Source: Candidatus Eiseniibacteriota bacterium
GTDB lineage: Bacteria; Eisenbacteria; RBG-16-71-46
DNA: 64,000 nt
Reading direction: 5' to 3'
Assembly: GCA_963707915.1 (NCBI GenBank)
Contig: OY970178.1
Span: 3,360,001-3,424,000, forward strand
A program made the position numbers and the translations under genes. This document shows positions 1-64,000 of the stretch, in pieces. Below the pieces are notes generated by a model. That model was not told the origin of the DNA, made no database searches, and saw only the letters and a program-made list of their open reading frames with translations. The number at the start of each line of letters is the position of its first letter. The stretch's first letter is position 1.

Positions 1-317
1 AGATTTCGGATGCTCAGCGCGTCACCAGATTTCACATAGATAAAGACTGGATGCTCTGGATCAGCAGTGAATGGGCCGCTCACTGAAGTCGCGGTCCTTA
101 CCTCGAACTGGCCACCGAAAAGGAAGAGGACTTCGTCGCCGCTATTGGGTCTATTCTGAAAGTGGTGACTTTGTTGCTCTCTCGGTCGAACCCGAGCAAA
201 GACAGCTGTCGCATTAGGCGTATCACTCAGAATTCTACCGTGGAGGTTCTCCTCCTGAAAGAACTCCTCGGGTCGCTCGGTGACTCTGATGATTTGTGTT
301 TCGATCATTTCGCTCAT
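1..317 (-). CDS. Cupin-fold protein, partial (runs off the left edge; not in ORF track)
   Basis: Manual translation MSEMIETQIIRV...QQSHHFQNRPNSGDEVLFLFGGQFEV...FIYVKSGDALSIRN, open to position 1; cupin-like H..E-hhhh-G motif. Confidence 0.6.
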   Translation of the reverse strand, partial: MSEMIETQIIRVTERPEEFFQEENLHGRILSDTPNATAVFARVRPREQQSHHFQNRPNSGDEVLFLFGGQFEVRTATSVSGPFTADPEHPVFIYVKSGDALSIRN

Positions 318-424
318 ATAGCGCCCACCGGGTTATTGGCTAAAGTGGCCTGTACAGGAGAAGGCTAGCACAAACGCTCTCGCGCCGCCACTCGGCAATC
401 ACGGTCAGAGGAGGATGACAGCTT

Positions 425-1252
425 ATGCGCCCAGCCGATATCGAACAAGTCCTCGCACTGAACCGCGCCCATTGGGAGGCAGCCAGCAAGGTCCACGCAT
501 CATCTCCATATTATCAAGTGGATGCCGTTCGTGCTGGAGGCTGTAGCCTAAGTGAGGTCGAACTCGCCGAACTCGGCAGCGTTGCTGGCCAGAGAGGTCT
601 CCACGTCCAATGCGGCATTGGCTTGGAGACAATCTCGCTTGTTCGGCTCGGAGCTGCGATGACGGGGGTCGACTTCGCACCGTCGGCCGTCGAGCAAGCT
701 CAGATGCTAGCTAACGAATGCGGTGTGTCGGCTGAGTTCCGTGTGGCCGACGTACTTGATCTTAAGAACATATCACCTGAACCGTTTGACTTCATCTACA
801 CGTCCCACGGAGTGCTTAGATGGCTACCAGCACTTGGCACGTGGGCGGCGGGACTCTATCGCCACTTACGGCCGGGAGGGCTACTGTATGTGTTCGAGAT
901 ACACCCGTTGGTGTACCGAATTCGCAAGCTCGATGCGACGAGTGTCGTGTTAGGAGGCAACTACTTTCTTGAGAGCCCCCGGGTCGTCAGACTTGCCTCT
1001 ACGCATGCGGGTAATATAGCCCTTGGCGATGCCATGCGTGTGGTTCACACGGATTGGTCCATAGGTACGCTTCTGACGCACCTCCTCGACGCGGGGCTCT
1101 GCCTTCAGAGCTACCATGAGCATGGGGGATGCAGCTATAATAGGAACGGGTGGTTTCCAAGGCGGGTTGGAGGACTGTGGCACCCCGTAGCCGAGACACT
1201 GCCAATGCCGTTGTCGTTCTCCCTGAGACTCCGCAGACCAACGGCCGTCTAG
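425..1252 (+). CDS. Class I SAM-dependent methyltransferase
   Basis: LHVQCGIGLET motif I, GVDF, FDFIYTSHGVLRWL, LRPGG. Confidence 0.9.
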   Translation: MRPADIEQVLALNRAHWEAASKVHASSPYYQVDAVRAGGCSLSEVELAELGSVAGQRGLHVQCGIGLETISLVRLGAAMTGVDFAPSAVEQAQMLANECGVSAEFRVADVLDLKNISPEPFDFIYTSHGVLRWLPALGTWAAGLYRHLRPGGLLYVFEIHPLVYRIRKLDATSVVLGGNYFLESPRVVRLASTHAGNIALGDAMRVVHTDWSIGTLLTHLLDAGLCLQSYHEHGGCSYNRNGWFPRRVGGLWHPVAETLPMPLSFSLRLRRPTAV

Positions 1253-1316
1253 GCTGCGGACGCCCGCGTGACGGAGTCTCAGATGTTGCCGGGCATGGTC
1301 GAGCGTTACATAGGAG

Positions 1317-2057
1317 GTGCGCTACGTGACCTCAGCACGAGATGAATTGTTCGTGGTGACGGGAGGGACTCAAGGGATTGGCCTTGCCATAGCGCAGGCG
1401 GCAGCTGCCAGTGGCCGGTCCGAGAGCGTTATCGTGGTCTCAAGGCATCCGGGGGTCGAGGGAGATGGTTCCTGGGAACATGTGGCTGCGGACCTGTCGA
1501 CGCGTCCCGGTATTGATGCGGCGATAGCAGGCATACGCTCCTATCAGCGCCCGGTGCGCGTCCTCGTGAACAACGCCGGGGCCATATTGGAGAACAACGC
1601 GTTTAGCGCGCTCACCTGGGAGACGATGTTGGCGAGTATTGTCCTGCATTCGATCGCGCCCGTCCTCTTGACGCGAGGTCTCGAGAAGGAGCTCAGGGCT
1701 GCTCAGGATGCGAGCGTGATCAATATCGGGTCAATTTATGGCGGAATACCAGATCCGGAGGTGTTCGCCTATGTGTGCGGGAAGGCGAGCCTTCCTATTG
1801 TGACGGAAATGATGGCGAGAGCACTTGCTCCAGACGTCCGCGTCAACTGCGTCCAGCCTGGGCATATTGAGACCGCCATGACACGGGCGGCCACCGCTGA
1901 ATTCCGGCAACACGTGATTGCGCATACTGATGTGCAGAGGCTTGGGGAGCCATCTGAAGTCGCGGCCGTCGTGATGTTTCTAGCGTCGGCAGCGTCAGGG
2001 TTTATTAACGGGACGAGTATACGCCTGGATGGCGGGTATTGGGGCGGGGTGTCGTGA
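1317..2057 (+). CDS. SDR family NAD(P)-dependent oxidoreductase
   Basis: TGGTQGIG, NNAG, YVCGK (YxxxK), VRVNCVQPG. Confidence 0.92.
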   Translation: MRYVTSARDELFVVTGGTQGIGLAIAQAAAASGRSESVIVVSRHPGVEGDGSWEHVAADLSTRPGIDAAIAGIRSYQRPVRVLVNNAGAILENNAFSALTWETMLASIVLHSIAPVLLTRGLEKELRAAQDASVINIGSIYGGIPDPEVFAYVCGKASLPIVTEMMARALAPDVRVNCVQPGHIETAMTRAATAEFRQHVIAHTDVQRLGEPSEVAAVVMFLASAASGFINGTSIRLDGGYWGGVS

Positions 2058-4396
2058 GCGCCGACACGCTTGGCGCTACGCTGTCGAAGGTAGTGGACAC
2101 CTTGCGTGTCGCGGCCACAACCGACTCCTCTGGGGGGGCGGCATGGTGGGGGCTCGCCGAGAGAGCGGCAGCTGTGATTGGCGTGACCGCAATGGGTGTG
2201 CTCGCCGGGGCATGGCTGGGTGTGAAGTGGGTGATAAGGAAGTTGGCGGAGAGGTCGGATAGGAAGGTGTTCGGCGGCGACTACTTGATACTGCGTCGGG
2301 ACGCTCAGCGAGATGGGAGCTTCGATACCAAGGGGCTTACGAGTCTTCGGACCGCCATCCGGGTTCGATCTGACGAACTCTCACAGATGGTTCGGAGGAG
2401 CGTGCAGGAAGAGATGCGGCAGGAGACCAGTCGCTTGGCAGCTGGTTCCGCGTCCGTGTCATATGGGGAGATCTTGGCCGGGGCGCCTCTCTTGATGCCA
2501 TGCGGAACCGTGACACTAGATGGCACGCCGCGTCTCGAGGTGGCGGGCCTCGTTAAGGAGTCAGCGGAAGCCAGGATTCCAATCGACCGATCCGCCCCAG
2601 GATATCAGCGAACGCTTCTCCTCGGAAAAGCTGGGGAAGGTAAGAGCCTATTGTGCCTTCAGGCCAAATACAAGCTTATGAACTCCCAGTCAGGGCAAGC
2701 ACCATGGTGCCTAGTGATCTCTGCTCGCGACTTTGAGGGTGATCGCCCACACGACTCGGATATTGGGTCAAGAGAGTGGTGTGGGCGTCGGATAGCCGAC
2801 CGATACGTGGGGGGGGAGCCATCGCCCCTTGAGGTGCGGTTGCTAAGCGAATTGGCGGATAGCAGTGCCGTGCTGATTGTCGATGGATTGGACGAGATCG
2901 GCCAGCTTCTCACCTATGCAGAGTTGCAGTCGCTATTGTCGTCGTGGCTGTTTGCGCGAGTGGCGATTGCCACCGCGCGGTTGTCGTTCTACTATTCCCA
3001 CCTGCTTTCGGCGCGACCTCTTGACGGCATGAGACTCCTGCTTCTCGGCACTCCCACCGAGGCCTCGCGAAAGGCGTTTGTTAGAGCACTCTGTGGGCGG
3101 CAAAGGAACGCGGACCCGGGCAAGGTTTGCGCGCTGGTGTTGGACATGCTAGGCCGGCTGCCGAGTATGGCGGAGTTGACGAAGACGCCTCTGCTCCTGC
3201 TGATGGCTGCAGAGGTAGCCGCGCAGGCACCGGAAGGGCCACCGTTCCTTGACGCGATAGGTGTCTACGAGCGGTTTGTTCAGGAATTCGTGACGAAGGA
3301 AGTTGAGAGGAGCCACAAACGAATCTCCCCTACCCTAATGAACCATCTCGTGGAGGATGTCGCGTGGCTTGCCTTTAGCAGTCGGAATACTCAGGCAGGG
3401 CTGCCGCGGGTTGGTCAGGCGGGTCTCAGGGCGTGTATTGCCCAGACGTTCGGCTCAGGCGATCAAGACGCGCTCGATCACATCGCCAATGCCCTGTCCA
3501 CGTCTGCATTGCTCTCTGTGCCTCCCAGCGATCGCCGTGGTGGAGGTGTTGTCTTCAACCATGAGACGTTCGCTGAATTCCTTATTGCGCGGCGCCTCTA
3601 CGCGTGGCTATTGGGAGACCGCAGTACGGGATCGGACTTCTTTGAACACATCGAAACGCCTGAGATTTCGTTCTACGTCAAAGAATATCTCGCGAGACTC
3701 CGTGCAGAGAGCGAGGCCCTTCGGGCTGGGCGCGTCCGTCTGTCGCAGCTAGTGGAAGACTTGTCGCGCGCTCGACAGAGTGCGACAGATGAGACGAAGG
3801 CGCGCTTGGCTGCGTTTGCACTTGGGCAAGCCGCGTACTATCTGGGCATGGTAGCCGGCCCAGAGGAGCGGAAGACGCTGAGGGAGTTCGCTCACGGGGA
3901 AACAGACTTCTGGGTGAGGAGGGCGGCGGCGATAGGTCTGGCCATGGGAGGCGACGCATCTGACTACCATGCTTTGATTGATGAGATGCGCGGCGGGATT
4001 GAAGCGGGCGACTACACCTTGTCTCGAAAGAGCATAGCAATGGACCTTGGGTTCTACGGTGACCAGCCATTTGATCGCCTTGACCCGAGCCGCGATTGTG
4101 GTGGGGAGGCCTGTAGGCGGCTGGTGACTCGAGTTGCGCACCAGGCGCGATTCGCCGTGGAATTCGCGAACTGGCGGAGCGATCTCTTTGACCTCGTCTA
4201 TCTAGGCAAATACCGATCTGAGTCAAAGAGAGAGTTTGAATCCGTTCTCCGAGAAGTACGCGGAAGTCTGGAAGAGTCGCTTGCTGTTATTGAGGCGACT
4301 TCTGAGAACTCCAAGTATCCTGAGATCAGGGAAGTGCGCGAGATGCTCGCTTGCTTCGATGTAGTGCCGGGGGCAGCTGGCGGAGACTTACCTTAG
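2054..4396 (+). CDS. NACHT/STAND NTPase with N-terminal TM helix and C-terminal HEAT-like helical region
   Basis: Walker A GKAGEGKS, Walker B LIVDGLDEI, TPLLL, FNHETFAEFL; hydrophobic N-terminal segment; GTGA overlap with SDR stop. Confidence 0.85.
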   Translation: MSADTLGATLSKVVDTLRVAATTDSSGGAAWWGLAERAAAVIGVTAMGVLAGAWLGVKWVIRKLAERSDRKVFGGDYLILRRDAQRDGSFDTKGLTSLRTAIRVRSDELSQMVRRSVQEEMRQETSRLAAGSASVSYGEILAGAPLLMPCGTVTLDGTPRLEVAGLVKESAEARIPIDRSAPGYQRTLLLGKAGEGKSLLCLQAKYKLMNSQSGQAPWCLVISARDFEGDRPHDSDIGSREWCGRRIADRYVGGEPSPLEVRLLSELADSSAVLIVDGLDEIGQLLTYAELQSLLSSWLFARVAIATARLSFYYSHLLSARPLDGMRLLLLGTPTEASRKAFVRALCGRQRNADPGKVCALVLDMLGRLPSMAELTKTPLLLLMAAEVAAQAPEGPPFLDAIGVYERFVQEFVTKEVERSHKRISPTLMNHLVEDVAWLAFSSRNTQAGLPRVGQAGLRACIAQTFGSGDQDALDHIANALSTSALLSVPPSDRRGGGVVFNHETFAEFLIARRLYAWLLGDRSTGSDFFEHIETPEISFYVKEYLARLRAESEALRAGRVRLSQLVEDLSRARQSATDETKARLAAFALGQAAYYLGMVAGPEERKTLREFAHGETDFWVRRAAAIGLAMGGDASDYHALIDEMRGGIEAGDYTLSRKSIAMDLGFYGDQPFDRLDPSRDCGGEACRRLVTRVAHQARFAVEFANWRSDLFDLVYLGKYRSESKREFESVLREVRGSLEESLAVIEATSENSKYPEIREVREMLACFDVVPGAAGGDLP

Positions 4397-5190
4397 TCGC
4401 GGCGCGTTCTGCGTGAGAGAGCCGGAAGCCACTGATTGAACTCGTCGACTTGCTCTTGAGTGGCCCCCATATCCGCGAGCCGACTCACAAAGCTCGCGAA
4501 CATGGAGAGGACGGTGTCTATGGAAGGCGGCGTGCTCAAATAGTCGGCACCAGGCAATACGATGTCCGCCTTGAGGAGGACCTTGGTGAGCTTCGTCTCG
4601 ACAAGATGCGGATCAAAAGGGGCGATGTTGACGCAGTGAAGGTCAAGAGCGATCATGATAGTGCGGAATCTGCTGAGATAGGTGTGAAAGCCCGTGGCTT
4701 CGTGGCGGTGAATGCATTTCACCATATTGCGGAGGATGGGGAACGTCTCGTAGAAGATGAGGTTGATAAGGTCCCGACGCCAGGATGAGTTGGTGGCTAC
4801 AAAGTCTGGGAAGTGCTGGGCGAAGTATGCCGCACCGGCCTCGTTTAGAAAGACCATCTTGCGAGCCATTGGCAGGGGCGCAAAGGTAAAGGGACTGTTG
4901 AAGAACACTTCAGCCGACGAGCTGCTGCGTTGAAGAACGGTAATGCGGAGGCCGAACCCACGCGAGAGATACGGAGCAGGGACGACAGCATCCGGCATGG
5001 CGATGCTAACATGTTGACAGAACGCCTTCATGACGAGGATGAGGTCGGCATCGTCTGAGAATGCAAATAGATCGAGGTCCGACAGGGGGTCAGTTTCAGC
5101 CCGAGCGGAGGAGCCGCCCACTGCGACTGCCTGCACCTGAGGAATGGTGGTTAGGCAGTGAAGAAGTGAATCGAAAAACGGTGTGTGCAT
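4393..5190 (-). CDS. Pol-beta-type nucleotidyltransferase with C-terminal helical domain
   Basis: VGGSSAR...DPLSDLDL (GS..DxD); RBS-like GAGGG upstream of ATG 5190. Confidence 0.8.
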   Translation of the reverse strand: MHTPFFDSLLHCLTTIPQVQAVAVGGSSARAETDPLSDLDLFAFSDDADLILVMKAFCQHVSIAMPDAVVPAPYLSRGFGLRITVLQRSSSSAEVFFNSPFTFAPLPMARKMVFLNEAGAAYFAQHFPDFVATNSSWRRDLINLIFYETFPILRNMVKCIHRHEATGFHTYLSRFRTIMIALDLHCVNIAPFDPHLVETKLTKVLLKADIVLPGADYLSTPPSIDTVLSMFASFVSRLADMGATQEQVDEFNQWLPALSRRTRRD

Positions 5191-5261
5191 GGTATCCGTG
5201 CCCTCAGTGGAAGAGTGCCTCAAGAGTATATGCCACGCTGGGCCTCGTGGGTGGGTAGCCT

Positions 5262-5480
5262 AGACGCGGGCCTGTTCAAGTAGGCCCGCAAGGAGATGTT
5301 CGCCCGAGGCCACAGCGTGATCCTCCAGCCCCCACGGGGAGGACGGTCGCCTAGGCAGGGTCAAACGCGAGATAGACACGTCGAAAGGCGTCGTCGATGG
5401 CATCGGCGACGAGGTGCTCGAGTGTTCGAGACCCGGGCGAAGGCCCGCGCCCTCCGTGACTTAGCCAAAGTCGGCCCCAT
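5262..5480 (+). pseudogene. Degenerate remnant copy of the 6965 backbone gene
   Basis: 5428-5460 matches 7251-7283 at 32/33 nt; similarity extends back to ~5262 vs ~7046. Confidence 0.8.
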
Positions 5481-6938
5481 CTACCGAACCAACTGAGATA
5501 GAAGGACGGCCTGTGGTTCACCTCGCTGCCAACATTCCTGCAAAGCGAGCAACTGCTCCCGACCGATGATATGGATTCTGTGCTCGCGGGCGAACCGCAG
5601 GGTTGCGCTCGGGACATGGCTCTGAGGCTTCGGATGAAAGAACGCGAGGTAAGTCCCGAGGAACCCGGGCGTGACAACTGAACTCGCAATCGACCGCGCC
5701 CGCGCCGTTAAGACCTCGAGCATCTCGGTAGTGGGGGCGATGACCTTGCACTCCGCGACGAGGATGGCGTCCTCGCTCAACTCCGCGACAATGTCGGGGG
5801 CGTGGTCGGGGCTCCTGAAACCATAGCGAACTGCGGGAATGCCGCAGAGTTGCAGGAGTGTCACCACGTAGTGCTCAAACCCATCAGCGCCCCGATGCTG
5901 CTTGGCGCCATCTAGCAGCCCGGTTAGCCACTTCCCATCGGGGTCAATGAGTGCGTAAGCTTGGCTGCTAAGCTTCGGAATCCCAACGCGGGTCTCGTCC
6001 ACGGTGTCTTCGCCCACCATCAGCCTGAGCTCCCAGACACCCTCAAGCCGTTCTAGGGTCGTGTCGAGACGCCAGCAATCACCATGGTTTGTGAAGTCGC
6101 CTCGGCTAAATCCGAGCGGCCGGTCCGAGGAGTCATGGATTGCGTAGAGTTGAATCGGCAAACTGGAGTCGGTTGTACTCAGCTCGACCTGTAGCCGGGC
6201 ATCCAGAAGGCCCAGGCTGGCCGACTGGATACGGCAGTAGGTCGGGATGAGGACCTCGAGGAGAGCAGGGTCATTGCCAGGCAAGGCGAATGGAGCGTCG
6301 GGATTGCCCAGGAACCTACACAACTGCCGGTAACTACCCAGCTTTCCATCAGACCATGCCAATAGCCGTCGGTCGAGGGCCGCACGTACGTCCTCGCCAG
6401 CAACCGTGATTATGTTCTCACCTGAGCCCAGTAGGCTGTGAGTCGGCCAACCGGTCGTTTCCCGGCCGGGCCGGAAGTACTCGAAGAAGCTCCAATGGTA
6501 CGGCGTACCGTCGGGGCGGACGAGGCGTAGATCGGAGCCGCGGAGCGGCATCCTCCCGTCGGCGAGCCCAAGAAGAGCTTCATCAAGTTCTCGTAGCGAG
6601 AACCACCTCCGACAGGCGAAGTACTGCCCAACATCGAGGTTGGCGCTCCAGCTTGCATCCGGGGCGGCGGGAGAGAGCACGATGCGGCAGTGGAGGTTTC
6701 GAAGCTCCAAGCCATTCCGAGCGGCGAGGCAGGACACCCGGGCTCCTTCGTAGGAGCGCTTCGCCATCTCGGTCGATAGTTGGTCAAACACCGATGGACT
6801 CACCCCAAGCACCCCCTGCTCATGTGGCGGTCTCACTTTCCACAGCACGTCAGCCGTACGCGCCTCCACCCATCTTCCTGTGCCCGCACAGAGTTCTATG
6901 CTGACACAGGCTGGATCAACTGTCACCGATAGCCCCAC
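5481..6938 (-). CDS. Hypothetical protein with C-terminal PD-(D/E)XK restriction-endonuclease-like domain
   Basis: FEHYVVTLL...APDIVA...LVAECK (E..PD..ExK); start uncertain. Confidence 0.7.
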   Translation of the reverse strand: MGLSVTVDPACVSIELCAGTGRWVEARTADVLWKVRPPHEQGVLGVSPSVFDQLSTEMAKRSYEGARVSCLAARNGLELRNLHCRIVLSPAAPDASWSANLDVGQYFACRRWFSLRELDEALLGLADGRMPLRGSDLRLVRPDGTPYHWSFFEYFRPGRETTGWPTHSLLGSGENIITVAGEDVRAALDRRLLAWSDGKLGSYRQLCRFLGNPDAPFALPGNDPALLEVLIPTYCRIQSASLGLLDARLQVELSTTDSSLPIQLYAIHDSSDRPLGFSRGDFTNHGDCWRLDTTLERLEGVWELRLMVGEDTVDETRVGIPKLSSQAYALIDPDGKWLTGLLDGAKQHRGADGFEHYVVTLLQLCGIPAVRYGFRSPDHAPDIVAELSEDAILVAECKVIAPTTEMLEVLTARARSIASSVVTPGFLGTYLAFFHPKPQSHVPSATLRFAREHRIHIIGREQLLALQECWQRGEPQAVLLSQLVR

Positions 6939-6964
6939 CCGCCCCCTGACAAAGGAGCCTTCCC

Positions 6965-7690
6965 ATGAAGGCTCAAGAACACACCCGCACGGTCGAAGTC
7001 CACGACCGCGCGGGCAACGTCGTCGGCTCCAAGGAGGTCGTGCTCTACGCTGGCCTGCTCAACCAGGCCCACGAGGAGGGACTCTCCAAGGTCCGCACCT
7101 CGATCCTCCAGATCCCCACGGAGGAGAACGGCCGCCTCGCCATCGTCAAGGCCGAGGTCGAGACCGCCGAAGGGCCTCTTCGAAGCGCTCGGCGATGCCT
7201 GTCCCGAGAACGTCGATGAGTTCCTCGCCCCGCACCTGATCCGCGTGGCCGAGACCCGGGCCAAGGCCCGCGCCCTCCGTGACGCCGTCAACGTCGGCGT
7301 CGTCTCCTTCGAGGAGTTGGACGGCGTCAGCCTGGACCGGGACTCAAGCCCCGGATCGGGTGCCCGACCGCCGCCGCGCTCCCCGCGCCACGCCGAGCAA
7401 CGGCTCCGGCTCCCGCGCGCCCGCGCAGCAACGGCCACGAGCCGACCGCCCCGGTCGGCAACGGCACCGAGCCCATGACCGAGGCCCAGCGCCGCTACCT
7501 GTTCCGCCTCATGGCGGGGCAGGGCTACCAGAAGGAAGCCGCCGAGGACCGCCTGAAGGACCTCTTCGAGGTCTCGGCACTCACCGAGATCACGAAGGTG
7601 GCCGCGACGAAGATGATCGACGAACTCCTGAACTCCGCCCCCGGCAACGGGGATGGCGGGAATGGAGCCGACGCGCGTCCTCTCCGTTAG
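6965..7690 (+). pseudogene. Mobile-element backbone protein, putative ssDNA-annealing/recombination protein; frameshifted (possibly sequencing error)
   Basis: AAGGAG RBS; pieces 6965-7219, 7245-7478, 7475-7690 join after single-base corrections; AETRAKARALRD and MTEAQRRYL motifs. Confidence 0.6.
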
Positions 7691-8506
7691 CCAGGTCAAC
7701 GCCTACCTCGGCTGTCCCGCTCAAGTACCGCTTCCAGTACGTGGACAAGATCCCGAGACCCTGGCGGGTCGCCGCCATGGCCTTCGGCACGTCGGTCCAT
7801 GCCGCCGTCGAGTGGTTCCACCGGGAACGGCTCGCCGGCCGGCACGCCCGGAGCTGACCGAGGTCCTCCAGGTCTTCGACGCCGACTGGTACGCGCAGAA
7901 CGTGGAGCCGCTCGTCTTCTCGGAACGGGAGTCCGAAGGACTCTCTCGCCGAGAAGGGCCGCGCGATGCTCCAGCTCTACGTCGAGTCCGCGAACGGGAC
8001 GAAGCCGGTCGCGGTCGAGCAGCCATTCGAGCTGGACCTCGCCGATCCCGAGACCGGCGAACTGCTCGACGTGCGGCTCCGCGGCATCATCGACCTCGTG
8101 GAGGAGGGGGAGACGCTGGTCGATCTCAAGACCGCCGGCCGGACCCTCGAGCAAGGGGGCCTCGAACGGCACCTGCAGCTCTCCACGTACGCGCTCGCGT
8201 TCCTCCTCCTCCACGGCTCGCATCCCCAAGCTCCGGCTCGACATGTTGCTCAAGACCGCGAAGCCGCGGCTCGAGCGGCACGCCACCACCCGCACCGTCG
8301 AGGATCTCGGCTGGACCGCCCGGCTCATCCACGAGGTCGCGCCCGCGATCGAGACCGAGCACTTCTTCCCCAACCCGAGCTGGCGCTGCACCGAGTGCGA
8401 GTACTTCGCCCACTGCCAACAGTGGCGAGGGACCTGGCCTCGGCCTAGCGAGCAGCTCGTGACCGTCAGTGACGGGGAAGGTGTCGGCGAGTCCGCAGGC
8501 GCGTAG
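7662..8506 (+). pseudogene. PD-(D/E)XK RecB/AddB/Cas4-like nuclease; frameshifted
   Basis: SVSQVNAYLGCP-LKY, FGTSVH, RGIIDLV..VDLKT, QLSTY, C-terminal CTECEYFAHC (1+3 Cys, Fe-S type) spread over several frames. Confidence 0.85.
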
Positions 8507-8618
8507 GCCCTCAGGGGTCGTTGCGTGCTATCGGGGGCCACGGACGGCTTCTGAACCCGAGCGTCTGCGGCTCGTCGCACCTTCTCCTGTCTATCTCTCC
8601 AGTTCCTTCCATCCATCG

Positions 8619-8656
8619 GGGCTCCATGCGTTCGCGCCTGGAGCCCTTCTTCTTTC
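8619..8656 (+). terminator. Terminator-like hairpin in the radC leader
   Basis: GGGCTCCA-N12-TGGAGCCC followed by TTCTTCTTTC. Confidence 0.5.
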
Positions 8657-8679
8657 CCGCCCCTGCATGGAGTCGTCCC

Positions 8680-9103
8680 GTGTACGTCTGCGAACTGACG
8701 AAGCGCCAGTATCGCGGCAAGAAACCGAGGGAGATCCGCGGGCCCGACGACGTCGTCGCGTTCGTCGGCCCGAAGCTCCGCCGCGAGCAGCGCGAGCACT
8801 TCCTCGTGCTGCTGTTGAACGCCCGGCATGAGGTCGTGGCCCGCGAGACCGTCTCGGTCGGGAGTCTCAACGCCTCGATCGTCCACCCGCGGGAGGTGTT
8901 CCGGCCGGCGGTCCTCGCTTCGGCCGCCGCGCTCGGTGCTCGTTCACAACCACCCCTCGGGTGACCCCGAACCCAGCGAGGAGGACCTCTCGATCACCAA
9001 GCGGCTCGTCGAGGCCGGGGAACTGCTCGGCATCGGCGTGCTCGATCACGTCATCGTCGCCAGCCGGGGTGTCGTCTCGCTCCGCTCGCGGCAACTGCTC
9101 TGA
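8680..9103 (+). pseudogene. radC: RadC/JAB-domain protein; +1 frameshift near 8935
   Basis: [38 protein letters not shown]. Confidence 0.9.
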
Positions 9104-9130
9104 ACCCGTCCACGAAGAAGGAAGTCCGTC

Positions 9131-9864
9131 ATGTCTGCAACGCTCGTCGTCCACCGCGGCGGATGGGAGGCCTCCAAGGCCGACCTGGCCGCCGTCCCCG
9201 TGCCTGAGCCCACCGAGAGCTACCACCCGGTGCCGTACGGCCGCTTCGTCGAGGAGGTCGAGCTGCACGTTCCGCGCTTCGGCCTCACGGTCCAGTCGTC
9301 AGCGTTCGCGCTCGCGCGGGAGGGAGGCCAGATGTTCGGCGTCCTGACCTGCGCGAACGGGCAAGCCGCCGCCGACTACGCTCTCGCGATCGGCGTTCGC
9401 AACAGCTACGACCGGAGCCTGGCGGTCGGACTCACGCTGGGCAGTCGCGTGTTCTGCTGCGATAACCTCGCCTTCTCGGGCGAGGTGACCATGCACCGCA
9501 AGCACACGGTCAACGTCTTCCGCGACCTGCCCGACCTGATCTACCGGATGCTCTTCGCAGGTCTCGTCGATGCGGGAGCGGACTGACGGCGAGATCGCGG
9601 CGATGAAGGTTCGCGAATTGCCGCCGGCGCAGGCGCACCACCTGATGGTCGAGGCGATCCGGGCGAACGTCCTGCCCGCGTCGCGACTGCCGAAGGTGAT
9701 CGAGGCGTGGGAGGAGCCGAGGCACGAGGAGTTCGTGCCTCGCACGGCCTGGTCGCTCTTCAACGCCTTCACCGAGGTGCAGAAGGCGCACACGCCCGCG
9801 GGCGCAGATGGAAGGGAGCCTCCGGCTCTCATCGCTCTTTCGGAGGGAGTTGTCCCTCAACTGA
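9131..9864 (+). pseudogene. DUF932-family protein; frameshifts near 9555 and 9797
   Basis: RNSYDRS, RVFCCDNLAF, RKHT, TAWSLFNAFTE. Confidence 0.85.
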
Positions 9865-9871
9865 CCCAAGT

Positions 9872-9896
9872 GGGCCGTCCAAGCGCGGACGGCCCA
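9872..9896 (+). terminator. Hairpin after DUF932
   Basis: GGGCCGTCC-AAGCGC-GGACGGCCC. Confidence 0.55.
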
Positions 9897-10119
9897 TGAT
9901 TCTTGCTCCGAGATTCGCCTCAAGAGAGAGACCGCTAAGGAGCTCCTGCTGGCCATCTTGCCCTCGTTGAACTCCGGCAGCATGTCGGCCCCGGCTCGGT
10001 TGAGCGGGCTGGTCGCAAACTGTTACTGTAACCAGTAAGGCGTACCTCGCCGGGCCGCTCGTCGTAGGAGGCAAGCTGCAGCAGCGGCCCGTCGGCTTCT
10101 TGCGACGGGAGGGAACCCC

Positions 10120-11010
10120 GTGCCGGGCAGCACCGTTCACACCGTTGGAGAGCCGCAGCGGCTTGGCGCAAAGCCGGTACTCCGCTGGGCAGGTAGCAAG
10201 CGCAAGCAGCTGGCCCGATTGAGGACCTTCTGGTCGGCGGACCACGTCCGATACGTCGAGCCATTCGTTGGCTCTGCTTGCCTGTTCTTTGAACTGGCCC
10301 CCACCAGCGCGATCTTGGGTGACACAAATGCCCAGCTAGTGGAGTTCTACACCGTCCTCCGCACCGACCCGCGCCGATTGCACCGACGCTTGGCGCACAT
10401 CCCCAGAGATGTCGCGTCCTACTACAAGTGGCGCGAGATGGTCCCCGCGAGGTTGGACAAGGAAACGCGGGCCCTGAGGTTCCTCTATCTCAACCGCAAC
10501 TGCTTCAACGGGATCTACCGAACCAACGTCAAGGGCGAGTTCAATGTTCCGTTTGGCAAGAAAGTGGGAGCATACCCAACCGCAATTGACTTCGCGCGCT
10601 GCGCCGATCTGCTGAAGCACGTCAAGCTGGTTGCTCAGGACTTCGAGAAGACTCTGGAAGGAGTTGGCTCGGGTGACTTCGTTTACCTGGATCCCCCCTA
10701 CGCGCTGGACTCGCGAAGGGTGTTTCGTCAGTACGGACCAGGATCATTCAAGACGACGGACGTAGCTCGGCTCGGCAAGTCCCTCAAGCGGGCGCATGCA
10801 CGAGGTGCGCATTTCCTCGTTTCCTACGCAGACTGTACGGCCTCTCGCGTCCTGGCGAGGGAGTGGGTCTCGGTTCGCCTGCCGATCCAACGCCATGTCG
10901 CGGGTTTCGCGGACGAACGCAGGCGGGCCTATGAGTGGCTCATCTCCAACCAGCCGATACCTTCGGGAGTTGGAAGTAAGACTCCAAAGCGAACGGAGCC
11001 CAGGGCATGA
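10120..11010 (+). CDS. Dam/D12-class N6-adenine DNA methyltransferase
   Basis: LRWAGSK, YVEPFVGS, YLNRNCFNGIYR, FVYLDPPY. Confidence 0.93.
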   Translation: MPGSTVHTVGEPQRLGAKPVLRWAGSKRKQLARLRTFWSADHVRYVEPFVGSACLFFELAPTSAILGDTNAQLVEFYTVLRTDPRRLHRRLAHIPRDVASYYKWREMVPARLDKETRALRFLYLNRNCFNGIYRTNVKGEFNVPFGKKVGAYPTAIDFARCADLLKHVKLVAQDFEKTLEGVGSGDFVYLDPPYALDSRRVFRQYGPGSFKTTDVARLGKSLKRAHARGAHFLVSYADCTASRVLAREWVSVRLPIQRHVAGFADERRRAYEWLISNQPIPSGVGSKTPKRTEPRA

Positions 11011-11972
11011 GCAAGAAACCACATGACTATGGGGTACGGGTGATCGGCGTGAAGGAGATCGCGACGGCGAGCCTGTATGCGAATCCTCACAACCCCCGTC
11101 GTCTCTTCGACAGGCAGGACATGGACGCCCTGCGCGACTCCATTGACAAGCTTGGCATCCTCGTGCCCCTTACGGTCTATAGGGAAGCCCGGTCTGGTCA
11201 CTACGTAATCCTCGATGGACAACGTCGATGGATGTGCGCGACCGAGCTGAAATTGAAGGTCGTTCCTGTCAACGAAGTTGCCGAGCCTGATCTTGTCCAG
11301 AATATTGTGACGATGTTCCAGATTCATCGGCTTCGAAGAGACTGGGAGCTAATGCCGACGGCGCTCAAACTCCAACTGCTCATGAATGAGCTGGATGAGA
11401 AGAACCCCCGGCGCTTGGCCGAACTCACAGCCCTCGATGAAGCAGTGGTCGTGCGCTGCAAGAAGCTCTTGTCCTACCCCAAGCGCTACCAGGACATGAT
11501 GCTAACCGCGGAGCCGAGCAGCCGGATCAAGGCGGATTTCTTCATCGAACTATATGTGGTTCGAAATGATCGTTTCGTGAACGGGCTTGAGTGGTACGAC
11601 CGGAACAACTTCACGGACGCCATGCTAGAGAAGATCGAGGTCGGCGGCCTGAAGTCTGTGACCGACTTCCGCAAGGTAAAACAGCACATAAACAACGCAG
11701 TCAAGGCAAACAAGAATGTGGTCATCGCACGTCGACTTCGGGAATTCGCGCAGGATCCAGTTCTTACCACAGACCATCTTGACATCGACTCGGCCAGAAT
11801 CGCGACGGGCGCGCGAAAGATGATTGCCGCGGTCGAGAAACTCCACGCGCAGATTGATTCTATTGAGCTCGAGGAGTATGTCGGCGAGAACGAGATGTGG
11901 GAGGGCCTGAAGAAACTATCTGAGCTGATCCGCAAGCGCCTTCGTGCTCTGGGCTGGAGGCTTGATCAATGA
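11007..11972 (+). CDS. ParB/Srx N-terminal-domain protein
   Basis: NPHNPRR, SIDKLGILVPLTV, ILDGQRRW; ATGA overlap with Dam. Confidence 0.9.
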   Translation: MSKKPHDYGVRVIGVKEIATASLYANPHNPRRLFDRQDMDALRDSIDKLGILVPLTVYREARSGHYVILDGQRRWMCATELKLKVVPVNEVAEPDLVQNIVTMFQIHRLRRDWELMPTALKLQLLMNELDEKNPRRLAELTALDEAVVVRCKKLLSYPKRYQDMMLTAEPSSRIKADFFIELYVVRNDRFVNGLEWYDRNNFTDAMLEKIEVGGLKSVTDFRKVKQHINNAVKANKNVVIARRLREFAQDPVLTTDHLDIDSARIATGARKMIAAVEKLHAQIDSIELEEYVGENEMWEGLKKLSELIRKRLRALGWRLDQ

Positions 11973-12796
11973 GGGTGCCTCGGCCGCCCGGCGCCTCTAT
12001 CGACAAGAAACGCATGGCCAGGTGGAAGAACGAATTCACCGCCTACAGGAGCTCGGTGACCGAATTCTCCATCTCCAGCTGGCTTGACCAGTTCAAGGCG
12101 CATGAACGGGACACTGCCGCAAGAGTGCTCGACGCGGTCGAGTTCTATGGTGACGAGCGCATTGCCACGGCATTTCGGAAGGGGCTCGAAGCGATCCCGG
12201 GGTGGAGCAGCACGCAGAGCGAACGCTCAGGCCGTTGGAGGTTCGCACCCTTTTCCCGCACCCCAGGCGAGAGTGGCGATGCAATGATGCACCGCTTCCG
12301 GATGGCCAACAGGCTGACCGGCAAGGCGCACGATGGCATGTTCAAGTACGCAAGCGAACTGATGGACGAGAAGCTCGGACCGGAAGACACGGTAATTCTG
12401 GTCGACGACTTCGTGGCAACTGGGGACTCGGTGTGCTCGAAGTGGGCCGACGGGTTCGAGGAATTGGTCGGAGAGGCTGGGTCGGTGTTTCTGGTGCTCG
12501 TGGCGGCCGTAACTTCTGCTCAGAAGCGGATCATGAAAGAGACTGGGCTGACCGTGCTCGCCGCCCATGATCTTGGCAAGGCTGACAACGTATTTGAGGA
12601 TGGCTGTCGGCACTTCAAGCCGGCCGAGAAGGCGTGCCTGCTGCGCTACGGAGCAATCGCAGATAAGAAGCGGCCAAAGGGCTACGGGGACTGCGGGCTG
12701 GTCGTTGTATTTCAGCACCGGTGCCCTAACAACTCATTGCCGATCCTGCACGCGGAACACAAGAAATGGACGGCGCTGTTCCCTCGGAACAGCTAG
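11969..12796 (+). CDS. Phosphoribosyltransferase-like protein (conflict-system PRTase type)
   Basis: PRPP-binding VILVDDFVATGDS; C-terminal GYG..LVVVF...PNNSLPIL..W.ALFPR; ATGA overlap with ParB. Confidence 0.85.
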   Translation: MRVPRPPGASIDKKRMARWKNEFTAYRSSVTEFSISSWLDQFKAHERDTAARVLDAVEFYGDERIATAFRKGLEAIPGWSSTQSERSGRWRFAPFSRTPGESGDAMMHRFRMANRLTGKAHDGMFKYASELMDEKLGPEDTVILVDDFVATGDSVCSKWADGFEELVGEAGSVFLVLVAAVTSAQKRIMKETGLTVLAAHDLGKADNVFEDGCRHFKPAEKACLLRYGAIADKKRPKGYGDCGLVVVFQHRCPNNSLPILHAEHKKWTALFPRNS

Positions 12797-13148
12797 CTGG
12801 GCTAGTTATGTCCAGCCACTGCCATTCGAATGGGGCTGTCCCTCGACTGAATCACCCACAGGGCTGTCGGATTCTCGATGGCCCCGTCTTCACTTTCGAC
12901 GCCCAAGGCCGCTCGGATGCAGTTGACGAATGCCTCAAGACGTGGCTAAATAACTGTATCATCTAGGCTTACTGCATCTCTGGATTGCCGTTCATCTGCC
13001 TTCAGTTGTTTCGGTCGCTCGCGCGCACGGTCCTCTCCGGAAGCCGCGCGCCGGGCAGAACCACGGCTTGATCCATGACGCGACGCCTCCGACGTCGACT
13101 TCGCGCAGGGGTGCAGGTCTGCCACCTGAGACCTGCCCACTACCTTCT

Positions 13149-15521
13149 ATGACCTTGAGCGAATCCGATACCCGCGCCAAACTGATCGATCCCGCCCTCC
13201 ACGCCCGTGGCTGGACGGAGGATTTGATTCGCCGTGAGGAAACAGCCGGCGCAATCGAAATCATCGACGGTCGCCCACGCCGGCAGGCCAAAGGCCGCGT
13301 GGACTACACCCTGCGGATCAAGGTGAACCCGGACACACAGCCTGTCGCAGTAGCCCTCATCGAGGCGAAGGCCGAGCACCTGCACCCTGGCCATGGCCTC
13401 GAGCAGGGTAAGGGCTACACCGCCGGGAAGCGGCTCAACGTGCCCTTCGTGTTTTCGTCCAATGGGCACCTGTTCGTGGAGTTCGACAACTTCACGGGCC
13501 TGACGAGTGATCCCCGCCAGCTGAGCGCGTTCCCAACGGTTGAGGATCTCCGTGCCCGTTACGAGCAGGGCATGGGCTTCAGCCTTGGCTCACCCGCGGC
13601 GCGTCCGCTCATCACGCGCTACGTCGGCGGCGAAGCTACCCGCCGCTACTACCAGGACGCGGCAATCCGCGCTGTCTTCGAGAAGATCGCCCGCGGCGAG
13701 AAGAAGGCGCTGCTGTCGCTGGCGACTGGCGCGGGCAAGACCTTCATTGCCGTGAATCTGCTCAAGCGTATCGCCGACGCCGGCATGCTCCGTCGGGCGC
13801 TCTTCGTCTGCGATCGCGACGAGCTCCGCAGCCAGGGGCTCGGAGCGTTCCAGAATGTCTTTGGCTCCGACGCCGCCCCGGTATCGGCCGGCAAGCCGCA
13901 GAAGAACGCCCGCATCCTCGTCGCCACCTATCAGACCCTCAACGTCGACTCGGTGGATGCGGACGCGAACTTCCTGACCAAGAACTACCCCGAGAACTAC
14001 TTCAGCCACATCATCATCGACGAGTGCCACCGCTCCGCGTGGGGCAAGTGGTCCCTGGTGCTGACCCGCAACCCAGACGCCGTCCAAGTCGGACTCACCG
14101 CGACGCCGCGGACGATCCAGTTCACTGAGAAGAGCAAGGAAGCTGAAGCCGACGCACAAGTTTCGGCTGACAACCTCCGCTATTTCGGTGAGCCGGTCTA
14201 CGAGTACGACATGAGTCAGGGTATCGAGGATGGCTACCTCGCGGCGTGCGAGATCGTGCGCCGGGACATCTTCTTCGACACGAAACAGACGAGCGAGCGC
14301 GAGGCTGGCCTCACTCAGGAGGATCTTGCCGGCAAGGCAATCGTTGACGCCAAGACGGGAGAGACCCTGTCCATCGGCGAGGCCCGTGCCCGCTACGACG
14401 CCACGAGCTTCGAGGATAGGCTCCTCCTGCCAGAGCGCGTGAAGGCGATGGCCGAGGACTTCTTCGCACACCTACTCGCCACCGGCGGCCCAGAGCAGAA
14501 GACAATCATCTTTTGCGCCCGCGACCGGCACGCCGACGACATCGCGACTGCCCTGAACAACCTCTACGCGACCTGGTGTAGCCGGGAGGGGCGCGAGCGA
14601 CTGGACTCGTACGCCTTCAAGTGCACCGCTACGAGCAACGGCGGTGACTACCTACCAGACCTGCGTGGCGGATCACGCCATCACTTCATCGCGACCACGG
14701 TGGACCTGTTGACCACAGGCGTCGACGTGCCGAACGTGCGAAACATCGTCTTCTTCAAGTACGTCCGTTCACCGATCGCGTTCTACCAGATGGTCGGTCG
14801 CGGCACCCGCCTGGACCCCGCCACCGGCAAGCTCATGTTCCGCGTCTACGACTACACCGACGCGACGCGGCTGTTTGGCGAGGAGTTCATCACGAAGCTC
14901 CCGACCCCGCGTGGCCCGATCGGACCGGGCCCGGAACCACCAGAGCCCCCTGAGCGCACGCTGCTCGTCGAGGGATTCGACGTTCGGGTCACTGACGCCG
15001 GCCGCTACATCCTGACCATGGTTGACGGGAAGGCAGTGCCCGTGACGGTTGAGGAGTACAAGGAACGCGTCGCTGCCCGCCTCGTGGAGGAGGCGAAGAC
15101 GCTCGACGAGTTCCGCAAGCGCTGGATCGCACCGGAGGAGCGCAGGGAGATGCTGGGGCGTCTGCCTGATGCTGGTCGTTCGGCCATGTTGGTGCGCGCT
15201 CTTGAGGACATGGCGGACTACGACCTCTACGACGTACTCGCGGATCTTGGATACGGGATGGCGCCACGCACGCGCCTCGAGCGCGCAGACTCGTTTGCCT
15301 ACAAGCATCAGGAGTGGCTTGCGCAGCTTCCGGACAAGGCGTCCGCGACTCTCAAGGCGATCGCTGGGCAATTCGCCGACGGCGGAACGGATGGGCTCGA
15401 GAATCCGCAGGTATTCCAGACTCCTGCCGTCGTGCGTGCCGGCGGCCTGCCGGCACTCCGGGTGATTGGTCGCCCCGCTGAGGTTCTGCGCGAGACTAAG
15501 CAGAGGATGTTCGCCGCATGA
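13149..15521 (+). CDS. hsdR: Type I R-M restriction subunit (EcoAI/EcoEI-like)
   Basis: SESDTRAKLIDP, VDY..IEAK, LATGAGKT, DECH, QMVGRGTR. Confidence 0.92.
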   Translation: MTLSESDTRAKLIDPALHARGWTEDLIRREETAGAIEIIDGRPRRQAKGRVDYTLRIKVNPDTQPVAVALIEAKAEHLHPGHGLEQGKGYTAGKRLNVPFVFSSNGHLFVEFDNFTGLTSDPRQLSAFPTVEDLRARYEQGMGFSLGSPAARPLITRYVGGEATRRYYQDAAIRAVFEKIARGEKKALLSLATGAGKTFIAVNLLKRIADAGMLRRALFVCDRDELRSQGLGAFQNVFGSDAAPVSAGKPQKNARILVATYQTLNVDSVDADANFLTKNYPENYFSHIIIDECHRSAWGKWSLVLTRNPDAVQVGLTATPRTIQFTEKSKEAEADAQVSADNLRYFGEPVYEYDMSQGIEDGYLAACEIVRRDIFFDTKQTSEREAGLTQEDLAGKAIVDAKTGETLSIGEARARYDATSFEDRLLLPERVKAMAEDFFAHLLATGGPEQKTIIFCARDRHADDIATALNNLYATWCSREGRERLDSYAFKCTATSNGGDYLPDLRGGSRHHFIATTVDLLTTGVDVPNVRNIVFFKYVRSPIAFYQMVGRGTRLDPATGKLMFRVYDYTDATRLFGEEFITKLPTPRGPIGPGPEPPEPPERTLLVEGFDVRVTDAGRYILTMVDGKAVPVTVEEYKERVAARLVEEAKTLDEFRKRWIAPEERREMLGRLPDAGRSAMLVRALEDMADYDLYDVLADLGYGMAPRTRLERADSFAYKHQEWLAQLPDKASATLKAIAGQFADGGTDGLENPQVFQTPAVVRAGGLPALRVIGRPAEVLRETKQRMFAA

Positions 15522-16156
15522 CCAGGCACAAGCCACTCTTGCCAAAGGCGCTCCCTACTGCTCATGATCTCCCAAAGGGCTGGTGGTGGGCTGATCTCGG
15601 AAAGGCCCTGGAGCAGCGCAAGCAGTTCATCCTCGTCGAGGACGAAGAGCGCTATCAGCGCGTCACGGTGCAGTTGCACGGCCGCGGCATCTTGCCCCGA
15701 GATCATGTGCTTGGAAAGGCCATCAAGACAAAGAAGCAACAGGTCGTTGCGGCTCATGACTTCCTTGTCGCAGAGATCGACGCGAAGATGGGCGGCTTTG
15801 GAATTGTCCCGGCTTCTCTCGCGGGAGGAATCGTCAGCAGCCACTACTTCACCTTCGCGATCAACACTGACCTCCTTTTGCCGGCCTTCTTGGAGGTCTT
15901 CATTCGAACGGGGTTCTTGACGCGTGCCATTCTCGTCCATGTTCGTGGCTCGTTGAACTACGCCGCGATCCGGCCTCGCCACGTCCTTGGCATACAGTTT
16001 CCTTTTGCAGAGCCAACGACTCAAGAAACGCTTATCGCCCAGATCAAGCAGGTGGATCTAGCGCGCGCCGCCCTCAACGAACAACTAGGCATCCTGGATG
16101 CGATGCCTGCCGCCTTCATTAGAGCCGCCCTCGGTGGCGCTGTTCCGAACCCATGA
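15518..16156 (+). CDS. hsdS: Type I R-M specificity subunit, half size (single TRD)
   Basis: LPKGW.W..LG start, PF..P..Q..I helix; between hsdR and hsdM with ATGA overlaps. Confidence 0.85.
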   Translation: MTRHKPLLPKALPTAHDLPKGWWWADLGKALEQRKQFILVEDEERYQRVTVQLHGRGILPRDHVLGKAIKTKKQQVVAAHDFLVAEIDAKMGGFGIVPASLAGGIVSSHYFTFAINTDLLLPAFLEVFIRTGFLTRAILVHVRGSLNYAAIRPRHVLGIQFPFAEPTTQETLIAQIKQVDLARAALNEQLGILDAMPAAFIRAALGGAVPNP

Positions 16157-17682
16157 CGACCTACCCCATCAACGGCAAGACGCCAGTGGACCAGGCGGCA
16201 GTCAATGCCGCCATCAAGGCGATTTGCGACATCATGCGCAGATCCAACTGTGCAGGTGCCCTGCAATACGTCCCTGAGCTTACCTGGATTCTCTTCCTGC
16301 GAATCCTCGATGAGCGTGAGCTTCGCGAGACAGAAGAAGCAGAAGCCCTCGACGTTCCTTTTGAGCCGTCACTAGAGGCTCCATACCGCTGGCAGGATTG
16401 GGCGGCGCCTAACGGAAGGAAGCGCCAAGAACTTCAGAATGGCGCTCTCGGTGAGTTCTTTGGATTTGTGAACGGCAAGCTCCTGCCACATCTTCGGGGG
16501 CTGAAGGACCGAGCCGGAGCGACGCCTCGTCAGAAGGTCATCAGTGAAGTCATGTCCGGCGTCGAGCGGACGCGGATTGACACCGAGCGCAACTTCCTCG
16601 ATGTGCTGGACAAGGTAAACGAGATCAGTTCCGAAACCGCTGATCCGACCCACATGTTCACTCTGTCGCAAGTGTATGAGGGGTTGCTTCTGAAGATGGG
16701 GGAGAAGGGTAACGACGGCGGTCAGTTCTTCACCCCACGGGAAGTCATTCGCGCAATGATCCAGGTTGTTGACCCCAAGGTTGGCGAGACGATCTACGAC
16801 CCAGGCTGCGGCACTGGCGGCTTTCTTGCGCAGTCGTATGAGTACATGCGCGCACATCTGGGATCAAAGGCAACGGCCGCGCAGCTTACAGCGCTCAAGC
16901 GGAGGACGTTCTTCGGGCGGGAGAAGGACGACGCCATCTTCCCGATTGCCCTGGCGAACTTGGTGCTTCACAACATCGATGAGCCGCACATCTGGCACGG
17001 CAACACATTGACCGGCGCTGAGACATACGGTGGCCTGTACGCTGACGCGCCCTCAACGTATGACGTGATCTTGATGAATCCACCGTTCGGCGGGAAGGAG
17101 GGCCAAGAGGCTCAGACGCGCTTTGCCTATAAGACCGGCGCAACGCAGGTGCTCTTCCTTCAACACGTCATCGACAGCCTGAAGCCTGGCGGTCGGTGTG
17201 GCATCGTGCTGGATGATGGCGTCTTGTTTCGTGTCGATCAGATGGCATTCATTCAGACAAAGCGCAAACTGCTCGACGAGTGCGAGGTACGCTGTGTAGT
17301 CAGTCTGCCCGCTGGCGTGTTCACTGCGGCAGGGGCGGGCGTCAAGACTGATCTGGTCTTCTTCACGAAAGGCCAGCAAACCAAGAAGATCTGGTACTTC
17401 GACCTCTCGGAAATGAAGGTCAACAAGACTGCGCCACTAACGCTCGACATGTTTGATGACTTCTTCAAGCTCCTGCCCAGCCAAGCGGACAGCGATCACA
17501 GTTGGACTATCTCGCGCAAGCAAGTAGAGGCTAACAACTTTGACCTGAAGGCGATCAATCCACGGATCAAGGCGCAAGTGGACATTCGGACGCCCGGGGA
17601 GCTACTTGGACTGTTCGATGAAGAGGGGCAGGAGGTGGCGGAGGCCATCGCGGAGCTGCGGCGCCTGAAACGTGGGAAGTAG
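16153..17682 (+). CDS. hsdM: Type I R-M methyltransferase subunit
   Basis: GQFFTPR, YDPGCGTGGFL, NPPF. Confidence 0.95.
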   Translation: MTTYPINGKTPVDQAAVNAAIKAICDIMRRSNCAGALQYVPELTWILFLRILDERELRETEEAEALDVPFEPSLEAPYRWQDWAAPNGRKRQELQNGALGEFFGFVNGKLLPHLRGLKDRAGATPRQKVISEVMSGVERTRIDTERNFLDVLDKVNEISSETADPTHMFTLSQVYEGLLLKMGEKGNDGGQFFTPREVIRAMIQVVDPKVGETIYDPGCGTGGFLAQSYEYMRAHLGSKATAAQLTALKRRTFFGREKDDAIFPIALANLVLHNIDEPHIWHGNTLTGAETYGGLYADAPSTYDVILMNPPFGGKEGQEAQTRFAYKTGATQVLFLQHVIDSLKPGGRCGIVLDDGVLFRVDQMAFIQTKRKLLDECEVRCVVSLPAGVFTAAGAGVKTDLVFFTKGQQTKKIWYFDLSEMKVNKTAPLTLDMFDDFFKLLPSQADSDHSWTISRKQVEANNFDLKAINPRIKAQVDIRTPGELLGLFDEEGQEVAEAIAELRRLKRGK

Positions 17683-17695
17683 GCGCACAGGGACA

Positions 17696-19216
17696 CTAAC
17701 GGAGGCGTGGCAACGGGGTCCGCACCCGGTAGTACCGTTGATTCCCGCGGCGCACTTCGATGAGGTCTTCTCTGATGGCGCCCCGCAGTCGACCAATCCG
17801 TTTTCGTGCCGCCTCCAGACTGCGGATCCCCTTCAGGTCGTGCTTGACATCGTAGCTGCGAGCTTCGTGTTGGCCGTCGGCCTGACGATCGAGTAGATAC
17901 CGAAGCAGCTCGACCTCTGAGCGACGGATCTTGCTTACGGCCTCTCCCGTGCTCAGGTCGCAGACGGTCCCGCTCTGTGGACGGACCAAGTGGCTCGCCA
18001 GCTGTATCTCCGGCTCCTGCAAGTTGCGGAGTTGAAGCACTAAGTCCGTCACGGCCCGCTGGAAGTCCTTGAGCCGGAATGCCTGCTGGTATGGATGCGG
18101 GCCCGTGAGCTCCACAACACGGTGGAGTGCTTTCTCCAACTTCTCGCGCGTTGAGTAGAGCATGCGCCTGCTGAGGTAGCGGGGCTCCCTGAGCAGGTCC
18201 TCAGCCAGTTGCCGGTAGAGGATCGCTTGGGGCGGGTCGAGGGACACGATCAGCGCCATGGCGCGGCCGAAGAACTCCCGTGCTTTCTCGAGGTCCCCCT
18301 CGTGACCGCGCTCAAGGTGCAGCCGGGCCAAATCCTTCAGCGGGTAGACCATCATCCTCTTCATGGACATCTGCTCGGCGATGGCGAGCGCAGCCCGGAA
18401 GTCCTCCTCGGCGCCGCGCAAGTCGCCGCGAGCGAATCGAAGGTCAGCGCGGCCCATGTAGGCAGCGTGCAACGTTCCCGGCATCGGTTCCTCGAGACAG
18501 CCTGCAATCACGGCCTCGTAGATTGCGGCGGCTTCATCGAGCTTACCGAGCGTCTTGAGCACACCGGCGCGACGCTCATCGATCGTGCGCACCAAGCGGG
18601 GAGCGTTCAGCGGTAGCGCCAGTTCGCGGGCGCGCCGCTGCCACTCCAGGGCCTCGTCCGGGCGCTCAAGGACTGCCGACAGCCGCCCGACGTCCGACGC
18701 CGTCGTCGCGGCGCGGCGCCACTGTTCGGTTTCGATGGCGCGACGGTGTGCCTCCACCATCCTCGCACGGGCGCGTTCAAAGTCGCCCTCAAGCTCGTAG
18801 CGGTGGGCGAAGAGCGCCTCCACGTCAGCCCCGCGACTGGCAAGCTTGGGACTCTTCTGAATCAGGCGTTGCAGTTCCTCCAGCGCCTGGCCGCCTTCAG
18901 CGAAACGAGCCTGCTGGTGAAGCATGAAGGCGCGGTGGTGGTAGGACGTGTAGATCTGCCAGGCCGGCGCGCGCTTCGCGGCGCTGTGACGCTCAAACGC
19001 CCCGAACAAGCGCAGAGCATCTGTGTATTCCCCGCGCTGGTATGCCCCTTCCGCTCGCACCCACAGCTCGTCGGCGGACGGTCCCGGCGGTTCCCCGGCC
19101 GACAGCGTGGACGCCAAGCGCATCACGGCGTCCGAGTCGCCGCGGTGGGCGGCGGCCAGAGCCTTCGTGATGGTGGCCTTGGGGCTGGTGGGCATGGTCA
19201 GTATCTCCACATCCAT
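17696..19216 (-). CDS. TPR-repeat protein with C-terminal winged-HTH, putative regulator
   Basis: Multiple TPR-like repeats (G.Y.DAL, GDFERA, GKLDEA, GDLRGA); C-terminal SEVELLRYLL...IGRLRGAI..YYRV; start may be 19195. Confidence 0.72.
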   Translation of the reverse strand: MDVEILTMPTSPKATITKALAAAHRGDSDAVMRLASTLSAGEPPGPSADELWVRAEGAYQRGEYTDALRLFGAFERHSAAKRAPAWQIYTSYHHRAFMLHQQARFAEGGQALEELQRLIQKSPKLASRGADVEALFAHRYELEGDFERARARMVEAHRRAIETEQWRRAATTASDVGRLSAVLERPDEALEWQRRARELALPLNAPRLVRTIDERRAGVLKTLGKLDEAAAIYEAVIAGCLEEPMPGTLHAAYMGRADLRFARGDLRGAEEDFRAALAIAEQMSMKRMMVYPLKDLARLHLERGHEGDLEKAREFFGRAMALIVSLDPPQAILYRQLAEDLLREPRYLSRRMLYSTREKLEKALHRVVELTGPHPYQQAFRLKDFQRAVTDLVLQLRNLQEPEIQLASHLVRPQSGTVCDLSTGEAVSKIRRSEVELLRYLLDRQADGQHEARSYDVKHDLKGIRSLEAARKRIGRLRGAIREDLIEVRRGNQRYYRVRTPLPRLR

Positions 19217-19430
19217 TCTACCTCTCCTGCCGTTCGGCTCCATGTGGACAAGACATGCGTGTAGGTCCGTTGTCCAGTCGAGCCGCCGTACACCCCGACA
19301 CTGGATCTCGGAGGGCAAGACACCGAGGTCCAGCTCAAGCCGGGGTGAGCTCCCGCGACGGCGTGACGCACACGACCGTCCGCAGCACCGCGAAGACGCG
19401 CTTCAGAAGTCCCACACGAGGGTCACGACC

Positions 19431-19496
19431 ATGAACGCGAACAGGGTGCTGGTGGGCGACGACCGGGATCTGATTCCGGCTGGCGGCTTCCACTAG
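19431..19496 (+). CDS. 21-aa micro-ORF MNANRVLVGDDRDLIPAGGFH
   Basis: GAGGG RBS 8 nt upstream; GC hairpin after the stop; first ORF before the E2-like and JAB-E1 genes. Confidence 0.55.
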   Translation: MNANRVLVGDDRDLIPAGGFH

Positions 19497-19503
19497 CAGT
19501 AGC

Positions 19504-19551
19504 TCCCGGGCCGGGTGGCGGCACTCCGCCGTCGCCCGGCGGCCCGGGAAC
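19504..19551 (+). terminator. GC-rich hairpin after the micro-ORF
   Basis: CCGGGTGGCGGC-ACTCC-GCCGTCGCCCGG flanked by TCCCGGG/CCCGGGA; no U-tract. Confidence 0.45.
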
Positions 19552-19583
19552 CTGGGCGCGGTTCTAATCGGGAGGGCATTGAG

Positions 19584-19946
19584 TTGTGGTGGCTGATCGG
19601 TCTGCTAGCGGCGCTGGCGGCATCCACCCAAGACAGCACCCGGAACACGGGGGTCAGCGCAGCGAGAAGCCCAGTGTCTGATAACTCGCGCCTGTTGACC
19701 TACCGCTCCCGCGACGGCCGCTCCTTCTTCCGGTTCCGCTTCTCGCCATTTGGCGCCGGCGTGCGGATCTTCATCCTCGAGTTCCCAAATCCACAGATCG
19801 GCTCCTGCCACGTGCTGCACGACGACCGCGGCGCGGCCTACATCTGCTGGTCACGGGCCATCAACTCCCTGTCTGACGCGAAGGCGGTCGCAGCGCTCTG
19901 GGCCGAGGCAACGCTCGTCTACCAGCGCACCGGCCACGTCTTCTAA
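19584..19946 (+). CDS. Small E2/UBC-like protein with hydrophobic N-terminus
   Basis: GGAGGG RBS + TTG; beta-rich segment, then H-V-L...G..YICW and helix W...T..Y..TG; TAATG coupling to the E1 gene. Confidence 0.55.
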   Translation: MWWLIGLLAALAASTQDSTRNTGVSAARSPVSDNSRLLTYRSRDGRSFFRFRFSPFGAGVRIFILEFPNPQIGSCHVLHDDRGAAYICWSRAINSLSDAKAVAALWAEATLVYQRTGHVF

Positions 19947-21478
19947 TGGAGGCTACCAACTTGATCAAGTTGAGCATCGTTTCGCACGGCCTCGTCTTGA
20001 AGGAGGGGGGATTCGGCCCTGCTGTGGCAGAGCCCGCCCAGGTGATGCGGTTCACCGCATCCGCGCACCGTCAGATCATGGGCGCGATCGGCACGAAGGA
20101 GCCCGAGAACGGGATGCCGCTCGGTGGCGACCCGGGCGACGGCATCGTCCGCCACGTCATCTTCGACGACAGCGGCGAGCGGTCCAGCGGCACCTACTCG
20201 CCCGACCATGTCCGCCTGACCGCACTGCTGGACGATTGGTGGAGGCCTTCGGGGATCCGCCTGCTGGGGTTTGTCCACTCGCATCCGGGCCGATTCGCGC
20301 GCCCTTCCGACGGGGATCTGAAGTACGCCGGCGAGATCCTCGAGGCCAACCCGCACCTCAACCGGTTCCTGATGCCCATCGTGACCGTTGAGCCAAAGCC
20401 GGTCGTGCACCCGTTCGTCGTGGTCCGGACTGCCAGGGGCGTCGTGGTGAAGCCGGCTGTGCTGGAGGTCCTCGACGAGGTGCTGGTCGCGCCGGGGGAG
20501 AAGGCCACGCCGCCGGTGAAGACCGTGACCAAGACGGAGTCGCCCCGTGCCATCCGTGAGGCGACCTTCCAGCGGGTGGTTAGGGCTTACGACCTCCCGC
20601 ACCTGCGCTACTGCCGCGTGGTCGTTCCTGGTGATGGGGGTGCTGCTGGCTACGTCGAGGATCTCGTGCGGGCGGGCATCCACGACCTAGTGCTCATTGA
20701 TCCCGATGTTGTCACTGCCACGAACCTCGCCACCCAGCAGGTCTACCGCCGAGACCTGGGCCGGCCAAAGGTCGAGGCGCTCGCCGACCGACTGCGTGAC
20801 ATCAACCCTGCCGTCGAAGTGCTGGCCATCCAGCGGGACTTTAATGAGTTCACCGACGCCGAGATCGAATCGTTGCTCGGGCTCGACTGCGCCCGACCCC
20901 CGATCCGCACGCTCGTGTGCGGCTGCACCGACAACTTCTACGCCCAGGCGCGCGTCAACCGCGTCGGCCTGCAGTTCGGCGTGCCCACGCTCTGTGCGCA
21001 GGTCTACGCCGAGGGCCGGGGCGTCGAGATCACCTTCACCTACCCGGGCATCACCCCGGCATGCCATCGCTGCGTCCTGCGGTCGCGCTACGACGCCTAC
21101 CTGAAGGAGGGCTACACCAACACCGTGACGTCCGACGGCACGCCGGTCGGCTGCACGACACGGCTGAACGCGACCAAGTTCTTCGTGGCCATGGCCTTGC
21201 TGCACCACGGCACGGCGCATCCGCGCTGGGGCCGGACGCTGGAGCGCATCGGGAACCGCAACCTGGTGCAGCTGCGGCTTGACCCCGACTTGGAACTCCC
21301 GGTGTTCGACCGCGTGCTGGCCGGAGACAGGGCTCGCATCTTCACGGACGAGGCCGTGTGGCTCCCGCAGTTGCCCGAAGGCCGGGCTACCGGGCGCGCC
21401 CCTTGTCCCGACTGTGGCGGTACGGGCGACCTGCGTGCGGCCATCGGCTCAATCCCGGACACCCGGCTGCCCCGATGA
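19946..21478 (+). CDS. JAB/MPN+ peptidase fused to ThiF/E1-like adenylyltransferase
   Basis: JAMM motif HSH-x7-S-xx-D; GDGGAAG, LIDPD.V..TNLATQ, GRPKV, CTDN, Zn pairs CHRC and CPDC. Confidence 0.9.
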   Translation: MEATNLIKLSIVSHGLVLKEGGFGPAVAEPAQVMRFTASAHRQIMGAIGTKEPENGMPLGGDPGDGIVRHVIFDDSGERSSGTYSPDHVRLTALLDDWWRPSGIRLLGFVHSHPGRFARPSDGDLKYAGEILEANPHLNRFLMPIVTVEPKPVVHPFVVVRTARGVVVKPAVLEVLDEVLVAPGEKATPPVKTVTKTESPRAIREATFQRVVRAYDLPHLRYCRVVVPGDGGAAGYVEDLVRAGIHDLVLIDPDVVTATNLATQQVYRRDLGRPKVEALADRLRDINPAVEVLAIQRDFNEFTDAEIESLLGLDCARPPIRTLVCGCTDNFYAQARVNRVGLQFGVPTLCAQVYAEGRGVEITFTYPGITPACHRCVLRSRYDAYLKEGYTNTVTSDGTPVGCTTRLNATKFFVAMALLHHGTAHPRWGRTLERIGNRNLVQLRLDPDLELPVFDRVLAGDRARIFTDEAVWLPQLPEGRATGRAPCPDCGGTGDLRAAIGSIPDTRLPR

Positions 21479-21561
21479 AGCTGTCCACCTCGACCCTGGA
21501 CTCGTGCGCCGTCGCGACGGCGGTCTCCCTGTCGGTCGCGCCCGGGAGGACCTCGAGCTAG
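21475..21561 (+). CDS. 28-aa Ser/Thr-rich coupled micro-ORF, in frame with MT-A70
   Basis: ATGA overlap with E1 stop; its TAG is directly followed by the MT-A70 ATG. Confidence 0.35.
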   Translation: MKLSTSTLDSCAVATAVSLSVAPGRTSS

Positions 21562-22167
21562 ATGCGCCGCCAGTACGCCCTCATCTATGCCGACCCGCCG
21601 TGGCGCTACAACAGCAAGCGCCACGGCTACGGTGGCGCCGAGGACCATTACCCGACGATGGCCTTGGAGGACATCAAGGCCATCCGGGTACCGGCGGCTG
21701 ATGACTGCGCGCTGTTCCTTTGGGCCACCATGCCCTTGCTCCGACAGGCGTTCGAGGTCATCGACGCCTGGGGCTTCAAGTACAAGACCACGGCGTTCTG
21801 CTGGATGAAACAGACGAAGTCCGGCGTCGGCCTGGTCACGGGCCTTGGCTTCTGGACCAGGTCGAACGCCGAGGTCTGTCTGTTGGCGACACGGGGACGG
21901 CCGCGCCCCGTGTCCCACCGAGTCCACTCGGTCGTGATTGGTCCACGTCGACGTCACAGCCAGAAGCCAGACGAGGTCCGGGAGCGGATCGTGGAGCTGA
22001 TGGGCAACGTGCCGCGGCTGGAGATGTTCGCCCGGTCGCGGACGCCCGGCTGGGACGCCTGGGGCAATGAGGTCAAGAGCTCAGTCCAGATCCAGGTGCC
22101 CGGGCTGGACAGCGCCGGGCGCACGGAGTCTGAACGGAGGTGGCGCCGGTGCTCGATCGCCTCCTGA
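21562..22167 (+). CDS. MT-A70 family N6-adenine methyltransferase
   Basis: IYADPPW, LFLWAT, WGF.YKT, TRSNAEVCL, HSQKP, LEMFAR. Confidence 0.93.
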   Translation: MRRQYALIYADPPWRYNSKRHGYGGAEDHYPTMALEDIKAIRVPAADDCALFLWATMPLLRQAFEVIDAWGFKYKTTAFCWMKQTKSGVGLVTGLGFWTRSNAEVCLLATRGRPRPVSHRVHSVVIGPRRRHSQKPDEVRERIVELMGNVPRLEMFARSRTPGWDAWGNEVKSSVQIQVPGLDSAGRTESERRWRRCSIAS

Positions 22168-22520
22168 AGCTGATCGTCACCCTGACCCTGCTGTTCTTCC
22201 TGCTGCAGGCGGTCATCGGAGTCCTGGTCCGCGTCCTTGACGCGGCCCTCCATGGGGCCGCCTCCGCCCTCGGGCACGCTGGGAACTTCCTCGGCAACGT
22301 TCTGGTGATCGTAGTGGAGGTCATCTTCTTGGTCGGGCTCATCGTCCGAGGGGCGCAGTTCGTTGCCAACCGGGATCCTCGTGCAGCTCGGGAACGAGCG
22401 ACACGAGATCGAGCCGTTCGCCAGCGTGTCCGCCGTCCGACCGAAGGCGTGCCGCCGGTCGAGAGTCACGCCGAGGTGCTGGACGACCCCGACCCGGCTA
22501 TCGGGGAGGAGCGCGAATGA
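22140..22520 (+). CDS. Two-TM membrane protein of the mobilization module
   Basis: Two hydrophobic segments; ATGA overlap with the coupling-protein gene. Confidence 0.65.
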   Translation: MAPVLDRLLKLIVTLTLLFFLLQAVIGVLVRVLDAALHGAASALGHAGNFLGNVLVIVVEVIFLVGLIVRGAQFVANRDPRAARERATRDRAVRQRVRRPTEGVPPVESHAEVLDDPDPAIGEERE

Positions 22521-24070
22521 TGGTCGAGCATCTCGCCGCCCAGCTGCGCCGGCTCCTCAAGGGCTCCGAAGCGGACACCGCGAGGCGTTGGCACGCCACC
22601 ACCGAGCGCGCGCGGAACGCCGACGCTCACGCCCGCCGCGACGCGTTTCTTCGCCAGATGCGCGCCACGCCCGGGGACGGGAAGGTGCTGCTCGGCCGCG
22701 CGCAAGCGCGCGAGGGCGAGTTCCAGTGGTGCGGCATGCCGCTGCCGACACTCTGCTCCATGCACCTCGGCATCTCTGGCGCGACTGGCACGGGCAAGAG
22801 CTTCATGGTCGCATCGCAGCTCTTTCAGCTCGTCACGCTCGGCGTGCCGGTCATCCTCACGGACATGAAGTCTGAACTCGCCGACCTGATGTTGAACGTG
22901 GTCGTCCCCGCGGTCGTTGCCCGCGGTATGGAAGATCTGATCGACCGGGTGCGCGTCGTTCGTCCATTCGATGCAGGGCGCGTGCCCTTGCTCCGTCTGA
23001 CTGAGCCTGAGCCTCGAGTCTCTCGGCAGATCCAGAGCATGAACATCGCCCAGGGCCTGAGCGAATCCGTCGGCGAGGGGCTGGGTGTGCGCATGTTGCG
23101 GGCGATGTTGCCCATGGCGGGCTTGGCCGTGGAGCGCAACTTGCCGCTCCCGGTGTTGACGGACTGGCTGCGCTCGCCTGAGGTATTCGCGCGGGCGGCA
23201 GCCTCGTCTTCCGATCCGATCGTCCGCTCGTATGCTCTTCACGAACTGCCGCGAGAGAACCGTAGCTCGCTGGACGCGCTTCGGGCCCGGCTCGACCTGC
23301 TCTTCCACCTGCCCGAAGTGCGCGATGCGTTGTCCGCTCCGCGCTGCCTGTCGTTCGATGACGCTCTCGACTCGGGCGTGACCATCCTGGACTTCGGCTC
23401 GCCTCCGGGCGGCGCCGAGGACGCCATGAAGTTCATCGCCGGTCCGGTCGCGGGCCGGTTAGGGCGCGCTATCCTCTCGCGGCAGGTGTCGGATAACACG
23501 CCCCCCGCGGTCGTCGCGTTCGAAGAATTCCAGCAACTCCTCAGCTCGTATCAGGTCGAGATGTACAAGCGTCTACTGGCGCTTTGCCGTTTCAAACGCG
23601 TCTGTCTGTGGTTCTCGAACCAGCAGCCGGCCCAGATCGCTGAGGCAGACCGGACGCTGCTGCGCATCCTGCGCACCAACCTCGGAGCCGAGTGCATCTT
23701 CCGCTCGTCGGTCGAGGACGCCCGCACTCTGTCCGAGGGGCTCTCGACGCGTTCCGCCGACGAGACGTTGACGCAGGCGCGCAGCCGAGTCGTCGAAGAG
23801 ATCGCAACGCTCCCGAAGCGTTCGTTCTTCTTCTGGTTGCGAGATTCCGCGTTCGGGCCACAGCGGCTACAGAGCCCGCGCGTCAACATCGGTGCGCTCA
23901 AGGCGTCTGCGGCGTCGCTCACGCCCGAGCAACGCGAGCGCATTCGCCTCGGCACCGTCTCGATCGAGCGGCCGGTGGACAACCCGTCGCCTACGCCCGC
24001 GCCCGAACCGGATCCCCGGGTTGCGCCACTTCCCCCACAGAAGCGCCGCCGGGCGCCGCGGCTGGGGTAG
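22517..24070 (+). CDS. VirD4/TraD-like coupling ATPase
   Basis: ISGATGTGKS, TDMKSE, VAFEEFQ, LCRFKRV..SNQ..AQ; adjacent to relaxase. Confidence 0.8.
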   Translation: MMVEHLAAQLRRLLKGSEADTARRWHATTERARNADAHARRDAFLRQMRATPGDGKVLLGRAQAREGEFQWCGMPLPTLCSMHLGISGATGTGKSFMVASQLFQLVTLGVPVILTDMKSELADLMLNVVVPAVVARGMEDLIDRVRVVRPFDAGRVPLLRLTEPEPRVSRQIQSMNIAQGLSESVGEGLGVRMLRAMLPMAGLAVERNLPLPVLTDWLRSPEVFARAAASSSDPIVRSYALHELPRENRSSLDALRARLDLLFHLPEVRDALSAPRCLSFDDALDSGVTILDFGSPPGGAEDAMKFIAGPVAGRLGRAILSRQVSDNTPPAVVAFEEFQQLLSSYQVEMYKRLLALCRFKRVCLWFSNQQPAQIAEADRTLLRILRTNLGAECIFRSSVEDARTLSEGLSTRSADETLTQARSRVVEEIATLPKRSFFFWLRDSAFGPQRLQSPRVNIGALKASAASLTPEQRERIRLGTVSIERPVDNPSPTPAPEPDPRVAPLPPQKRRRAPRLG

Positions 24071-24083
24071 GGAGGACTCTTGC

Positions 24084-24401
24084 GTGCGAGAACTCCAAAC
24101 TGTGCTCCGGCTTCTGCGAGCCGTCTTGGGGATTGCCCTGTGGTGCGCGGGCACGGCGTGGCTCGGTGTCACGACGCTCTGGCGTGCGGGCATGTTGCTT
24201 TCGCGATTCAAGGCCATCTCCGCCCAGGTACGGCTCTGCCCCCGTGGGCACGAGGTGCCGGTCTACAGGCTGTGGGACTGCCACTGCGGCAGCCGAGTCG
24301 AGGGCTGGGCATTCGCGCCCTGCTCGATCTGCCGCGAGACGGCCGGCTACGTCCCATGCCCGACCTGTGGCCTGCCCGTGAGGAATCCACTCCTGCCATG
24401 A
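24084..24401 (+). CDS. Small TM + Zn-ribbon protein
   Basis: GGAGGA RBS; hydrophobic N-terminus; CPRGH, CHC, CSIC, CPTC. Confidence 0.65.
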   Translation: MRELQTVLRLLRAVLGIALWCAGTAWLGVTTLWRAGMLLSRFKAISAQVRLCPRGHEVPVYRLWDCHCGSRVEGWAFAPCSICRETAGYVPCPTCGLPVRNPLLP

Positions 24402-25186
24402 CCCCGCTCGTCCGTCGTCAGCCCCGCCATCACCGTCGCCGCGGCGTCGCCGTTCAGCTCACTGAGCGAGACGGAGCGGTGCTCCACGCCCTTGGTCGCT
24501 TCAGGCTTGCCCGGACGTCAGACCTCGTGGCCTACGCCTTCGCCGGAGTCCGGAAAGACACGGCCGCAGTCCGGCTCCGGCGGCTGTTCGACGGCCGCTT
24601 CCTGGCCGTGCTGCCGCCCGAGCAGGGCAAAGAGAACGTCTACCGCTTGGGGCCGGCCGGGAAGGTCCACCTCGCCGAGGAGGGAGTCGGTGTCGGTCGT
24701 GTTCCCCGTGGAGGACTCGAGCACCACCTCGCCATCGTCGAAACCTGGGTCGCCGTCGCCGGGCTCGACCGCCTCGAACTCGAGCGCGCTCTGCCCGACT
24801 GGGAGCTTCGCGAGCAGTTCAATACCGCCGAGCTGCACGTCGTGCCTGACCTCTTCCTTCTCGTCCGCGTTGGCGAACGGCAACACGCCGTCGCCGTCGA
24901 GGTCGACCGTGGCACCGAGTCGCTGGCCGTCCTCAACCGAAAGCTGGAGGCATATCGCTCGCTCTGGGGGCAGGCGCCTGGGCTGTTCGGCTACCGGCAG
25001 TTCGGCATCGCGCTCGTCTGCCACACCCCGGCCCGTCGTGCCCAGCTCGCCTCCGCACTCAAGAGAGCATGGGTTGTTCCGCATGTGTTGTGGACGTGTT
25101 CTGAAGGGCCGAATACCGCTGTGCATCAGCTCATTCAGGGATTGCTGGCTCCCCTTGAGGCCTCCCCTTACCCCAAGGGGACCTGA
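24398..25186 (+). CDS. Replication-relaxation family protein (putative relaxase)
   Basis: LTERD..L..L.RFR, HHLAI, VPD.F, AVEVDRGTE. Confidence 0.85.
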   Translation: MTPLVRRQPRHHRRRGVAVQLTERDGAVLHALGRFRLARTSDLVAYAFAGVRKDTAAVRLRRLFDGRFLAVLPPEQGKENVYRLGPAGKVHLAEEGVGVGRVPRGGLEHHLAIVETWVAVAGLDRLELERALPDWELREQFNTAELHVVPDLFLLVRVGERQHAVAVEVDRGTESLAVLNRKLEAYRSLWGQAPGLFGYRQFGIALVCHTPARRAQLASALKRAWVVPHVLWTCSEGPNTAVHQLIQGLLAPLEASPYPKGT

Positions 25187-25192
25187 CCAGTC

Positions 25193-25432
25193 ATGCGATC
25201 CGAGCGAGCAGAGCCTAACGACGAAGGTCGTGCTCTTGATCCGGCTGAAGCCGAGCGCGAACGAACTCTGCCGCACCTCCTCACGCTACCCGAGGTGGCG
25301 GTGTTCCTGAGCGTCAGCCCAAAGACCGTCCGGCGGTTGGTCAGTCGCGGTCTGCCGTGCGTACGTCTGGGCCGGGTGGTACGTTTCCGGCAGGCGGACC
25401 TTCTCCGGTTCGTGGAGGCACGGAAGGAATAG
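25193..25432 (+). CDS. xis: Excisionase-like HTH protein
   Basis: LLTLPEVAVFLSVSPKTVRRL...RLGRVVRF; directly before int. Confidence 0.85.
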   Translation: MRSERAEPNDEGRALDPAEAERERTLPHLLTLPEVAVFLSVSPKTVRRLVSRGLPCVRLGRVVRFRQADLLRFVEARKE

Positions 25433-25435
25433 CCG

Positions 25436-26416
25436 ATGCCAAAACGAATTCGGAACTTGGTCAAGCGCGGGAAGACGTACGTCTACCGCTACAAGGTGAA
25501 CGGCAGGACGGTCAGGCGAGTCCTCGGGGATGACTACGAGGAAGCTTGCCGACTGCTGCGCTCATTGAAAACCGATGTGACCCAGCCCGGTCCGGACGTC
25601 ACCGTCGAGGATGCCGCTCGGAGGTGGCTTTCGGGCTACGTTCCCACCGTGAGGCGCGAGCAGGACCAGCGTCTCGCGGCGCAGCGGGTCAAGGACTACC
25701 TCGTCCGCTGTCTGGGGTGCCTTCTGCTGCGGAAGCTCACCGGGGATCACGTCCGCGCCTATCGGCTGTGGCTTGAGAAGCACAAGCTGTCTGCGCAGTC
25801 GGTCAAGCATATCCTGTCTGATCTCCGGTGTCTGTTGAACTGGTGCGAGGACGTGGGGCTCACCGATCGGAGCGTCTTTCCCCGGCGCGTCCTTCCGAAG
25901 ATCCAGGAGCGGCCACCGGACCGCCTGACGGATGAGCAGGTAGAGCAGGTCTGCTCCCTGGAGGAACCGTACGGCTTCATTGCGCGGCTGCTCGTCTCCA
26001 CCGGAATTCGCTGGGGGGAGGCGGTGAGCGCGCAGGCGACCGATGTGCAGAACGGCTGGCTCGTCGTGCACCAGACCAAGAGCGGGAAGGTGCGACGCGT
26101 GCCCCTGACAGACGCGCTCGCGGCCCAACTGCGCTTGCGGGTGGGACGGCTGCTGCCGCTCCGCAACGCCGACGGCTTCGCGGTGCAGGTCCGGAAGCGG
26201 ACCGGCATCGAGGGGTTCCACGCGCACCAACTCCGGCACTCGTTCGCGTGCCGGTGGCTGGAGGCGGGGGGCAGCCTTGCGGCCCTGCAAGAGATTCTCG
26301 GGCACGCATCCATCGTGACGACCCAGCGATACGGTCGTCTCGGTGAGGCACATGTGTTGGCGGAAGCGCGGCGAATCCAGGGGCAAGGGGTCACATCGGG
26401 GGTCACACGAGGTTGA
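25436..26416 (+). CDS. int: Tyrosine integrase
   Basis: TGIRWGE, TKSGK.R.VP, HQLRHSFA, LGHASIVTTQRY. Confidence 0.95.
   Translation: MPKRIRNLVKRGKTYVYRYKVNGRTVRRVLGDDYEEACRLLRSLKTDVTQPGPDVTVEDAARRWLSGYVPTVRREQDQRLAAQRVKDYLVRCLGCLLLRKLTGDHVRAYRLWLEKHKLSAQSVKHILSDLRCLLNWCEDVGLTDRSVFPRRVLPKIQERPPDRLTDEQVEQVCSLEEPYGFIARLLVSTGIRWGEAVSAQATDVQNGWLVVHQTKSGKVRRVPLTDALAAQLRLRVGRLLPLRNADGFAVQVRKRTGIEGFHAHQLRHSFACRWLEAGGSLAALQEILGHASIVTTQRYGRLGEAHVLAEARRIQGQGVTSGVTRG
26387..26407. repeat. Direct repeat GGGGTCACA x2, candidate integrase arm-type sites
   Basis: 26387-26395 and 26399-26407, in the int 3' end near the tRNA. Confidence 0.5.
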
Positions 26417-26449
26417 CGAAACCTCTCTAAGTCGTGTAAACACGGCCCC

Positions 26450-26540
<91 letters not shown>

Positions 26541-26598
26541 TCCTGCAAGGGGTTGCGTCGCCAGCGCGATGCAGCCCCTTTGCCGTTGAAGAGGCGTC

Positions 26599-26617
26599 TT
26601 GCTAACGGATTGCTAAC
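26599..26617. repeat. Direct repeat TTGCTAAC x2 after the tRNA 3' hairpin
   Basis: 26599-26606 and 26610-26617. Confidence 0.5.
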
Positions 26618-27082
26618 AGACGGATCCGCGAGTTGCGCGAAATCGAGGCTGCGGAGCGACGGCTTGCCGTGCGCGGTCGAGGTAGTTCCCGCGGCGGGTG
26701 AGCGTGTCGATGGGGCGGGCAACGCCTGGCTGAGACCTTGTTGAGGTGTTCCGGCAGGCAGTTCAACGGCCGGCCTGGAACCTGCCCACTTGGATCTGCG
26801 GCCTGTGGAAGAGCGATCCGGGGCGGCGATGCGGTCGGCGAGGAAGGCAGCGCCTGCAGGCGTTCCAGCGGGCCGTGCAAGCGGTGCGCCGGGTGTCGGC
26901 GGTCAAGAGCGTTCTACTCCATCCCCGGGGCGCTCCTGTGCCTCCAGTGACAGGCAGTGGAATCTGGTTCGTGGGCTCTTCTTCAGGAGCCTGCATTGGG
27001 AAGGGAGTGTTACTCTAGGTTCACCGAACAGGCGAGGGTCGCCTGTCCGGCAAGCAACCTGTCCAATGGCCTAGAGGCCGTC

Positions 27083-27970
27083 ATGCGTTCTGATTCGCCG
27101 TCTTGCACCGAGCACACCCCTTGCACTCGGCGGCGCGCGCTTCAGACATCCCTGCTGGTCCGGACGTTCCTCTGTTGGGTTGGAGTCCTCGTCATCTGTT
27201 CGACCGCCGCGGCATCCGAGGAGGGACCACGACGCCCGCTTTCTGAGGACGAGCAACTCGCCTTGTCAGTGAGCGAGGCAGATGCGATCGTCATTGGGTA
27301 TGTCGGGCAGCTCAGGGACACCACGTTCGATTCTTGGCCGCACAAGGACCTGACGCTGCGGCCGTTGCGCTGGCTCAAAGGGCCTGGAGGGTCCGCCGAC
27401 CTGCACTTCGGTCTGTTCGAGAATGAAGCGCTATGGCGGGACATCGGGCCCATGGAGAGGGATGGACAGCCGATTGCCGGGGTCTTCTTCCTTCGACGTT
27501 CTCTGGACAGTTGGATGTCTGCTCACTACGGTGCTGGATACAAGAGAGGACGACTCGTCCGCCTCGACCGGCCCACGGACGAGACGCCGGAGACGCGCGC
27601 CATCGAAGCAATGGTGAAGCGACAGAGTCTGGATTCCCTGCTCATCCGGGCGGACTTGGTCATTCTCGGCCACAGTGTGCCTCCCTATAGTGGCAGTCGC
27701 GTGCGGGTGGATAGCGTGCTTGTGGGCTCAGCCCCCGGAGACACCGTCGTGGTCAGCAGCCCCTGCGGCTCCTCGTACACCGACGGTCCCGGGGTGTTCT
27801 TTCTTCGCCGCGTCTCGTTGAACCACTTCGAGACTGTCGATTTCCGCGCAGGCTCCGTCGCGGTGAACGCCGACACCCTTGTGCGCATGGGGATCCCGCT
27901 TGGCAGGGTTCTCCGGCGCACGACCGAACTTCGCTCGCAGCGCAGCGGTGACCGAGGGGGCCGGCCATGA
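27083..27970 (+). CDS. Exported hypothetical protein with an internally duplicated domain
   Basis: Signal-like segment; SEADAIVIGYV..GVFFLRR repeated as RADLVILGH..GVFFLRR. Confidence 0.6.
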   Translation: MRSDSPSCTEHTPCTRRRALQTSLLVRTFLCWVGVLVICSTAAASEEGPRRPLSEDEQLALSVSEADAIVIGYVGQLRDTTFDSWPHKDLTLRPLRWLKGPGGSADLHFGLFENEALWRDIGPMERDGQPIAGVFFLRRSLDSWMSAHYGAGYKRGRLVRLDRPTDETPETRAIEAMVKRQSLDSLLIRADLVILGHSVPPYSGSRVRVDSVLVGSAPGDTVVVSSPCGSSYTDGPGVFFLRRVSLNHFETVDFRAGSVAVNADTLVRMGIPLGRVLRRTTELRSQRSGDRGGRP

Positions 27971-28203
27971 TCAAGCGGGCGATGTGCGTGCTGTTGCTCG
28001 CGGCATCTGTAGCTGCACTGCCAAGAGTTGCTGTGGCCGGAACATGGGAGGGCCTCGGCCGTCTCGCTCGGCGGATGCACCTCGGTCAGTAGCCCGGCCC
28101 GGAACAACTCGGCCAGCTTGCGGGTGCCCCGCCCCCCGCGACCGCCCAGCCCGGCAATCCCGCTTCACCCATCGCAACACCCCATCTCGGAGGTCAAGAA
28201 GCC

Positions 28204-28743
28204 ATGGCTGCGACCACCCTCGACAACCTGCAGGCAGCCTTCGACGGCGAGAGCAACGCGCACGCGAAGTATCTCGAGTTCGCCAGGCAGGCCGACGCCG
28301 AGGGCTACGGCCGGGTGGCGGTGCTGTTCCGCGCGGCGGCGCGTGCCGAGGAGGTCCACGCGAGCAACCACGCCCGGGTGATCTTCCAGAAGGGCGCCGA
28401 GCCGCTGGCCGAGGTCCATGCGGCGGAGGTCCGCAGCACGCGCGAGAACCTGCAGGTGGCGATCGCCGGCGAGACCTACGAGTTCGAGACCATGTACGCG
28501 GGCTTCCTGGCGCAGGCCCGGGCGGAGGGGGACGCGGCGGCCGAGCGCACGTTCCGCTTCGCGAGCGAGGCCGAGAAGGAGCATGCGCGGCTCTACTCGG
28601 AGGCGCTCGCCCATCTCGACGACTGGCGGGCCGCCGCTCCCTTCTTCGTCTGCCCGGTGTGCGGCTGGACGGTGTCGGCGGTGGACTTCGCGCGCTGCCC
28701 GGTCTGCTCCACCAAGGACGAGCGCTTCGAGCAGGTGGCCTGA
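28204..28743 (+). CDS. rbr: Rubrerythrin family protein
   Basis: AFDGES, EEVH, GETYE, EKEH, CPVCG/CPVC. Confidence 0.92.
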   Translation: MAATTLDNLQAAFDGESNAHAKYLEFARQADAEGYGRVAVLFRAAARAEEVHASNHARVIFQKGAEPLAEVHAAEVRSTRENLQVAIAGETYEFETMYAGFLAQARAEGDAAAERTFRFASEAEKEHARLYSEALAHLDDWRAAAPFFVCPVCGWTVSAVDFARCPVCSTKDERFEQVA

Positions 28744-28895
28744 CGCCGGGCGGCCGCCCCGCCGCCGTCCCGCCGCCCCTCGACCCCCGCTCACGACCGC
28801 CCGATCCGCGTCAAGCCCCCGTCTCCGCCTCGGTTTGCCGAGGCCTGCGGCCCGTGGTAACGGTTCCGCCGCCGGTTGGCTCCACGACACGGCAC

Positions 28896-28986
28896 GGAGA
28901 GATGTCCGAGCGGCTGAAGGAGCACGATTGGAAATCGTGTAGGCGCTAATACCGCCTCGAGGGTTCGAATCCCTCTCTCTCCGCCA
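28896..28986 (+). tRNA. tRNA-Ser(GGA)
   Basis: CACGA-TTGGAAA-TCGTG anticodon arm, long variable arm, CCA. Confidence 0.96.
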
Positions 28987-29019
28987 TCCAGTTTCACGAC
29001 CACCCCTGAGGAGCCCTCG

Positions 29020-29547
29020 ATGCGCGCGTTCGTCCCCGAGCTGACGAAACTCCCGAAGCGCAGGGTGCTGACGGTCACCACGGTCGGCAGCCCGAACAAG
29101 GTCGCCCAGCGCTGCGTCAACGCCCTCTTCGGCACGGCCTACCAGACCAAGTTCAAGGTGTTCGCGCCGCTGGGCCGGAAGATGGCGGTCGGTCGGCTGG
29201 CGTGCCGCTGGATGAACGCCCTCAAGGCCCCGCCCTCGAAGTGGGAGGCGCGCTGGGGTCTCGAGGTCCCGGGCTTCGTCACGGGCCGCGACCTGATGCA
29301 GGAGGATCCCAAGACGCGCGTCAAGGTGGCGGACTGGGACTACGGCCTGGTGGCGCAGATCCTCCACAAGGGCCCGTACGCCGAGGAGTGGCCGAGCATC
29401 GAGAAGCTGCAGGCGTTCGTGCAGGAGAAGGGCTACCGCATCGTCGGGCCGCACGAGGAGGAGTACCTGACGCGCCCGGACGTGAAGGTGCCGCGGACCA
29501 TCATCCGCTACCGGGTCAAGAAGCGGGCGGTGCGCAAGCGCGCCTGA
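29020..29547 (+). CDS. GyrI-like small-molecule-binding protein
   Basis: AQILHKGPY..E, HEEEYL, RTIIRY. Confidence 0.85.
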   Translation: MRAFVPELTKLPKRRVLTVTTVGSPNKVAQRCVNALFGTAYQTKFKVFAPLGRKMAVGRLACRWMNALKAPPSKWEARWGLEVPGFVTGRDLMQEDPKTRVKVADWDYGLVAQILHKGPYAEEWPSIEKLQAFVQEKGYRIVGPHEEEYLTRPDVKVPRTIIRYRVKKRAVRKRA

Positions 29548-29595
29548 GCGGGCGCGGCGTCCGGGCGGCCGGGGGCGTGCCCCGGCGCGTCCCGC

Positions 29596-29623
29596 TTGAC
29601 CTGTCCGGCACCCCTGTTAGAAT
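29596..29623 (+). promoter_or_regulatory. Sigma70-type promoter for tRNA-Ala/SRP RNA
   Basis: TTGACC-16nt-TAGAAT with extended TG. Confidence 0.65.
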
Positions 29624-29689
29624 GCGCGTCACTCGGTCGCTCGCGCGGTCCTCCAGCATCGGGCGCGCGGGCCGAACCCTCTGTCTTGT

Positions 29690-29765
29690 GGGGATGTAGC
29701 TCAGCTGGGAGAGCACCTCGTTCGCAACGAGGGGGTCGGCGGTTCGAATCCGCTCATCTCCACCA
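29690..29765 (+). tRNA. tRNA-Ala(CGC)
   Basis: CCTCG-TTCGCAA-CGAGG, G3:U70 pair, CCA. Confidence 0.96.
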
Positions 29766-29772
29766 TCTTCTT

Positions 29773-29871
29773 GGGCCAGGCCCAGCGCAACCCGAACTTG
29801 TGAACCCCGCGAGGACCGGAAGGTAGCAGCGGTAAGCATGAAACTCGGGAGTGCCGCTGTACCCCTGGCCC
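29773..29871 (+). ncRNA. ffs: Small SRP RNA (4.5S)
   Basis: AGGACCGGAAGGTAGCAGC core; terminal GGGCCAGG/CCTGGCCC stem; upstream of dnaX. Confidence 0.9.
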
Positions 29872-29984
29872 TTATCCAAAGCCGTCGAGAGACCGCCTGA
29901 GCAGGGACCCGCTCGCGGTGAGGATCCGTGCGGAGCGCGGGTCGGGCGACCTCCCGGCGGCTTGTGGGTAGAATGGGGACTGCC

Positions 29985-31910
29985 ATGGCCCATCGCGCCC
30001 TTGCCCTGAAGTACCGGCCGCAGACCTTCGCCGACATGATCGGGCAGGAGCACGTCACCGCCGTGCTCACTCGGGCGCTCGAGGGCAGCCGCGTCGCCCA
30101 CGCCTACCTCTTCACCGGCGCCCGCGGGGTCGGCAAGACCACCTGCGCGCGGCTGATCGCCAAGGCGCTCAACTGCCAGCAGCGCGGCCTCGGCGGCCAC
30201 AGCGCGGGCGAGCCCTGCAACCAGTGCGACTCGTGCCGCGAGATCACCACCGGCGTCGCCCTCGACGTGTCCGAGATCGACGGCGCCTCGAACCGCGGCA
30301 TCGCCGACGTGCAGGCGCTGCGCGAGAAGGTGCGCTTCACGCCGACCGGCGGCAAGCACCGCGTGGTGATCATCGACGAGGTCCACCAGCTCTCGGGGGA
30401 CGCCTTCGCCGCGCTGCTCAAGACGCTCGAGGAGCCGCCGCCGCACCTGGTGTTCGTCTTCGCCACCACCGACCCGCAGAAGCTGCCCGAGACCATCCGC
30501 TCGCGCACCCAGCGCTTCGATTTCGCGCGCGTGCCGCTGCGCAAGGTCGCCGACCGGCTGCTCGAGCTGCAGCGGCGCGAGGCGGCGGATCCGGAGGGCA
30601 CGCGCTTCGAGCTGACCGAGGGCGCGGCCCTGCTGCTGGCGCACAAGAGCGAGGGCTCGATGCGCGACGCGGTGAGCGCGCTCGACCAGGTGGTCTCGGC
30701 GGGCGAGCCGCAGGTCGACGACGAGTTGGTGCGCCGCGTGCTGGGGATCGCCGACCGCGAGGCGTTCTTCACCATCGCGGGCGCGGTGCTCGAGCGCGAC
30801 CCGAAGGCGGCGCTGCGCGCGCTGCACCAGGCGTTCGAGAAGGGCCTCGAGGCGCGCGACCTGGCCGAGGGGCTGAGCGAGCACATCCGCCACATCCTGG
30901 TGCTCAAGGTGGACCCGGCGGCGGGCGACCTGGTGGCGCTGTCGCGCGAGGACCTCGAGCGGCTGAAGCAGCAGGGTGCGGCGTGGAGCGAGAACGACCT
31001 GCTGCGCCTGCTCAAGCTGGCCTCGGAGGCGCCGTGGCCGATGCGCGACAGCCCGCAACCGCTCATCCACCTCGAAGCGGCGCTGCTGCAGATGGCGACG
31101 CTCGAGCCGGGCGAGACGCTGGCGGAGATCCTGGCCAAGCTGGAAGCGCTCGAGCAGCGGCTGGGCGGCGCGCCGGTCGCGCCGGCGCCCGCGCGCTCCG
31201 CGCCGCCGCTGCCGGGCGGCGGGGGCCAGCGCTCGAGCCTGGCCGCGGCGCCCGCGCGCGTCGCACCGCCCGCGGCCGCCGCGTTCCGCCCGGCGCCGCG
31301 CGCCTCCGTGCCGGCACCCGGGCCGCAGGCCGCCGCGCCCGCCCCGCCGGTCGCCCGCGCGCCGTCGCCGCAGGCCGCCGCGCCCGCCCCGCCGGTCGCC
31401 CGCGCTCCGGCGCCGCCGGCGCCGCTGGCGCCGCCGGCGGTGGCGCTGCAGGCCGCCGCGCCGAAGCCCGCCGAGCCGCTGTGGCCGAGCGTGACGGCGG
31501 GCGCGGACGCCCCGGTCGCCACGCTCGACGCCGAGGTCGAGTGCGACGAGGCGGCCGAGCGCAGCTGGCGCGAGACGCTCGCCGGGCTCAACGTGCGCAA
31601 GCGCATGCTGGGGGCGTTCCTCGAGGAGAGCCACTTCGTGGGGCTCGCCGGCGACGCGTTGGTGGTGGCGATGGACCACGTGCACTGCATGGTCGTGAAG
31701 GAGAAGGAGAATCTCGCGCTGGTCACGGAAGCGGCGCAGCGCGCCTTCGGGCGCGCGCTCGAGCTGCGGTGCGTCCCGCTGGACGCCTCGCAGCAGAAGC
31801 GCCGGCCGGGGCTCGAGGACGTCGCGCCGATGGTCGAGCGCGCGATCGAGTTCTTCCAGGGCGAGGTGATCGAGCCCAAGGTCCGCCGCAGCGAAAGGAC
31901 GGAGGAATGA
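29985..31910 (+). CDS. dnaX: DNA polymerase III gamma/tau
   Basis: KYRPQTF, GARGVGKT, EIDGASNRG, IIDEVH, SRTQRF. Confidence 0.96.
   Translation: MAHRALALKYRPQTFADMIGQEHVTAVLTRALEGSRVAHAYLFTGARGVGKTTCARLIAKALNCQQRGLGGHSAGEPCNQCDSCREITTGVALDVSEIDGASNRGIADVQALREKVRFTPTGGKHRVVIIDEVHQLSGDAFAALLKTLEEPPPHLVFVFATTDPQKLPETIRSRTQRFDFARVPLRKVADRLLELQRREAADPEGTRFELTEGAALLLAHKSEGSMRDAVSALDQVVSAGEPQVDDELVRRVLGIADREAFFTIAGAVLERDPKAALRALHQAFEKGLEARDLAEGLSEHIRHILVLKVDPAAGDLVALSREDLERLKQQGAAWSENDLLRLLKLASEAPWPMRDSPQPLIHLEAALLQMATLEPGETLAEILAKLEALEQRLGGAPVAPAPARSAPPLPGGGGQRSSLAAAPARVAPPAAAAFRPAPRASVPAPGPQAAAPAPPVARAPSPQAAAPAPPVARAPAPPAPLAPPAVALQAAAPKPAEPLWPSVTAGADAPVATLDAEVECDEAAERSWRETLAGLNVRKRMLGAFLEESHFVGLAGDALVVAMDHVHCMVVKEKENLALVTEAAQRAFGRALELRCVPLDASQQKRRPGLEDVAPMVERAIEFFQGEVIEPKVRRSERTEE
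31323..31405 (+). repeat. 45-nt tandem duplication in the Pro/Ala linker of DnaX
   Basis: PQAAAPAPPVARAP twice; copies start at 31323 and 31368. Confidence 0.85.
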
Positions 31911-32212
31911 AGAGTTTCGGTGACATGGTGAAGCAGGCCCAGAAGCTCCAGAAGCAGATGACCGAGGCCCAGGAGAAGCTGGCCGAGATGCGCTTCGAGG
32001 CCAGCGCGGGCGGCGGCATGGTCAAGGCGGTGGTGGACGGCAAGCAGATGCTCAAGGAACTCAAGATCGGCCCCGAGGCGCTGAAGGAGGGCGACGTCAC
32101 GCTGCTCGAGGACCTGGTCCTGACGGCGGTGGGCGAGGCCCAGCGCGCCTCCGAGGCGCACATGCAGGAGACCATGGGCAAGCTCACCGGCGGCCTCGGG
32201 CTGCCGTTCTAG
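31907..32212 (+). CDS. ybaB: YbaB/EbfC nucleoid-associated protein
   Basis: MVKQAQKLQ, SAGGGMV, LEDLV; between dnaX and recR. Confidence 0.95.
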   Translation: MKSFGDMVKQAQKLQKQMTEAQEKLAEMRFEASAGGGMVKAVVDGKQMLKELKIGPEALKEGDVTLLEDLVLTAVGEAQRASEAHMQETMGKLTGGLGLPF

Positions 32213-32227
32213 CGCCCGGCCCCCGAC

Positions 32228-32827
32228 ATGTACTCCTCCAAGTTCCTCGAATCGCTGATCGAAGAGCTGGTCCGGCTGCCGAGCGTGGGCCAGAAGAGCG
32301 CGCAGCGGCTGGCGCTGCACCTGATGCGCGTGCCGCGCGAGGAGGCGCTGCGCCTGGCCGAGGCCATCCGCGCGGCGCGCGAGAAGGTCGGCTTCTGCAG
32401 CGTCTGCGGCCTGTTCAGCGAGGAGGACCCCTGCCTGATCGACCGCGACACGCAGCGGGACCCGCACCTGGTGTGCGTGGTCGAGCAGCCGGCCGACGTC
32501 CTGGCGTTCGAGCGCACCGGCTCGTTCCGCGGTCGCTACCACGTGCTGGGCGGGGCGCTCTCGCCGCTCGCCGGGGTCCAGCCCGAGGACCTGCGCATCC
32601 GCGAGCTGATCGAGCGGCTGCGCACCGAGCCGATCCAGGAGATCATCCTGGCCACGAACCCCAACGTGGCCGGCGAGGCGACGGCGCTCTACCTGTCGCG
32701 GCTGCTCGCACCGCTGGGGGTCAGGGTCACGCGCATCGCGCGCGGCGTGCCGATGGGCTCCGACCTCGAGTACTCCGACCAGGTCACGCTGGCCCGTGCG
32801 CTCGAGGGCCGGCGCGAGTTCGACTAG
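32228..32827 (+). CDS. recR: Recombination protein RecR
   Basis: [30 protein letters not shown]. Confidence 0.96.
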
Positions 32828-32854
32828 GCCGCCGAGCGAGCGAATACCCCGGCC

Positions 32855-34057
32855 ATGAACCTCTACCTGCGCGACGCGCTCTTCCTGGTGAGCGTCTTCG
32901 TGCTGATCGCGCTCAACGCCTTCTTCGTGGCGGCCGAGTTCGCGCTGGTCACGGTGCGCTGGACGCGGGTCGAGGAGATGGTCGAGCGGGGCCGCTTCGG
33001 GGCCCGGGCGGTGGCCCGGGCGCTCGAGAACCTGGACGACGCCATCGCCGCCACCCAGGTGGGGATCACCTTCGCGAGCCTGGCGCTGGGCTGGGTGGGC
33101 GAGCCCGCGCTGGCGCACCTGCTCCAGCCGCTGTTCGGCGGCATGCCGCAGCTCTGGGGGACGGTGGCCGCCCATGCCACCGCGGTCACGCTCGCCTACG
33201 TGCTGCTCACCTACCTGCACGTGGTGCTGGGCGAGCAGGTGCCCAAGATGCACGCGCTCGACCGCGCCGAGGACGTGGCGGTGATCGTGGCCGGCCCGCT
33301 GCTCGCCTTCGCGCGGGTGTTCCGCCCGTTCATCTGGTCGGTGGGCTGGGGCAGCGAACTGGTGGTGCGCATGCTGCGGCTGCCGGCGCCGCGCGCCGAG
33401 CAGGACATCCACTCGGTGCGGGAGCTGGGTATGCTGGTCGAGGAGACCGCCGAGGCCGGCATGATGCCGGCCGAGCAGGCCGAGTACGTGCGCAACGTGT
33501 TCCGCCTGAGCGGCAAGCGCGTGCACGACGTCATGGTGCCGCGCGAGAAGGTGGTGACGCTGTCGCTGGGGGCCTCGCCCGAGGACGTGCTGGCGACCTG
33601 CCGCGAGACGGCGCACACCCGCATGCCGGTGTGGGAGGGCCAGCCCGACAACATCGTGGGCATCGTCAACTCCAAGAACCTCTTCCACCTGTTCAGTCAG
33701 TACAAACTCGTGCTGCTGGAAGACGCCATGTACCCGCCCATCTTCGCGGAGCCGGACCTGTCGGTGGGCCGGCTGCTCGGCATCTTCCGCCGGGCGCGCC
33801 GCCCGATGGCGGTGGTGCGCGATGCGAGCGGCCGCTTCCTGGGCATCGTGACGCTCGAGGACATCCTCGAGGAGATCGTTGGCGAGATCGAGGACGAGCA
33901 CGACGTGCCGCCGCCCGCGCCGCCCGTCCCGGTCGTCCCGGCACCGGCCTCGCGACCCGGCTCGGCGCTCGCCACCGGCCCGGTGGCGACGCCCGGGCGG
34001 ACCCCGCCGGCCGCCCCGGGTGGCCCGTCGACTCCGGGCGGAGCCGCGGGCGGCTGA
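32855..34057 (+). CDS. CNNM/CBS hemolysin-family (CorB/TlyC-like) protein
   Basis: FFVAAEFAL, GEQVPK, HTRMPV, VTLEDILEEIVGEI. Confidence 0.92.
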   Translation: MNLYLRDALFLVSVFVLIALNAFFVAAEFALVTVRWTRVEEMVERGRFGARAVARALENLDDAIAATQVGITFASLALGWVGEPALAHLLQPLFGGMPQLWGTVAAHATAVTLAYVLLTYLHVVLGEQVPKMHALDRAEDVAVIVAGPLLAFARVFRPFIWSVGWGSELVVRMLRLPAPRAEQDIHSVRELGMLVEETAEAGMMPAEQAEYVRNVFRLSGKRVHDVMVPREKVVTLSLGASPEDVLATCRETAHTRMPVWEGQPDNIVGIVNSKNLFHLFSQYKLVLLEDAMYPPIFAEPDLSVGRLLGIFRRARRPMAVVRDASGRFLGIVTLEDILEEIVGEIEDEHDVPPPAPPVPVVPAPASRPGSALATGPVATPGRTPPAAPGGPSTPGGAAGG

Positions 34058-34238
34058 CCCCGGTTCGCGGGAACCGGGCCCGGCCGCAGGGTTCGGGCGT
34101 CCCGCCTCCGCCCGGCCAAACGCAAATCCCGCACAACTTTGTCTTGTCGCCGCGGCCCGGGCGTGGTACCCCTTCTTCCGGTTCACACGGACGTGCCAGG
34201 AGTCTGAACCGGCTAAGCCCAATTTGGCAGGGGGATTC

Positions 34239-34748
34239 ATGCCGCAATGGACTCTTTTCGAAAACGACTTTCGCTCCATCGACGGGGTCCTGAACGAGTT
34301 GCTGGAGCGCACCAACGCGCTCTCGGTGCACCTCGTGGATCGCTCCGGCCAGCTCATCACCTCGGCCGGACGCACCGGTGACTTCGATGCCACGGCGTTC
34401 GCCAGCCTGGTGGCCGCGGATTTCACGGCCAACGCGGAGCTTTCCCAGTTGCTCGGCGAGGAGGGTTTGGCGGCGGTGGTGAGCGAGGGACGCGAGCGCT
34501 CGGTCCACTCGTGCCTGCTGGCGGGCCGGGTCATCATGTGCACCGTCTACGACCGGCGCAGCACGCTGGGCCTGGTGCGGTTCCGCGCGAACCGCGCGGC
34601 GCGGGAGCTGACCGGCATCTTCGAGGGCCTGTTCGAGAAGGTGGGCCTGTTCGAGCCCGACCTGCAGCCCGGCGTGGAGATGGAGCCGACCAGCCCCGAG
34701 TTCGCGCTGGCCGCGAGCCAGGAAGTCGACGCGCTCTTCGGGGACTAG
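34239..34748 (+). CDS. mglB: Roadblock/LC7 protein MglB
   Basis: LVDRSGQLI, FASLVAADF, TLGLVR; upstream of mglA. Confidence 0.88.
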   Translation: MPQWTLFENDFRSIDGVLNELLERTNALSVHLVDRSGQLITSAGRTGDFDATAFASLVAADFTANAELSQLLGEEGLAAVVSEGRERSVHSCLLAGRVIMCTVYDRRSTLGLVRFRANRAARELTGIFEGLFEKVGLFEPDLQPGVEMEPTSPEFALAASQEVDALFGD

Positions 34749-34787
34749 CCGCACTTCGCAATCCCACCGAACCACGCGGAGGGTCTC

Positions 34788-35462
34788 ATGGCGCTCATCA
34801 ACCACCGGGCGCGCGAGATCCACTTCAAGATCGTCTATTTCGGGCCCGGGCTGGGCGGCAAGACCACCAACCTGCGCTTCCTGCACGAGCGCCTGCCCGC
34901 CGAGCGGCGCGGCCGGCTCCTCTCGATCGCGACCGACCACGAGCGCACGCTGTTCTTCGACTTCCTGCCGGTGGACCTGGGGCAGGTGAACGGCTTCCTG
35001 ACGCGCTTCCACCTCTACACCGTGCCCGGGCAGGTCTACTACCGGCTGTCGCGGCGCGCCGTGCTGCAGGGGGCCGACGGGCTGGTCTTCGTCGCCGATT
35101 CGCACCCGGCGCGCGAGCAGGCGAACGTCGACTCGCTCGACGACCTGGCCACGCACCTGCGCTCGATGGCCCTGACGCCGGTCCAGCTCGAGCGCATCCC
35201 GCGCGTCTTCCAGTGGAACAAGCGCGACCTGCCCGGGGCGCTGCCGGTCGAGCGGCTGCACGCGGCGCTCAACCCGCGCGGCGCGCCCGAGTTCGAGGCG
35301 GTGGCCAGCGAGGGACGCGGCGTGAGCGAGACGCTGCGCACCATCTGCAAGGCCGTGCTCGGCCGGCTGGTGGTGGGGGAGCGTGCGCCCCAGCCCGCGG
35401 CGGCCGCGCCGGTGCCGCGCCCGGCCTCGGCCCCGGTGCCGGTGCCGCAGACGCAATCTTGA
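34788..35462 (+). CDS. mglA: MglA small GTPase
   Basis: KIVYFGPGLGGKTTNL, RTLFFDF, YTVPGQV, NKRD. Confidence 0.93.
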   Translation: MALINHRAREIHFKIVYFGPGLGGKTTNLRFLHERLPAERRGRLLSIATDHERTLFFDFLPVDLGQVNGFLTRFHLYTVPGQVYYRLSRRAVLQGADGLVFVADSHPAREQANVDSLDDLATHLRSMALTPVQLERIPRVFQWNKRDLPGALPVERLHAALNPRGAPEFEAVASEGRGVSETLRTICKAVLGRLVVGERAPQPAAAAPVPRPASAPVPVPQTQS

Positions 35463-35926
35463 GGGCCCTCGCGCGCTTCGTCGCCACGCTGGGCCCGGTC
35501 GGCTCGGCCCCGCTCGCCCCGGCGACGGCCGGCAGCGCCGTGGTGGTCCTGGTGGGCTGGTTCCTGCCGGTCCCCGCGCTCTGGGTGACCCTGCTGCTGA
35601 TCCTGGCCGGCTCGGCGCTGGCCGTCTGGAGCGCCGGCGAGGCCGAGGCGACGCTGGGGCACGACGCCAAGCCGATCGTCATCGACGAGGTGGTCGGCCA
35701 GAGCCTGGCCCTGCTCTTCGTGCCGCACCACCCGCTCGCCTTCTTCGCCGCCTTCCTGCTGTTCCGCGTCTTCGACATCCTGAAGCCGCTCGGCGCGCGC
35801 GAGATCCAGCGGCTCCCGGGCGGCTGGGGCGTGGTCGCCGACGACGTGGTCGCGGGACTCACCGCCTGCGGGGTCTTCCACCTCGGCTGGTGGGCCCTGC
35901 AGCGGCTCGGGTTGCTGGCGGGCTGA
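35459..35926 (+). CDS. pgpA: Phosphatidylglycerophosphatase A
   Basis: IVIDEVVG, FRVFDILKP, GVVADDVVAG. Confidence 0.92.
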   Translation: MRALARFVATLGPVGSAPLAPATAGSAVVVLVGWFLPVPALWVTLLLILAGSALAVWSAGEAEATLGHDAKPIVIDEVVGQSLALLFVPHHPLAFFAAFLLFRVFDILKPLGAREIQRLPGGWGVVADDVVAGLTACGVFHLGWWALQRLGLLAG

Positions 35927-35978
35927 CCGGCCCGCCGGGATTCTCCTCATGTCCCGGGCGACCCCGGCCGATACTCAT

Positions 35979-36159
35979 GGTGTCTTCGGTTGGCTCTGGA
36001 TGTGCAGCAGACGTTCGATTCCGCCAGGGACACCTGGCGGATTTTCGTTTGAAGGCACCCCGGCCGGGCGAAGTGCGGTCATGGTGGCCGGACGTCGCCG
36101 TCGCGTGATGAGACGGCAGAACCAAGGGATCTTCGGATCCCGGCATCAAGGAGTTCCAA
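35979..36159 (+). promoter_or_regulatory. Structured 5' leader of the cold-shock gene
   Basis: Several hairpins including CCGCCAGG/CCTGGCGG and GGGATC-TTCG-GATCCC. Confidence 0.5.
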
Positions 36160-36360
36160 GTGGCTCGTGGCACGGTGAAGTGGTTCAACGAGGCGAAGGG
36201 TTTCGGATTCATCACCCAGGAAGGTGGCGAGGACGTGTTCGTGCACTTCTCGGCCATCGTCGGCGAAGGCTTCAAGACGCTCGCCGAGGGTGAGACGCTC
36301 GAGTTCGACGTCACGCGCGGGCCGAAGGGCCTGCAGGCGGCGAACGTCCGCAAGGTGTAG
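36160..36360 (+). CDS. cspA: Cold-shock protein
   Basis: [22 protein letters not shown]. Confidence 0.96.
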
Positions 36361-36549
36361 CCCCGGGGGACCACCTCGATCCGCGGGCGGCATCCGCAAG
36401 GGTGCCGCCCGGACCGTTGCCGCGCGCAGCCCGGGCCCCCGTCCCGGCCGCGACGGCCGCGGGGCTTCGCGCAGTTGCGCGCCCACCCGGCCTTGCGTCA
36501 CAGTCCCGCCACCCACGGAACGCAGCGCCACCCAACGGACGGGGCCGCC

Positions 36550-37962
36550 ATGCAGATCGAGATCGTCACCATCGGCAACGAAGTGCTCTCGGGCCGCACC
36601 GTGGACACGAACTTCGCCTGGCTGGCGCGCGCGCTCGAGCGGGCCAGCGTGCAGGTGGCCTGGCATTCCACGGTGGGGGACGCGCCCGAGCGGATCGGCG
36701 AGGCGCTCAAGCGCGCGCTGGAGCGCGCCGACGGCGTGGTGATGACCGGGGGGCTGGGGCCCACGCCCGACGACCTCACGCGCCGGGCCGTCGCCACGGT
36801 GCTCGCCCGCCCGCTCCAGCTCGACGAGACGGTGCTCGCCCACGTGCGCGAGCGGGCGAAGCGCTCCGGTCGGCGGCTGCCGGCCTCGATCGAGAGCATG
36901 GCGCTGCTGCCGCGCGGTGCCGAGGCGTGGCTCAACCCGCAGGGCTCCGCGCCCGGGATCCTGGTCCTGCAGGGCGAGAAACCGGTGATCCTGCTGCCCG
37001 GCGTGCCCCACGAGATGGAAGCACTCGCGACCGAGCGCGTCGTCCCCTACCTGCGCCAGCGCACCGGCCGCACGGTCGAGACCTTCACGTTGCGCACCTT
37101 CGGCGCGTTCGAGAGCCAGCTCCAGGAACGGATCGGCGCGCGGCCGCAGCGCTGGAGCGGCGCCTCGCTGGCCTACCTGCCGAGCTACTTCGGCGTGGAC
37201 CTGCGCGTGACCGTGGCCGGTGCGAACGAGACGCAGGTGAGGGAGACGGCGGACCAGGCCTGCGCCGAGCTCCGGTCGCTGGTGGGCGGGCTGGTCTACG
37301 CCGAGGGCGAGCGCTCGATGGAGGACGTGGTGGGCGAGGCGCTGCTGCAACGCGGCTGGCGCGTCGCCACCGCCGAGTCGTGCACCGCCGGGCTGCTCGC
37401 CAAGCGCCTCACCGACGTGCCGGGCGCCTCGCGCTACTTCGACCGCGGCTTCGTCGCCTACACCAACGAGGCCAAGGCCGAGTTGCTGGGCGTGAGCGAG
37501 GCCGACCTCGCGGCGCAGGGCGCGGTCAGCGCGGTGGTGGCCGGGCAGATGGCGCACGGGGCGCGGCACCGTGCCGGCGTGGACCTCGGACTGGCGATCA
37601 CCGGCGTGGCGGGGCCCGACGGTGGCACCGCCGAGAAGCCCGTGGGGCTGGTCTTCGTCGCGCTCTCCTCGGGCGAGGGCGAGGTCGTGCGCCGCTTCCA
37701 GTTCTCGGGGACGCGCTCCACCATCCGGGAGCGCACGGTGCAGGTCACGCTCGACCTGGCGCGCCGGCTGGCGCTCGGCCTGACGCTCGACCCGGTGATC
37801 GAGGAGGAGCCGGCCGCTTCGAGCCGGCCGGCCGCGCGCCGCACCGCGAAGGTGGCGGACGTGGTCGCGCCCGCGCCGGAGCCGGTGGCGGAGGCGAAGC
37901 CCCGGCCGGCGCCGCGCCGGCGCACGCCGCCCCCGGCCGGCGGAGAGCGCAACGGCGGCTGA
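36550..37962 (+). CDS. cinA: Competence/damage-inducible protein CinA
   Basis: IGNEVLSG..VDTN, GGLGPTPDDLT, AESCTAG, ITGVAGP. Confidence 0.95.
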   Translation: MQIEIVTIGNEVLSGRTVDTNFAWLARALERASVQVAWHSTVGDAPERIGEALKRALERADGVVMTGGLGPTPDDLTRRAVATVLARPLQLDETVLAHVRERAKRSGRRLPASIESMALLPRGAEAWLNPQGSAPGILVLQGEKPVILLPGVPHEMEALATERVVPYLRQRTGRTVETFTLRTFGAFESQLQERIGARPQRWSGASLAYLPSYFGVDLRVTVAGANETQVRETADQACAELRSLVGGLVYAEGERSMEDVVGEALLQRGWRVATAESCTAGLLAKRLTDVPGASRYFDRGFVAYTNEAKAELLGVSEADLAAQGAVSAVVAGQMAHGARHRAGVDLGLAITGVAGPDGGTAEKPVGLVFVALSSGEGEVVRRFQFSGTRSTIRERTVQVTLDLARRLALGLTLDPVIEEEPAASSRPAARRTAKVADVVAPAPEPVAEAKPRPAPRRRTPPPAGGERNGG

Positions 37963-37963
37963 G

Positions 37964-38524
37964 ATGCGATTGTTCCTGGCGGTCTTCCCGCCCGCCGCGG
38001 TCCAGCGTGCGGCCTTCGCCTGCATCGAGGCGCTGCGGCGCCCGGGCGACGGCGTCTCGTGGGTGAAGCCCGAGAACCTGCACTACACGCTGCGCTTCCT
38101 CGGCGAGCTGGGAGAGGACGGCGCGCGCCGGGCGGGCGAGGCGGCGGGCGAGGCCGCGGCGCAGTCCCGCGCCTTCGCGGCCGCGCTCGGCGGCCTGGGC
38201 GCGTTCCCGGACGCCCGGCGCGCGCGCGTCATCTGGGCCGGCATGAGCGAGGGCGCCGAGGCGCTGGTGACGCTCGCGCGCGACCTCGACCGGGCGCTGG
38301 CGAAACGCGGCTTCGGCGCGGCCGACAAGCCCTTCTCCGCCCACCTCACGCTGGGGCGCGTGCGCACGCCGGGGACCGACTGGAGCGCGGCGCTGGCCGC
38401 GCAGCGGGTGGCCGCGCCGCAGGCGGGCTTCGGGGTGGAGCGGATCTGCGTGGTGGAGAGCCGGTTGAGCCCGGGCGGCTCGATCTACACGGTGCGCACG
38501 GCGGCCCCGCTGGCGCCGGCCTGA
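37964..38524 (+). CDS. thpR: RNA 2',3'-cyclic phosphodiesterase
   Basis: Two HxT motifs HYTL and HLTL. Confidence 0.93.
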
Positions 38525-38720
38525 GCGCCGTTCGTCTCATCATCTCGTTGTGCCCGTTGATGTTATCGGTTCAGAACATACCGCTTTCCATCTACTGCCC
38601 AAATGTGTAGTATGCGGCCGCAATCGGACCCGTGACCCCGGGGAGCGAGTCACCTATCTTGTGCGGGTCGTCCCCGCTCCGCCCCGGAACGTGCAGCCCC
38701 TGCGAAGGAGACGCTGGACC

Positions 38721-40922
<2,202 letters not shown>

Positions 40923-40993
40923 CCGAGCGAGACGTCATCCCGGGCCCGGCTACCGTGGACGGGCCCGGCACACTCCCCCGACAGGAGGTCTCC

Positions 40994-41518
40994 ATGCGAT
41001 TCCCGAGTGGATGCTGGGTACTCACCCTGGCGCTCGCCACCGTCCTGGCCGGGGGGTGCGCGACGGGCCGCAGGCCGGCGACGGCGGCGGACACCGCCGC
41101 CATCGAGGCCGCCGCGGACAGCCTCACGCAGGCCGAGAACACCGCGATCGCGGCGCGCGACACCAACGCCATCGCCGATTGCTACACCGCCGACGCGCGC
41201 ATGCTGCCGCCGAACCTGCCGCGGGTGGAGGGGAGGGACGCGATCCGGGCGACGTGGGCCCGGATGCTGGCCATGCCCGGCCTGACGCTGACGCTCGCCT
41301 CCGGGCAGAAGCTGGTGTCCGAGAGCGGCGACCTGGTCGTGGACCTGGGGACCTACGCGTTCACCGCCCGGGGTCCGAAGGGCAAGCCCCTGCAGGACAC
41401 CGGCAAGTACGTGACCGTGCTGAAGAAGGTGGACGGGCGGTGGAAGATGGCGGTGGACGTCTGGAACAGCGACCTGGCCGCGCCGGGGACGGCGAAGCCG
41501 GCGACCGCGCTTCCGTGA
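40994..41518 (+). CDS. NTF2-like (DUF4440/YybH) lipoprotein
   Basis: LAGGC lipobox; GRDAIR, GKYVTV.KK..G.WK..D. Confidence 0.85.
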   Translation: MRFPSGCWVLTLALATVLAGGCATGRRPATAADTAAIEAAADSLTQAENTAIAARDTNAIADCYTADARMLPPNLPRVEGRDAIRATWARMLAMPGLTLTLASGQKLVSESGDLVVDLGTYAFTARGPKGKPLQDTGKYVTVLKKVDGRWKMAVDVWNSDLAAPGTAKPATALP

Positions 41519-41576
41519 CCTGGCCGGCATCCTTCCACTCGCGGGCCCCCGCCGGCGCCACGCGCGGGGGCCCGTC

Positions 41577-42254
41577 GTGAGCGCGACGCGCGGGCTGCCT
41601 CCCGTGCGCCAGCTCGTGGGCATCCCGCTCAACGTGCTGTTCTTCCTGCTCCTCATGGTGCTGGCCTGGGGGAGCTGGTCGGGCTTCGTCGCCAGCCCGG
41701 TGCGGGTCGGCGTCATCGTGCTCCACGTGCTCATGATCCCGGTCATGACGCTGAGCACCTCGGGCCGCAGCAAGGGGCTCGAGCACGCGCCCGACTGGAA
41801 GCCGTTCTTCCCGCTGCTGGTCTTCCACTCGCTCTTCACCGCCTACGCGATGCCCTACATGGACGCCCGCGACCTGTGGGTGCTGCCCGGCGGCGACGTC
41901 ACGCGCTGGGCGGGCCTGGTGGTGCTGACGGCGGGCGTGGCGCTGCGTCTCGGGCCGATGCTCGCCCTCGGCCGGCGTTTCGCCTCGGTGGTCGCGCTGC
42001 AGCCGGACCACACGCTCACCACCACCGGCTTCTACGCGCGCGTGCGGCATCCATCGTACCTGGGGATCCTGCTGATGGACGTGGGCTTCGCCGGGGTGTT
42101 CCGCAGCGTCCCGGCGGTGGCGCTGCTGCCGCTGGTCCTGTGGATGTTCAAGCGCCGGATGGACGTCGAGGAGGCGTTCATGATCGGGCGCTTCGGCGAC
42201 GAGTACCGGGACTACGCCGCGCGCACCGCCCGGATCCTGCCCGGGATCTACTGA
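41577..42254 (+). CDS. Isoprenylcysteine carboxyl methyltransferase family membrane protein
   Basis: G.Y..VRHPSYLG, EE..M...FGDEY..Y. Confidence 0.9.
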   Translation: MSATRGLPPVRQLVGIPLNVLFFLLLMVLAWGSWSGFVASPVRVGVIVLHVLMIPVMTLSTSGRSKGLEHAPDWKPFFPLLVFHSLFTAYAMPYMDARDLWVLPGGDVTRWAGLVVLTAGVALRLGPMLALGRRFASVVALQPDHTLTTTGFYARVRHPSYLGILLMDVGFAGVFRSVPAVALLPLVLWMFKRRMDVEEAFMIGRFGDEYRDYAARTARILPGIY

Positions 42255-42256
42255 GC

Positions 42257-42784
42257 ATGCGCGGACGGCCTCCCGCCCGGCTCGCCGAGGGCGAACGCTC
42301 GGCCGACTCCGGGGCCTGCCGCGAGGCGGCGCTGCGGCTGCTCGAGCGGCAGCGCCGCACCCGGGCGGACCTCGAGCGGCGGCTGCGTGACAAGGGCTAC
42401 GCCGCCGCGACGGTCGCCGGGGTGCTCGACCGGCTCGGCGGCGTGGGGCTGGTGGACGACGTCGAGTATGCCCGGGCCTTCATGGCCGGCCGCCGGGCGC
42501 GCCGCTCGGCGGGCGCGCGCCGCATCGAGCAGGAGCTGCGCGCGCGGGGCGTGAGCGCCGAGGACATCGGGGCGGCGTCCGCCCGGCTCGACGCCGAGCA
42601 GGGCGGGATGGACGAGCTCGCGGCGGCGCGCAAGGTGATCGCCCAGGCCGAGCGTCGCAGCCGCGGGATCGAGCCGCGCCTGCAGCGCCAGCGGCTATAC
42701 GCGCTGCTTGCCCGGCGCGGGTTCGACGGCGACGTGATCCGCCGCGCGCTGGACCTGCCGGAGGAGGCGGGGCCGGAGGAATAG
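42257..42784 (+). CDS. recX: Regulatory protein RecX
   Basis: ALRLL..R.R..L, LVDD.EYA, I.QELRARGV, LARRGF. Confidence 0.9.
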   Translation: MRGRPPARLAEGERSADSGACREAALRLLERQRRTRADLERRLRDKGYAAATVAGVLDRLGGVGLVDDVEYARAFMAGRRARRSAGARRIEQELRARGVSAEDIGAASARLDAEQGGMDELAAARKVIAQAERRSRGIEPRLQRQRLYALLARRGFDGDVIRRALDLPEEAGPEE

Positions 42785-42962
42785 CGGAGCCGACCGGGGC
42801 GGGCCCGGCGGGCCCGGATCCCACCGGGGTGCCCCGGGTTCAGAGACCGGGCGGCCATCCTGTATAGTCCCCCGATTCGACGCCCGAGGCCCGCGGCCGT
42901 GCGACCCGCTCGCCGTGGCCGTGGCTTCCGGGACCGTGCGCGCCACCGACTTCGGAGACTGG

Positions 42963-45689
<2,727 letters not shown>

Positions 45690-45720
45690 GGACGGTGGAC
45701 TCCACGAGAGGGGATCTGCG

Positions 45721-46845
45721 ATGAAGGCCCTGGTACTGGCGGGGGGCCGCGGCACGCGGCTCCGTCCGATCACGCACACCGCCGCCAAGCAGCTCGTGCC
45801 GGTGGCCAACAAGCCGGTGCTGTTCTACGGGCTCGAGGCGCTGCGCGACGCGGGGATCCGCGAGGTCGGCATCGTGGTGAGCGACCCGCGCGAGATGCTC
45901 CAGCCCGATTCGCGCACCGGCGAGCGCCACACGGTGATGGTGAACAGCCAGGCCGAGATCCGCCAGGCGGTGGGCGACGGCTCGGCCTTCGGCCTGCAGG
46001 TCACCTACATCGAGCAGGAGGCGCCGCTCGGGCTGGCGCATGCGGTGAAGATCTCCGAGGACTTCATGCGCGGCGATCCGTTCGTGATGTACCTGGGCGA
46101 CAACCTGATCAAGGACGGCATCACCCCGTTCGTGCGCGAGTTCGAGGCCGAGAAGCCCGACGCGCAGATCCTGCTGGCCCACGTGAAGACGCCGTGGGAG
46201 TTCGGCGTGGCCGAGCTGGAGGGCGACCGGGTGGTGCGGCTCGAGGAGAAGCCCAGGCAGCCGCGTTCCGACCTCGCGCTGGTCGGCGTCTACCTGTTCA
46301 GCGCCTGCGTGTTCGAGTCGGTGAACGCCATCCGACCGGGCCGGCGTGGCGAGCTGGAGATCACCGACGCCATCCAGCACCTCATCGACTCGGGCCGCCG
46401 CGTGCGCTCGCACATCATCAGCGGGTGGTGGAAGGACACCGGCAAGGTCGAGGACATGCTCGAGGGCAACCGGATGATGCTGATGGGACTGCAGACCGAC
46501 ATCCGGGGCCAGGTGGACAAGGACAGCGAGATCGAGGGCCACGTGGCGATCGGGCCGGGGACCGTGGTCGAGCGCTCGCGCCTGCGCGGGCCGCTGGTGA
46601 TCGGCGCGGGCGCGCGCATCAGCGACTCCTACGTCGGCCCGTTCACCTCGCTGGCCGACGGCGTCGTGCTGTCGCGCTGCGAGATCGAGCACTCGATCGT
46701 GCTGGAGCGCAGCCGCATCGAGGACATCCCCGGCCGGATCGAGTCGAGCCTGATGGGCAAGGACGTGGTGGTCTGCGGCAAGGAGACGCGCCCCCGCGCG
46801 CATCGGCTCATGCTCGGGGACTCGAGCCGGCTGGAGCTTTCGTGA
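45721..46845 (+). CDS. rmlA: Glucose-1-phosphate thymidylyltransferase, long form
   Basis: LAGGRGTRLRP.T...KQL.PV, RGELEITDA, C-terminal beta-helix. Confidence 0.9.
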   Translation: MKALVLAGGRGTRLRPITHTAAKQLVPVANKPVLFYGLEALRDAGIREVGIVVSDPREMLQPDSRTGERHTVMVNSQAEIRQAVGDGSAFGLQVTYIEQEAPLGLAHAVKISEDFMRGDPFVMYLGDNLIKDGITPFVREFEAEKPDAQILLAHVKTPWEFGVAELEGDRVVRLEEKPRQPRSDLALVGVYLFSACVFESVNAIRPGRRGELEITDAIQHLIDSGRRVRSHIISGWWKDTGKVEDMLEGNRMMLMGLQTDIRGQVDKDSEIEGHVAIGPGTVVERSRLRGPLVIGAGARISDSYVGPFTSLADGVVLSRCEIEHSIVLERSRIEDIPGRIESSLMGKDVVVCGKETRPRAHRLMLGDSSRLELS

Positions 46846-47717
46846 GGGTGCTGGTCACCGGCGCGGCCGGCATGCTGGGCCGGGCGGTGATGCCGGCGCT
46901 GGCGGCGGCCGGCCACGCCGCGGTGGGGCTGGACCTGCCGGAGCTGGACGTGACCCGGTACGAGGGCGTCGCGCGCGCGGTGGCGGACCACCGGCCGGAG
47001 TGGGTGATCCACCTGGCGGCGTTCACGCAGGTGGACGAGTGCGAGAGCCGGCCGGAGGAGGCGCTGCGGGTGAACGCGAAGGGCACGCAGAACGTGGCGC
47101 TGGCCGCGGGCGGCTGCCGGGCCGCGGTGCTCGCGCTCTCGACCGACTACGTCTTCGACGGCACCGCGACGCGGCCGTACCGCGAGGACGACCCGCCGAA
47201 TCCCGTCTCGTCCTATGGCGTCTCCAAGTGGGCCGGGGAGCAGGCCGTGCACCTCGCCGCGCAGCAGACGGGCGGCCGCTGCGTCATCGCGCGCACCTCG
47301 TGGCTGTTCGGCCCCGGCGGGACCAACTTCGTGGACACCATCCTGGCGAAGGCCCGCGCGGGCCAGCCGCTGCGGGTGGTGGACGACCAGCGCGGCTCGC
47401 CCACCTTCACGGCGGACCTGGCGCAGGGCCTGCTGCGGCTCATGGCCGCCGGGCAGCCGGGGACCTACCATTGCACCAACTCGGGGGATTGCACCTGGTA
47501 CGACCTGGCGGCCCACGCGCTCGGCTGCGCCGGTCTCGACGTGCCGCTCGAGCGCGCGGACACGGCGTCGTTCCCGCGACCGGCGAAGCGTCCGGCGTAC
47601 TCGGTGTTGTCGAACGAGCGGTTCGAGCAGGTGACGGGCTGGCGGATGCCGGCGTGGCGGGATGCCGTGGGGCGGCATGTCGCGGCCACGGCCGGAGCAA
47701 CCGGGAGGAACCCGTGA
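46842..47717 (+). CDS. rmlD: dTDP-4-dehydrorhamnose reductase
   Basis: TGAAGMLG, STDYVFDG, YGVSK, DQRGSPT, RPAYSVL. Confidence 0.95.
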   Translation: MRVLVTGAAGMLGRAVMPALAAAGHAAVGLDLPELDVTRYEGVARAVADHRPEWVIHLAAFTQVDECESRPEEALRVNAKGTQNVALAAGGCRAAVLALSTDYVFDGTATRPYREDDPPNPVSSYGVSKWAGEQAVHLAAQQTGGRCVIARTSWLFGPGGTNFVDTILAKARAGQPLRVVDDQRGSPTFTADLAQGLLRLMAAGQPGTYHCTNSGDCTWYDLAAHALGCAGLDVPLERADTASFPRPAKRPAYSVLSNERFEQVTGWRMPAWRDAVGRHVAATAGATGRNP

Positions 47718-48358
47718 AGCAGGTGACGATGAAGCGGAGGAAGCGGCCTTCGAGGACCGGCTGGCTCGAGCGTGACGCGCGCGCCGGGCTGCGCGCGGCG
47801 GGCCGCTCGCTCGCGCGGCTGGAACGCCACGCCACCCGCGCGGTGGCCGCGGCGGCCGACGTGGTCGTGGCCTCGCTGGAGTCGGGCGGCACGGTCTACT
47901 TCTGCGGCAACGGGGGCAGCGCGGCGGACGCCCAGCACCTCGCCGCGGAGCTGGCGGGCCGCTACCTGGTGGATCGACCGGCGCTGGCGGCGGTGTCGCT
48001 CACCACGAACAGCTCGGCGCTCACCGCCATCGGCAACGACTTCGGCTTCGAGCAGGTGTTCGCGCGCCAGCTCGAGGGACTGGGGGTCGCGGGGGACGTG
48101 CTGGTGGCGGTCAGCACCAGCGGGGCCTCGCCGAACGTGCGGGCCGCGATCGAGGTGGCCCACCGGCAGGGCATGACCGTCGTCGGGATGACGGGGCTCA
48201 AGGGACGCGACTTCGCCGCCCTGTGCGACCTCGCGCTGGTCACCCCGAGCGACTCGACCCCGCGCGTGCAGGAAGGACACATCGCCATGGGCCACGTGCT
48301 CTGCGAGTTGGTGGAGCGCGCGTTGTTCCCGGCCCCGAAGAAGGCGGCGCGCCGGTGA
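47714..48358 (+). CDS. gmhA: Phosphoheptose isomerase (SIS domain)
   Basis: CGNGGSAADAQH, NDFG, STSG.S.NV, VQEGH. Confidence 0.93.
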   Translation: MKQVTMKRRKRPSRTGWLERDARAGLRAAGRSLARLERHATRAVAAAADVVVASLESGGTVYFCGNGGSAADAQHLAAELAGRYLVDRPALAAVSLTTNSSALTAIGNDFGFEQVFARQLEGLGVAGDVLVAVSTSGASPNVRAAIEVAHRQGMTVVGMTGLKGRDFAALCDLALVTPSDSTPRVQEGHIAMGHVLCELVERALFPAPKKAARR

Positions 48359-49245
48359 TCGGGGCCCTGATCCAGGAGCTGCGCCCGCGGCAGTGGACCA
48401 AGAACCTGCTGTTGTTCGCCGGCGTGCTCTTCTCGCAGCAGGCCGGTCACCCCGAGTTGCTGCTGCGGGCCGCGGGGGGCTTCCTCGCCTTCTCGCTGCT
48501 GGCCGGAGCGGTCTATCTCCTCAACGACCTGCGGGACGTCGAGCAGGACCGGATGCACCCGAAGAAGCGCAAGCGCCCAATCGCCTCGGGCCGCCTGTCC
48601 CCCACCGTGGCGTGGGTCGCGGCGGCGGTCCTGCTGGTCATCGTCTGGGAGCTCTCGACCTGGCTCGGCCTGCAGTTCTCGGTCGTGGCCGTGGCCTACC
48701 TGCTCATGAACTTCGCCTACAGCCACGGCCTGCGGGACCAGGTCCTGCTCGACGTGTTCTTCATCGCCCTGGGCTTCGTGCTGCGGGCCATCGCCGGGGT
48801 CGAGTTGCTGCGCCCGCTCTCGCCCGAGACCGCGCTGTCGCCCTGGCTGCTGGTGTGCACCTTCTTCGGGGCGCTGTTCCTGGCGCTGGCCAAGCGCCGC
48901 CGCGAGATGGCGAACGCGGGCGAGGATGCCGGGCGGCGCCGGGCGGTGCTCGCGCACTACACCCCCGCGCTGCTCGACGGGTTGCTGGTCGTATCGGCGG
49001 CCTCCAGCATCATGAGCTATGCGCTCTACACCATCTGGCCCGCCACGGTGGCCAAGTTCAACACCGAGGCCCTGCTCTACACCGTGCCGTTCGTGACCTA
49101 CGGCATCTTCCGCTACCTGTACCTGGTGCGGGCCTCCGAGAGCACCGAGGACCCCTCGCACGTGCTGCTCACCGACCGGCCGCTCATCGTCTGCGTGCTG
49201 CTCTACCTGCTGACGGTCATCGTCATCCTCTACGCCGGCGCATGA
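48355..49245 (+). CDS. UbiA-family decaprenyl-phosphate phosphoribosyltransferase-like protein
   Basis: RP.QWTKN, YLLNDLRD...DR.HP.KR.RPIASG, KRR.E. Confidence 0.88.
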   Translation: MIGALIQELRPRQWTKNLLLFAGVLFSQQAGHPELLLRAAGGFLAFSLLAGAVYLLNDLRDVEQDRMHPKKRKRPIASGRLSPTVAWVAAAVLLVIVWELSTWLGLQFSVVAVAYLLMNFAYSHGLRDQVLLDVFFIALGFVLRAIAGVELLRPLSPETALSPWLLVCTFFGALFLALAKRRREMANAGEDAGRRRAVLAHYTPALLDGLLVVSAASSIMSYALYTIWPATVAKFNTEALLYTVPFVTYGIFRYLYLVRASESTEDPSHVLLTDRPLIVCVLLYLLTVIVILYAGA

Positions 49246-50180
49246 ACCTGCCGCGCCGGGTCCGGGTCGAGGCGCGCGCCAAGCTCAACCTCGGGCTGGC
49301 GGTGGGGCCCAGGCGGCCGGACGGCTACCACGAGTTGGCGACGGTGTTCCAGTCGGTGACCCTGGCGGACACGCTCCTGGCCGAACGGCGCCGGAGCGGC
49401 TTCAGCCTCGAGGTGCGGCACGAGGAGGCGGCCGTCCGCGGCACGCTCTCCGCGGGCGCGCGCCGGGCGGTCCCCGCCGGTCGCGAGAACCTGGCGCTGC
49501 GCGCCGCGCGCCTCGCCGCGGATCACGCCGGGATCGCCGGTGGGGTTCATCTGCACTTAACGAAGCGGATCCCCGCGCAGGCGGGACTCGGCGGCGGTAG
49601 CGCCGATGCGGCCGCCGCGATGGTCGCGGTCTTCGCGCTCTACGGCGTGCGCGTCCCGCCGGCCGTCCGGCGGGCCCTGGGGATGCAACTCGGAGCGGAC
49701 GTTCCGTTTGCATTGTTTGGTGGTACTGCTCTCGGGTATGGGCGCGGCGAGCGACTCGCGCGAGTGAGGCCGGGTCGTTCGTTCCGGGCGATCATCGCGG
49801 TGCCGGCGTGGCGCGTGTCCACCACGGAGGCGTTCCGGCGGCTCGATGTCGGGAGAAATGGCTTGACACGGTGGAATGGCAAACTAAGATTCTCCATGGC
49901 TGTAAGAGGTATAGGGCCGTGGCCGCAACGGGTTCTGAGACTGGGCAACTCGTTCGAGCGGGTGCTCGGACCGAGGTTGCCGGAGTTTGCGGGTCTCTGC
50001 GACCGTTTGCGAGCGGCTGGAGTTCGGGAGCCCCGCATGACGGGCAGCGGTTCGGCTGTGTTCGGTCTGCTGGGGCCTCGCGGTTTCGCACGGTGCTTCT
50101 TCGACCGCTTCAGCGGGAGCGAGACGATCTACGTCGTCCGTTCCGCCGGGAGCGGACTCGGGATCAGGAGGCTGTCCTAG
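49242..50180 (+). CDS. ispE: 4-diphosphocytidyl-2-C-methyl-D-erythritol kinase
   Basis: AKLNLGL, DGYHEL, KRIP..AGLGGGSADAA, GADVPF, MTGSGS. Confidence 0.94.
   Translation: MNLPRRVRVEARAKLNLGLAVGPRRPDGYHELATVFQSVTLADTLLAERRRSGFSLEVRHEEAAVRGTLSAGARRAVPAGRENLALRAARLAADHAGIAGGVHLHLTKRIPAQAGLGGGSADAAAAMVAVFALYGVRVPPAVRRALGMQLGADVPFALFGGTALGYGRGERLARVRPGRSFRAIIAVPAWRVSTTEAFRRLDVGRNGLTRWNGKLRFSMAVRGIGPWPQRVLRLGNSFERVLGPRLPEFAGLCDRLRAAGVREPRMTGSGSAVFGLLGPRGFARCFFDRFSGSETIYVVRSAGSGLGIRRLS
49863..49890 (+). promoter_or_regulatory. Internal sigma70 promoter within ispE
   Basis: TTGACA-16nt-TAAGAT in an AT-enriched patch. Confidence 0.6.
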
Positions 50181-50297
50181 CCTGCCTCGCGCAGGAACGT
50201 CAGGTGCGATTCGACAGGAGTCGGGTTCACCAAAACGGTCGGACGGTAGCATGCCAGCAGCCGGCGCTCCCCTCAGGGAAGGGTCCAGGGCGACACG

Positions 50298-50612
50298 ATG
50301 ATCGAGATCACCGAGGTTAGGATTTCGCTGCGGGACGACGACAAGCTGAAAGCCTTCGTCAGCATCACCCTGAACGACTCGTTCGTGATCCGGGGCCTGA
50401 AGGTCATCAAGGGCAACACGGGTGTCTTCGTGGCCATGCCGAGCCGGAAGCGGCCCGACGGCCAGCACCAGGATCTTGCCCACCCGATCAACGACGTGAC
50501 GCGCAAGTACCTGACCGACAGGGTGATGACGGAATACGAGAACGAGTTGAAGCACCCCTCGTCGGCCCGCAGGGTCCAGGTCGAGACCGAGTCCGAGTCC
50601 CAGATCTATTGA
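50298..50612 (+). CDS. spoVG: SpoVG family protein
   Basis: EITEVRI, KLKAFVSIT, FVAMPSRK, DLAHPI. Confidence 0.95.
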   Translation: MIEITEVRISLRDDDKLKAFVSITLNDSFVIRGLKVIKGNTGVFVAMPSRKRPDGQHQDLAHPINDVTRKYLTDRVMTEYENELKHPSSARRVQVETESESQIY

Positions 50613-50814
50613 TGACCTCCGGCGCGGGCGCCCCCGACCCCCGTGCCCCCCGTCGGGCTGGCCGTCCCGGCGGTCCCGCCCCGTTTGACTCGCGCTGCCG
50701 ACCCCGCTAGTCTTCCAGCGCTTCTCCTCCAGCAGTGACTCTCTGGGCCTATAGCCATCCACCCCGACCTTGCCTTCGCGAGGGCGGACCGTGACGGAAA
50801 TCCCGTTCTGTTGG

Positions 50815-50889
50815 TGGGGCGTGGCCAAGCGGTAAGGCACGAGACTTTGGCTCTCGCATACGGAGGTTCGAATCCTCCCGCCCCAGCCA
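50815..50889 (+). tRNA. tRNA-Gln(TTG)
   Basis: CGAGA-CTTTGGC-TCTCG, GTTCGAATC, CCA. Confidence 0.96.
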
Positions 50890-51071
50890 GCCGATGGCGG
50901 GGCATTCGCTGCGTTGGCTCGGTCGCGTCGTGCTCGACGTATCTTCCGATACGTCTGCGCGCGACGCTCGGTCGCCGCCTTGCGACTGCCCCGCCCTCGG
51001 CTGGCTTCCGTGCTTGGCTGGGACGCTCCCTTGCATGGGCACTGCCCGAGGTGGGCCGCGTTGGAGTGGGC

Positions 51072-51195
51072 GGGCTGCGCTTCGCTGGCCCTGGGCCCGG
51101 CGCCGACGGCGGGGCTGCGCTTCACTGGCCCGGCGCCGACGGCGGGCTGCGCTTCGCTGGCCCCGGGCCCTACGGCGGGGCTGCGCCGCTGGCCC
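51072..51195. repeat. REP-like cluster, GGGCTGCGCTTCRCTGGCCC x3 plus one degenerate copy
   Basis: Copies at 51072, 51112, 51144, 51178. Confidence 0.75.
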
Positions 51196-51292
51196 GGCTT
51201 CGTTGGCGGTTGGCGTGCTGAATCCACCTGTTCTCTCCGCGGCCGGGTTGGGGCGCGGGCGCTTCGGGACTCTTCTCGGGGAGTAGAGCGAC

Positions 51293-52225
51293 TTGGATCC
51301 CTGTCGGATCTTTTCGGGGAATGCCAGCCGAGGGTTGGCGCAGGCCATCTGCGAAAAGCTGAACGTCCCGCTCGGGGACGCGACGGTGTCGCGCTTCGAG
51401 GACGGAGAGGTGTCGGTCAAGTTCAACGAGAACATCCGGGGCGGGGACGTCTTCATCGTGCAGGCCACGGCGCCGCCCGCGGACAACCTGATGGAGCTGC
51501 TGGTCATGCTGGACGCGGCCAAGCGCGCCTCGGCGCGCCGGGTGACGGCGGTGCTCCCGTACTTCGGCTACGCCCGGCAGGACCGCAAGGACCAGCCGCG
51601 CGCGCCGATCTCGGCCAAGCTGGTGGCCAACCTCATCGCGGTGGCCGGGGCCGACCGGGCGTTGACCATGGACCTGCACAGCGCGCAGATCCAGGGCTTC
51701 TTCGACATCCCGTTCGACCACCTCTACGCGGCGCCGGTGCTCATCGACTACTTCATCCAGAAGGAGATCTCCAACCCCATGGTGGTGGCGCCGGACATCG
51801 GCAGCGTGAAGATGGCGCGCGCCTATGCCAAGCGCCTCGGGGCCGAGCTGGGCCTGGTGGACAAGCGCCGCCCGAAGCCGGACGCGGTCGAGGTCATGAA
51901 CATCATCGGCGAGGTCGAGGGGCACAACGTGGTGCTCTTCGACGACCTGGTGACCACGGCGCGCACGCTGTGCCAGGCGGCGGAAGCGGTCCGCCGCAAC
52001 GGTGCGAAGGACGTCTACGCGGGCGTGACCCACGGGGTGTTCGCCCCGGGGGCGATGGAGTGCCTGGCGAAGTCGTGCATCAAGGAGTTGGTCGTCACGG
52101 ATACGATCTGCCATCCCCCGGGCTCGATCGGCCCCACCGTGCGGGAGCTGTCGGTGGCCGGACTGCTGGGGGAGGCGGTGGAGCGCATCCACGAGGAGCG
52201 CTCGCTCAGTTCGCTGTTCGTCTGA
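51293..52225 (+). CDS. prs: Ribose-phosphate pyrophosphokinase
   Basis: FEDGEV, PYFGYARQDRK, DLHSAQIQGFF. Confidence 0.96.
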   Translation: MDPCRIFSGNASRGLAQAICEKLNVPLGDATVSRFEDGEVSVKFNENIRGGDVFIVQATAPPADNLMELLVMLDAAKRASARRVTAVLPYFGYARQDRKDQPRAPISAKLVANLIAVAGADRALTMDLHSAQIQGFFDIPFDHLYAAPVLIDYFIQKEISNPMVVAPDIGSVKMARAYAKRLGAELGLVDKRRPKPDAVEVMNIIGEVEGHNVVLFDDLVTTARTLCQAAEAVRRNGAKDVYAGVTHGVFAPGAMECLAKSCIKELVVTDTICHPPGSIGPTVRELSVAGLLGEAVERIHEERSLSSLFV

Positions 52226-52318
52226 ACGCGCGTCCGGCCCACGGGGCGCCCGCCGCGGCGGGTCCGGGGTCGAGGCGCGATGGACGCGGGGCTCGCCCCG
52301 CTTGAAGGAGGAATCGGA

Positions 52319-53077
52319 ATGCCCGTCATCCCACTGACCGGCACGCGCCGGGACGACATCGGCAAGGGCGGTGCCCGCAAGGCACGGGCCGCCGGCCGCA
52401 TCCCGGGTGTGCTCTACGGACACGGCGAGGCGCCCATCGCCTTGAGCGTGTCCGCGCGCGAGTTCGAGCTGGCCACCCGCAAGCAGGGCAGCAACCCCCT
52501 CATGGGGCTGGGGCTGGACGGGAGCGAGCACACCGCCCTGATCCGCGGGGTGCAGTACGACCCGATCTCCCATGACATCATCCACCTCGACTTCCTGCGC
52601 ATCTCGCTCACCGAGACGATCGAGGTCGAAGTGGCCATCCACCTGATCGGCACGCCGGTCGGCGTGAAGGACGGGGGCGGCATCCTCGAGCCCATCCTGC
52701 GCGATCTAAAGGTCCGCTGCCTGCCGACGGCGATCCCGTCGTTCGTGGAAGTGGACGTCACCGAGCTCAACATCGGCGACTCCGTGCACGTGAGCGCGAT
52801 CCTGGCGCCGGGGGTCGAGGTCGTGACCGACGCGGACGTCACGGTGGCGACGGTGGTGCCGCCGACGGTGCAGGTCGAGGAGAAGCCGGCGGAGGAGGCG
52901 GCGGGCGCCGCGGCGACCGCGGCGGGTGCGACGGCGGCCGAGCCCGAGGTCATCGCCAAGGGCAAGAAGGAAGAGGGCGAGGCCGAAGAGGGCAAGGGCG
53001 GCAAGGAAGGCAAGGGCGGGAAGGAAGCCAAGGGCGGGAAGGAAGCCAAGGGCGGCAAGGGCGGCAAGGAGAAGTAG
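52319..53077 (+). CDS. rplY: 50S ribosomal protein L25/Ctc
   Basis: RIPGVLYG, HLDF, PVGVKDGG; KGGKE tail repeats. Confidence 0.95.
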   Translation: MPVIPLTGTRRDDIGKGGARKARAAGRIPGVLYGHGEAPIALSVSAREFELATRKQGSNPLMGLGLDGSEHTALIRGVQYDPISHDIIHLDFLRISLTETIEVEVAIHLIGTPVGVKDGGGILEPILRDLKVRCLPTAIPSFVEVDVTELNIGDSVHVSAILAPGVEVVTDADVTVATVVPPTVQVEEKPAEEAAGAAATAAGATAAEPEVIAKGKKEEGEAEEGKGGKEGKGGKEAKGGKEAKGGKGGKEK

Positions 53078-53083
53078 CCGCCC

Positions 53084-53668
53084 GTGTCGCTGGTGCTCGG
53101 CCTCGGCAACCCGGGTCCACGCTATGCGCGCACCCGGCACAACGTGGGCTGGCGCGTGCTGGACCGGCTGGTCGGGCGCTGGGGCGCCACTCCGGCCGGA
53201 GAGCACGGGACGTGGCGGGCCTGGCGCGCCGAGCGGGCGGGCGGGACCGTGGACCTGCTCCAGCCGCTCACGTACATGAATGCGAGCGGCGCGGCGCTCG
53301 AGGCGTGGCGGGAGCGCCACGGGCTCGACGTGGCCGGGATGCTGGTGGTGGTGGACGACGTCTACCTGCCGGTCGGCAGGCTCCGGTTGCGGGCCGCGGG
53401 CTCGAGCGGCGGCCACCGCGGGCTCGAGTCGCTCGAGCAGGTGGTGGGGGCGGATTTCGCCCGGCTGCGCATCGGCGTCGGGGCCGCGGTGGACCCGGCG
53501 GGGCTGCGGGAGCACGTGCTGGACGAGTTCGACGTGGAAGAGGAGACCGCGGTGGACGAGGCGCTCGAGCGCGCTGCGGACGCCGTGGAATGCTGGGTGG
53601 CCGAGGGAACCCTCGCGGCCATGAACCGCTTCAATCGCAGGAACCGCAGGGAGGAACCCGAGTCGTGA
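53084..53668 (+). CDS. pth: Peptidyl-tRNA hydrolase
   Basis: GLGNPG..Y..TRHNVG, TYMNASG, SGGHRG. Confidence 0.95.
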   Translation: MSLVLGLGNPGPRYARTRHNVGWRVLDRLVGRWGATPAGEHGTWRAWRAERAGGTVDLLQPLTYMNASGAALEAWRERHGLDVAGMLVVVDDVYLPVGRLRLRAAGSSGGHRGLESLEQVVGADFARLRIGVGAAVDPAGLREHVLDEFDVEEETAVDEALERAADAVECWVAEGTLAAMNRFNRRNRREEPES

Positions 53669-54018
53669 CCAAATACGAAACCACCTTCATCCTCGAACCG
53701 GGGCTCGACGAGAACCGGGTGAACGAGGAGGTCGAGCGCGTATCGCAATGGATCCGGGAGCTGGGCGGCGAGGTGCTGGAGGTCCAGCGCTGGGGCAAGC
53801 GCCGGCTGGCCTACGAGATCAACAAGAAGCGCGACGGCATCTACACGCTGGTCCTCCACCTGAGCCCGGGCCCGGTGGTCAAGGAGATCGAGCGTCGGAT
53901 GAGCCTCAACGAGTCGTACATCCGCGTGCTGTCGGTGATCCACGTCCCGCCGGAGTTGACGCGGGCGCAGGCCGACGCCGAAGCGGTGGCGGCAGCGGCG
54001 GACGACCGGGACGACTAG
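53665..54018 (+). CDS. rpsF: 30S ribosomal protein S6
   Basis: YETTFIL.P, WGKRRLAYEI. Confidence 0.95.
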   Translation: MTKYETTFILEPGLDENRVNEEVERVSQWIRELGGEVLEVQRWGKRRLAYEINKKRDGIYTLVLHLSPGPVVKEIERRMSLNESYIRVLSVIHVPPELTRAQADAEAVAAAADDRDD

Positions 54019-54194
54019 CGCCGGGCCGGGCGGGAGCCCCCGCACGGGGGGCGATCGACCCGGGACCGGACGGAGCGGCGAACACCATGGAGCGGGCCCC
54101 GAGTGCAGCGGAGCGGCCGGGGCCGGGGATCCCGCAGCGGACCGATGGGGGCGGCACGGTGCCGTCCTGATCGACGGAGGCAAGAGAGCGACAC

Positions 54195-54437
54195 ATGGCC
54201 AAGGAACGAGAAGGCAAGAGCGTCAAGAAGAAGTACTGCAAGCTGTGCCTCGAGAAGATCGGCATGATCGACTACAAGGACGAGAAGCGGCTCGGCCGGT
54301 TCGTCACGGACCGGGGCAAGATCGTGCCGCGGCGCGTCTCGGGAGCGTGCGCCCGCCACCAGAAGCAGCTCACGGTCGCGATCAAGCGTGCGCGGGTGCT
54401 GGCGCTGCTGCCGTTCACCAGTGACTTCTATCGCTGA
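54195..54437 (+). CDS. rpsR: 30S ribosomal protein S18
   Basis: IDYKD, GKIVPRR, AIKRAR..ALLPF. Confidence 0.96.
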
Positions 54438-54477
54438 GCCGCGCCGCCAGGCGGGGCCGGAGTTCGTCTCCGGTGGA

Positions 54478-55452
54478 GTGGTCGGCAAGCACCCGACGTG
54501 GGTGAGTGCGGTCCTGCTCGTGGCGGTCCTCGGCGCGCTGGCGCTCCAGAGCCCGGCGCCGTGGTCCTGGCTGTGGCTGGCCGTGCCCGTCGCCGTCGCG
54601 GTGGCGTTGCTGCTGTCCTGGCGCTTCGGCGTCGCGGCCCTGGCGGTCGTGGCGGTGTTCGCCGGGGCGGTGGTGGCGGCGGGGCCGGGGCAGGGGCTGT
54701 GGGCCTGGTGGATCCCGGCGGCGGCCCTGGCGGGATCGTGGATGGGACTGCGCGAGGAAGGCGCCGGCTCGAACGCGGGAGAGCGCGCGTGGATGCTCGT
54801 GCCGGCCCTGGCGCTGGCCGCGCTGCTGCCGTGGCTGGCCCACTACCGCCAGCTGGTCGCGGGGGTGGAGCGCGAGCTGACGGCGGGCGACGCGCAGTTG
54901 ATCGAGTTGTTGCGGCAGGTGGGCACGAAGGCCGAGCGGCTGGGGGCGATGCAGAAGACCATGACCGAGAACGCGGCGCTGCGCCGCACCGCGCTGCCGC
55001 TGGTCATCCCGACGGTGCTCTTCCTGTGGACCGGGCTGCTGGTCTCGGCGGGCCGCGCACTGGCGGCACGCACGGCCGGGGCGCTGCGCTGGCCGCGGTT
55101 GTCGCGGGCGAGCCTGCGCGACTGGCGACTGCCGGACGGTGCGCTCTGGGTCTTCCTGGCCGGGCTCGCCCTGCTGGTGGCCCCGTGGCCGACCTGGGCG
55201 CCGACCGGCTGGACGCTGCTCCTCAACGCGGGGCTGGGGTATTGTGTGCAGGGGGTGGCCGTCGCCCAGTCGTACCTCCTGGCGCGGGGAGTCCCGTCCC
55301 CGGTCATCATCATGACCCTGTTGTTCTTCTTCATGATCGCCATGCCGATGTTCGTCCTCTCCACGGCGGCGCTGGGGCTCAGCGACGTCTGGCTGGACTA
55401 CCGAAGGCTCGAGCCCGTCCCTGACGGGGATCCGAAAGAAGGAGATCGCTGA
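54478..55452 (+). CDS. DUF2232/YybS-like membrane protein
   Basis: Multi-TM; WRLPD, QG.AV, GLSD.W.DYR; between rpsR and rplI. Confidence 0.8.
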   Translation: MVGKHPTWVSAVLLVAVLGALALQSPAPWSWLWLAVPVAVAVALLLSWRFGVAALAVVAVFAGAVVAAGPGQGLWAWWIPAAALAGSWMGLREEGAGSNAGERAWMLVPALALAALLPWLAHYRQLVAGVERELTAGDAQLIELLRQVGTKAERLGAMQKTMTENAALRRTALPLVIPTVLFLWTGLLVSAGRALAARTAGALRWPRLSRASLRDWRLPDGALWVFLAGLALLVAPWPTWAPTGWTLLLNAGLGYCVQGVAVAQSYLLARGVPSPVIIMTLLFFFMIAMPMFVLSTAALGLSDVWLDYRRLEPVPDGDPKEGDR

Positions 55453-55895
55453 TGGATGTCATCCTGCTGGAAGACTTGAAGGGTGTGGGCGCAAAGGGCG
55501 CCATGGTCCACGTGAAGCCGGGATTCGCCCGCAACTACCTGCTGCCCCAGCGGCTCGCCATCTCCGCCGGCGACAAGGCCGCGAACCTGTACAAGGAGCT
55601 GGAGCGCCAGAAGCAGTTCAAGGAGGACAAGCTGGTTGCGCAGGCGCGCGAGCAGGCCGCGCGGATCGAGGGCGTCGAGGTCAACATCCCGACGCAGGCC
55701 AACGAGGAGGACACGCTGTTCGGCTCGGTGACCAACGTCGACGTGGCCGAGGCGCTCGCCCGGGCCGGGCACACGGTGGACAAGCACCAGATCGAGATTG
55801 GTGAACACATCAAGCAGCTCGGCCGCTACGACGTGCCGGTCCGCTTCTTCGGCGGCGTGAGTGCGACGGTGAAGGTCTGGGTGGTGCGCGCATGA
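55452..55895 (+). CDS. rplI: 50S ribosomal protein L9
   Basis: VKPGFARNYLLP, LFGSVT. Confidence 0.96.
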   Translation: MDVILLEDLKGVGAKGAMVHVKPGFARNYLLPQRLAISAGDKAANLYKELERQKQFKEDKLVAQAREQAARIEGVEVNIPTQANEEDTLFGSVTNVDVAEALARAGHTVDKHQIEIGEHIKQLGRYDVPVRFFGGVSATVKVWVVRA

Positions 55896-57199
55896 GTGCT
55901 CGGCCGGGTCCGCGTGCCGCCGCCGCCCTGGCGGTGATGCTGCTGTTCGCCGGTGCCGGGACGCTGGCGCTGGCGGGTGTCACGAAGGCTCCGAAGGTCA
56001 CGAAGCGCGTTCCCCGGGCCGGGGTCACGGCGATCGCCGCGCCGGCCGACACGTCGCCGGTGCTGGCGCGCGTCGGCGGCCAGGCGCTCACGGTGGAGGA
56101 CGTCCGCCGGCGGCTCGAGGAGATCCCCGCGTCCGCGCGCGGGAACTTCTCGACCCCCGAGGGACGCCAGCAACTCCTCGACCGCATGATCGAGGAGCGG
56201 GTCTGGCTCGTCATCGCCGAGCAGGGCGGTGTGGCGGACCGGCCGCAGGTGAAGCAGCAGCTGGAGCAGCAGCGCCGCGACCTGCTCATCCGCACCTACC
56301 TCAACGAGGTGATGTCGGCGAACCCGGCGCCGGCCGATTCCGAGGCGCTCGCCTACTACAACTCCCACCTGGGCGATTACCGCACCCCGGCGGGGGTGAC
56401 GCTGCGCCACATCCAGACGAAGACCGAGGCCCAGGCCCGGCAGGTGCTGAAGCTGGCCCTGGGCGGGCAGGACTGGATGAAGCTGGCGCAGAAGTACTCC
56501 GTGGACACGCTCACGCGGGCGAAGGGCGGCTCGCTCGGGACGGTCACGCGCGACGGGCTCTTCCCGGCAATCGGCCGGCAGCCCGCGCTGGCCGAGTCCG
56601 CGTTCGTGCTGGGCGCCGGCAAGGTCGGCGGGCCCTTCCGGTCCGACCGGGGCTGGCACGTGATCCAGGTGGAGGAGATCCGCCCCGAGGGCGCGCGGCC
56701 CTACGAGTCGGTGAAGCCGATGATCCAGCGGCAGCTCGGCAGCCAGCGCGGCCAGGAGTTCTACCGGAAGCTGCTGGAGGAGGCCCGCCAGAAGCTGGGC
56801 GTGACGGCGGACTCCGCGGCTGTGAAGCAGTTCGTCTCGCAGAAGCGGGACGTGCGCGAGATGTTCAAGGCGGCCCAGGAGCTGGGGCCGCCGGGGGAGC
56901 GCATCGCCGCGTACCGCGACCTGCTCGACGCGTACCCGGACAGCGAGGTCAGCCCGCAGGCGCAGTTCATGATCGGGTTCATCCAGTCCGAGGAGCTCAA
57001 GGACTATGATGGGGCGGAGAAGGCCTTCCGCGAGCTGCTGAAGCGCTATCCACGGTGCGAGCTCGCCGGCTCGGCCCAGTGGATGGTGGACCACATGCGC
57101 AGCGAGGAGGCGCCGCCGTTCGACCTGTCGGAGGCGGATTCGAGCAAGGGCGCCCCGCCGTCGCCGGGCGCCGTCAAGGGCTCGGCCGTGAAGCCGTGA
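55892..57199 (+). CDS. Parvulin-type peptidyl-prolyl isomerase with C-terminal TPR
   Basis: LRHI, LAQKYS.D, GGSLG, GWHVI; TPR AQFMIGFI..YP. Confidence 0.85.
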   Translation: MSARPGPRAAAALAVMLLFAGAGTLALAGVTKAPKVTKRVPRAGVTAIAAPADTSPVLARVGGQALTVEDVRRRLEEIPASARGNFSTPEGRQQLLDRMIEERVWLVIAEQGGVADRPQVKQQLEQQRRDLLIRTYLNEVMSANPAPADSEALAYYNSHLGDYRTPAGVTLRHIQTKTEAQARQVLKLALGGQDWMKLAQKYSVDTLTRAKGGSLGTVTRDGLFPAIGRQPALAESAFVLGAGKVGGPFRSDRGWHVIQVEEIRPEGARPYESVKPMIQRQLGSQRGQEFYRKLLEEARQKLGVTADSAAVKQFVSQKRDVREMFKAAQELGPPGERIAAYRDLLDAYPDSEVSPQAQFMIGFIQSEELKDYDGAEKAFRELLKRYPRCELAGSAQWMVDHMRSEEAPPFDLSEADSSKGAPPSPGAVKGSAVKP

Positions 57200-57729
57200 A
57201 AGTCGTCGAAGCCCGGGTCAACGGTCTCCTGCTCGAGCAGAAGACCCAGCAGAACGTCATCATCCTGAAGGAAGTCGGGGGCGAGCGCATCCTGCCCATC
57301 TGGATCGGCCCCGGCGAGGCGCACGCGATCCGGCGGATGCTCTCCGGCGAGCCCTTCCCGCGGCCGCTCACCCACGACCTGCTGGTGCTCATCGTCGAGG
57401 GACTGAAGGCCCGGGTGTCCCGGGTCGTGATCTCCGACCTGCGCGAGAGCACGTTCTTCGCGACCGTGATGGTGCAGCGCGACGGCGAGGTGCTCTCCAT
57501 CGACGCCCGCCCGTCGGACTCCATCGCCGTGGCGTTGCGCGCCAAGGCGCCGATCTTCGTGAACGTGGAACTGCTGCAGGAACCGCCGCGGCGCGTCGAG
57601 GCCGAGGGCGGGGGCGAGGCACCTCCCGAGGCCCCGCCGCCGGAGCCCACCGACGAGGAGAAGGCCGAGCAGTTGCGGCGCTTCCTCGAGAAGCTCAACC
57701 CCGAGGACTTCGGCAAGTTCCAGCTGTAG
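57196..57729 (+). CDS. Bifunctional nuclease family (DUF151)
   Basis: LPIWIG..EA, RPLTHDL, DARPSD.IA.A. Confidence 0.93.
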   Translation: MKVVEARVNGLLLEQKTQQNVIILKEVGGERILPIWIGPGEAHAIRRMLSGEPFPRPLTHDLLVLIVEGLKARVSRVVISDLRESTFFATVMVQRDGEVLSIDARPSDSIAVALRAKAPIFVNVELLQEPPRRVEAEGGGEAPPEAPPPEPTDEEKAEQLRRFLEKLNPEDFGKFQL

Positions 57730-57730
57730 G

Positions 57731-58441
57731 TCAGTCGTAGATCTTGAAGTCGAAGCGGATGATGGCGTATGCCTCGGTGACACGGCCCGCGATGCGGTAG
57801 GGCCGGAAGCGGTATCTCCTCGCCGCCCCGATCGCCGCCGCTTCGAGCTCGCGGTCCCCCGGGCTCGACACCAGGTCCACGCGCGTGACCGCGCCGGTCG
57901 TGTCGACCACCGCCCCCAGCGCCACGAGCCCTTCGCTGTTCCGTTCGAGCGGGCCCGCGGGGTACTCCGGCCGCTCCATGTGCTCGACGATGAAGTCCTC
58001 CGACCTCATGACCGGGCCGCTGCCGCCGTAGATGACGCGCGCCCGGGTCACCAGGTCCTCCTGGGAATCACCGGCCCCGGTGCCCGGGCGGCGCGTCTCG
58101 GGCCGCGCGTGCGGATCGTCGGAGGTGGTGGTCTCCGTGCGCCCGCCCTTCACCGCCCGTGCCGAACGGTAGAGGATGGTGGGGCGCCCCGGCACCGGCC
58201 CGGGCGGGCCGCTGGTCTCGAGGATGATGCGTCGCACGTACTGCTCGGGGCCCTCGAAGCCGAAGCGCCGCGGGTGGTGCGGGTCCCCGAGGATGCGTTC
58301 CGTCACCGAGTGCCGCACGGTCGGCAGGAGGAGCAGGGCCTCGAACGACAGCAGCACGAGACTCACCCCCGCGCAGATCAGGGAGAGGCGCCGCTCGAAG
58401 CGGGCGCGCTCGTGGAAGAACCTCTGGCTGCCGTGGACCAT
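57731..58441 (-). CDS. TonB-family protein
   Basis: N-terminal TM; PEYP...EG.V...VD..G.V, A.RYRFRP. Confidence 0.8.
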   Translation of the reverse strand: MVHGSQRFFHERARFERRLSLICAGVSLVLLSFEALLLLPTVRHSVTERILGDPHHPRRFGFEGPEQYVRRIILETSGPPGPVPGRPTILYRSARAVKGGRTETTTSDDPHARPETRRPGTGAGDSQEDLVTRARVIYGGSGPVMRSEDFIVEHMERPEYPAGPLERNSEGLVALGAVVDTTGAVTRVDLVSSPGDRELEAAAIGAARRYRFRPYRIAGRVTEAYAIIRFDFKIYD

Positions 58442-58467
58442 CGTGCGGCTCCCGGGGCGGCCGCGGG

Positions 58468-60894
58468 TCAGCGGCCGGGCGTCCCGGTCAGCACTGCACC
58501 CCGCTGTGATTCTAGCAGGATTCCGCGGAATGGGGAGCGCGGATCCTCGACCACCACACCGATAGGCCCCGGCTCGGTGCGGAAGAAGCGGATGCGGCCC
58601 GACGCGTCGGTCACGAGGACGAGCGCGCCCCCCAGCGTCACCGCTGCGTCCGCCACCGGGAGCCCGGCCGGGTCGAGCAGGGTGAGCGAGTCGGCGGGCC
58701 AGGCCGCCTGCGGGGCCCACTCGCGCGCCAGTGCCGTGAACAGGGCGTAGCCCTCCGCGCGCAGGGCGCCCGGCGCGAGCAACCGCGCCTCGGCGGCTTC
58801 GTCGCCGAGCGAGCCCGGCGAGGCGAAGAGCGCGGGGCAGGAGGTCTGCTGGATCACGTACAGCGCCTCCCCGGCCACCTCCGGCGCGGCGAGGCCGAGC
58901 CCGGCCAGCGCCTGGGCGCTGCGTTCCGCCCAGGCCTGCCCGGCCGGACTGGCGGGGTGGTGGCCGAGCCGGGGGGGCGTGGCGCGGTGCGCGATGCGCA
59001 GGAAGCGCTCGGCCCGGAACGCCTCGCTCGCCTGTACGCGCTCGACCTCCGAGAGGGCGAGGTCGCCGTCGCGCGTGAGCCTCACCTCGGCGCCCGCGGC
59101 CGCGAGGAAGCCGGCGAGGATGCGCGCGCTCTCGAGGTTGAGCGAGGCCGCGCGGGTGCCGCCCGGGCCCTGCCCGGCCGCGTCCTCGCCGCCGCCCTCG
59201 GGATCGAGCACGATACGCCGGCCGTGCAGGGCGCCGCCGGCGATGGCGACGAAGCGCGGAGGGAACGTGGAATCCGCGGGCCAGGCCCGGTAGCCGGGCA
59301 GCGTCGGCACGTGCACCGCGCCCACCGGGTCGCGTGGCAGGCAAACGAATCCGTCGCGGTCGATCCAGCGCAGCGCGGGCGTCAAGCCGGCCGTCCCCGG
59401 GGCCTCGCGCAGCGGCTCGGCCCCGGGCATGCGCAGGGCGAAGCCGGTGCGGGACGGAGTGGAGAGCCCTTCGACGACCCGCACGTCGGCATGGGTCCGG
59501 TATCGCGGTGCGATCTCCGCATCGAGCATCGTGGGCGGGTCCTCGACGACGTAGAGACCGAGCTTCCCCTGCTTCGGCGGCGTCTTCGGCGTGCGCCCGC
59601 TGAAGGGCTCGCGGGGGAGCACCCGCCCGTCGCGGAAGTAGACCCGGCCCACGCCGCCGGTGACCGTGATGGTCGTGTCCTCCGGGGTGACGGCGACATC
59701 GCCGTCCGCCTGCACGCGCACGGACGTGGAATCGGTGAAGGGCGATCCCGCCTGGTCGAAGACCCGCAGTTCGAGTCCCAGCGGCTGGCGCCCGTCCCAG
59801 GCCGGCTGGCCCGGGAACGACGCGGAGATCGAGCCGGGCGGCAGCCAGATCGTGAACTCCACCGCCCGCTCGCGGGAGGAGCCCTCGCCGGAGAGCGCGA
59901 CCTGCAACGTCGCGCCGTGGCGGCCACCCGCGAGCGGCGCAGGCGCCTTCCAGGTCAGCTCCGCCCCGATGCGCAGCGGCGCGACCTCCTGCCGGTCCAC
60001 GGTCATGCGGATGCGGTCGAACGCTCCGCGCACGGTCGCTTGCAGCGTCGGGGCGGCCGGGGCCCGCGGCGGGTCGCCGGCCACCCCGGGTTCCTCCGTC
60101 CCCCGGACCACGAGCTCCTCGATCACCGGCACCTTGCGCGCGAAGGTGCGCGCCAGGCCGAGGAAGATCGCCTGGGCCTCCAGCTCCTGCTTCTCGGGCA
60201 GCCGCAGCCGGGCCTCGACGTCGGGGTTCGTGATGTAGCTGGTCTCGGTGAGCAGCGCCGGCGCGGCGCTGCTGCGCAGCATGTAGAAGTTGCCGGGCAC
60301 GACCTTGTTCACCCGGATGCCCACGTTGCGCACCAGCGCGCGGTGCACGTCCTGGGCGGCGTCGAGCGAGGGGCCGTCGTCGCCGAGCTTGTAGTAGGTC
60401 TGGGTCTCGTTGACGTCGTGGGCGCCGCGCGGGTCGGCGTTGTGGTGGATCGAGACCAGCAAGTCGGGCGCGAACGCGGCGACGAGCCGGGCGCGCTCGG
60501 CCAGGTCGGCCCGCAGCGTGGAGTCGGCGGGGGAGAGGAAGTCGCGGTCGGTGGTGCGCGTCAGGAACACCTCGGCGCCGCGCGCGGCCAGCAGGTCGCG
60601 CAGGCGCAGCCCCACGCCCAGGTTCACCTCGGCCTCGGCGAGGCCGCCGACGCCGAGCGCTCCGCGGAAGACTCCGCCGTGCCCGGGGTCGAGCGCGATG
60701 CGGTGCCCCGCCAGCCCCCGCGCGTCCGCGGCGGGGAGCGTGTCGCGCAGGCGCTCGTAGCCGGGTGCGGGGCGTGGCGGCACGGGCGGGCGCCGCGGGA
60801 ACACGGCGCAGCCGCTGCCGGCGAGGGCGCCGAGCGCGAAGGCCAGGACCACGGCCGGCCGGGCGCGCATCCCTGCGCGGAGGACGTACTTCAT
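58468..60894 (-). CDS. N-acetylmuramoyl-L-alanine amidase lipoprotein with two amidase domains
   Basis: LAGSGC lipobox; LDPGHGG, E.EVN, SIHHNA, LTE; second domain LDPEGG; start may be 60870. Confidence 0.85.
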   Translation of the reverse strand: MKYVLRAGMRARPAVVLAFALGALAGSGCAVFPRRPPVPPRPAPGYERLRDTLPAADARGLAGHRIALDPGHGGVFRGALGVGGLAEAEVNLGVGLRLRDLLAARGAEVFLTRTTDRDFLSPADSTLRADLAERARLVAAFAPDLLVSIHHNADPRGAHDVNETQTYYKLGDDGPSLDAAQDVHRALVRNVGIRVNKVVPGNFYMLRSSAAPALLTETSYITNPDVEARLRLPEKQELEAQAIFLGLARTFARKVPVIEELVVRGTEEPGVAGDPPRAPAAPTLQATVRGAFDRIRMTVDRQEVAPLRIGAELTWKAPAPLAGGRHGATLQVALSGEGSSRERAVEFTIWLPPGSISASFPGQPAWDGRQPLGLELRVFDQAGSPFTDSTSVRVQADGDVAVTPEDTTITVTGGVGRVYFRDGRVLPREPFSGRTPKTPPKQGKLGLYVVEDPPTMLDAEIAPRYRTHADVRVVEGLSTPSRTGFALRMPGAEPLREAPGTAGLTPALRWIDRDGFVCLPRDPVGAVHVPTLPGYRAWPADSTFPPRFVAIAGGALHGRRIVLDPEGGGEDAAGQGPGGTRAASLNLESARILAGFLAAAGAEVRLTRDGDLALSEVERVQASEAFRAERFLRIAHRATPPRLGHHPASPAGQAWAERSAQALAGLGLAAPEVAGEALYVIQQTSCPALFASPGSLGDEAAEARLLAPGALRAEGYALFTALAREWAPQAAWPADSLTLLDPAGLPVADAAVTLGGALVLVTDASGRIRFFRTEPGPIGVVVEDPRSPFRGILLESQRGAVLTGTPGR

Positions 60895-60975
60895 GCGCGG
60901 GCACGATAGCACCGGGCTCGCGGGAGCGGTAACCGGCGGGCCGGGCCGGCCCCCGCAGCGTCGGGGACCCGCCGG

Positions 60976-63477
60976 CTACGCCGCCTTCCGCGTCTCGGCC
61001 TGGCTGGCGGCGAGCCGGACGGCGCGCATCACGTCGTCGATGGTGAACGGCTTGGCGAGCACCAGGTCGGCGCCGGCCGCGTCGGCCGCGCGCCGGTCCA
61101 CGTCCTCACCCCACCCGGTCACGAAAGCGATGGTCATGGCGGGATCGAGCGCGCGCACCTTCCCCGCCAGCTCCCAGCCCGTCATGTTCGGCATGCCCAG
61201 GTCCGTGACCAGCAGCTGGAAGGCGCCCGGCCGCAGCTCGCGCAGGGCCTCCGCGCCGGAGGAGAACGCGACGGCGCGCTGCCCGAGGGCGAGCGCGATG
61301 TCGCGCAGCACCTCGCGTACCGGTTCCTCGTCGTCCACGATCATGACGTCGAGGGTGGGCAGCGTCTCCGCGGCGGCCTCGGCGGGCGCCGGGGCCCGGG
61401 GAGCGGCGGTCAGGGGGAAGGTGAGCTCCATGCGGGTCCCGGCGCCGGGCCGCGTGACGACCTCGATCCTCCCGCCGTGCCGCTGCACGATGCCGTACAC
61501 GACGGACATGCCCAGGCCGGTGCCCCCCGCGCCCTTGGTGGTGAAGAACGGGTCGAACAGCCGGCGCTCGGTCTCCTCGTCCATGCCGATGCCGTCGTCG
61601 GCGATCGTCGCGATCACCTGCTGTCCCTCGGTGCGGACGGCGGCGCGGATGGTGCCGCCCTGCGGCAGCGCGTCCACGGAGTTGAGGATGAGGTTCGTGA
61701 AGATCTCCCGCAATTCGTTGGCGCGGCCGGCCACCCAGGCGCCGGGCAGGGAATCGAGCACCACGTCGATGGTGTTCCCGGACACGTGCGCCTCGTCCTC
61801 CCAGCGCGGCCGCGTGAACTCGATCGCGTCCATGAGCATGACGTGCAGGTCCACGGCCTCCGTGGCCGCCGGCTGGGACGACTGCCCGAACTGGCGCATC
61901 CGCCGGCTGGTCTCCCGGCCGTCATGGGCGGCCCGTTCGATCACCGCGAGCGCGGACGCCAGCTCCGCGGTGGAGAGGCCGCCGGAGTCGAGTTTGCGCG
62001 CCAGCAGCTGGGTGCGCCCGACGATGGCGCCGAGGATGTTGTTGAAGTCATGGGCCACGCCGGCGGCCATCTCGCCCGCGATGCGGAGCATCTCCGAGTG
62101 CACCAGGTAGTCGTGGGCGCGCTGCAGCTCCTCGATGGTCGCCTCGAGACGCGCCTCGAGCTGTCCGGCGTGCAGGGCCGAGGACAGGTGGCTGGCCAGC
62201 GCGATGACGACGTCGGTCTCCCGCTCGGGGAACGCGTCGGGATCGTCGGAGAGCGCGAACAGCACGGCGGCCGGCGAGTCGGGCAACTGCAGGGGCACCG
62301 CCAGGCCGCGGTGCAGCCCTTCGGCGATCATCGCGCGGCAGTACGGGCAGTCCGAGTCCGGGTCGGGAGCGAAGCGCGCGGCGGCCTCGCTCATGCCATC
62401 CAGCCGGCCGAGGAGGTGCTCGTGCGCGGGCGTGCCCGGACGCAGTCCCGCCCACGGCGCGGGCGGGTCGAAGTGGACGAACACCGGGACCTGCGAGTCC
62501 GGGGACGGGACCGCCAGGGCCACCCCGCGCGCCCGCGTGACGCGCCTGACCTCGCGCGCCACGGTCTCGAAGATGCTGTCGGGGTCGTGGGCCACCCGGC
62601 TGGCGCGCGCGATGCTGAGCACGGCGGACGAGGCCGTCCGCATCGCCTCGGCCTCCGCCTCGGTCTCGCGCCGGGCCGCCTGCAGCGCGGCCGCCATGGT
62701 GTTCATCGAGCCCGCCAGGTCGCCCAGCTCGTCGGAGCTGCGCACCGGCAGCCGGCGTTCGAGCTGCCCGGAGGCGATCGCGCGAGCCAGGCCGCCGGCC
62801 TCGCGCAGCGGACGGATGATGAAGCCGACGAAGAGCGACACGGCGAAGTAGCCGAGGACCGCGGTGAGCACGAGGAGCAGCAGGCCCATGTGGGCCGCGG
62901 TCCGCACCGCCCGGTGCGCCTGTTCGGTCGAGACCACCAGCCGCACCCAGCCCAGCCGCCCCCCGGCCGGGGTGCTCGCGGGGGCCGGGAAGCCGAAGAG
63001 CTGGCTCACCTCGTCCGGCGCATCGGCCCGGCCCAGGCGTGTGATCGGGGCCATCACGTCGATCACCTCGCGGCCGTTCACCCGCCGGCGCATCACGATC
63101 GTGGCGCCGGGCGCCGCCCCATCCCCCGGGTTCCCCAGCGCCGTCCACAGCGTGGCGTCGGGCGCGAGCCGGGCCAGCGCCGGGCCGCGCTCGGGGTAGA
63201 TGGCCGCCGCCTGCAGGTCGGGCTCGCCGAGGGCGCGCTGCACCTGGCGCTCGAGCTCGGAGCGGTCGTTCACGACCAGCGGCGTCGTCGCGCGCTCCGC
63301 CATCAGCCGGGCGAGCGAGCCGGCCCGCGACTCCAGCTGCCGGTACTCGCGGTTCCACGTCAACGTGGTGAGGAGCACCTCGAAGCCCACGCCGGAGAAC
63401 AGCACGCCGGCCGTCAACAGGACGGTCATGCGCGTCCCGAGGTCGTGTCGGTGCCGGGTGGGGGAGCGGAGCCTCAC
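60976..63477 (-). CDS. Hybrid sensor histidine kinase (HAMP-GAF-HisKA-HATPase-REC)
   Basis: DELGDL, AHDFNN, FFTTK..GTGLG, VDDE, TDLGMP, KPF; GTGA overlap with upstream gene. Confidence 0.92.
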   Translation of the reverse strand: MRLRSPTRHRHDLGTRMTVLLTAGVLFSGVGFEVLLTTLTWNREYRQLESRAGSLARLMAERATTPLVVNDRSELERQVQRALGEPDLQAAAIYPERGPALARLAPDATLWTALGNPGDGAAPGATIVMRRRVNGREVIDVMAPITRLGRADAPDEVSQLFGFPAPASTPAGGRLGWVRLVVSTEQAHRAVRTAAHMGLLLLVLTAVLGYFAVSLFVGFIIRPLREAGGLARAIASGQLERRLPVRSSDELGDLAGSMNTMAAALQAARRETEAEAEAMRTASSAVLSIARASRVAHDPDSIFETVAREVRRVTRARGVALAVPSPDSQVPVFVHFDPPAPWAGLRPGTPAHEHLLGRLDGMSEAAARFAPDPDSDCPYCRAMIAEGLHRGLAVPLQLPDSPAAVLFALSDDPDAFPERETDVVIALASHLSSALHAGQLEARLEATIEELQRAHDYLVHSEMLRIAGEMAAGVAHDFNNILGAIVGRTQLLARKLDSGGLSTAELASALAVIERAAHDGRETSRRMRQFGQSSQPAATEAVDLHVMLMDAIEFTRPRWEDEAHVSGNTIDVVLDSLPGAWVAGRANELREIFTNLILNSVDALPQGGTIRAAVRTEGQQVIATIADDGIGMDEETERRLFDPFFTTKGAGGTGLGMSVVYGIVQRHGGRIEVVTRPGAGTRMELTFPLTAAPRAPAPAEAAAETLPTLDVMIVDDEEPVREVLRDIALALGQRAVAFSSGAEALRELRPGAFQLLVTDLGMPNMTGWELAGKVRALDPAMTIAFVTGWGEDVDRRAADAAGADLVLAKPFTIDDVMRAVRLAASQAETRKAA

Positions 63478-64000
63478 GGCAGCACCTCGATGCCACCGTC
63501 CACCGTGGACGGCAGCAGGCAGCCCAGCGCGCGTGCGGTCGCGGGATTGAGCACCACGCGCGTGCGCCGCAGCGGCAGCACGTTGATGTCGCCGGCCCGT
63601 TCGCCGTTGTGGATGCGGCGCACGATCCCCGCGGCCTGCGTGCCCATCCAGGCGTAGTCGGGAGCCGCGGCCACGAGCGCGCCGGAGCGGACCAGCGACT
63701 CCGAGAAGACCAGCAACGGCTTGTGCTGCGCCAGCGAGAGCTCGAGCAGGGCGCGGAAGGCCTCGGGCGTGGCGACGGTCGGGTCGGCCGGCAGCCACAG
63801 GGCGTCCACCCTGCCGGCCAGGTCGCGGGCCACCTGCTGGAAGTCCGACAGGTCCCCGACCGGCGCCTCGACCAGCGTGATGCCGGCGGCATCGGCGGCG
63901 GCGCGCGCCCGGCGTGCCAGGGCGGCGCCGCTCGTCTTGCCGAAGAGCAGCCCCACGCGCTTCACGCCGGGCAACGAGGTCCGCAGCGCGGCGAGGTCGC
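63474..64000 (-). CDS. ABC-type substrate-binding protein, partial
   Basis: PGVKRVGLL, VDALWL..D, V..GAL, G.QA, LN..TARALG. Confidence 0.8.
   Translation of the reverse strand, partial: DLAALRTSLPGVKRVGLLFGKTSGAALARRARAAADAAGITLVEAPVGDLSDFQQVARDLAGRVDALWLPADPTVATPEAFRALLELSLAQHKPLLVFSESLVRSGALVAAAPDYAWMGTQAAGIVRRIHNGERAGDINVLPLRRTRVVLNPATARALGCLLPSTVDGGIEVLP

Follow-up and report, generated by a model that had tools for sequence, protein, structure and literature searches.

In Type I Bub (6E.1) operons, BubAB is a fusion of a ubiquitin-like protein (Ubl) with an E2, BubCD is a fusion of a JAB domain with an E1, and BubE is a DUF6527 protein, according to the sections consulted of PMC11601596 and to Table 1, row 6e, of PMC1779556 (Iyer et al. 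2006). The JAB domain of BubCD is described in the former as cleaving the BubAB Ubl–E2 fusion after Gly229. As far as these texts describe them, the Bil, Bub and eukaryotic ubiquitin E1–E2 cascades all move a β-grasp protein, and CBASS moves the tail of an enzyme. We found no description of a peptide that takes the place of a Ubl in the consulted portions of the full-text literature, including PMC1779556, PMC11601596, PMC10557695 and PMC12250964; the supplementary tables of the Bub preprints may list such operons.

Here we report a comparative analysis of a locus in a 64,000-nucleotide (nt) stretch of contig OY970178.1 from a Candidatus Eiseniibacteriota bacterium (the whole stretch is hereafter referred to as the window), in which a micro-ORF, an E2-like gene and a gene for a JAB–E1 fusion protein follow one another. 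With moderate confidence, we interpret the locus as a three-part ubiquitin-type module in which a ribosomally made peptide of ~12 residues would replace the Ubl, the JAB domain would free the peptide units, the E1 domain would adenylate them and a Cys residue of the E2 would carry them. The core of the locus comprises the following features.

19418..19422, + strand: ribosome-binding site (RBS) GAGGG of the peptide gene, 8 nt 5′ of its ATG, read from the sequence
19431..19496, + strand: peptide gene, 21 residues, MNANRVLVGDDRDLIPAGGFH, with one unit of the motif GD[DE]..[LI]P.G[GTS][FW][HR]
19513..19537, + strand: GC-rich hairpin of 10 bp between the peptide and E2-like genes, without a U-tract (RNAalifold, 17 loci)
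19570..19576, + strand: RBS GGGAGGG of the E2-like gene, read from the sequence, with GGAGG conserved in the 17-locus alignment
19584..19946, + strand: E2-like protein, 120 residues, start codon TTG (homologues, AF2 model and VIA-align)
20036..20479, + strand: JAB/JAMM metalloprotease domain, residues ~31–178, with Glu54, His111-Ser-His113, Ser121 and Asp124 (Pfam and AF2)
20540..21478, + strand: E1/ThiF adenylation domain, residues ~199–510, with GxGG, Asp252/254, Lys275, Asp329, two CxxC pairs and Ser396

The TAATG sequence at 19944–19948 couples the E2-like ORF to the 510-residue JAB–E1 ORF (19946–21478). In a Pfam search, the 510-residue protein matched ThiF with 77 bits and Prok-JAB with 24.6 bits, just below the cut-off of 25, and the Prok-JAB match is above the cut-off in the relatives L032 and L033. 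An earlier note on this DNA had recognized an intact JAMM motif and a ThiF/E1 domain with two CxxC pairs, and both are retained in the 35 homologues aligned here: in the JAMM site (HSH-x7-S-xx-D), E54 is present in 34 of 35 sequences and H111, S112, H113, S121 and D124 in all of them, and the E1 residues R210, G229, G231, G232, D252, D254, K275 and D329 and the zinc pairs C373, C376, C487 and C490 are found in 35/35. These four zinc ligands are the only conserved Cys residues of the E1 domain, which bears out the suspected absence of a catalytic Cys at the MoeB position. The nearby Cys403 (PVGC), formerly considered as a possible substitute, occurs in just one of the 35 homologues and can be set aside; it is instead Ser396, in the crossover loop, that is invariant (35/35). 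Tyr382 (33/35) and Tyr385 (32/35) are both located in the helix preceding this loop in the model, and the Arg of the MoeB NLQRQ sequence (canonical motif NLxRQ) aligns with an invariant Thr263.

Among PDB sequences, the E1 domain matches MoeB best (E = 6.6e-11), with MccB and PaaA also represented. A structural comparison of the JAB–E1 model using Foldseek revealed Citrobacter BubCD as the best match, extending across both domains (E = 1.6e-15), and the best five matches are all BubCD entries (E = 1.6e-15 to 5e-14). BubCD was not listed by phmmer or hmmsearch with JAB–E1, the sequence similarity being too low. In PADLOC, the E1 domain matched CBASS E1–E2 models only. A search of genome contigs with the single JAB–E1 protein returned no relative, and neither did a search of viral contigs with the JAB–E1 alignment.

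The E2-like protein consists of a hydrophobic anchor (residues 1–15), a low-complexity linker and a core domain (residues 33–120), over which the AF2 model has a pLDDT above 90. Its homologues (n = 114; 117–121 residues) align with the 120-residue ORF end to end, and they thereby cover in full the ~120-residue protein that the earlier note had read from the sequence, together with its Cys codon at 19845 and its TAATG coupling. Within the core, His76, Asp80, Cys88 (the residue encoded at 19845) and Trp89 are invariant among 34 sequences, and Cys88 is near-invariant in a wider set of 26. The distance from His76 to Cys88 is 11–12 residues, as against ~10 residues between the conserved His of the HPN-type loop and the catalytic Cys in E2s, and the model places both residues between strand 4 and the long helix. 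Among 48,161 chains compared by VIA-align, the best five matches all have the E2 fold, namely CdnG-E2, Cap2, UFC1, Ubc13/Mms2 (chain B of the entry; the table does not state which of the two proteins this is) and BubB, with Z scores of 6.4, 5.1, 5.1, 4.9 and 4.6, respectively, which are modest, as the tool's note gives 7–8 as the typical best Z for models without clear matches. UBC, UEV and RWD folds make up most of the best 50 rows, and in one Atlas cluster 17% of the members carry PF26395 (E2-CBASS). The earlier assignment as an E2-like protein is favoured by these fold matches and by the invariant His and Cys residues, but not by Foldseek against the PDB, which gave no match at E ≤ 0.001, nor by Pfam or PADLOC, neither of which matched the protein. 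The E2-like profile retrieved chance tautomerase matches only from the PDB sequences (E about 1). The invariant C-terminal Phe of the protein was considered as a mimic of the peptide tail and dropped, as this residue carries extensions in L024, L032 and L033.

The micro-ORF and its RBS, which had been noticed in the window alone, recur in its relatives. A peptide ORF lies 5′ of the E2-like gene in 22 of the 23 related loci with upstream sequence, preceded at the same place by a GAGG-type RBS (AAAGGAGGTG in L024 and L025), and the core motif given above is kept across relatives. In the distant relative L033, there is no recognizable peptide upstream, and a 68-residue ORF is found there instead. 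The peptide belongs to no Pfam family. Among 20 aligned peptides, M1, P16, G18 and F20 are invariant and the last 13 residues are the most conserved; each unit opens with a near-invariant Gly and contains conserved acidic positions. Of 13 codons, 10 vary at the third position and 2 at the second, and pairwise comparisons give 405 synonymous versus 207 non-synonymous differences; judged by this codon pattern, the peptide is under protein-level selection.

The earlier emphasis on a GG tail holds in part. In the 20 near-relative peptides, the two residues before the aromatic residue are GT in 18, GS in one and GG in the window only, whereas GG is the rule in distant relatives. Short ORFs are conserved upstream of JAB–E1 homologues, but a GG end is not conserved among the near relatives, and the proposed resemblance to MoaD and ThiS tails extends to the Gly residue but not to the rest of the tail. 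The Thr residue that precedes the aromatic residue in most near relatives is not what a JAMM protease would usually cleave after or an E1 pocket would usually accept. In RNA libraries, no contig covers the micro-ORF, and the sole piece of the module is a 224-nt contig (19596–19819) with three differences; most of the window is covered by DNA contigs of relatives.

Some relatives encode more than one unit. In L032, seven tandem units of GDEELPSGGFRS (36-nt period, 7.5 copies) follow an ATG with an AAGGAG sequence, and this frame corresponds to the annotated protein P0382; L025 has two tandem units. Among sequences known as proteins alone, P0383 is a multi-unit precursor with three exact motif matches, and P0384 contains four to five units followed by an E2-like domain (hhalign probability of 98.9%, E = 1e-17). 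P0298, P0338 and P0341, also known as proteins alone, have fused units as well, so that units fused to, or located between, E2-like domains occur in 4 of the 265 proteins of the E2-like family that were scanned. Four of the eight regex matches in this family were discarded, as they lie inside the E2-like domain itself (the ..G.[WY]R.YI strand), and P0385 (E = 1.3e-3; other Pfam family) was taken as a low-complexity chance match. The tandem precursors, with seven and two units, and the four fusion proteins speak for a substrate role of the peptide rather than for a leader ORF. Together with the conservation of the peptide, they suggest that it is the substrate of the adjacent enzymes in place of a Ubl, in line with the idea first raised for the window.

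JAB and E1 domains, whether fused or neighbouring, occur together with the peptide and the E2-like domain from ~90% to ~44% JAB–E1 identity, and the same gene set is also found in more distant relatives detected by profile only. This co-occurrence supports the view that the peptide, E2-like and JAB–E1 genes belong together as a single conserved module. Nor is the family rare, with 823 E2-like clusters at 50% identity and at least 659 JAB–E1 homologues. Among the operon neighbours, Pfam detected no β-grasp family and no SMODS or CD-NTase family, and PADLOC likewise detected no CD-NTase, in agreement with the earlier statement that neither a β-grasp Ubl nor a CD-NTase gene is nearby. PF20137 (DUF6527) is also absent from the operon proteins; its sole match in the genome lies ~29 kb upstream, in a separate DUF6791–ThiF cassette. 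The CBASS-like and Type II Bub-like cassette at ~29 kb upstream is outside the window and separate from the module. Downstream of the module lies the backbone of an integrative element, which is context and not part of the core.

22140..26539, + strand: integrative-element backbone (Pfam and ARAGORN)
22140–22520, + strand: small membrane protein
22517–24070, + strand: HerA/FtsK/TrwB-like ATPase
23892–24401, + strand: zinc-ribbon ORF, with the zinc ribbon in its C-terminal part
24080–25186, + strand: Replic_Relax protein (Pfam)
25193–25432, + strand: HTH_17 excisionase
25436–26416, + strand: tyrosine integrase
26450–26539, + strand: tRNA-Ser (ARAGORN)

The ATPase and Replic_Relax genes are located 3′ of the module in six of the seven loci with enough downstream sequence (the window, L001, L026, L027, L028 and L033, the exception being L032); Replic_Relax was identified by Pfam in the window, L027 and L033, and by position and likeness in L001, L026 and L028. 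The integrase is present in the window, L026, L027 and L028. In most loci, the module is carried by a tRNA-associated integrative element, and it may serve in defence, in exclusion or in controlling this element. No sequence in positions 1–27000 directly repeats the tRNA-Ser end, so that the element's far border is not placed. The downstream membrane protein and zinc-ribbon ORF have C-termini that differ between loci.

In the proposed conjugation module, the JAB domain would cleave the precursor at every unit, most likely after the invariant Gly and one small residue (G-G, G-T or G-S), and would thereby remove an aromatic–basic dipeptide (FH in the window). The E1 domain would then adenylate the freed C-terminus. 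As the E1 lacks a conserved Cys, Cys88 of the E2-like protein may receive the acyl group either without an intermediate or by way of Ser396, the invariant residue of the crossover loop. The E2, which in the subfamily of the window would be held at the membrane by its N-terminal anchor, would finally hand the peptide to an acceptor. Complex prediction for JAB–E1 with the peptide gave a median score of 0.40 versus 0.00 for the best control, in runs that disagree with each other (0.02, 0.72 and 0.40; contact agreement of at least 0%, partner pLDDT of at least 35). The mark for such predictions was passed by 116 of 157 solved complexes and by 2 of 215 mismatched pairs, all of proteins with at least 30 residues, and the passes at scores of 0.60 or below comprise 18 of the 157 solved complexes and both of the passing mismatches. 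The prediction lends weak support to a pairing of JAB–E1 with the peptide.

The multi-unit precursors also bear on a RiPP-type alternative, which we consider unlikely, in which the units would be excised and E1 adenylation would drive a tailoring reaction, such as head-to-tail or side-chain cyclization, to yield a free signal or toxin peptide, with the Cys of the E2-like protein perhaps serving as an acyl carrier. Multi-core precursors are typical of RiPPs, and those with seven and two units fit this pattern, as do the hairpin that separates the precursor gene from the enzyme genes and the near-invariant first Gly and conserved acidic residues of each unit; a lasso peptide was dropped, as too few residues would separate the Gly from the acidic residue needed to form the ring. 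That the E1 domain matches MccB and PaaA in PDB sequences points in the same direction, and ThiF-like enzymes for short peptides are known from microcin C, pantocin A, GRC and enterofaecin in the sections consulted of PMC12250964. However, the ThiF-like RiPP enzymes described there carry an N-terminal RRE, whereas the N-terminal domain here is JAB, and Pfam detected no transporter or immunity gene in the module and no transporter adjoining it. The fusion of units to an E2-like domain resembles the Ubl–E2 fusion of Bub, and the nearest structure, BubCD, is a protein-conjugating enzyme, both of which argue for conjugation over tailoring. The same fusions, with units attached to or placed between E2-like domains, could also be expected if the peptide were a docking element, pseudo-substrate or cleavable linker with a regulatory effect on the E2-like protein or on the E1, whose true substrate would be the C-terminus of another protein, comparable to the action of Cap2 on the CD-NTase tail. 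Cap2 and a CBASS E2 rank high among the structural matches of the E2-like protein, and the PADLOC matches of the E1 domain are all CBASS E1–E2 models. Nevertheless, no partner with a conserved C-terminus was found in the module, the ends of the membrane protein and the zinc-ribbon ORF being variable, and a docking element would hardly account for a stand-alone precursor with seven tandem units, making such a role improbable.

Least probable, with a very small chance in our estimate, is a regulatory leader or arrest peptide, in which translation of the micro-ORF and the hairpin would control expression of the E2-like and JAB–E1 genes and the peptide itself would have no role. The ORF is short and most conserved in its last 13 residues, as would suit a leader, and it is followed by a conserved hairpin, which starts ~17 nt past the stop codon. 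The hairpin stem (19513–19522 paired with 19528–19537), already noticed in the window, is kept in 17/17 aligned loci, with 169 of 170 cells paired (RNAalifold) and compensatory changes in two of the ten pairs. The intergenic region of the window folds with −52.4 kcal/mol (z = −2.0), and in this fold the segment just past the peptide stop codon pairs with the RBS of the E2-like gene. Sequestration of the RBS by this segment was dropped, as the pairing occurs in the fold of the window only and is absent from the 17-locus consensus structure. Rfam gave no family match over 19100–19700, a scan of 19000–19700 found neither a sigma-70 promoter nor a terminator, and the lack of a U-tract, terminator or Rfam match speaks against a leader. 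Moreover, precursors with seven and two units and in-frame fusions to E2-like domains make no sense for a leader.

A ~12-residue encoded peptide acting as a modifier would, if true, mean that the chemistry of ubiquitination is separable from the ubiquitin fold and that an E1–E2 cascade needs only a tail, without the β-grasp fold. It would bear on the origin of such cascades and yield a very small genetically encodable tag system. We tentatively put forward, as a possibility falling somewhat short of an even chance, that this is the smallest ubiquitin-type modifier, with units of 11–12 residues released by the JAB domain in the manner of polyubiquitin from single, tandem or E2-fused precursors, activated by the E1 and carried on the E2 Cys to proteins or membrane components, or else, in the event of ring closure, a RiPP made by an E1 and an E2.

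Several known systems share parts of this arrangement. QbsD, a JAMM protein, trims two residues after the GG of QbsE, and ThiS/MoaD-type proteins are carriers of the same kind. The JAB domain here would similarly strip a dipeptide after a C-terminal Gly and bare the end that the E1 adenylates, but the carriers in those systems are β-grasp proteins for sulfur transfer and operate without an E2. The ThiF-like RiPP enzymes (MccB with the 7-residue MccA, PaaA and GrcB) resemble the JAB–E1 protein in that an E1-type enzyme is accompanied by a very short, ribosomally made peptide whose gene lies directly upstream. MccB and PaaA have an N-terminal RRE or peptide clamp and are not known to have a JAB domain or an E2 partner, whereas the partners here are those of a conjugation cascade. 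GrcB likewise carries an N-terminal RRE, as described in the consulted part of PMC12250964, at the place of the JAB domain.

Type II CBASS with Cap2 and Cap3, and E2-only CBASS, are comparable in that the E1/E2/JAB set would here likewise work on a C-terminal tail instead of a β-grasp Ubl. CdnG-E2 (8hsb_B, Z = 6.4) and the E2 domain of Cap2 (7to3_A, Z = 5.1) give the best fold matches to the E2-like protein, and the E1 part matches CBASS E1–E2 models in PADLOC. Unlike in CBASS, CD-NTase and effector genes are absent from the module, a small peptide of its own is the presumed substrate, and the E2 is separate from the E1, to which the JAB domain is fused, whereas Cap2 is an E2–E1 fusion.

The differences from Type I Bub concern mainly the modifier and the E2. 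In place of a Ubl of one to three β-grasp domains, the modifier here would consist of one or more units of ~12 residues without any β-grasp domain; the E2-like protein has an invariant Cys (34/34), whereas BubB has a catalytic Ser (with His and Asp) and no Cys; and in the subfamily of the window it carries an N-terminal membrane anchor. The module lacks a DUF6527 gene, whereas Bub has the serine protease BubE, and the crossover-loop Tyr that is invariant in Bub lacks an equally invariant equivalent here, position 390 being Tyr in 21 and Phe in 12 of 35 homologues and Ser396 being invariant. At the same time, the two systems share an N-terminal JAB domain on a homodimer-type E1 without a conserved catalytic Cys, for which BubCD is the best structural match, a predicted minimal E2 without C-terminal helices, for which BubB is among the best five fold matches, and the order of modifier, E2 and JAB–E1. 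In some relatives, as in BubAB, the modifier is fused ahead of the E2 domain, and these fusions carry peptide units where those of Bub carry β-grasp domains.

The module comprises a peptide gene, a gene for an E2-like protein and a gene for a JAB–E1 fusion protein, which lie in the window as follows.

Module and neighbouring features (TPR gene of locus L001 included)
13068–17682: complete-looking Type I restriction–modification set, just upstream of the TPR gene
17696–19318, − strand: TPR protein, upstream of the module
19431–19496, + strand: peptide ORF, 21 codons, MNANRVLVGDDRDLIPAGGFH; GAGGG 8 nt 5′ of the ATG
87-nt spacer, + strand: sequence between the peptide ORF and the 120-codon ORF
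TTG start at 19584, + strand: E2-like ORF, 120 codons, GGGAGGG in front
19946–21478, + strand: JAB–E1 ORF, 510 codons, TAATG overlap with the 120-codon ORF
21562–22167: MT-A70 type II methyltransferase (PADLOC MTase_II, E 3.7e-64), between the JAB–E1 and membrane-protein genes
L001, 1146–2387, same strand as the module: TPR protein, upstream of the module

Judged from sequence conservation, the peptide gene is real. A corresponding small ORF lies 79–90 nt 5′ of the E2-like gene in 18 of 18 loci (16 from metagenomes, one from a genome and that of the window itself; for L008 and L012 the distance was taken to a partial match), and such an ORF was also found in L021, L024 and L025. The JAB–E1 protein of L024 is 44% identical and its peptide is MVAPLMPKLKGDEDGKKPLIPPGTFRR, and L025 encodes JAB and E1 as separate genes. 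Among 20 aligned peptides, M1, P16, G18 and F20 are invariant, G9, D10, D11, D13, T19 and H21 are nearly so, and zero to two variable residues follow the histidine. Within the 13-codon core of the 18 loci, ten third, six first and two second codon positions vary, and pairwise codon differences amount to 405 synonymous and 207 non-synonymous. The G-G of the tail described in the earlier note occurs, among the 20 peptides, in the window alone, with G-T in 18 and G-S in one. The most distant relative, L033 (E 7e-45), has no motif peptide at this position; a 68-amino-acid ORF with a ribosome-binding site (4346–4552), which starts MHIEITG and matches no Pfam family, occupies the place.

Each of the 17 aligned loci has a 10-bp GC-rich hairpin after the peptide stop codon, in which two base pairs show changes of both partners; it has no U-tract and matched no Rfam family. 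In the predicted fold of the window, GCUCCC just past the stop codon (19502–19507) pairs with the E2-like ribosome-binding site (19571–19576), a pairing missing from the 17-locus consensus structure. Further upstream, L001 carries a terminator-like hairpin and T-run (~3785–3825, AGCCCC...GGGGCTTTTT) ending ~25 nt before the peptide ribosome-binding site. A similar hairpin stands at the same place in L003, L005–L007, L011, L014, L016 and L017, and the upstream sequence there differs in the window, L004 and L008.

The tandem and fused forms of the peptide suggest that it is probably a substrate of the module's enzymes. The recurring unit is a motif of ~12 residues, GD[DE]..[LI]P.G[GTS][FW][HR]. 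In the low-GC planctomycete genome locus L032, a 179-residue protein with seven tandem GDEELPSGGFRS units is encoded 5′ of the E2-like and JAB–E1 genes (36-nt period, 7.5 copies; AAGGAG precedes the ATG), in a frame that is also annotated in the public record. L025 encodes two units (GVDDIPAGSFH and GNDELPVGTWH), and the database protein P0383 is another multi-unit precursor. Units are also joined to the E2-like domain itself, in four of 265 family proteins scanned by regular expression (four in-domain matches excluded): P0384 has four to five [IL]P.GG[WF]R units immediately N-terminal to the domain (hhalign 98.9%, E 1e-17), P0298 has one before it and P0338 two, and P0341 has one between two E2-like domains. 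A short ORF in this position might be read as a leader peptide, but a leader would be neither repeated sevenfold nor fused to the downstream protein. Complex prediction weakly favours pairing of JAB–E1 with the 21-residue peptide, at a median of 0.40 (runs 0.02, 0.72 and 0.40; best control 0.00). Of 157 solved complexes, 116 attained the mark, as did two of 215 mismatches; 18 of the 157 and both passing mismatches did so at 0.60 or under. Contact agreement in these runs was at least 0% and partner pLDDT at least 35.

The 120-residue protein has no Pfam match, and its family lacks a Pfam model. It has 114 close homologues of 82–153 residues, and its profile gathers 823 clusters at 50% identity (E ≤ 0.001), 366 of them at E ≤ 1e-10. 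Residues invariant in 34 sequences include Tyr40, Phe51, Pro68, His76, Asp80, Cys88, Trp89, Trp106 and Glu108. Residues 33–120 are modelled at pLDDT > 90 as a three-strand meander, two short strands and a long helix. Foldseek returned no match for this model; alignment to 48,161 chains placed CdnG-E2 first (Z 6.4, 97 residues), followed by the Cap2 E2 domain (5.1), UFC1 (5.1), Ubc13/Mms2 (4.9) and BubB (4.6), and UBC, UEV and RWD folds account for most of the ranked chains. An E2 fold is thus likely, and graded no higher in view of the modest Z values. In the window's subfamily the N-terminus carries a short hydrophobic segment, and in other members it carries clear transmembrane helices with basic residues after them; the distant L032 and L033 proteins have neither helix nor segment. 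Tandem E2-like domains, in two or three copies, are common in the family (P0236, P0239, P0248, P0264, P0274, P0296 and P0318), and some copies lack the cysteine, among them the second copy in P0236 and the first in P0248. A 224-nt contig from the wetland metatranscriptome library X20 matches 19596–19819 within the E2-like gene with three differences, a weak hint, open to DNA carry-over, that a near-identical copy is transcribed.

The 510-residue protein matches ThiF at 77 bits and Prok-JAB at 24.6 bits against a cut-off of 25 (Pfam); PADLOC matched only the E1 part of the module, to CBASS E1–E2 models. Across 35 homologues (49–78% identity), the JAB residues Glu54, His111-Ser-His113, Ser121 and Asp124, the E1 nucleotide loop G229/G231/G232, and Arg210, Asp252/254, Lys275, Asp329 and both CxxC pairs are kept in 34–35. 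The PVGC cysteine (Cys403) mentioned in the earlier note is found in one of the 35; the crossover-loop Ser396 is present in all, and an invariant threonine aligns with the arginine of MoeB's NLQRQ. The best Foldseek match to the AF2 model (pLDDT 84.7), across both domains, is Citrobacter BubCD (E 1.6e-15), the protein in which Type I Bub has JAB fused to E1. Profile searches of PDB sequences matched MoeB, TcdA, UBA5, ThiF and MccB, among others, and BubCD was absent from their matches.

Downstream of the module, the window encodes the MT-A70 methylase, a small membrane protein, a HerA/FtsK/TrwB-like ATPase, a zinc-ribbon ORF, Replic_Relax, an excisionase, an integrase and tRNA-Ser, in that order. 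L001, L027 and L028 have no methylase gene at this point, so it appears to have been inserted into the element. ATPase and Replic_Relax genes follow the module in six of seven loci with enough sequence, the exception being L032; thus, the three genes form their own unit, usually riding one kind of integrative element. The zinc-ribbon ORF is conserved, at ~105 residues (window 23892–24401, C-terminal part; L001 7828–8145; L028 11051–11368). It shares sequence with the 3′ end of the ATPase gene and the 5′ end of Replic_Relax, encodes four Cys/His pairs (CPRGH...CHCG...C..C...CP.CG) and a GLPVRNP C-terminus, and has no Pfam family. Upstream, the TPR protein is a possible regulator or partner, and the restriction set comprises an HsdR-like protein (817 residues), a short specificity-like ORF without a Pfam match and HsdM (509 residues). 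Distribution is sporadic: four of 206 genomes of the window's phylum, three of 401 sampled from another phylum and one of 37 in one order.

We propose that the JAB domain would cut the precursor at each unit, that E1 would adenylate the released C-terminus and that Cys88 in the E2-like protein would take over the acyl group and hand it on to some acceptor. A cut after G18 and the next residue is favoured, because no residue other than G, T or S stands at that next position, an invariant aromatic comes after it, only GGF is kept at the P0384 junction and BubCD cuts after Gly; the cut may instead fall after the [FW][HR] pair. A defence role would be a guess by analogy.

The same genome carries a separate stack of cassettes (L036) ~3–15 kb before the window start and ~29 kb upstream of JAB–E1, encoding a patatin-like protein, a LexA/S24-like repressor, a weak SMODS match followed by a Cap15-type receptor (CBASS-like), a DUF6791–ThiF protein followed by DUF6527 in the Type II Bub layout, and a large serine recombinase. 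A canonical Bub-type operon is thus also present at another place in this genome. Full-text searches, including for BubCD/BubAB, and passages of PMC1779556, PMC11601596, PMC10557695 and PMC12250964 yielded no account of such a peptide. As described in PMC11601596, BubAB is a Ubl–E2 fusion from which the BubCD JAB domain frees the Ubl by cutting after Gly229. The family proteins in which units are fused to the E2-like domain share this layout of Type I Bub, a further reason to take the peptide for a probable substrate.
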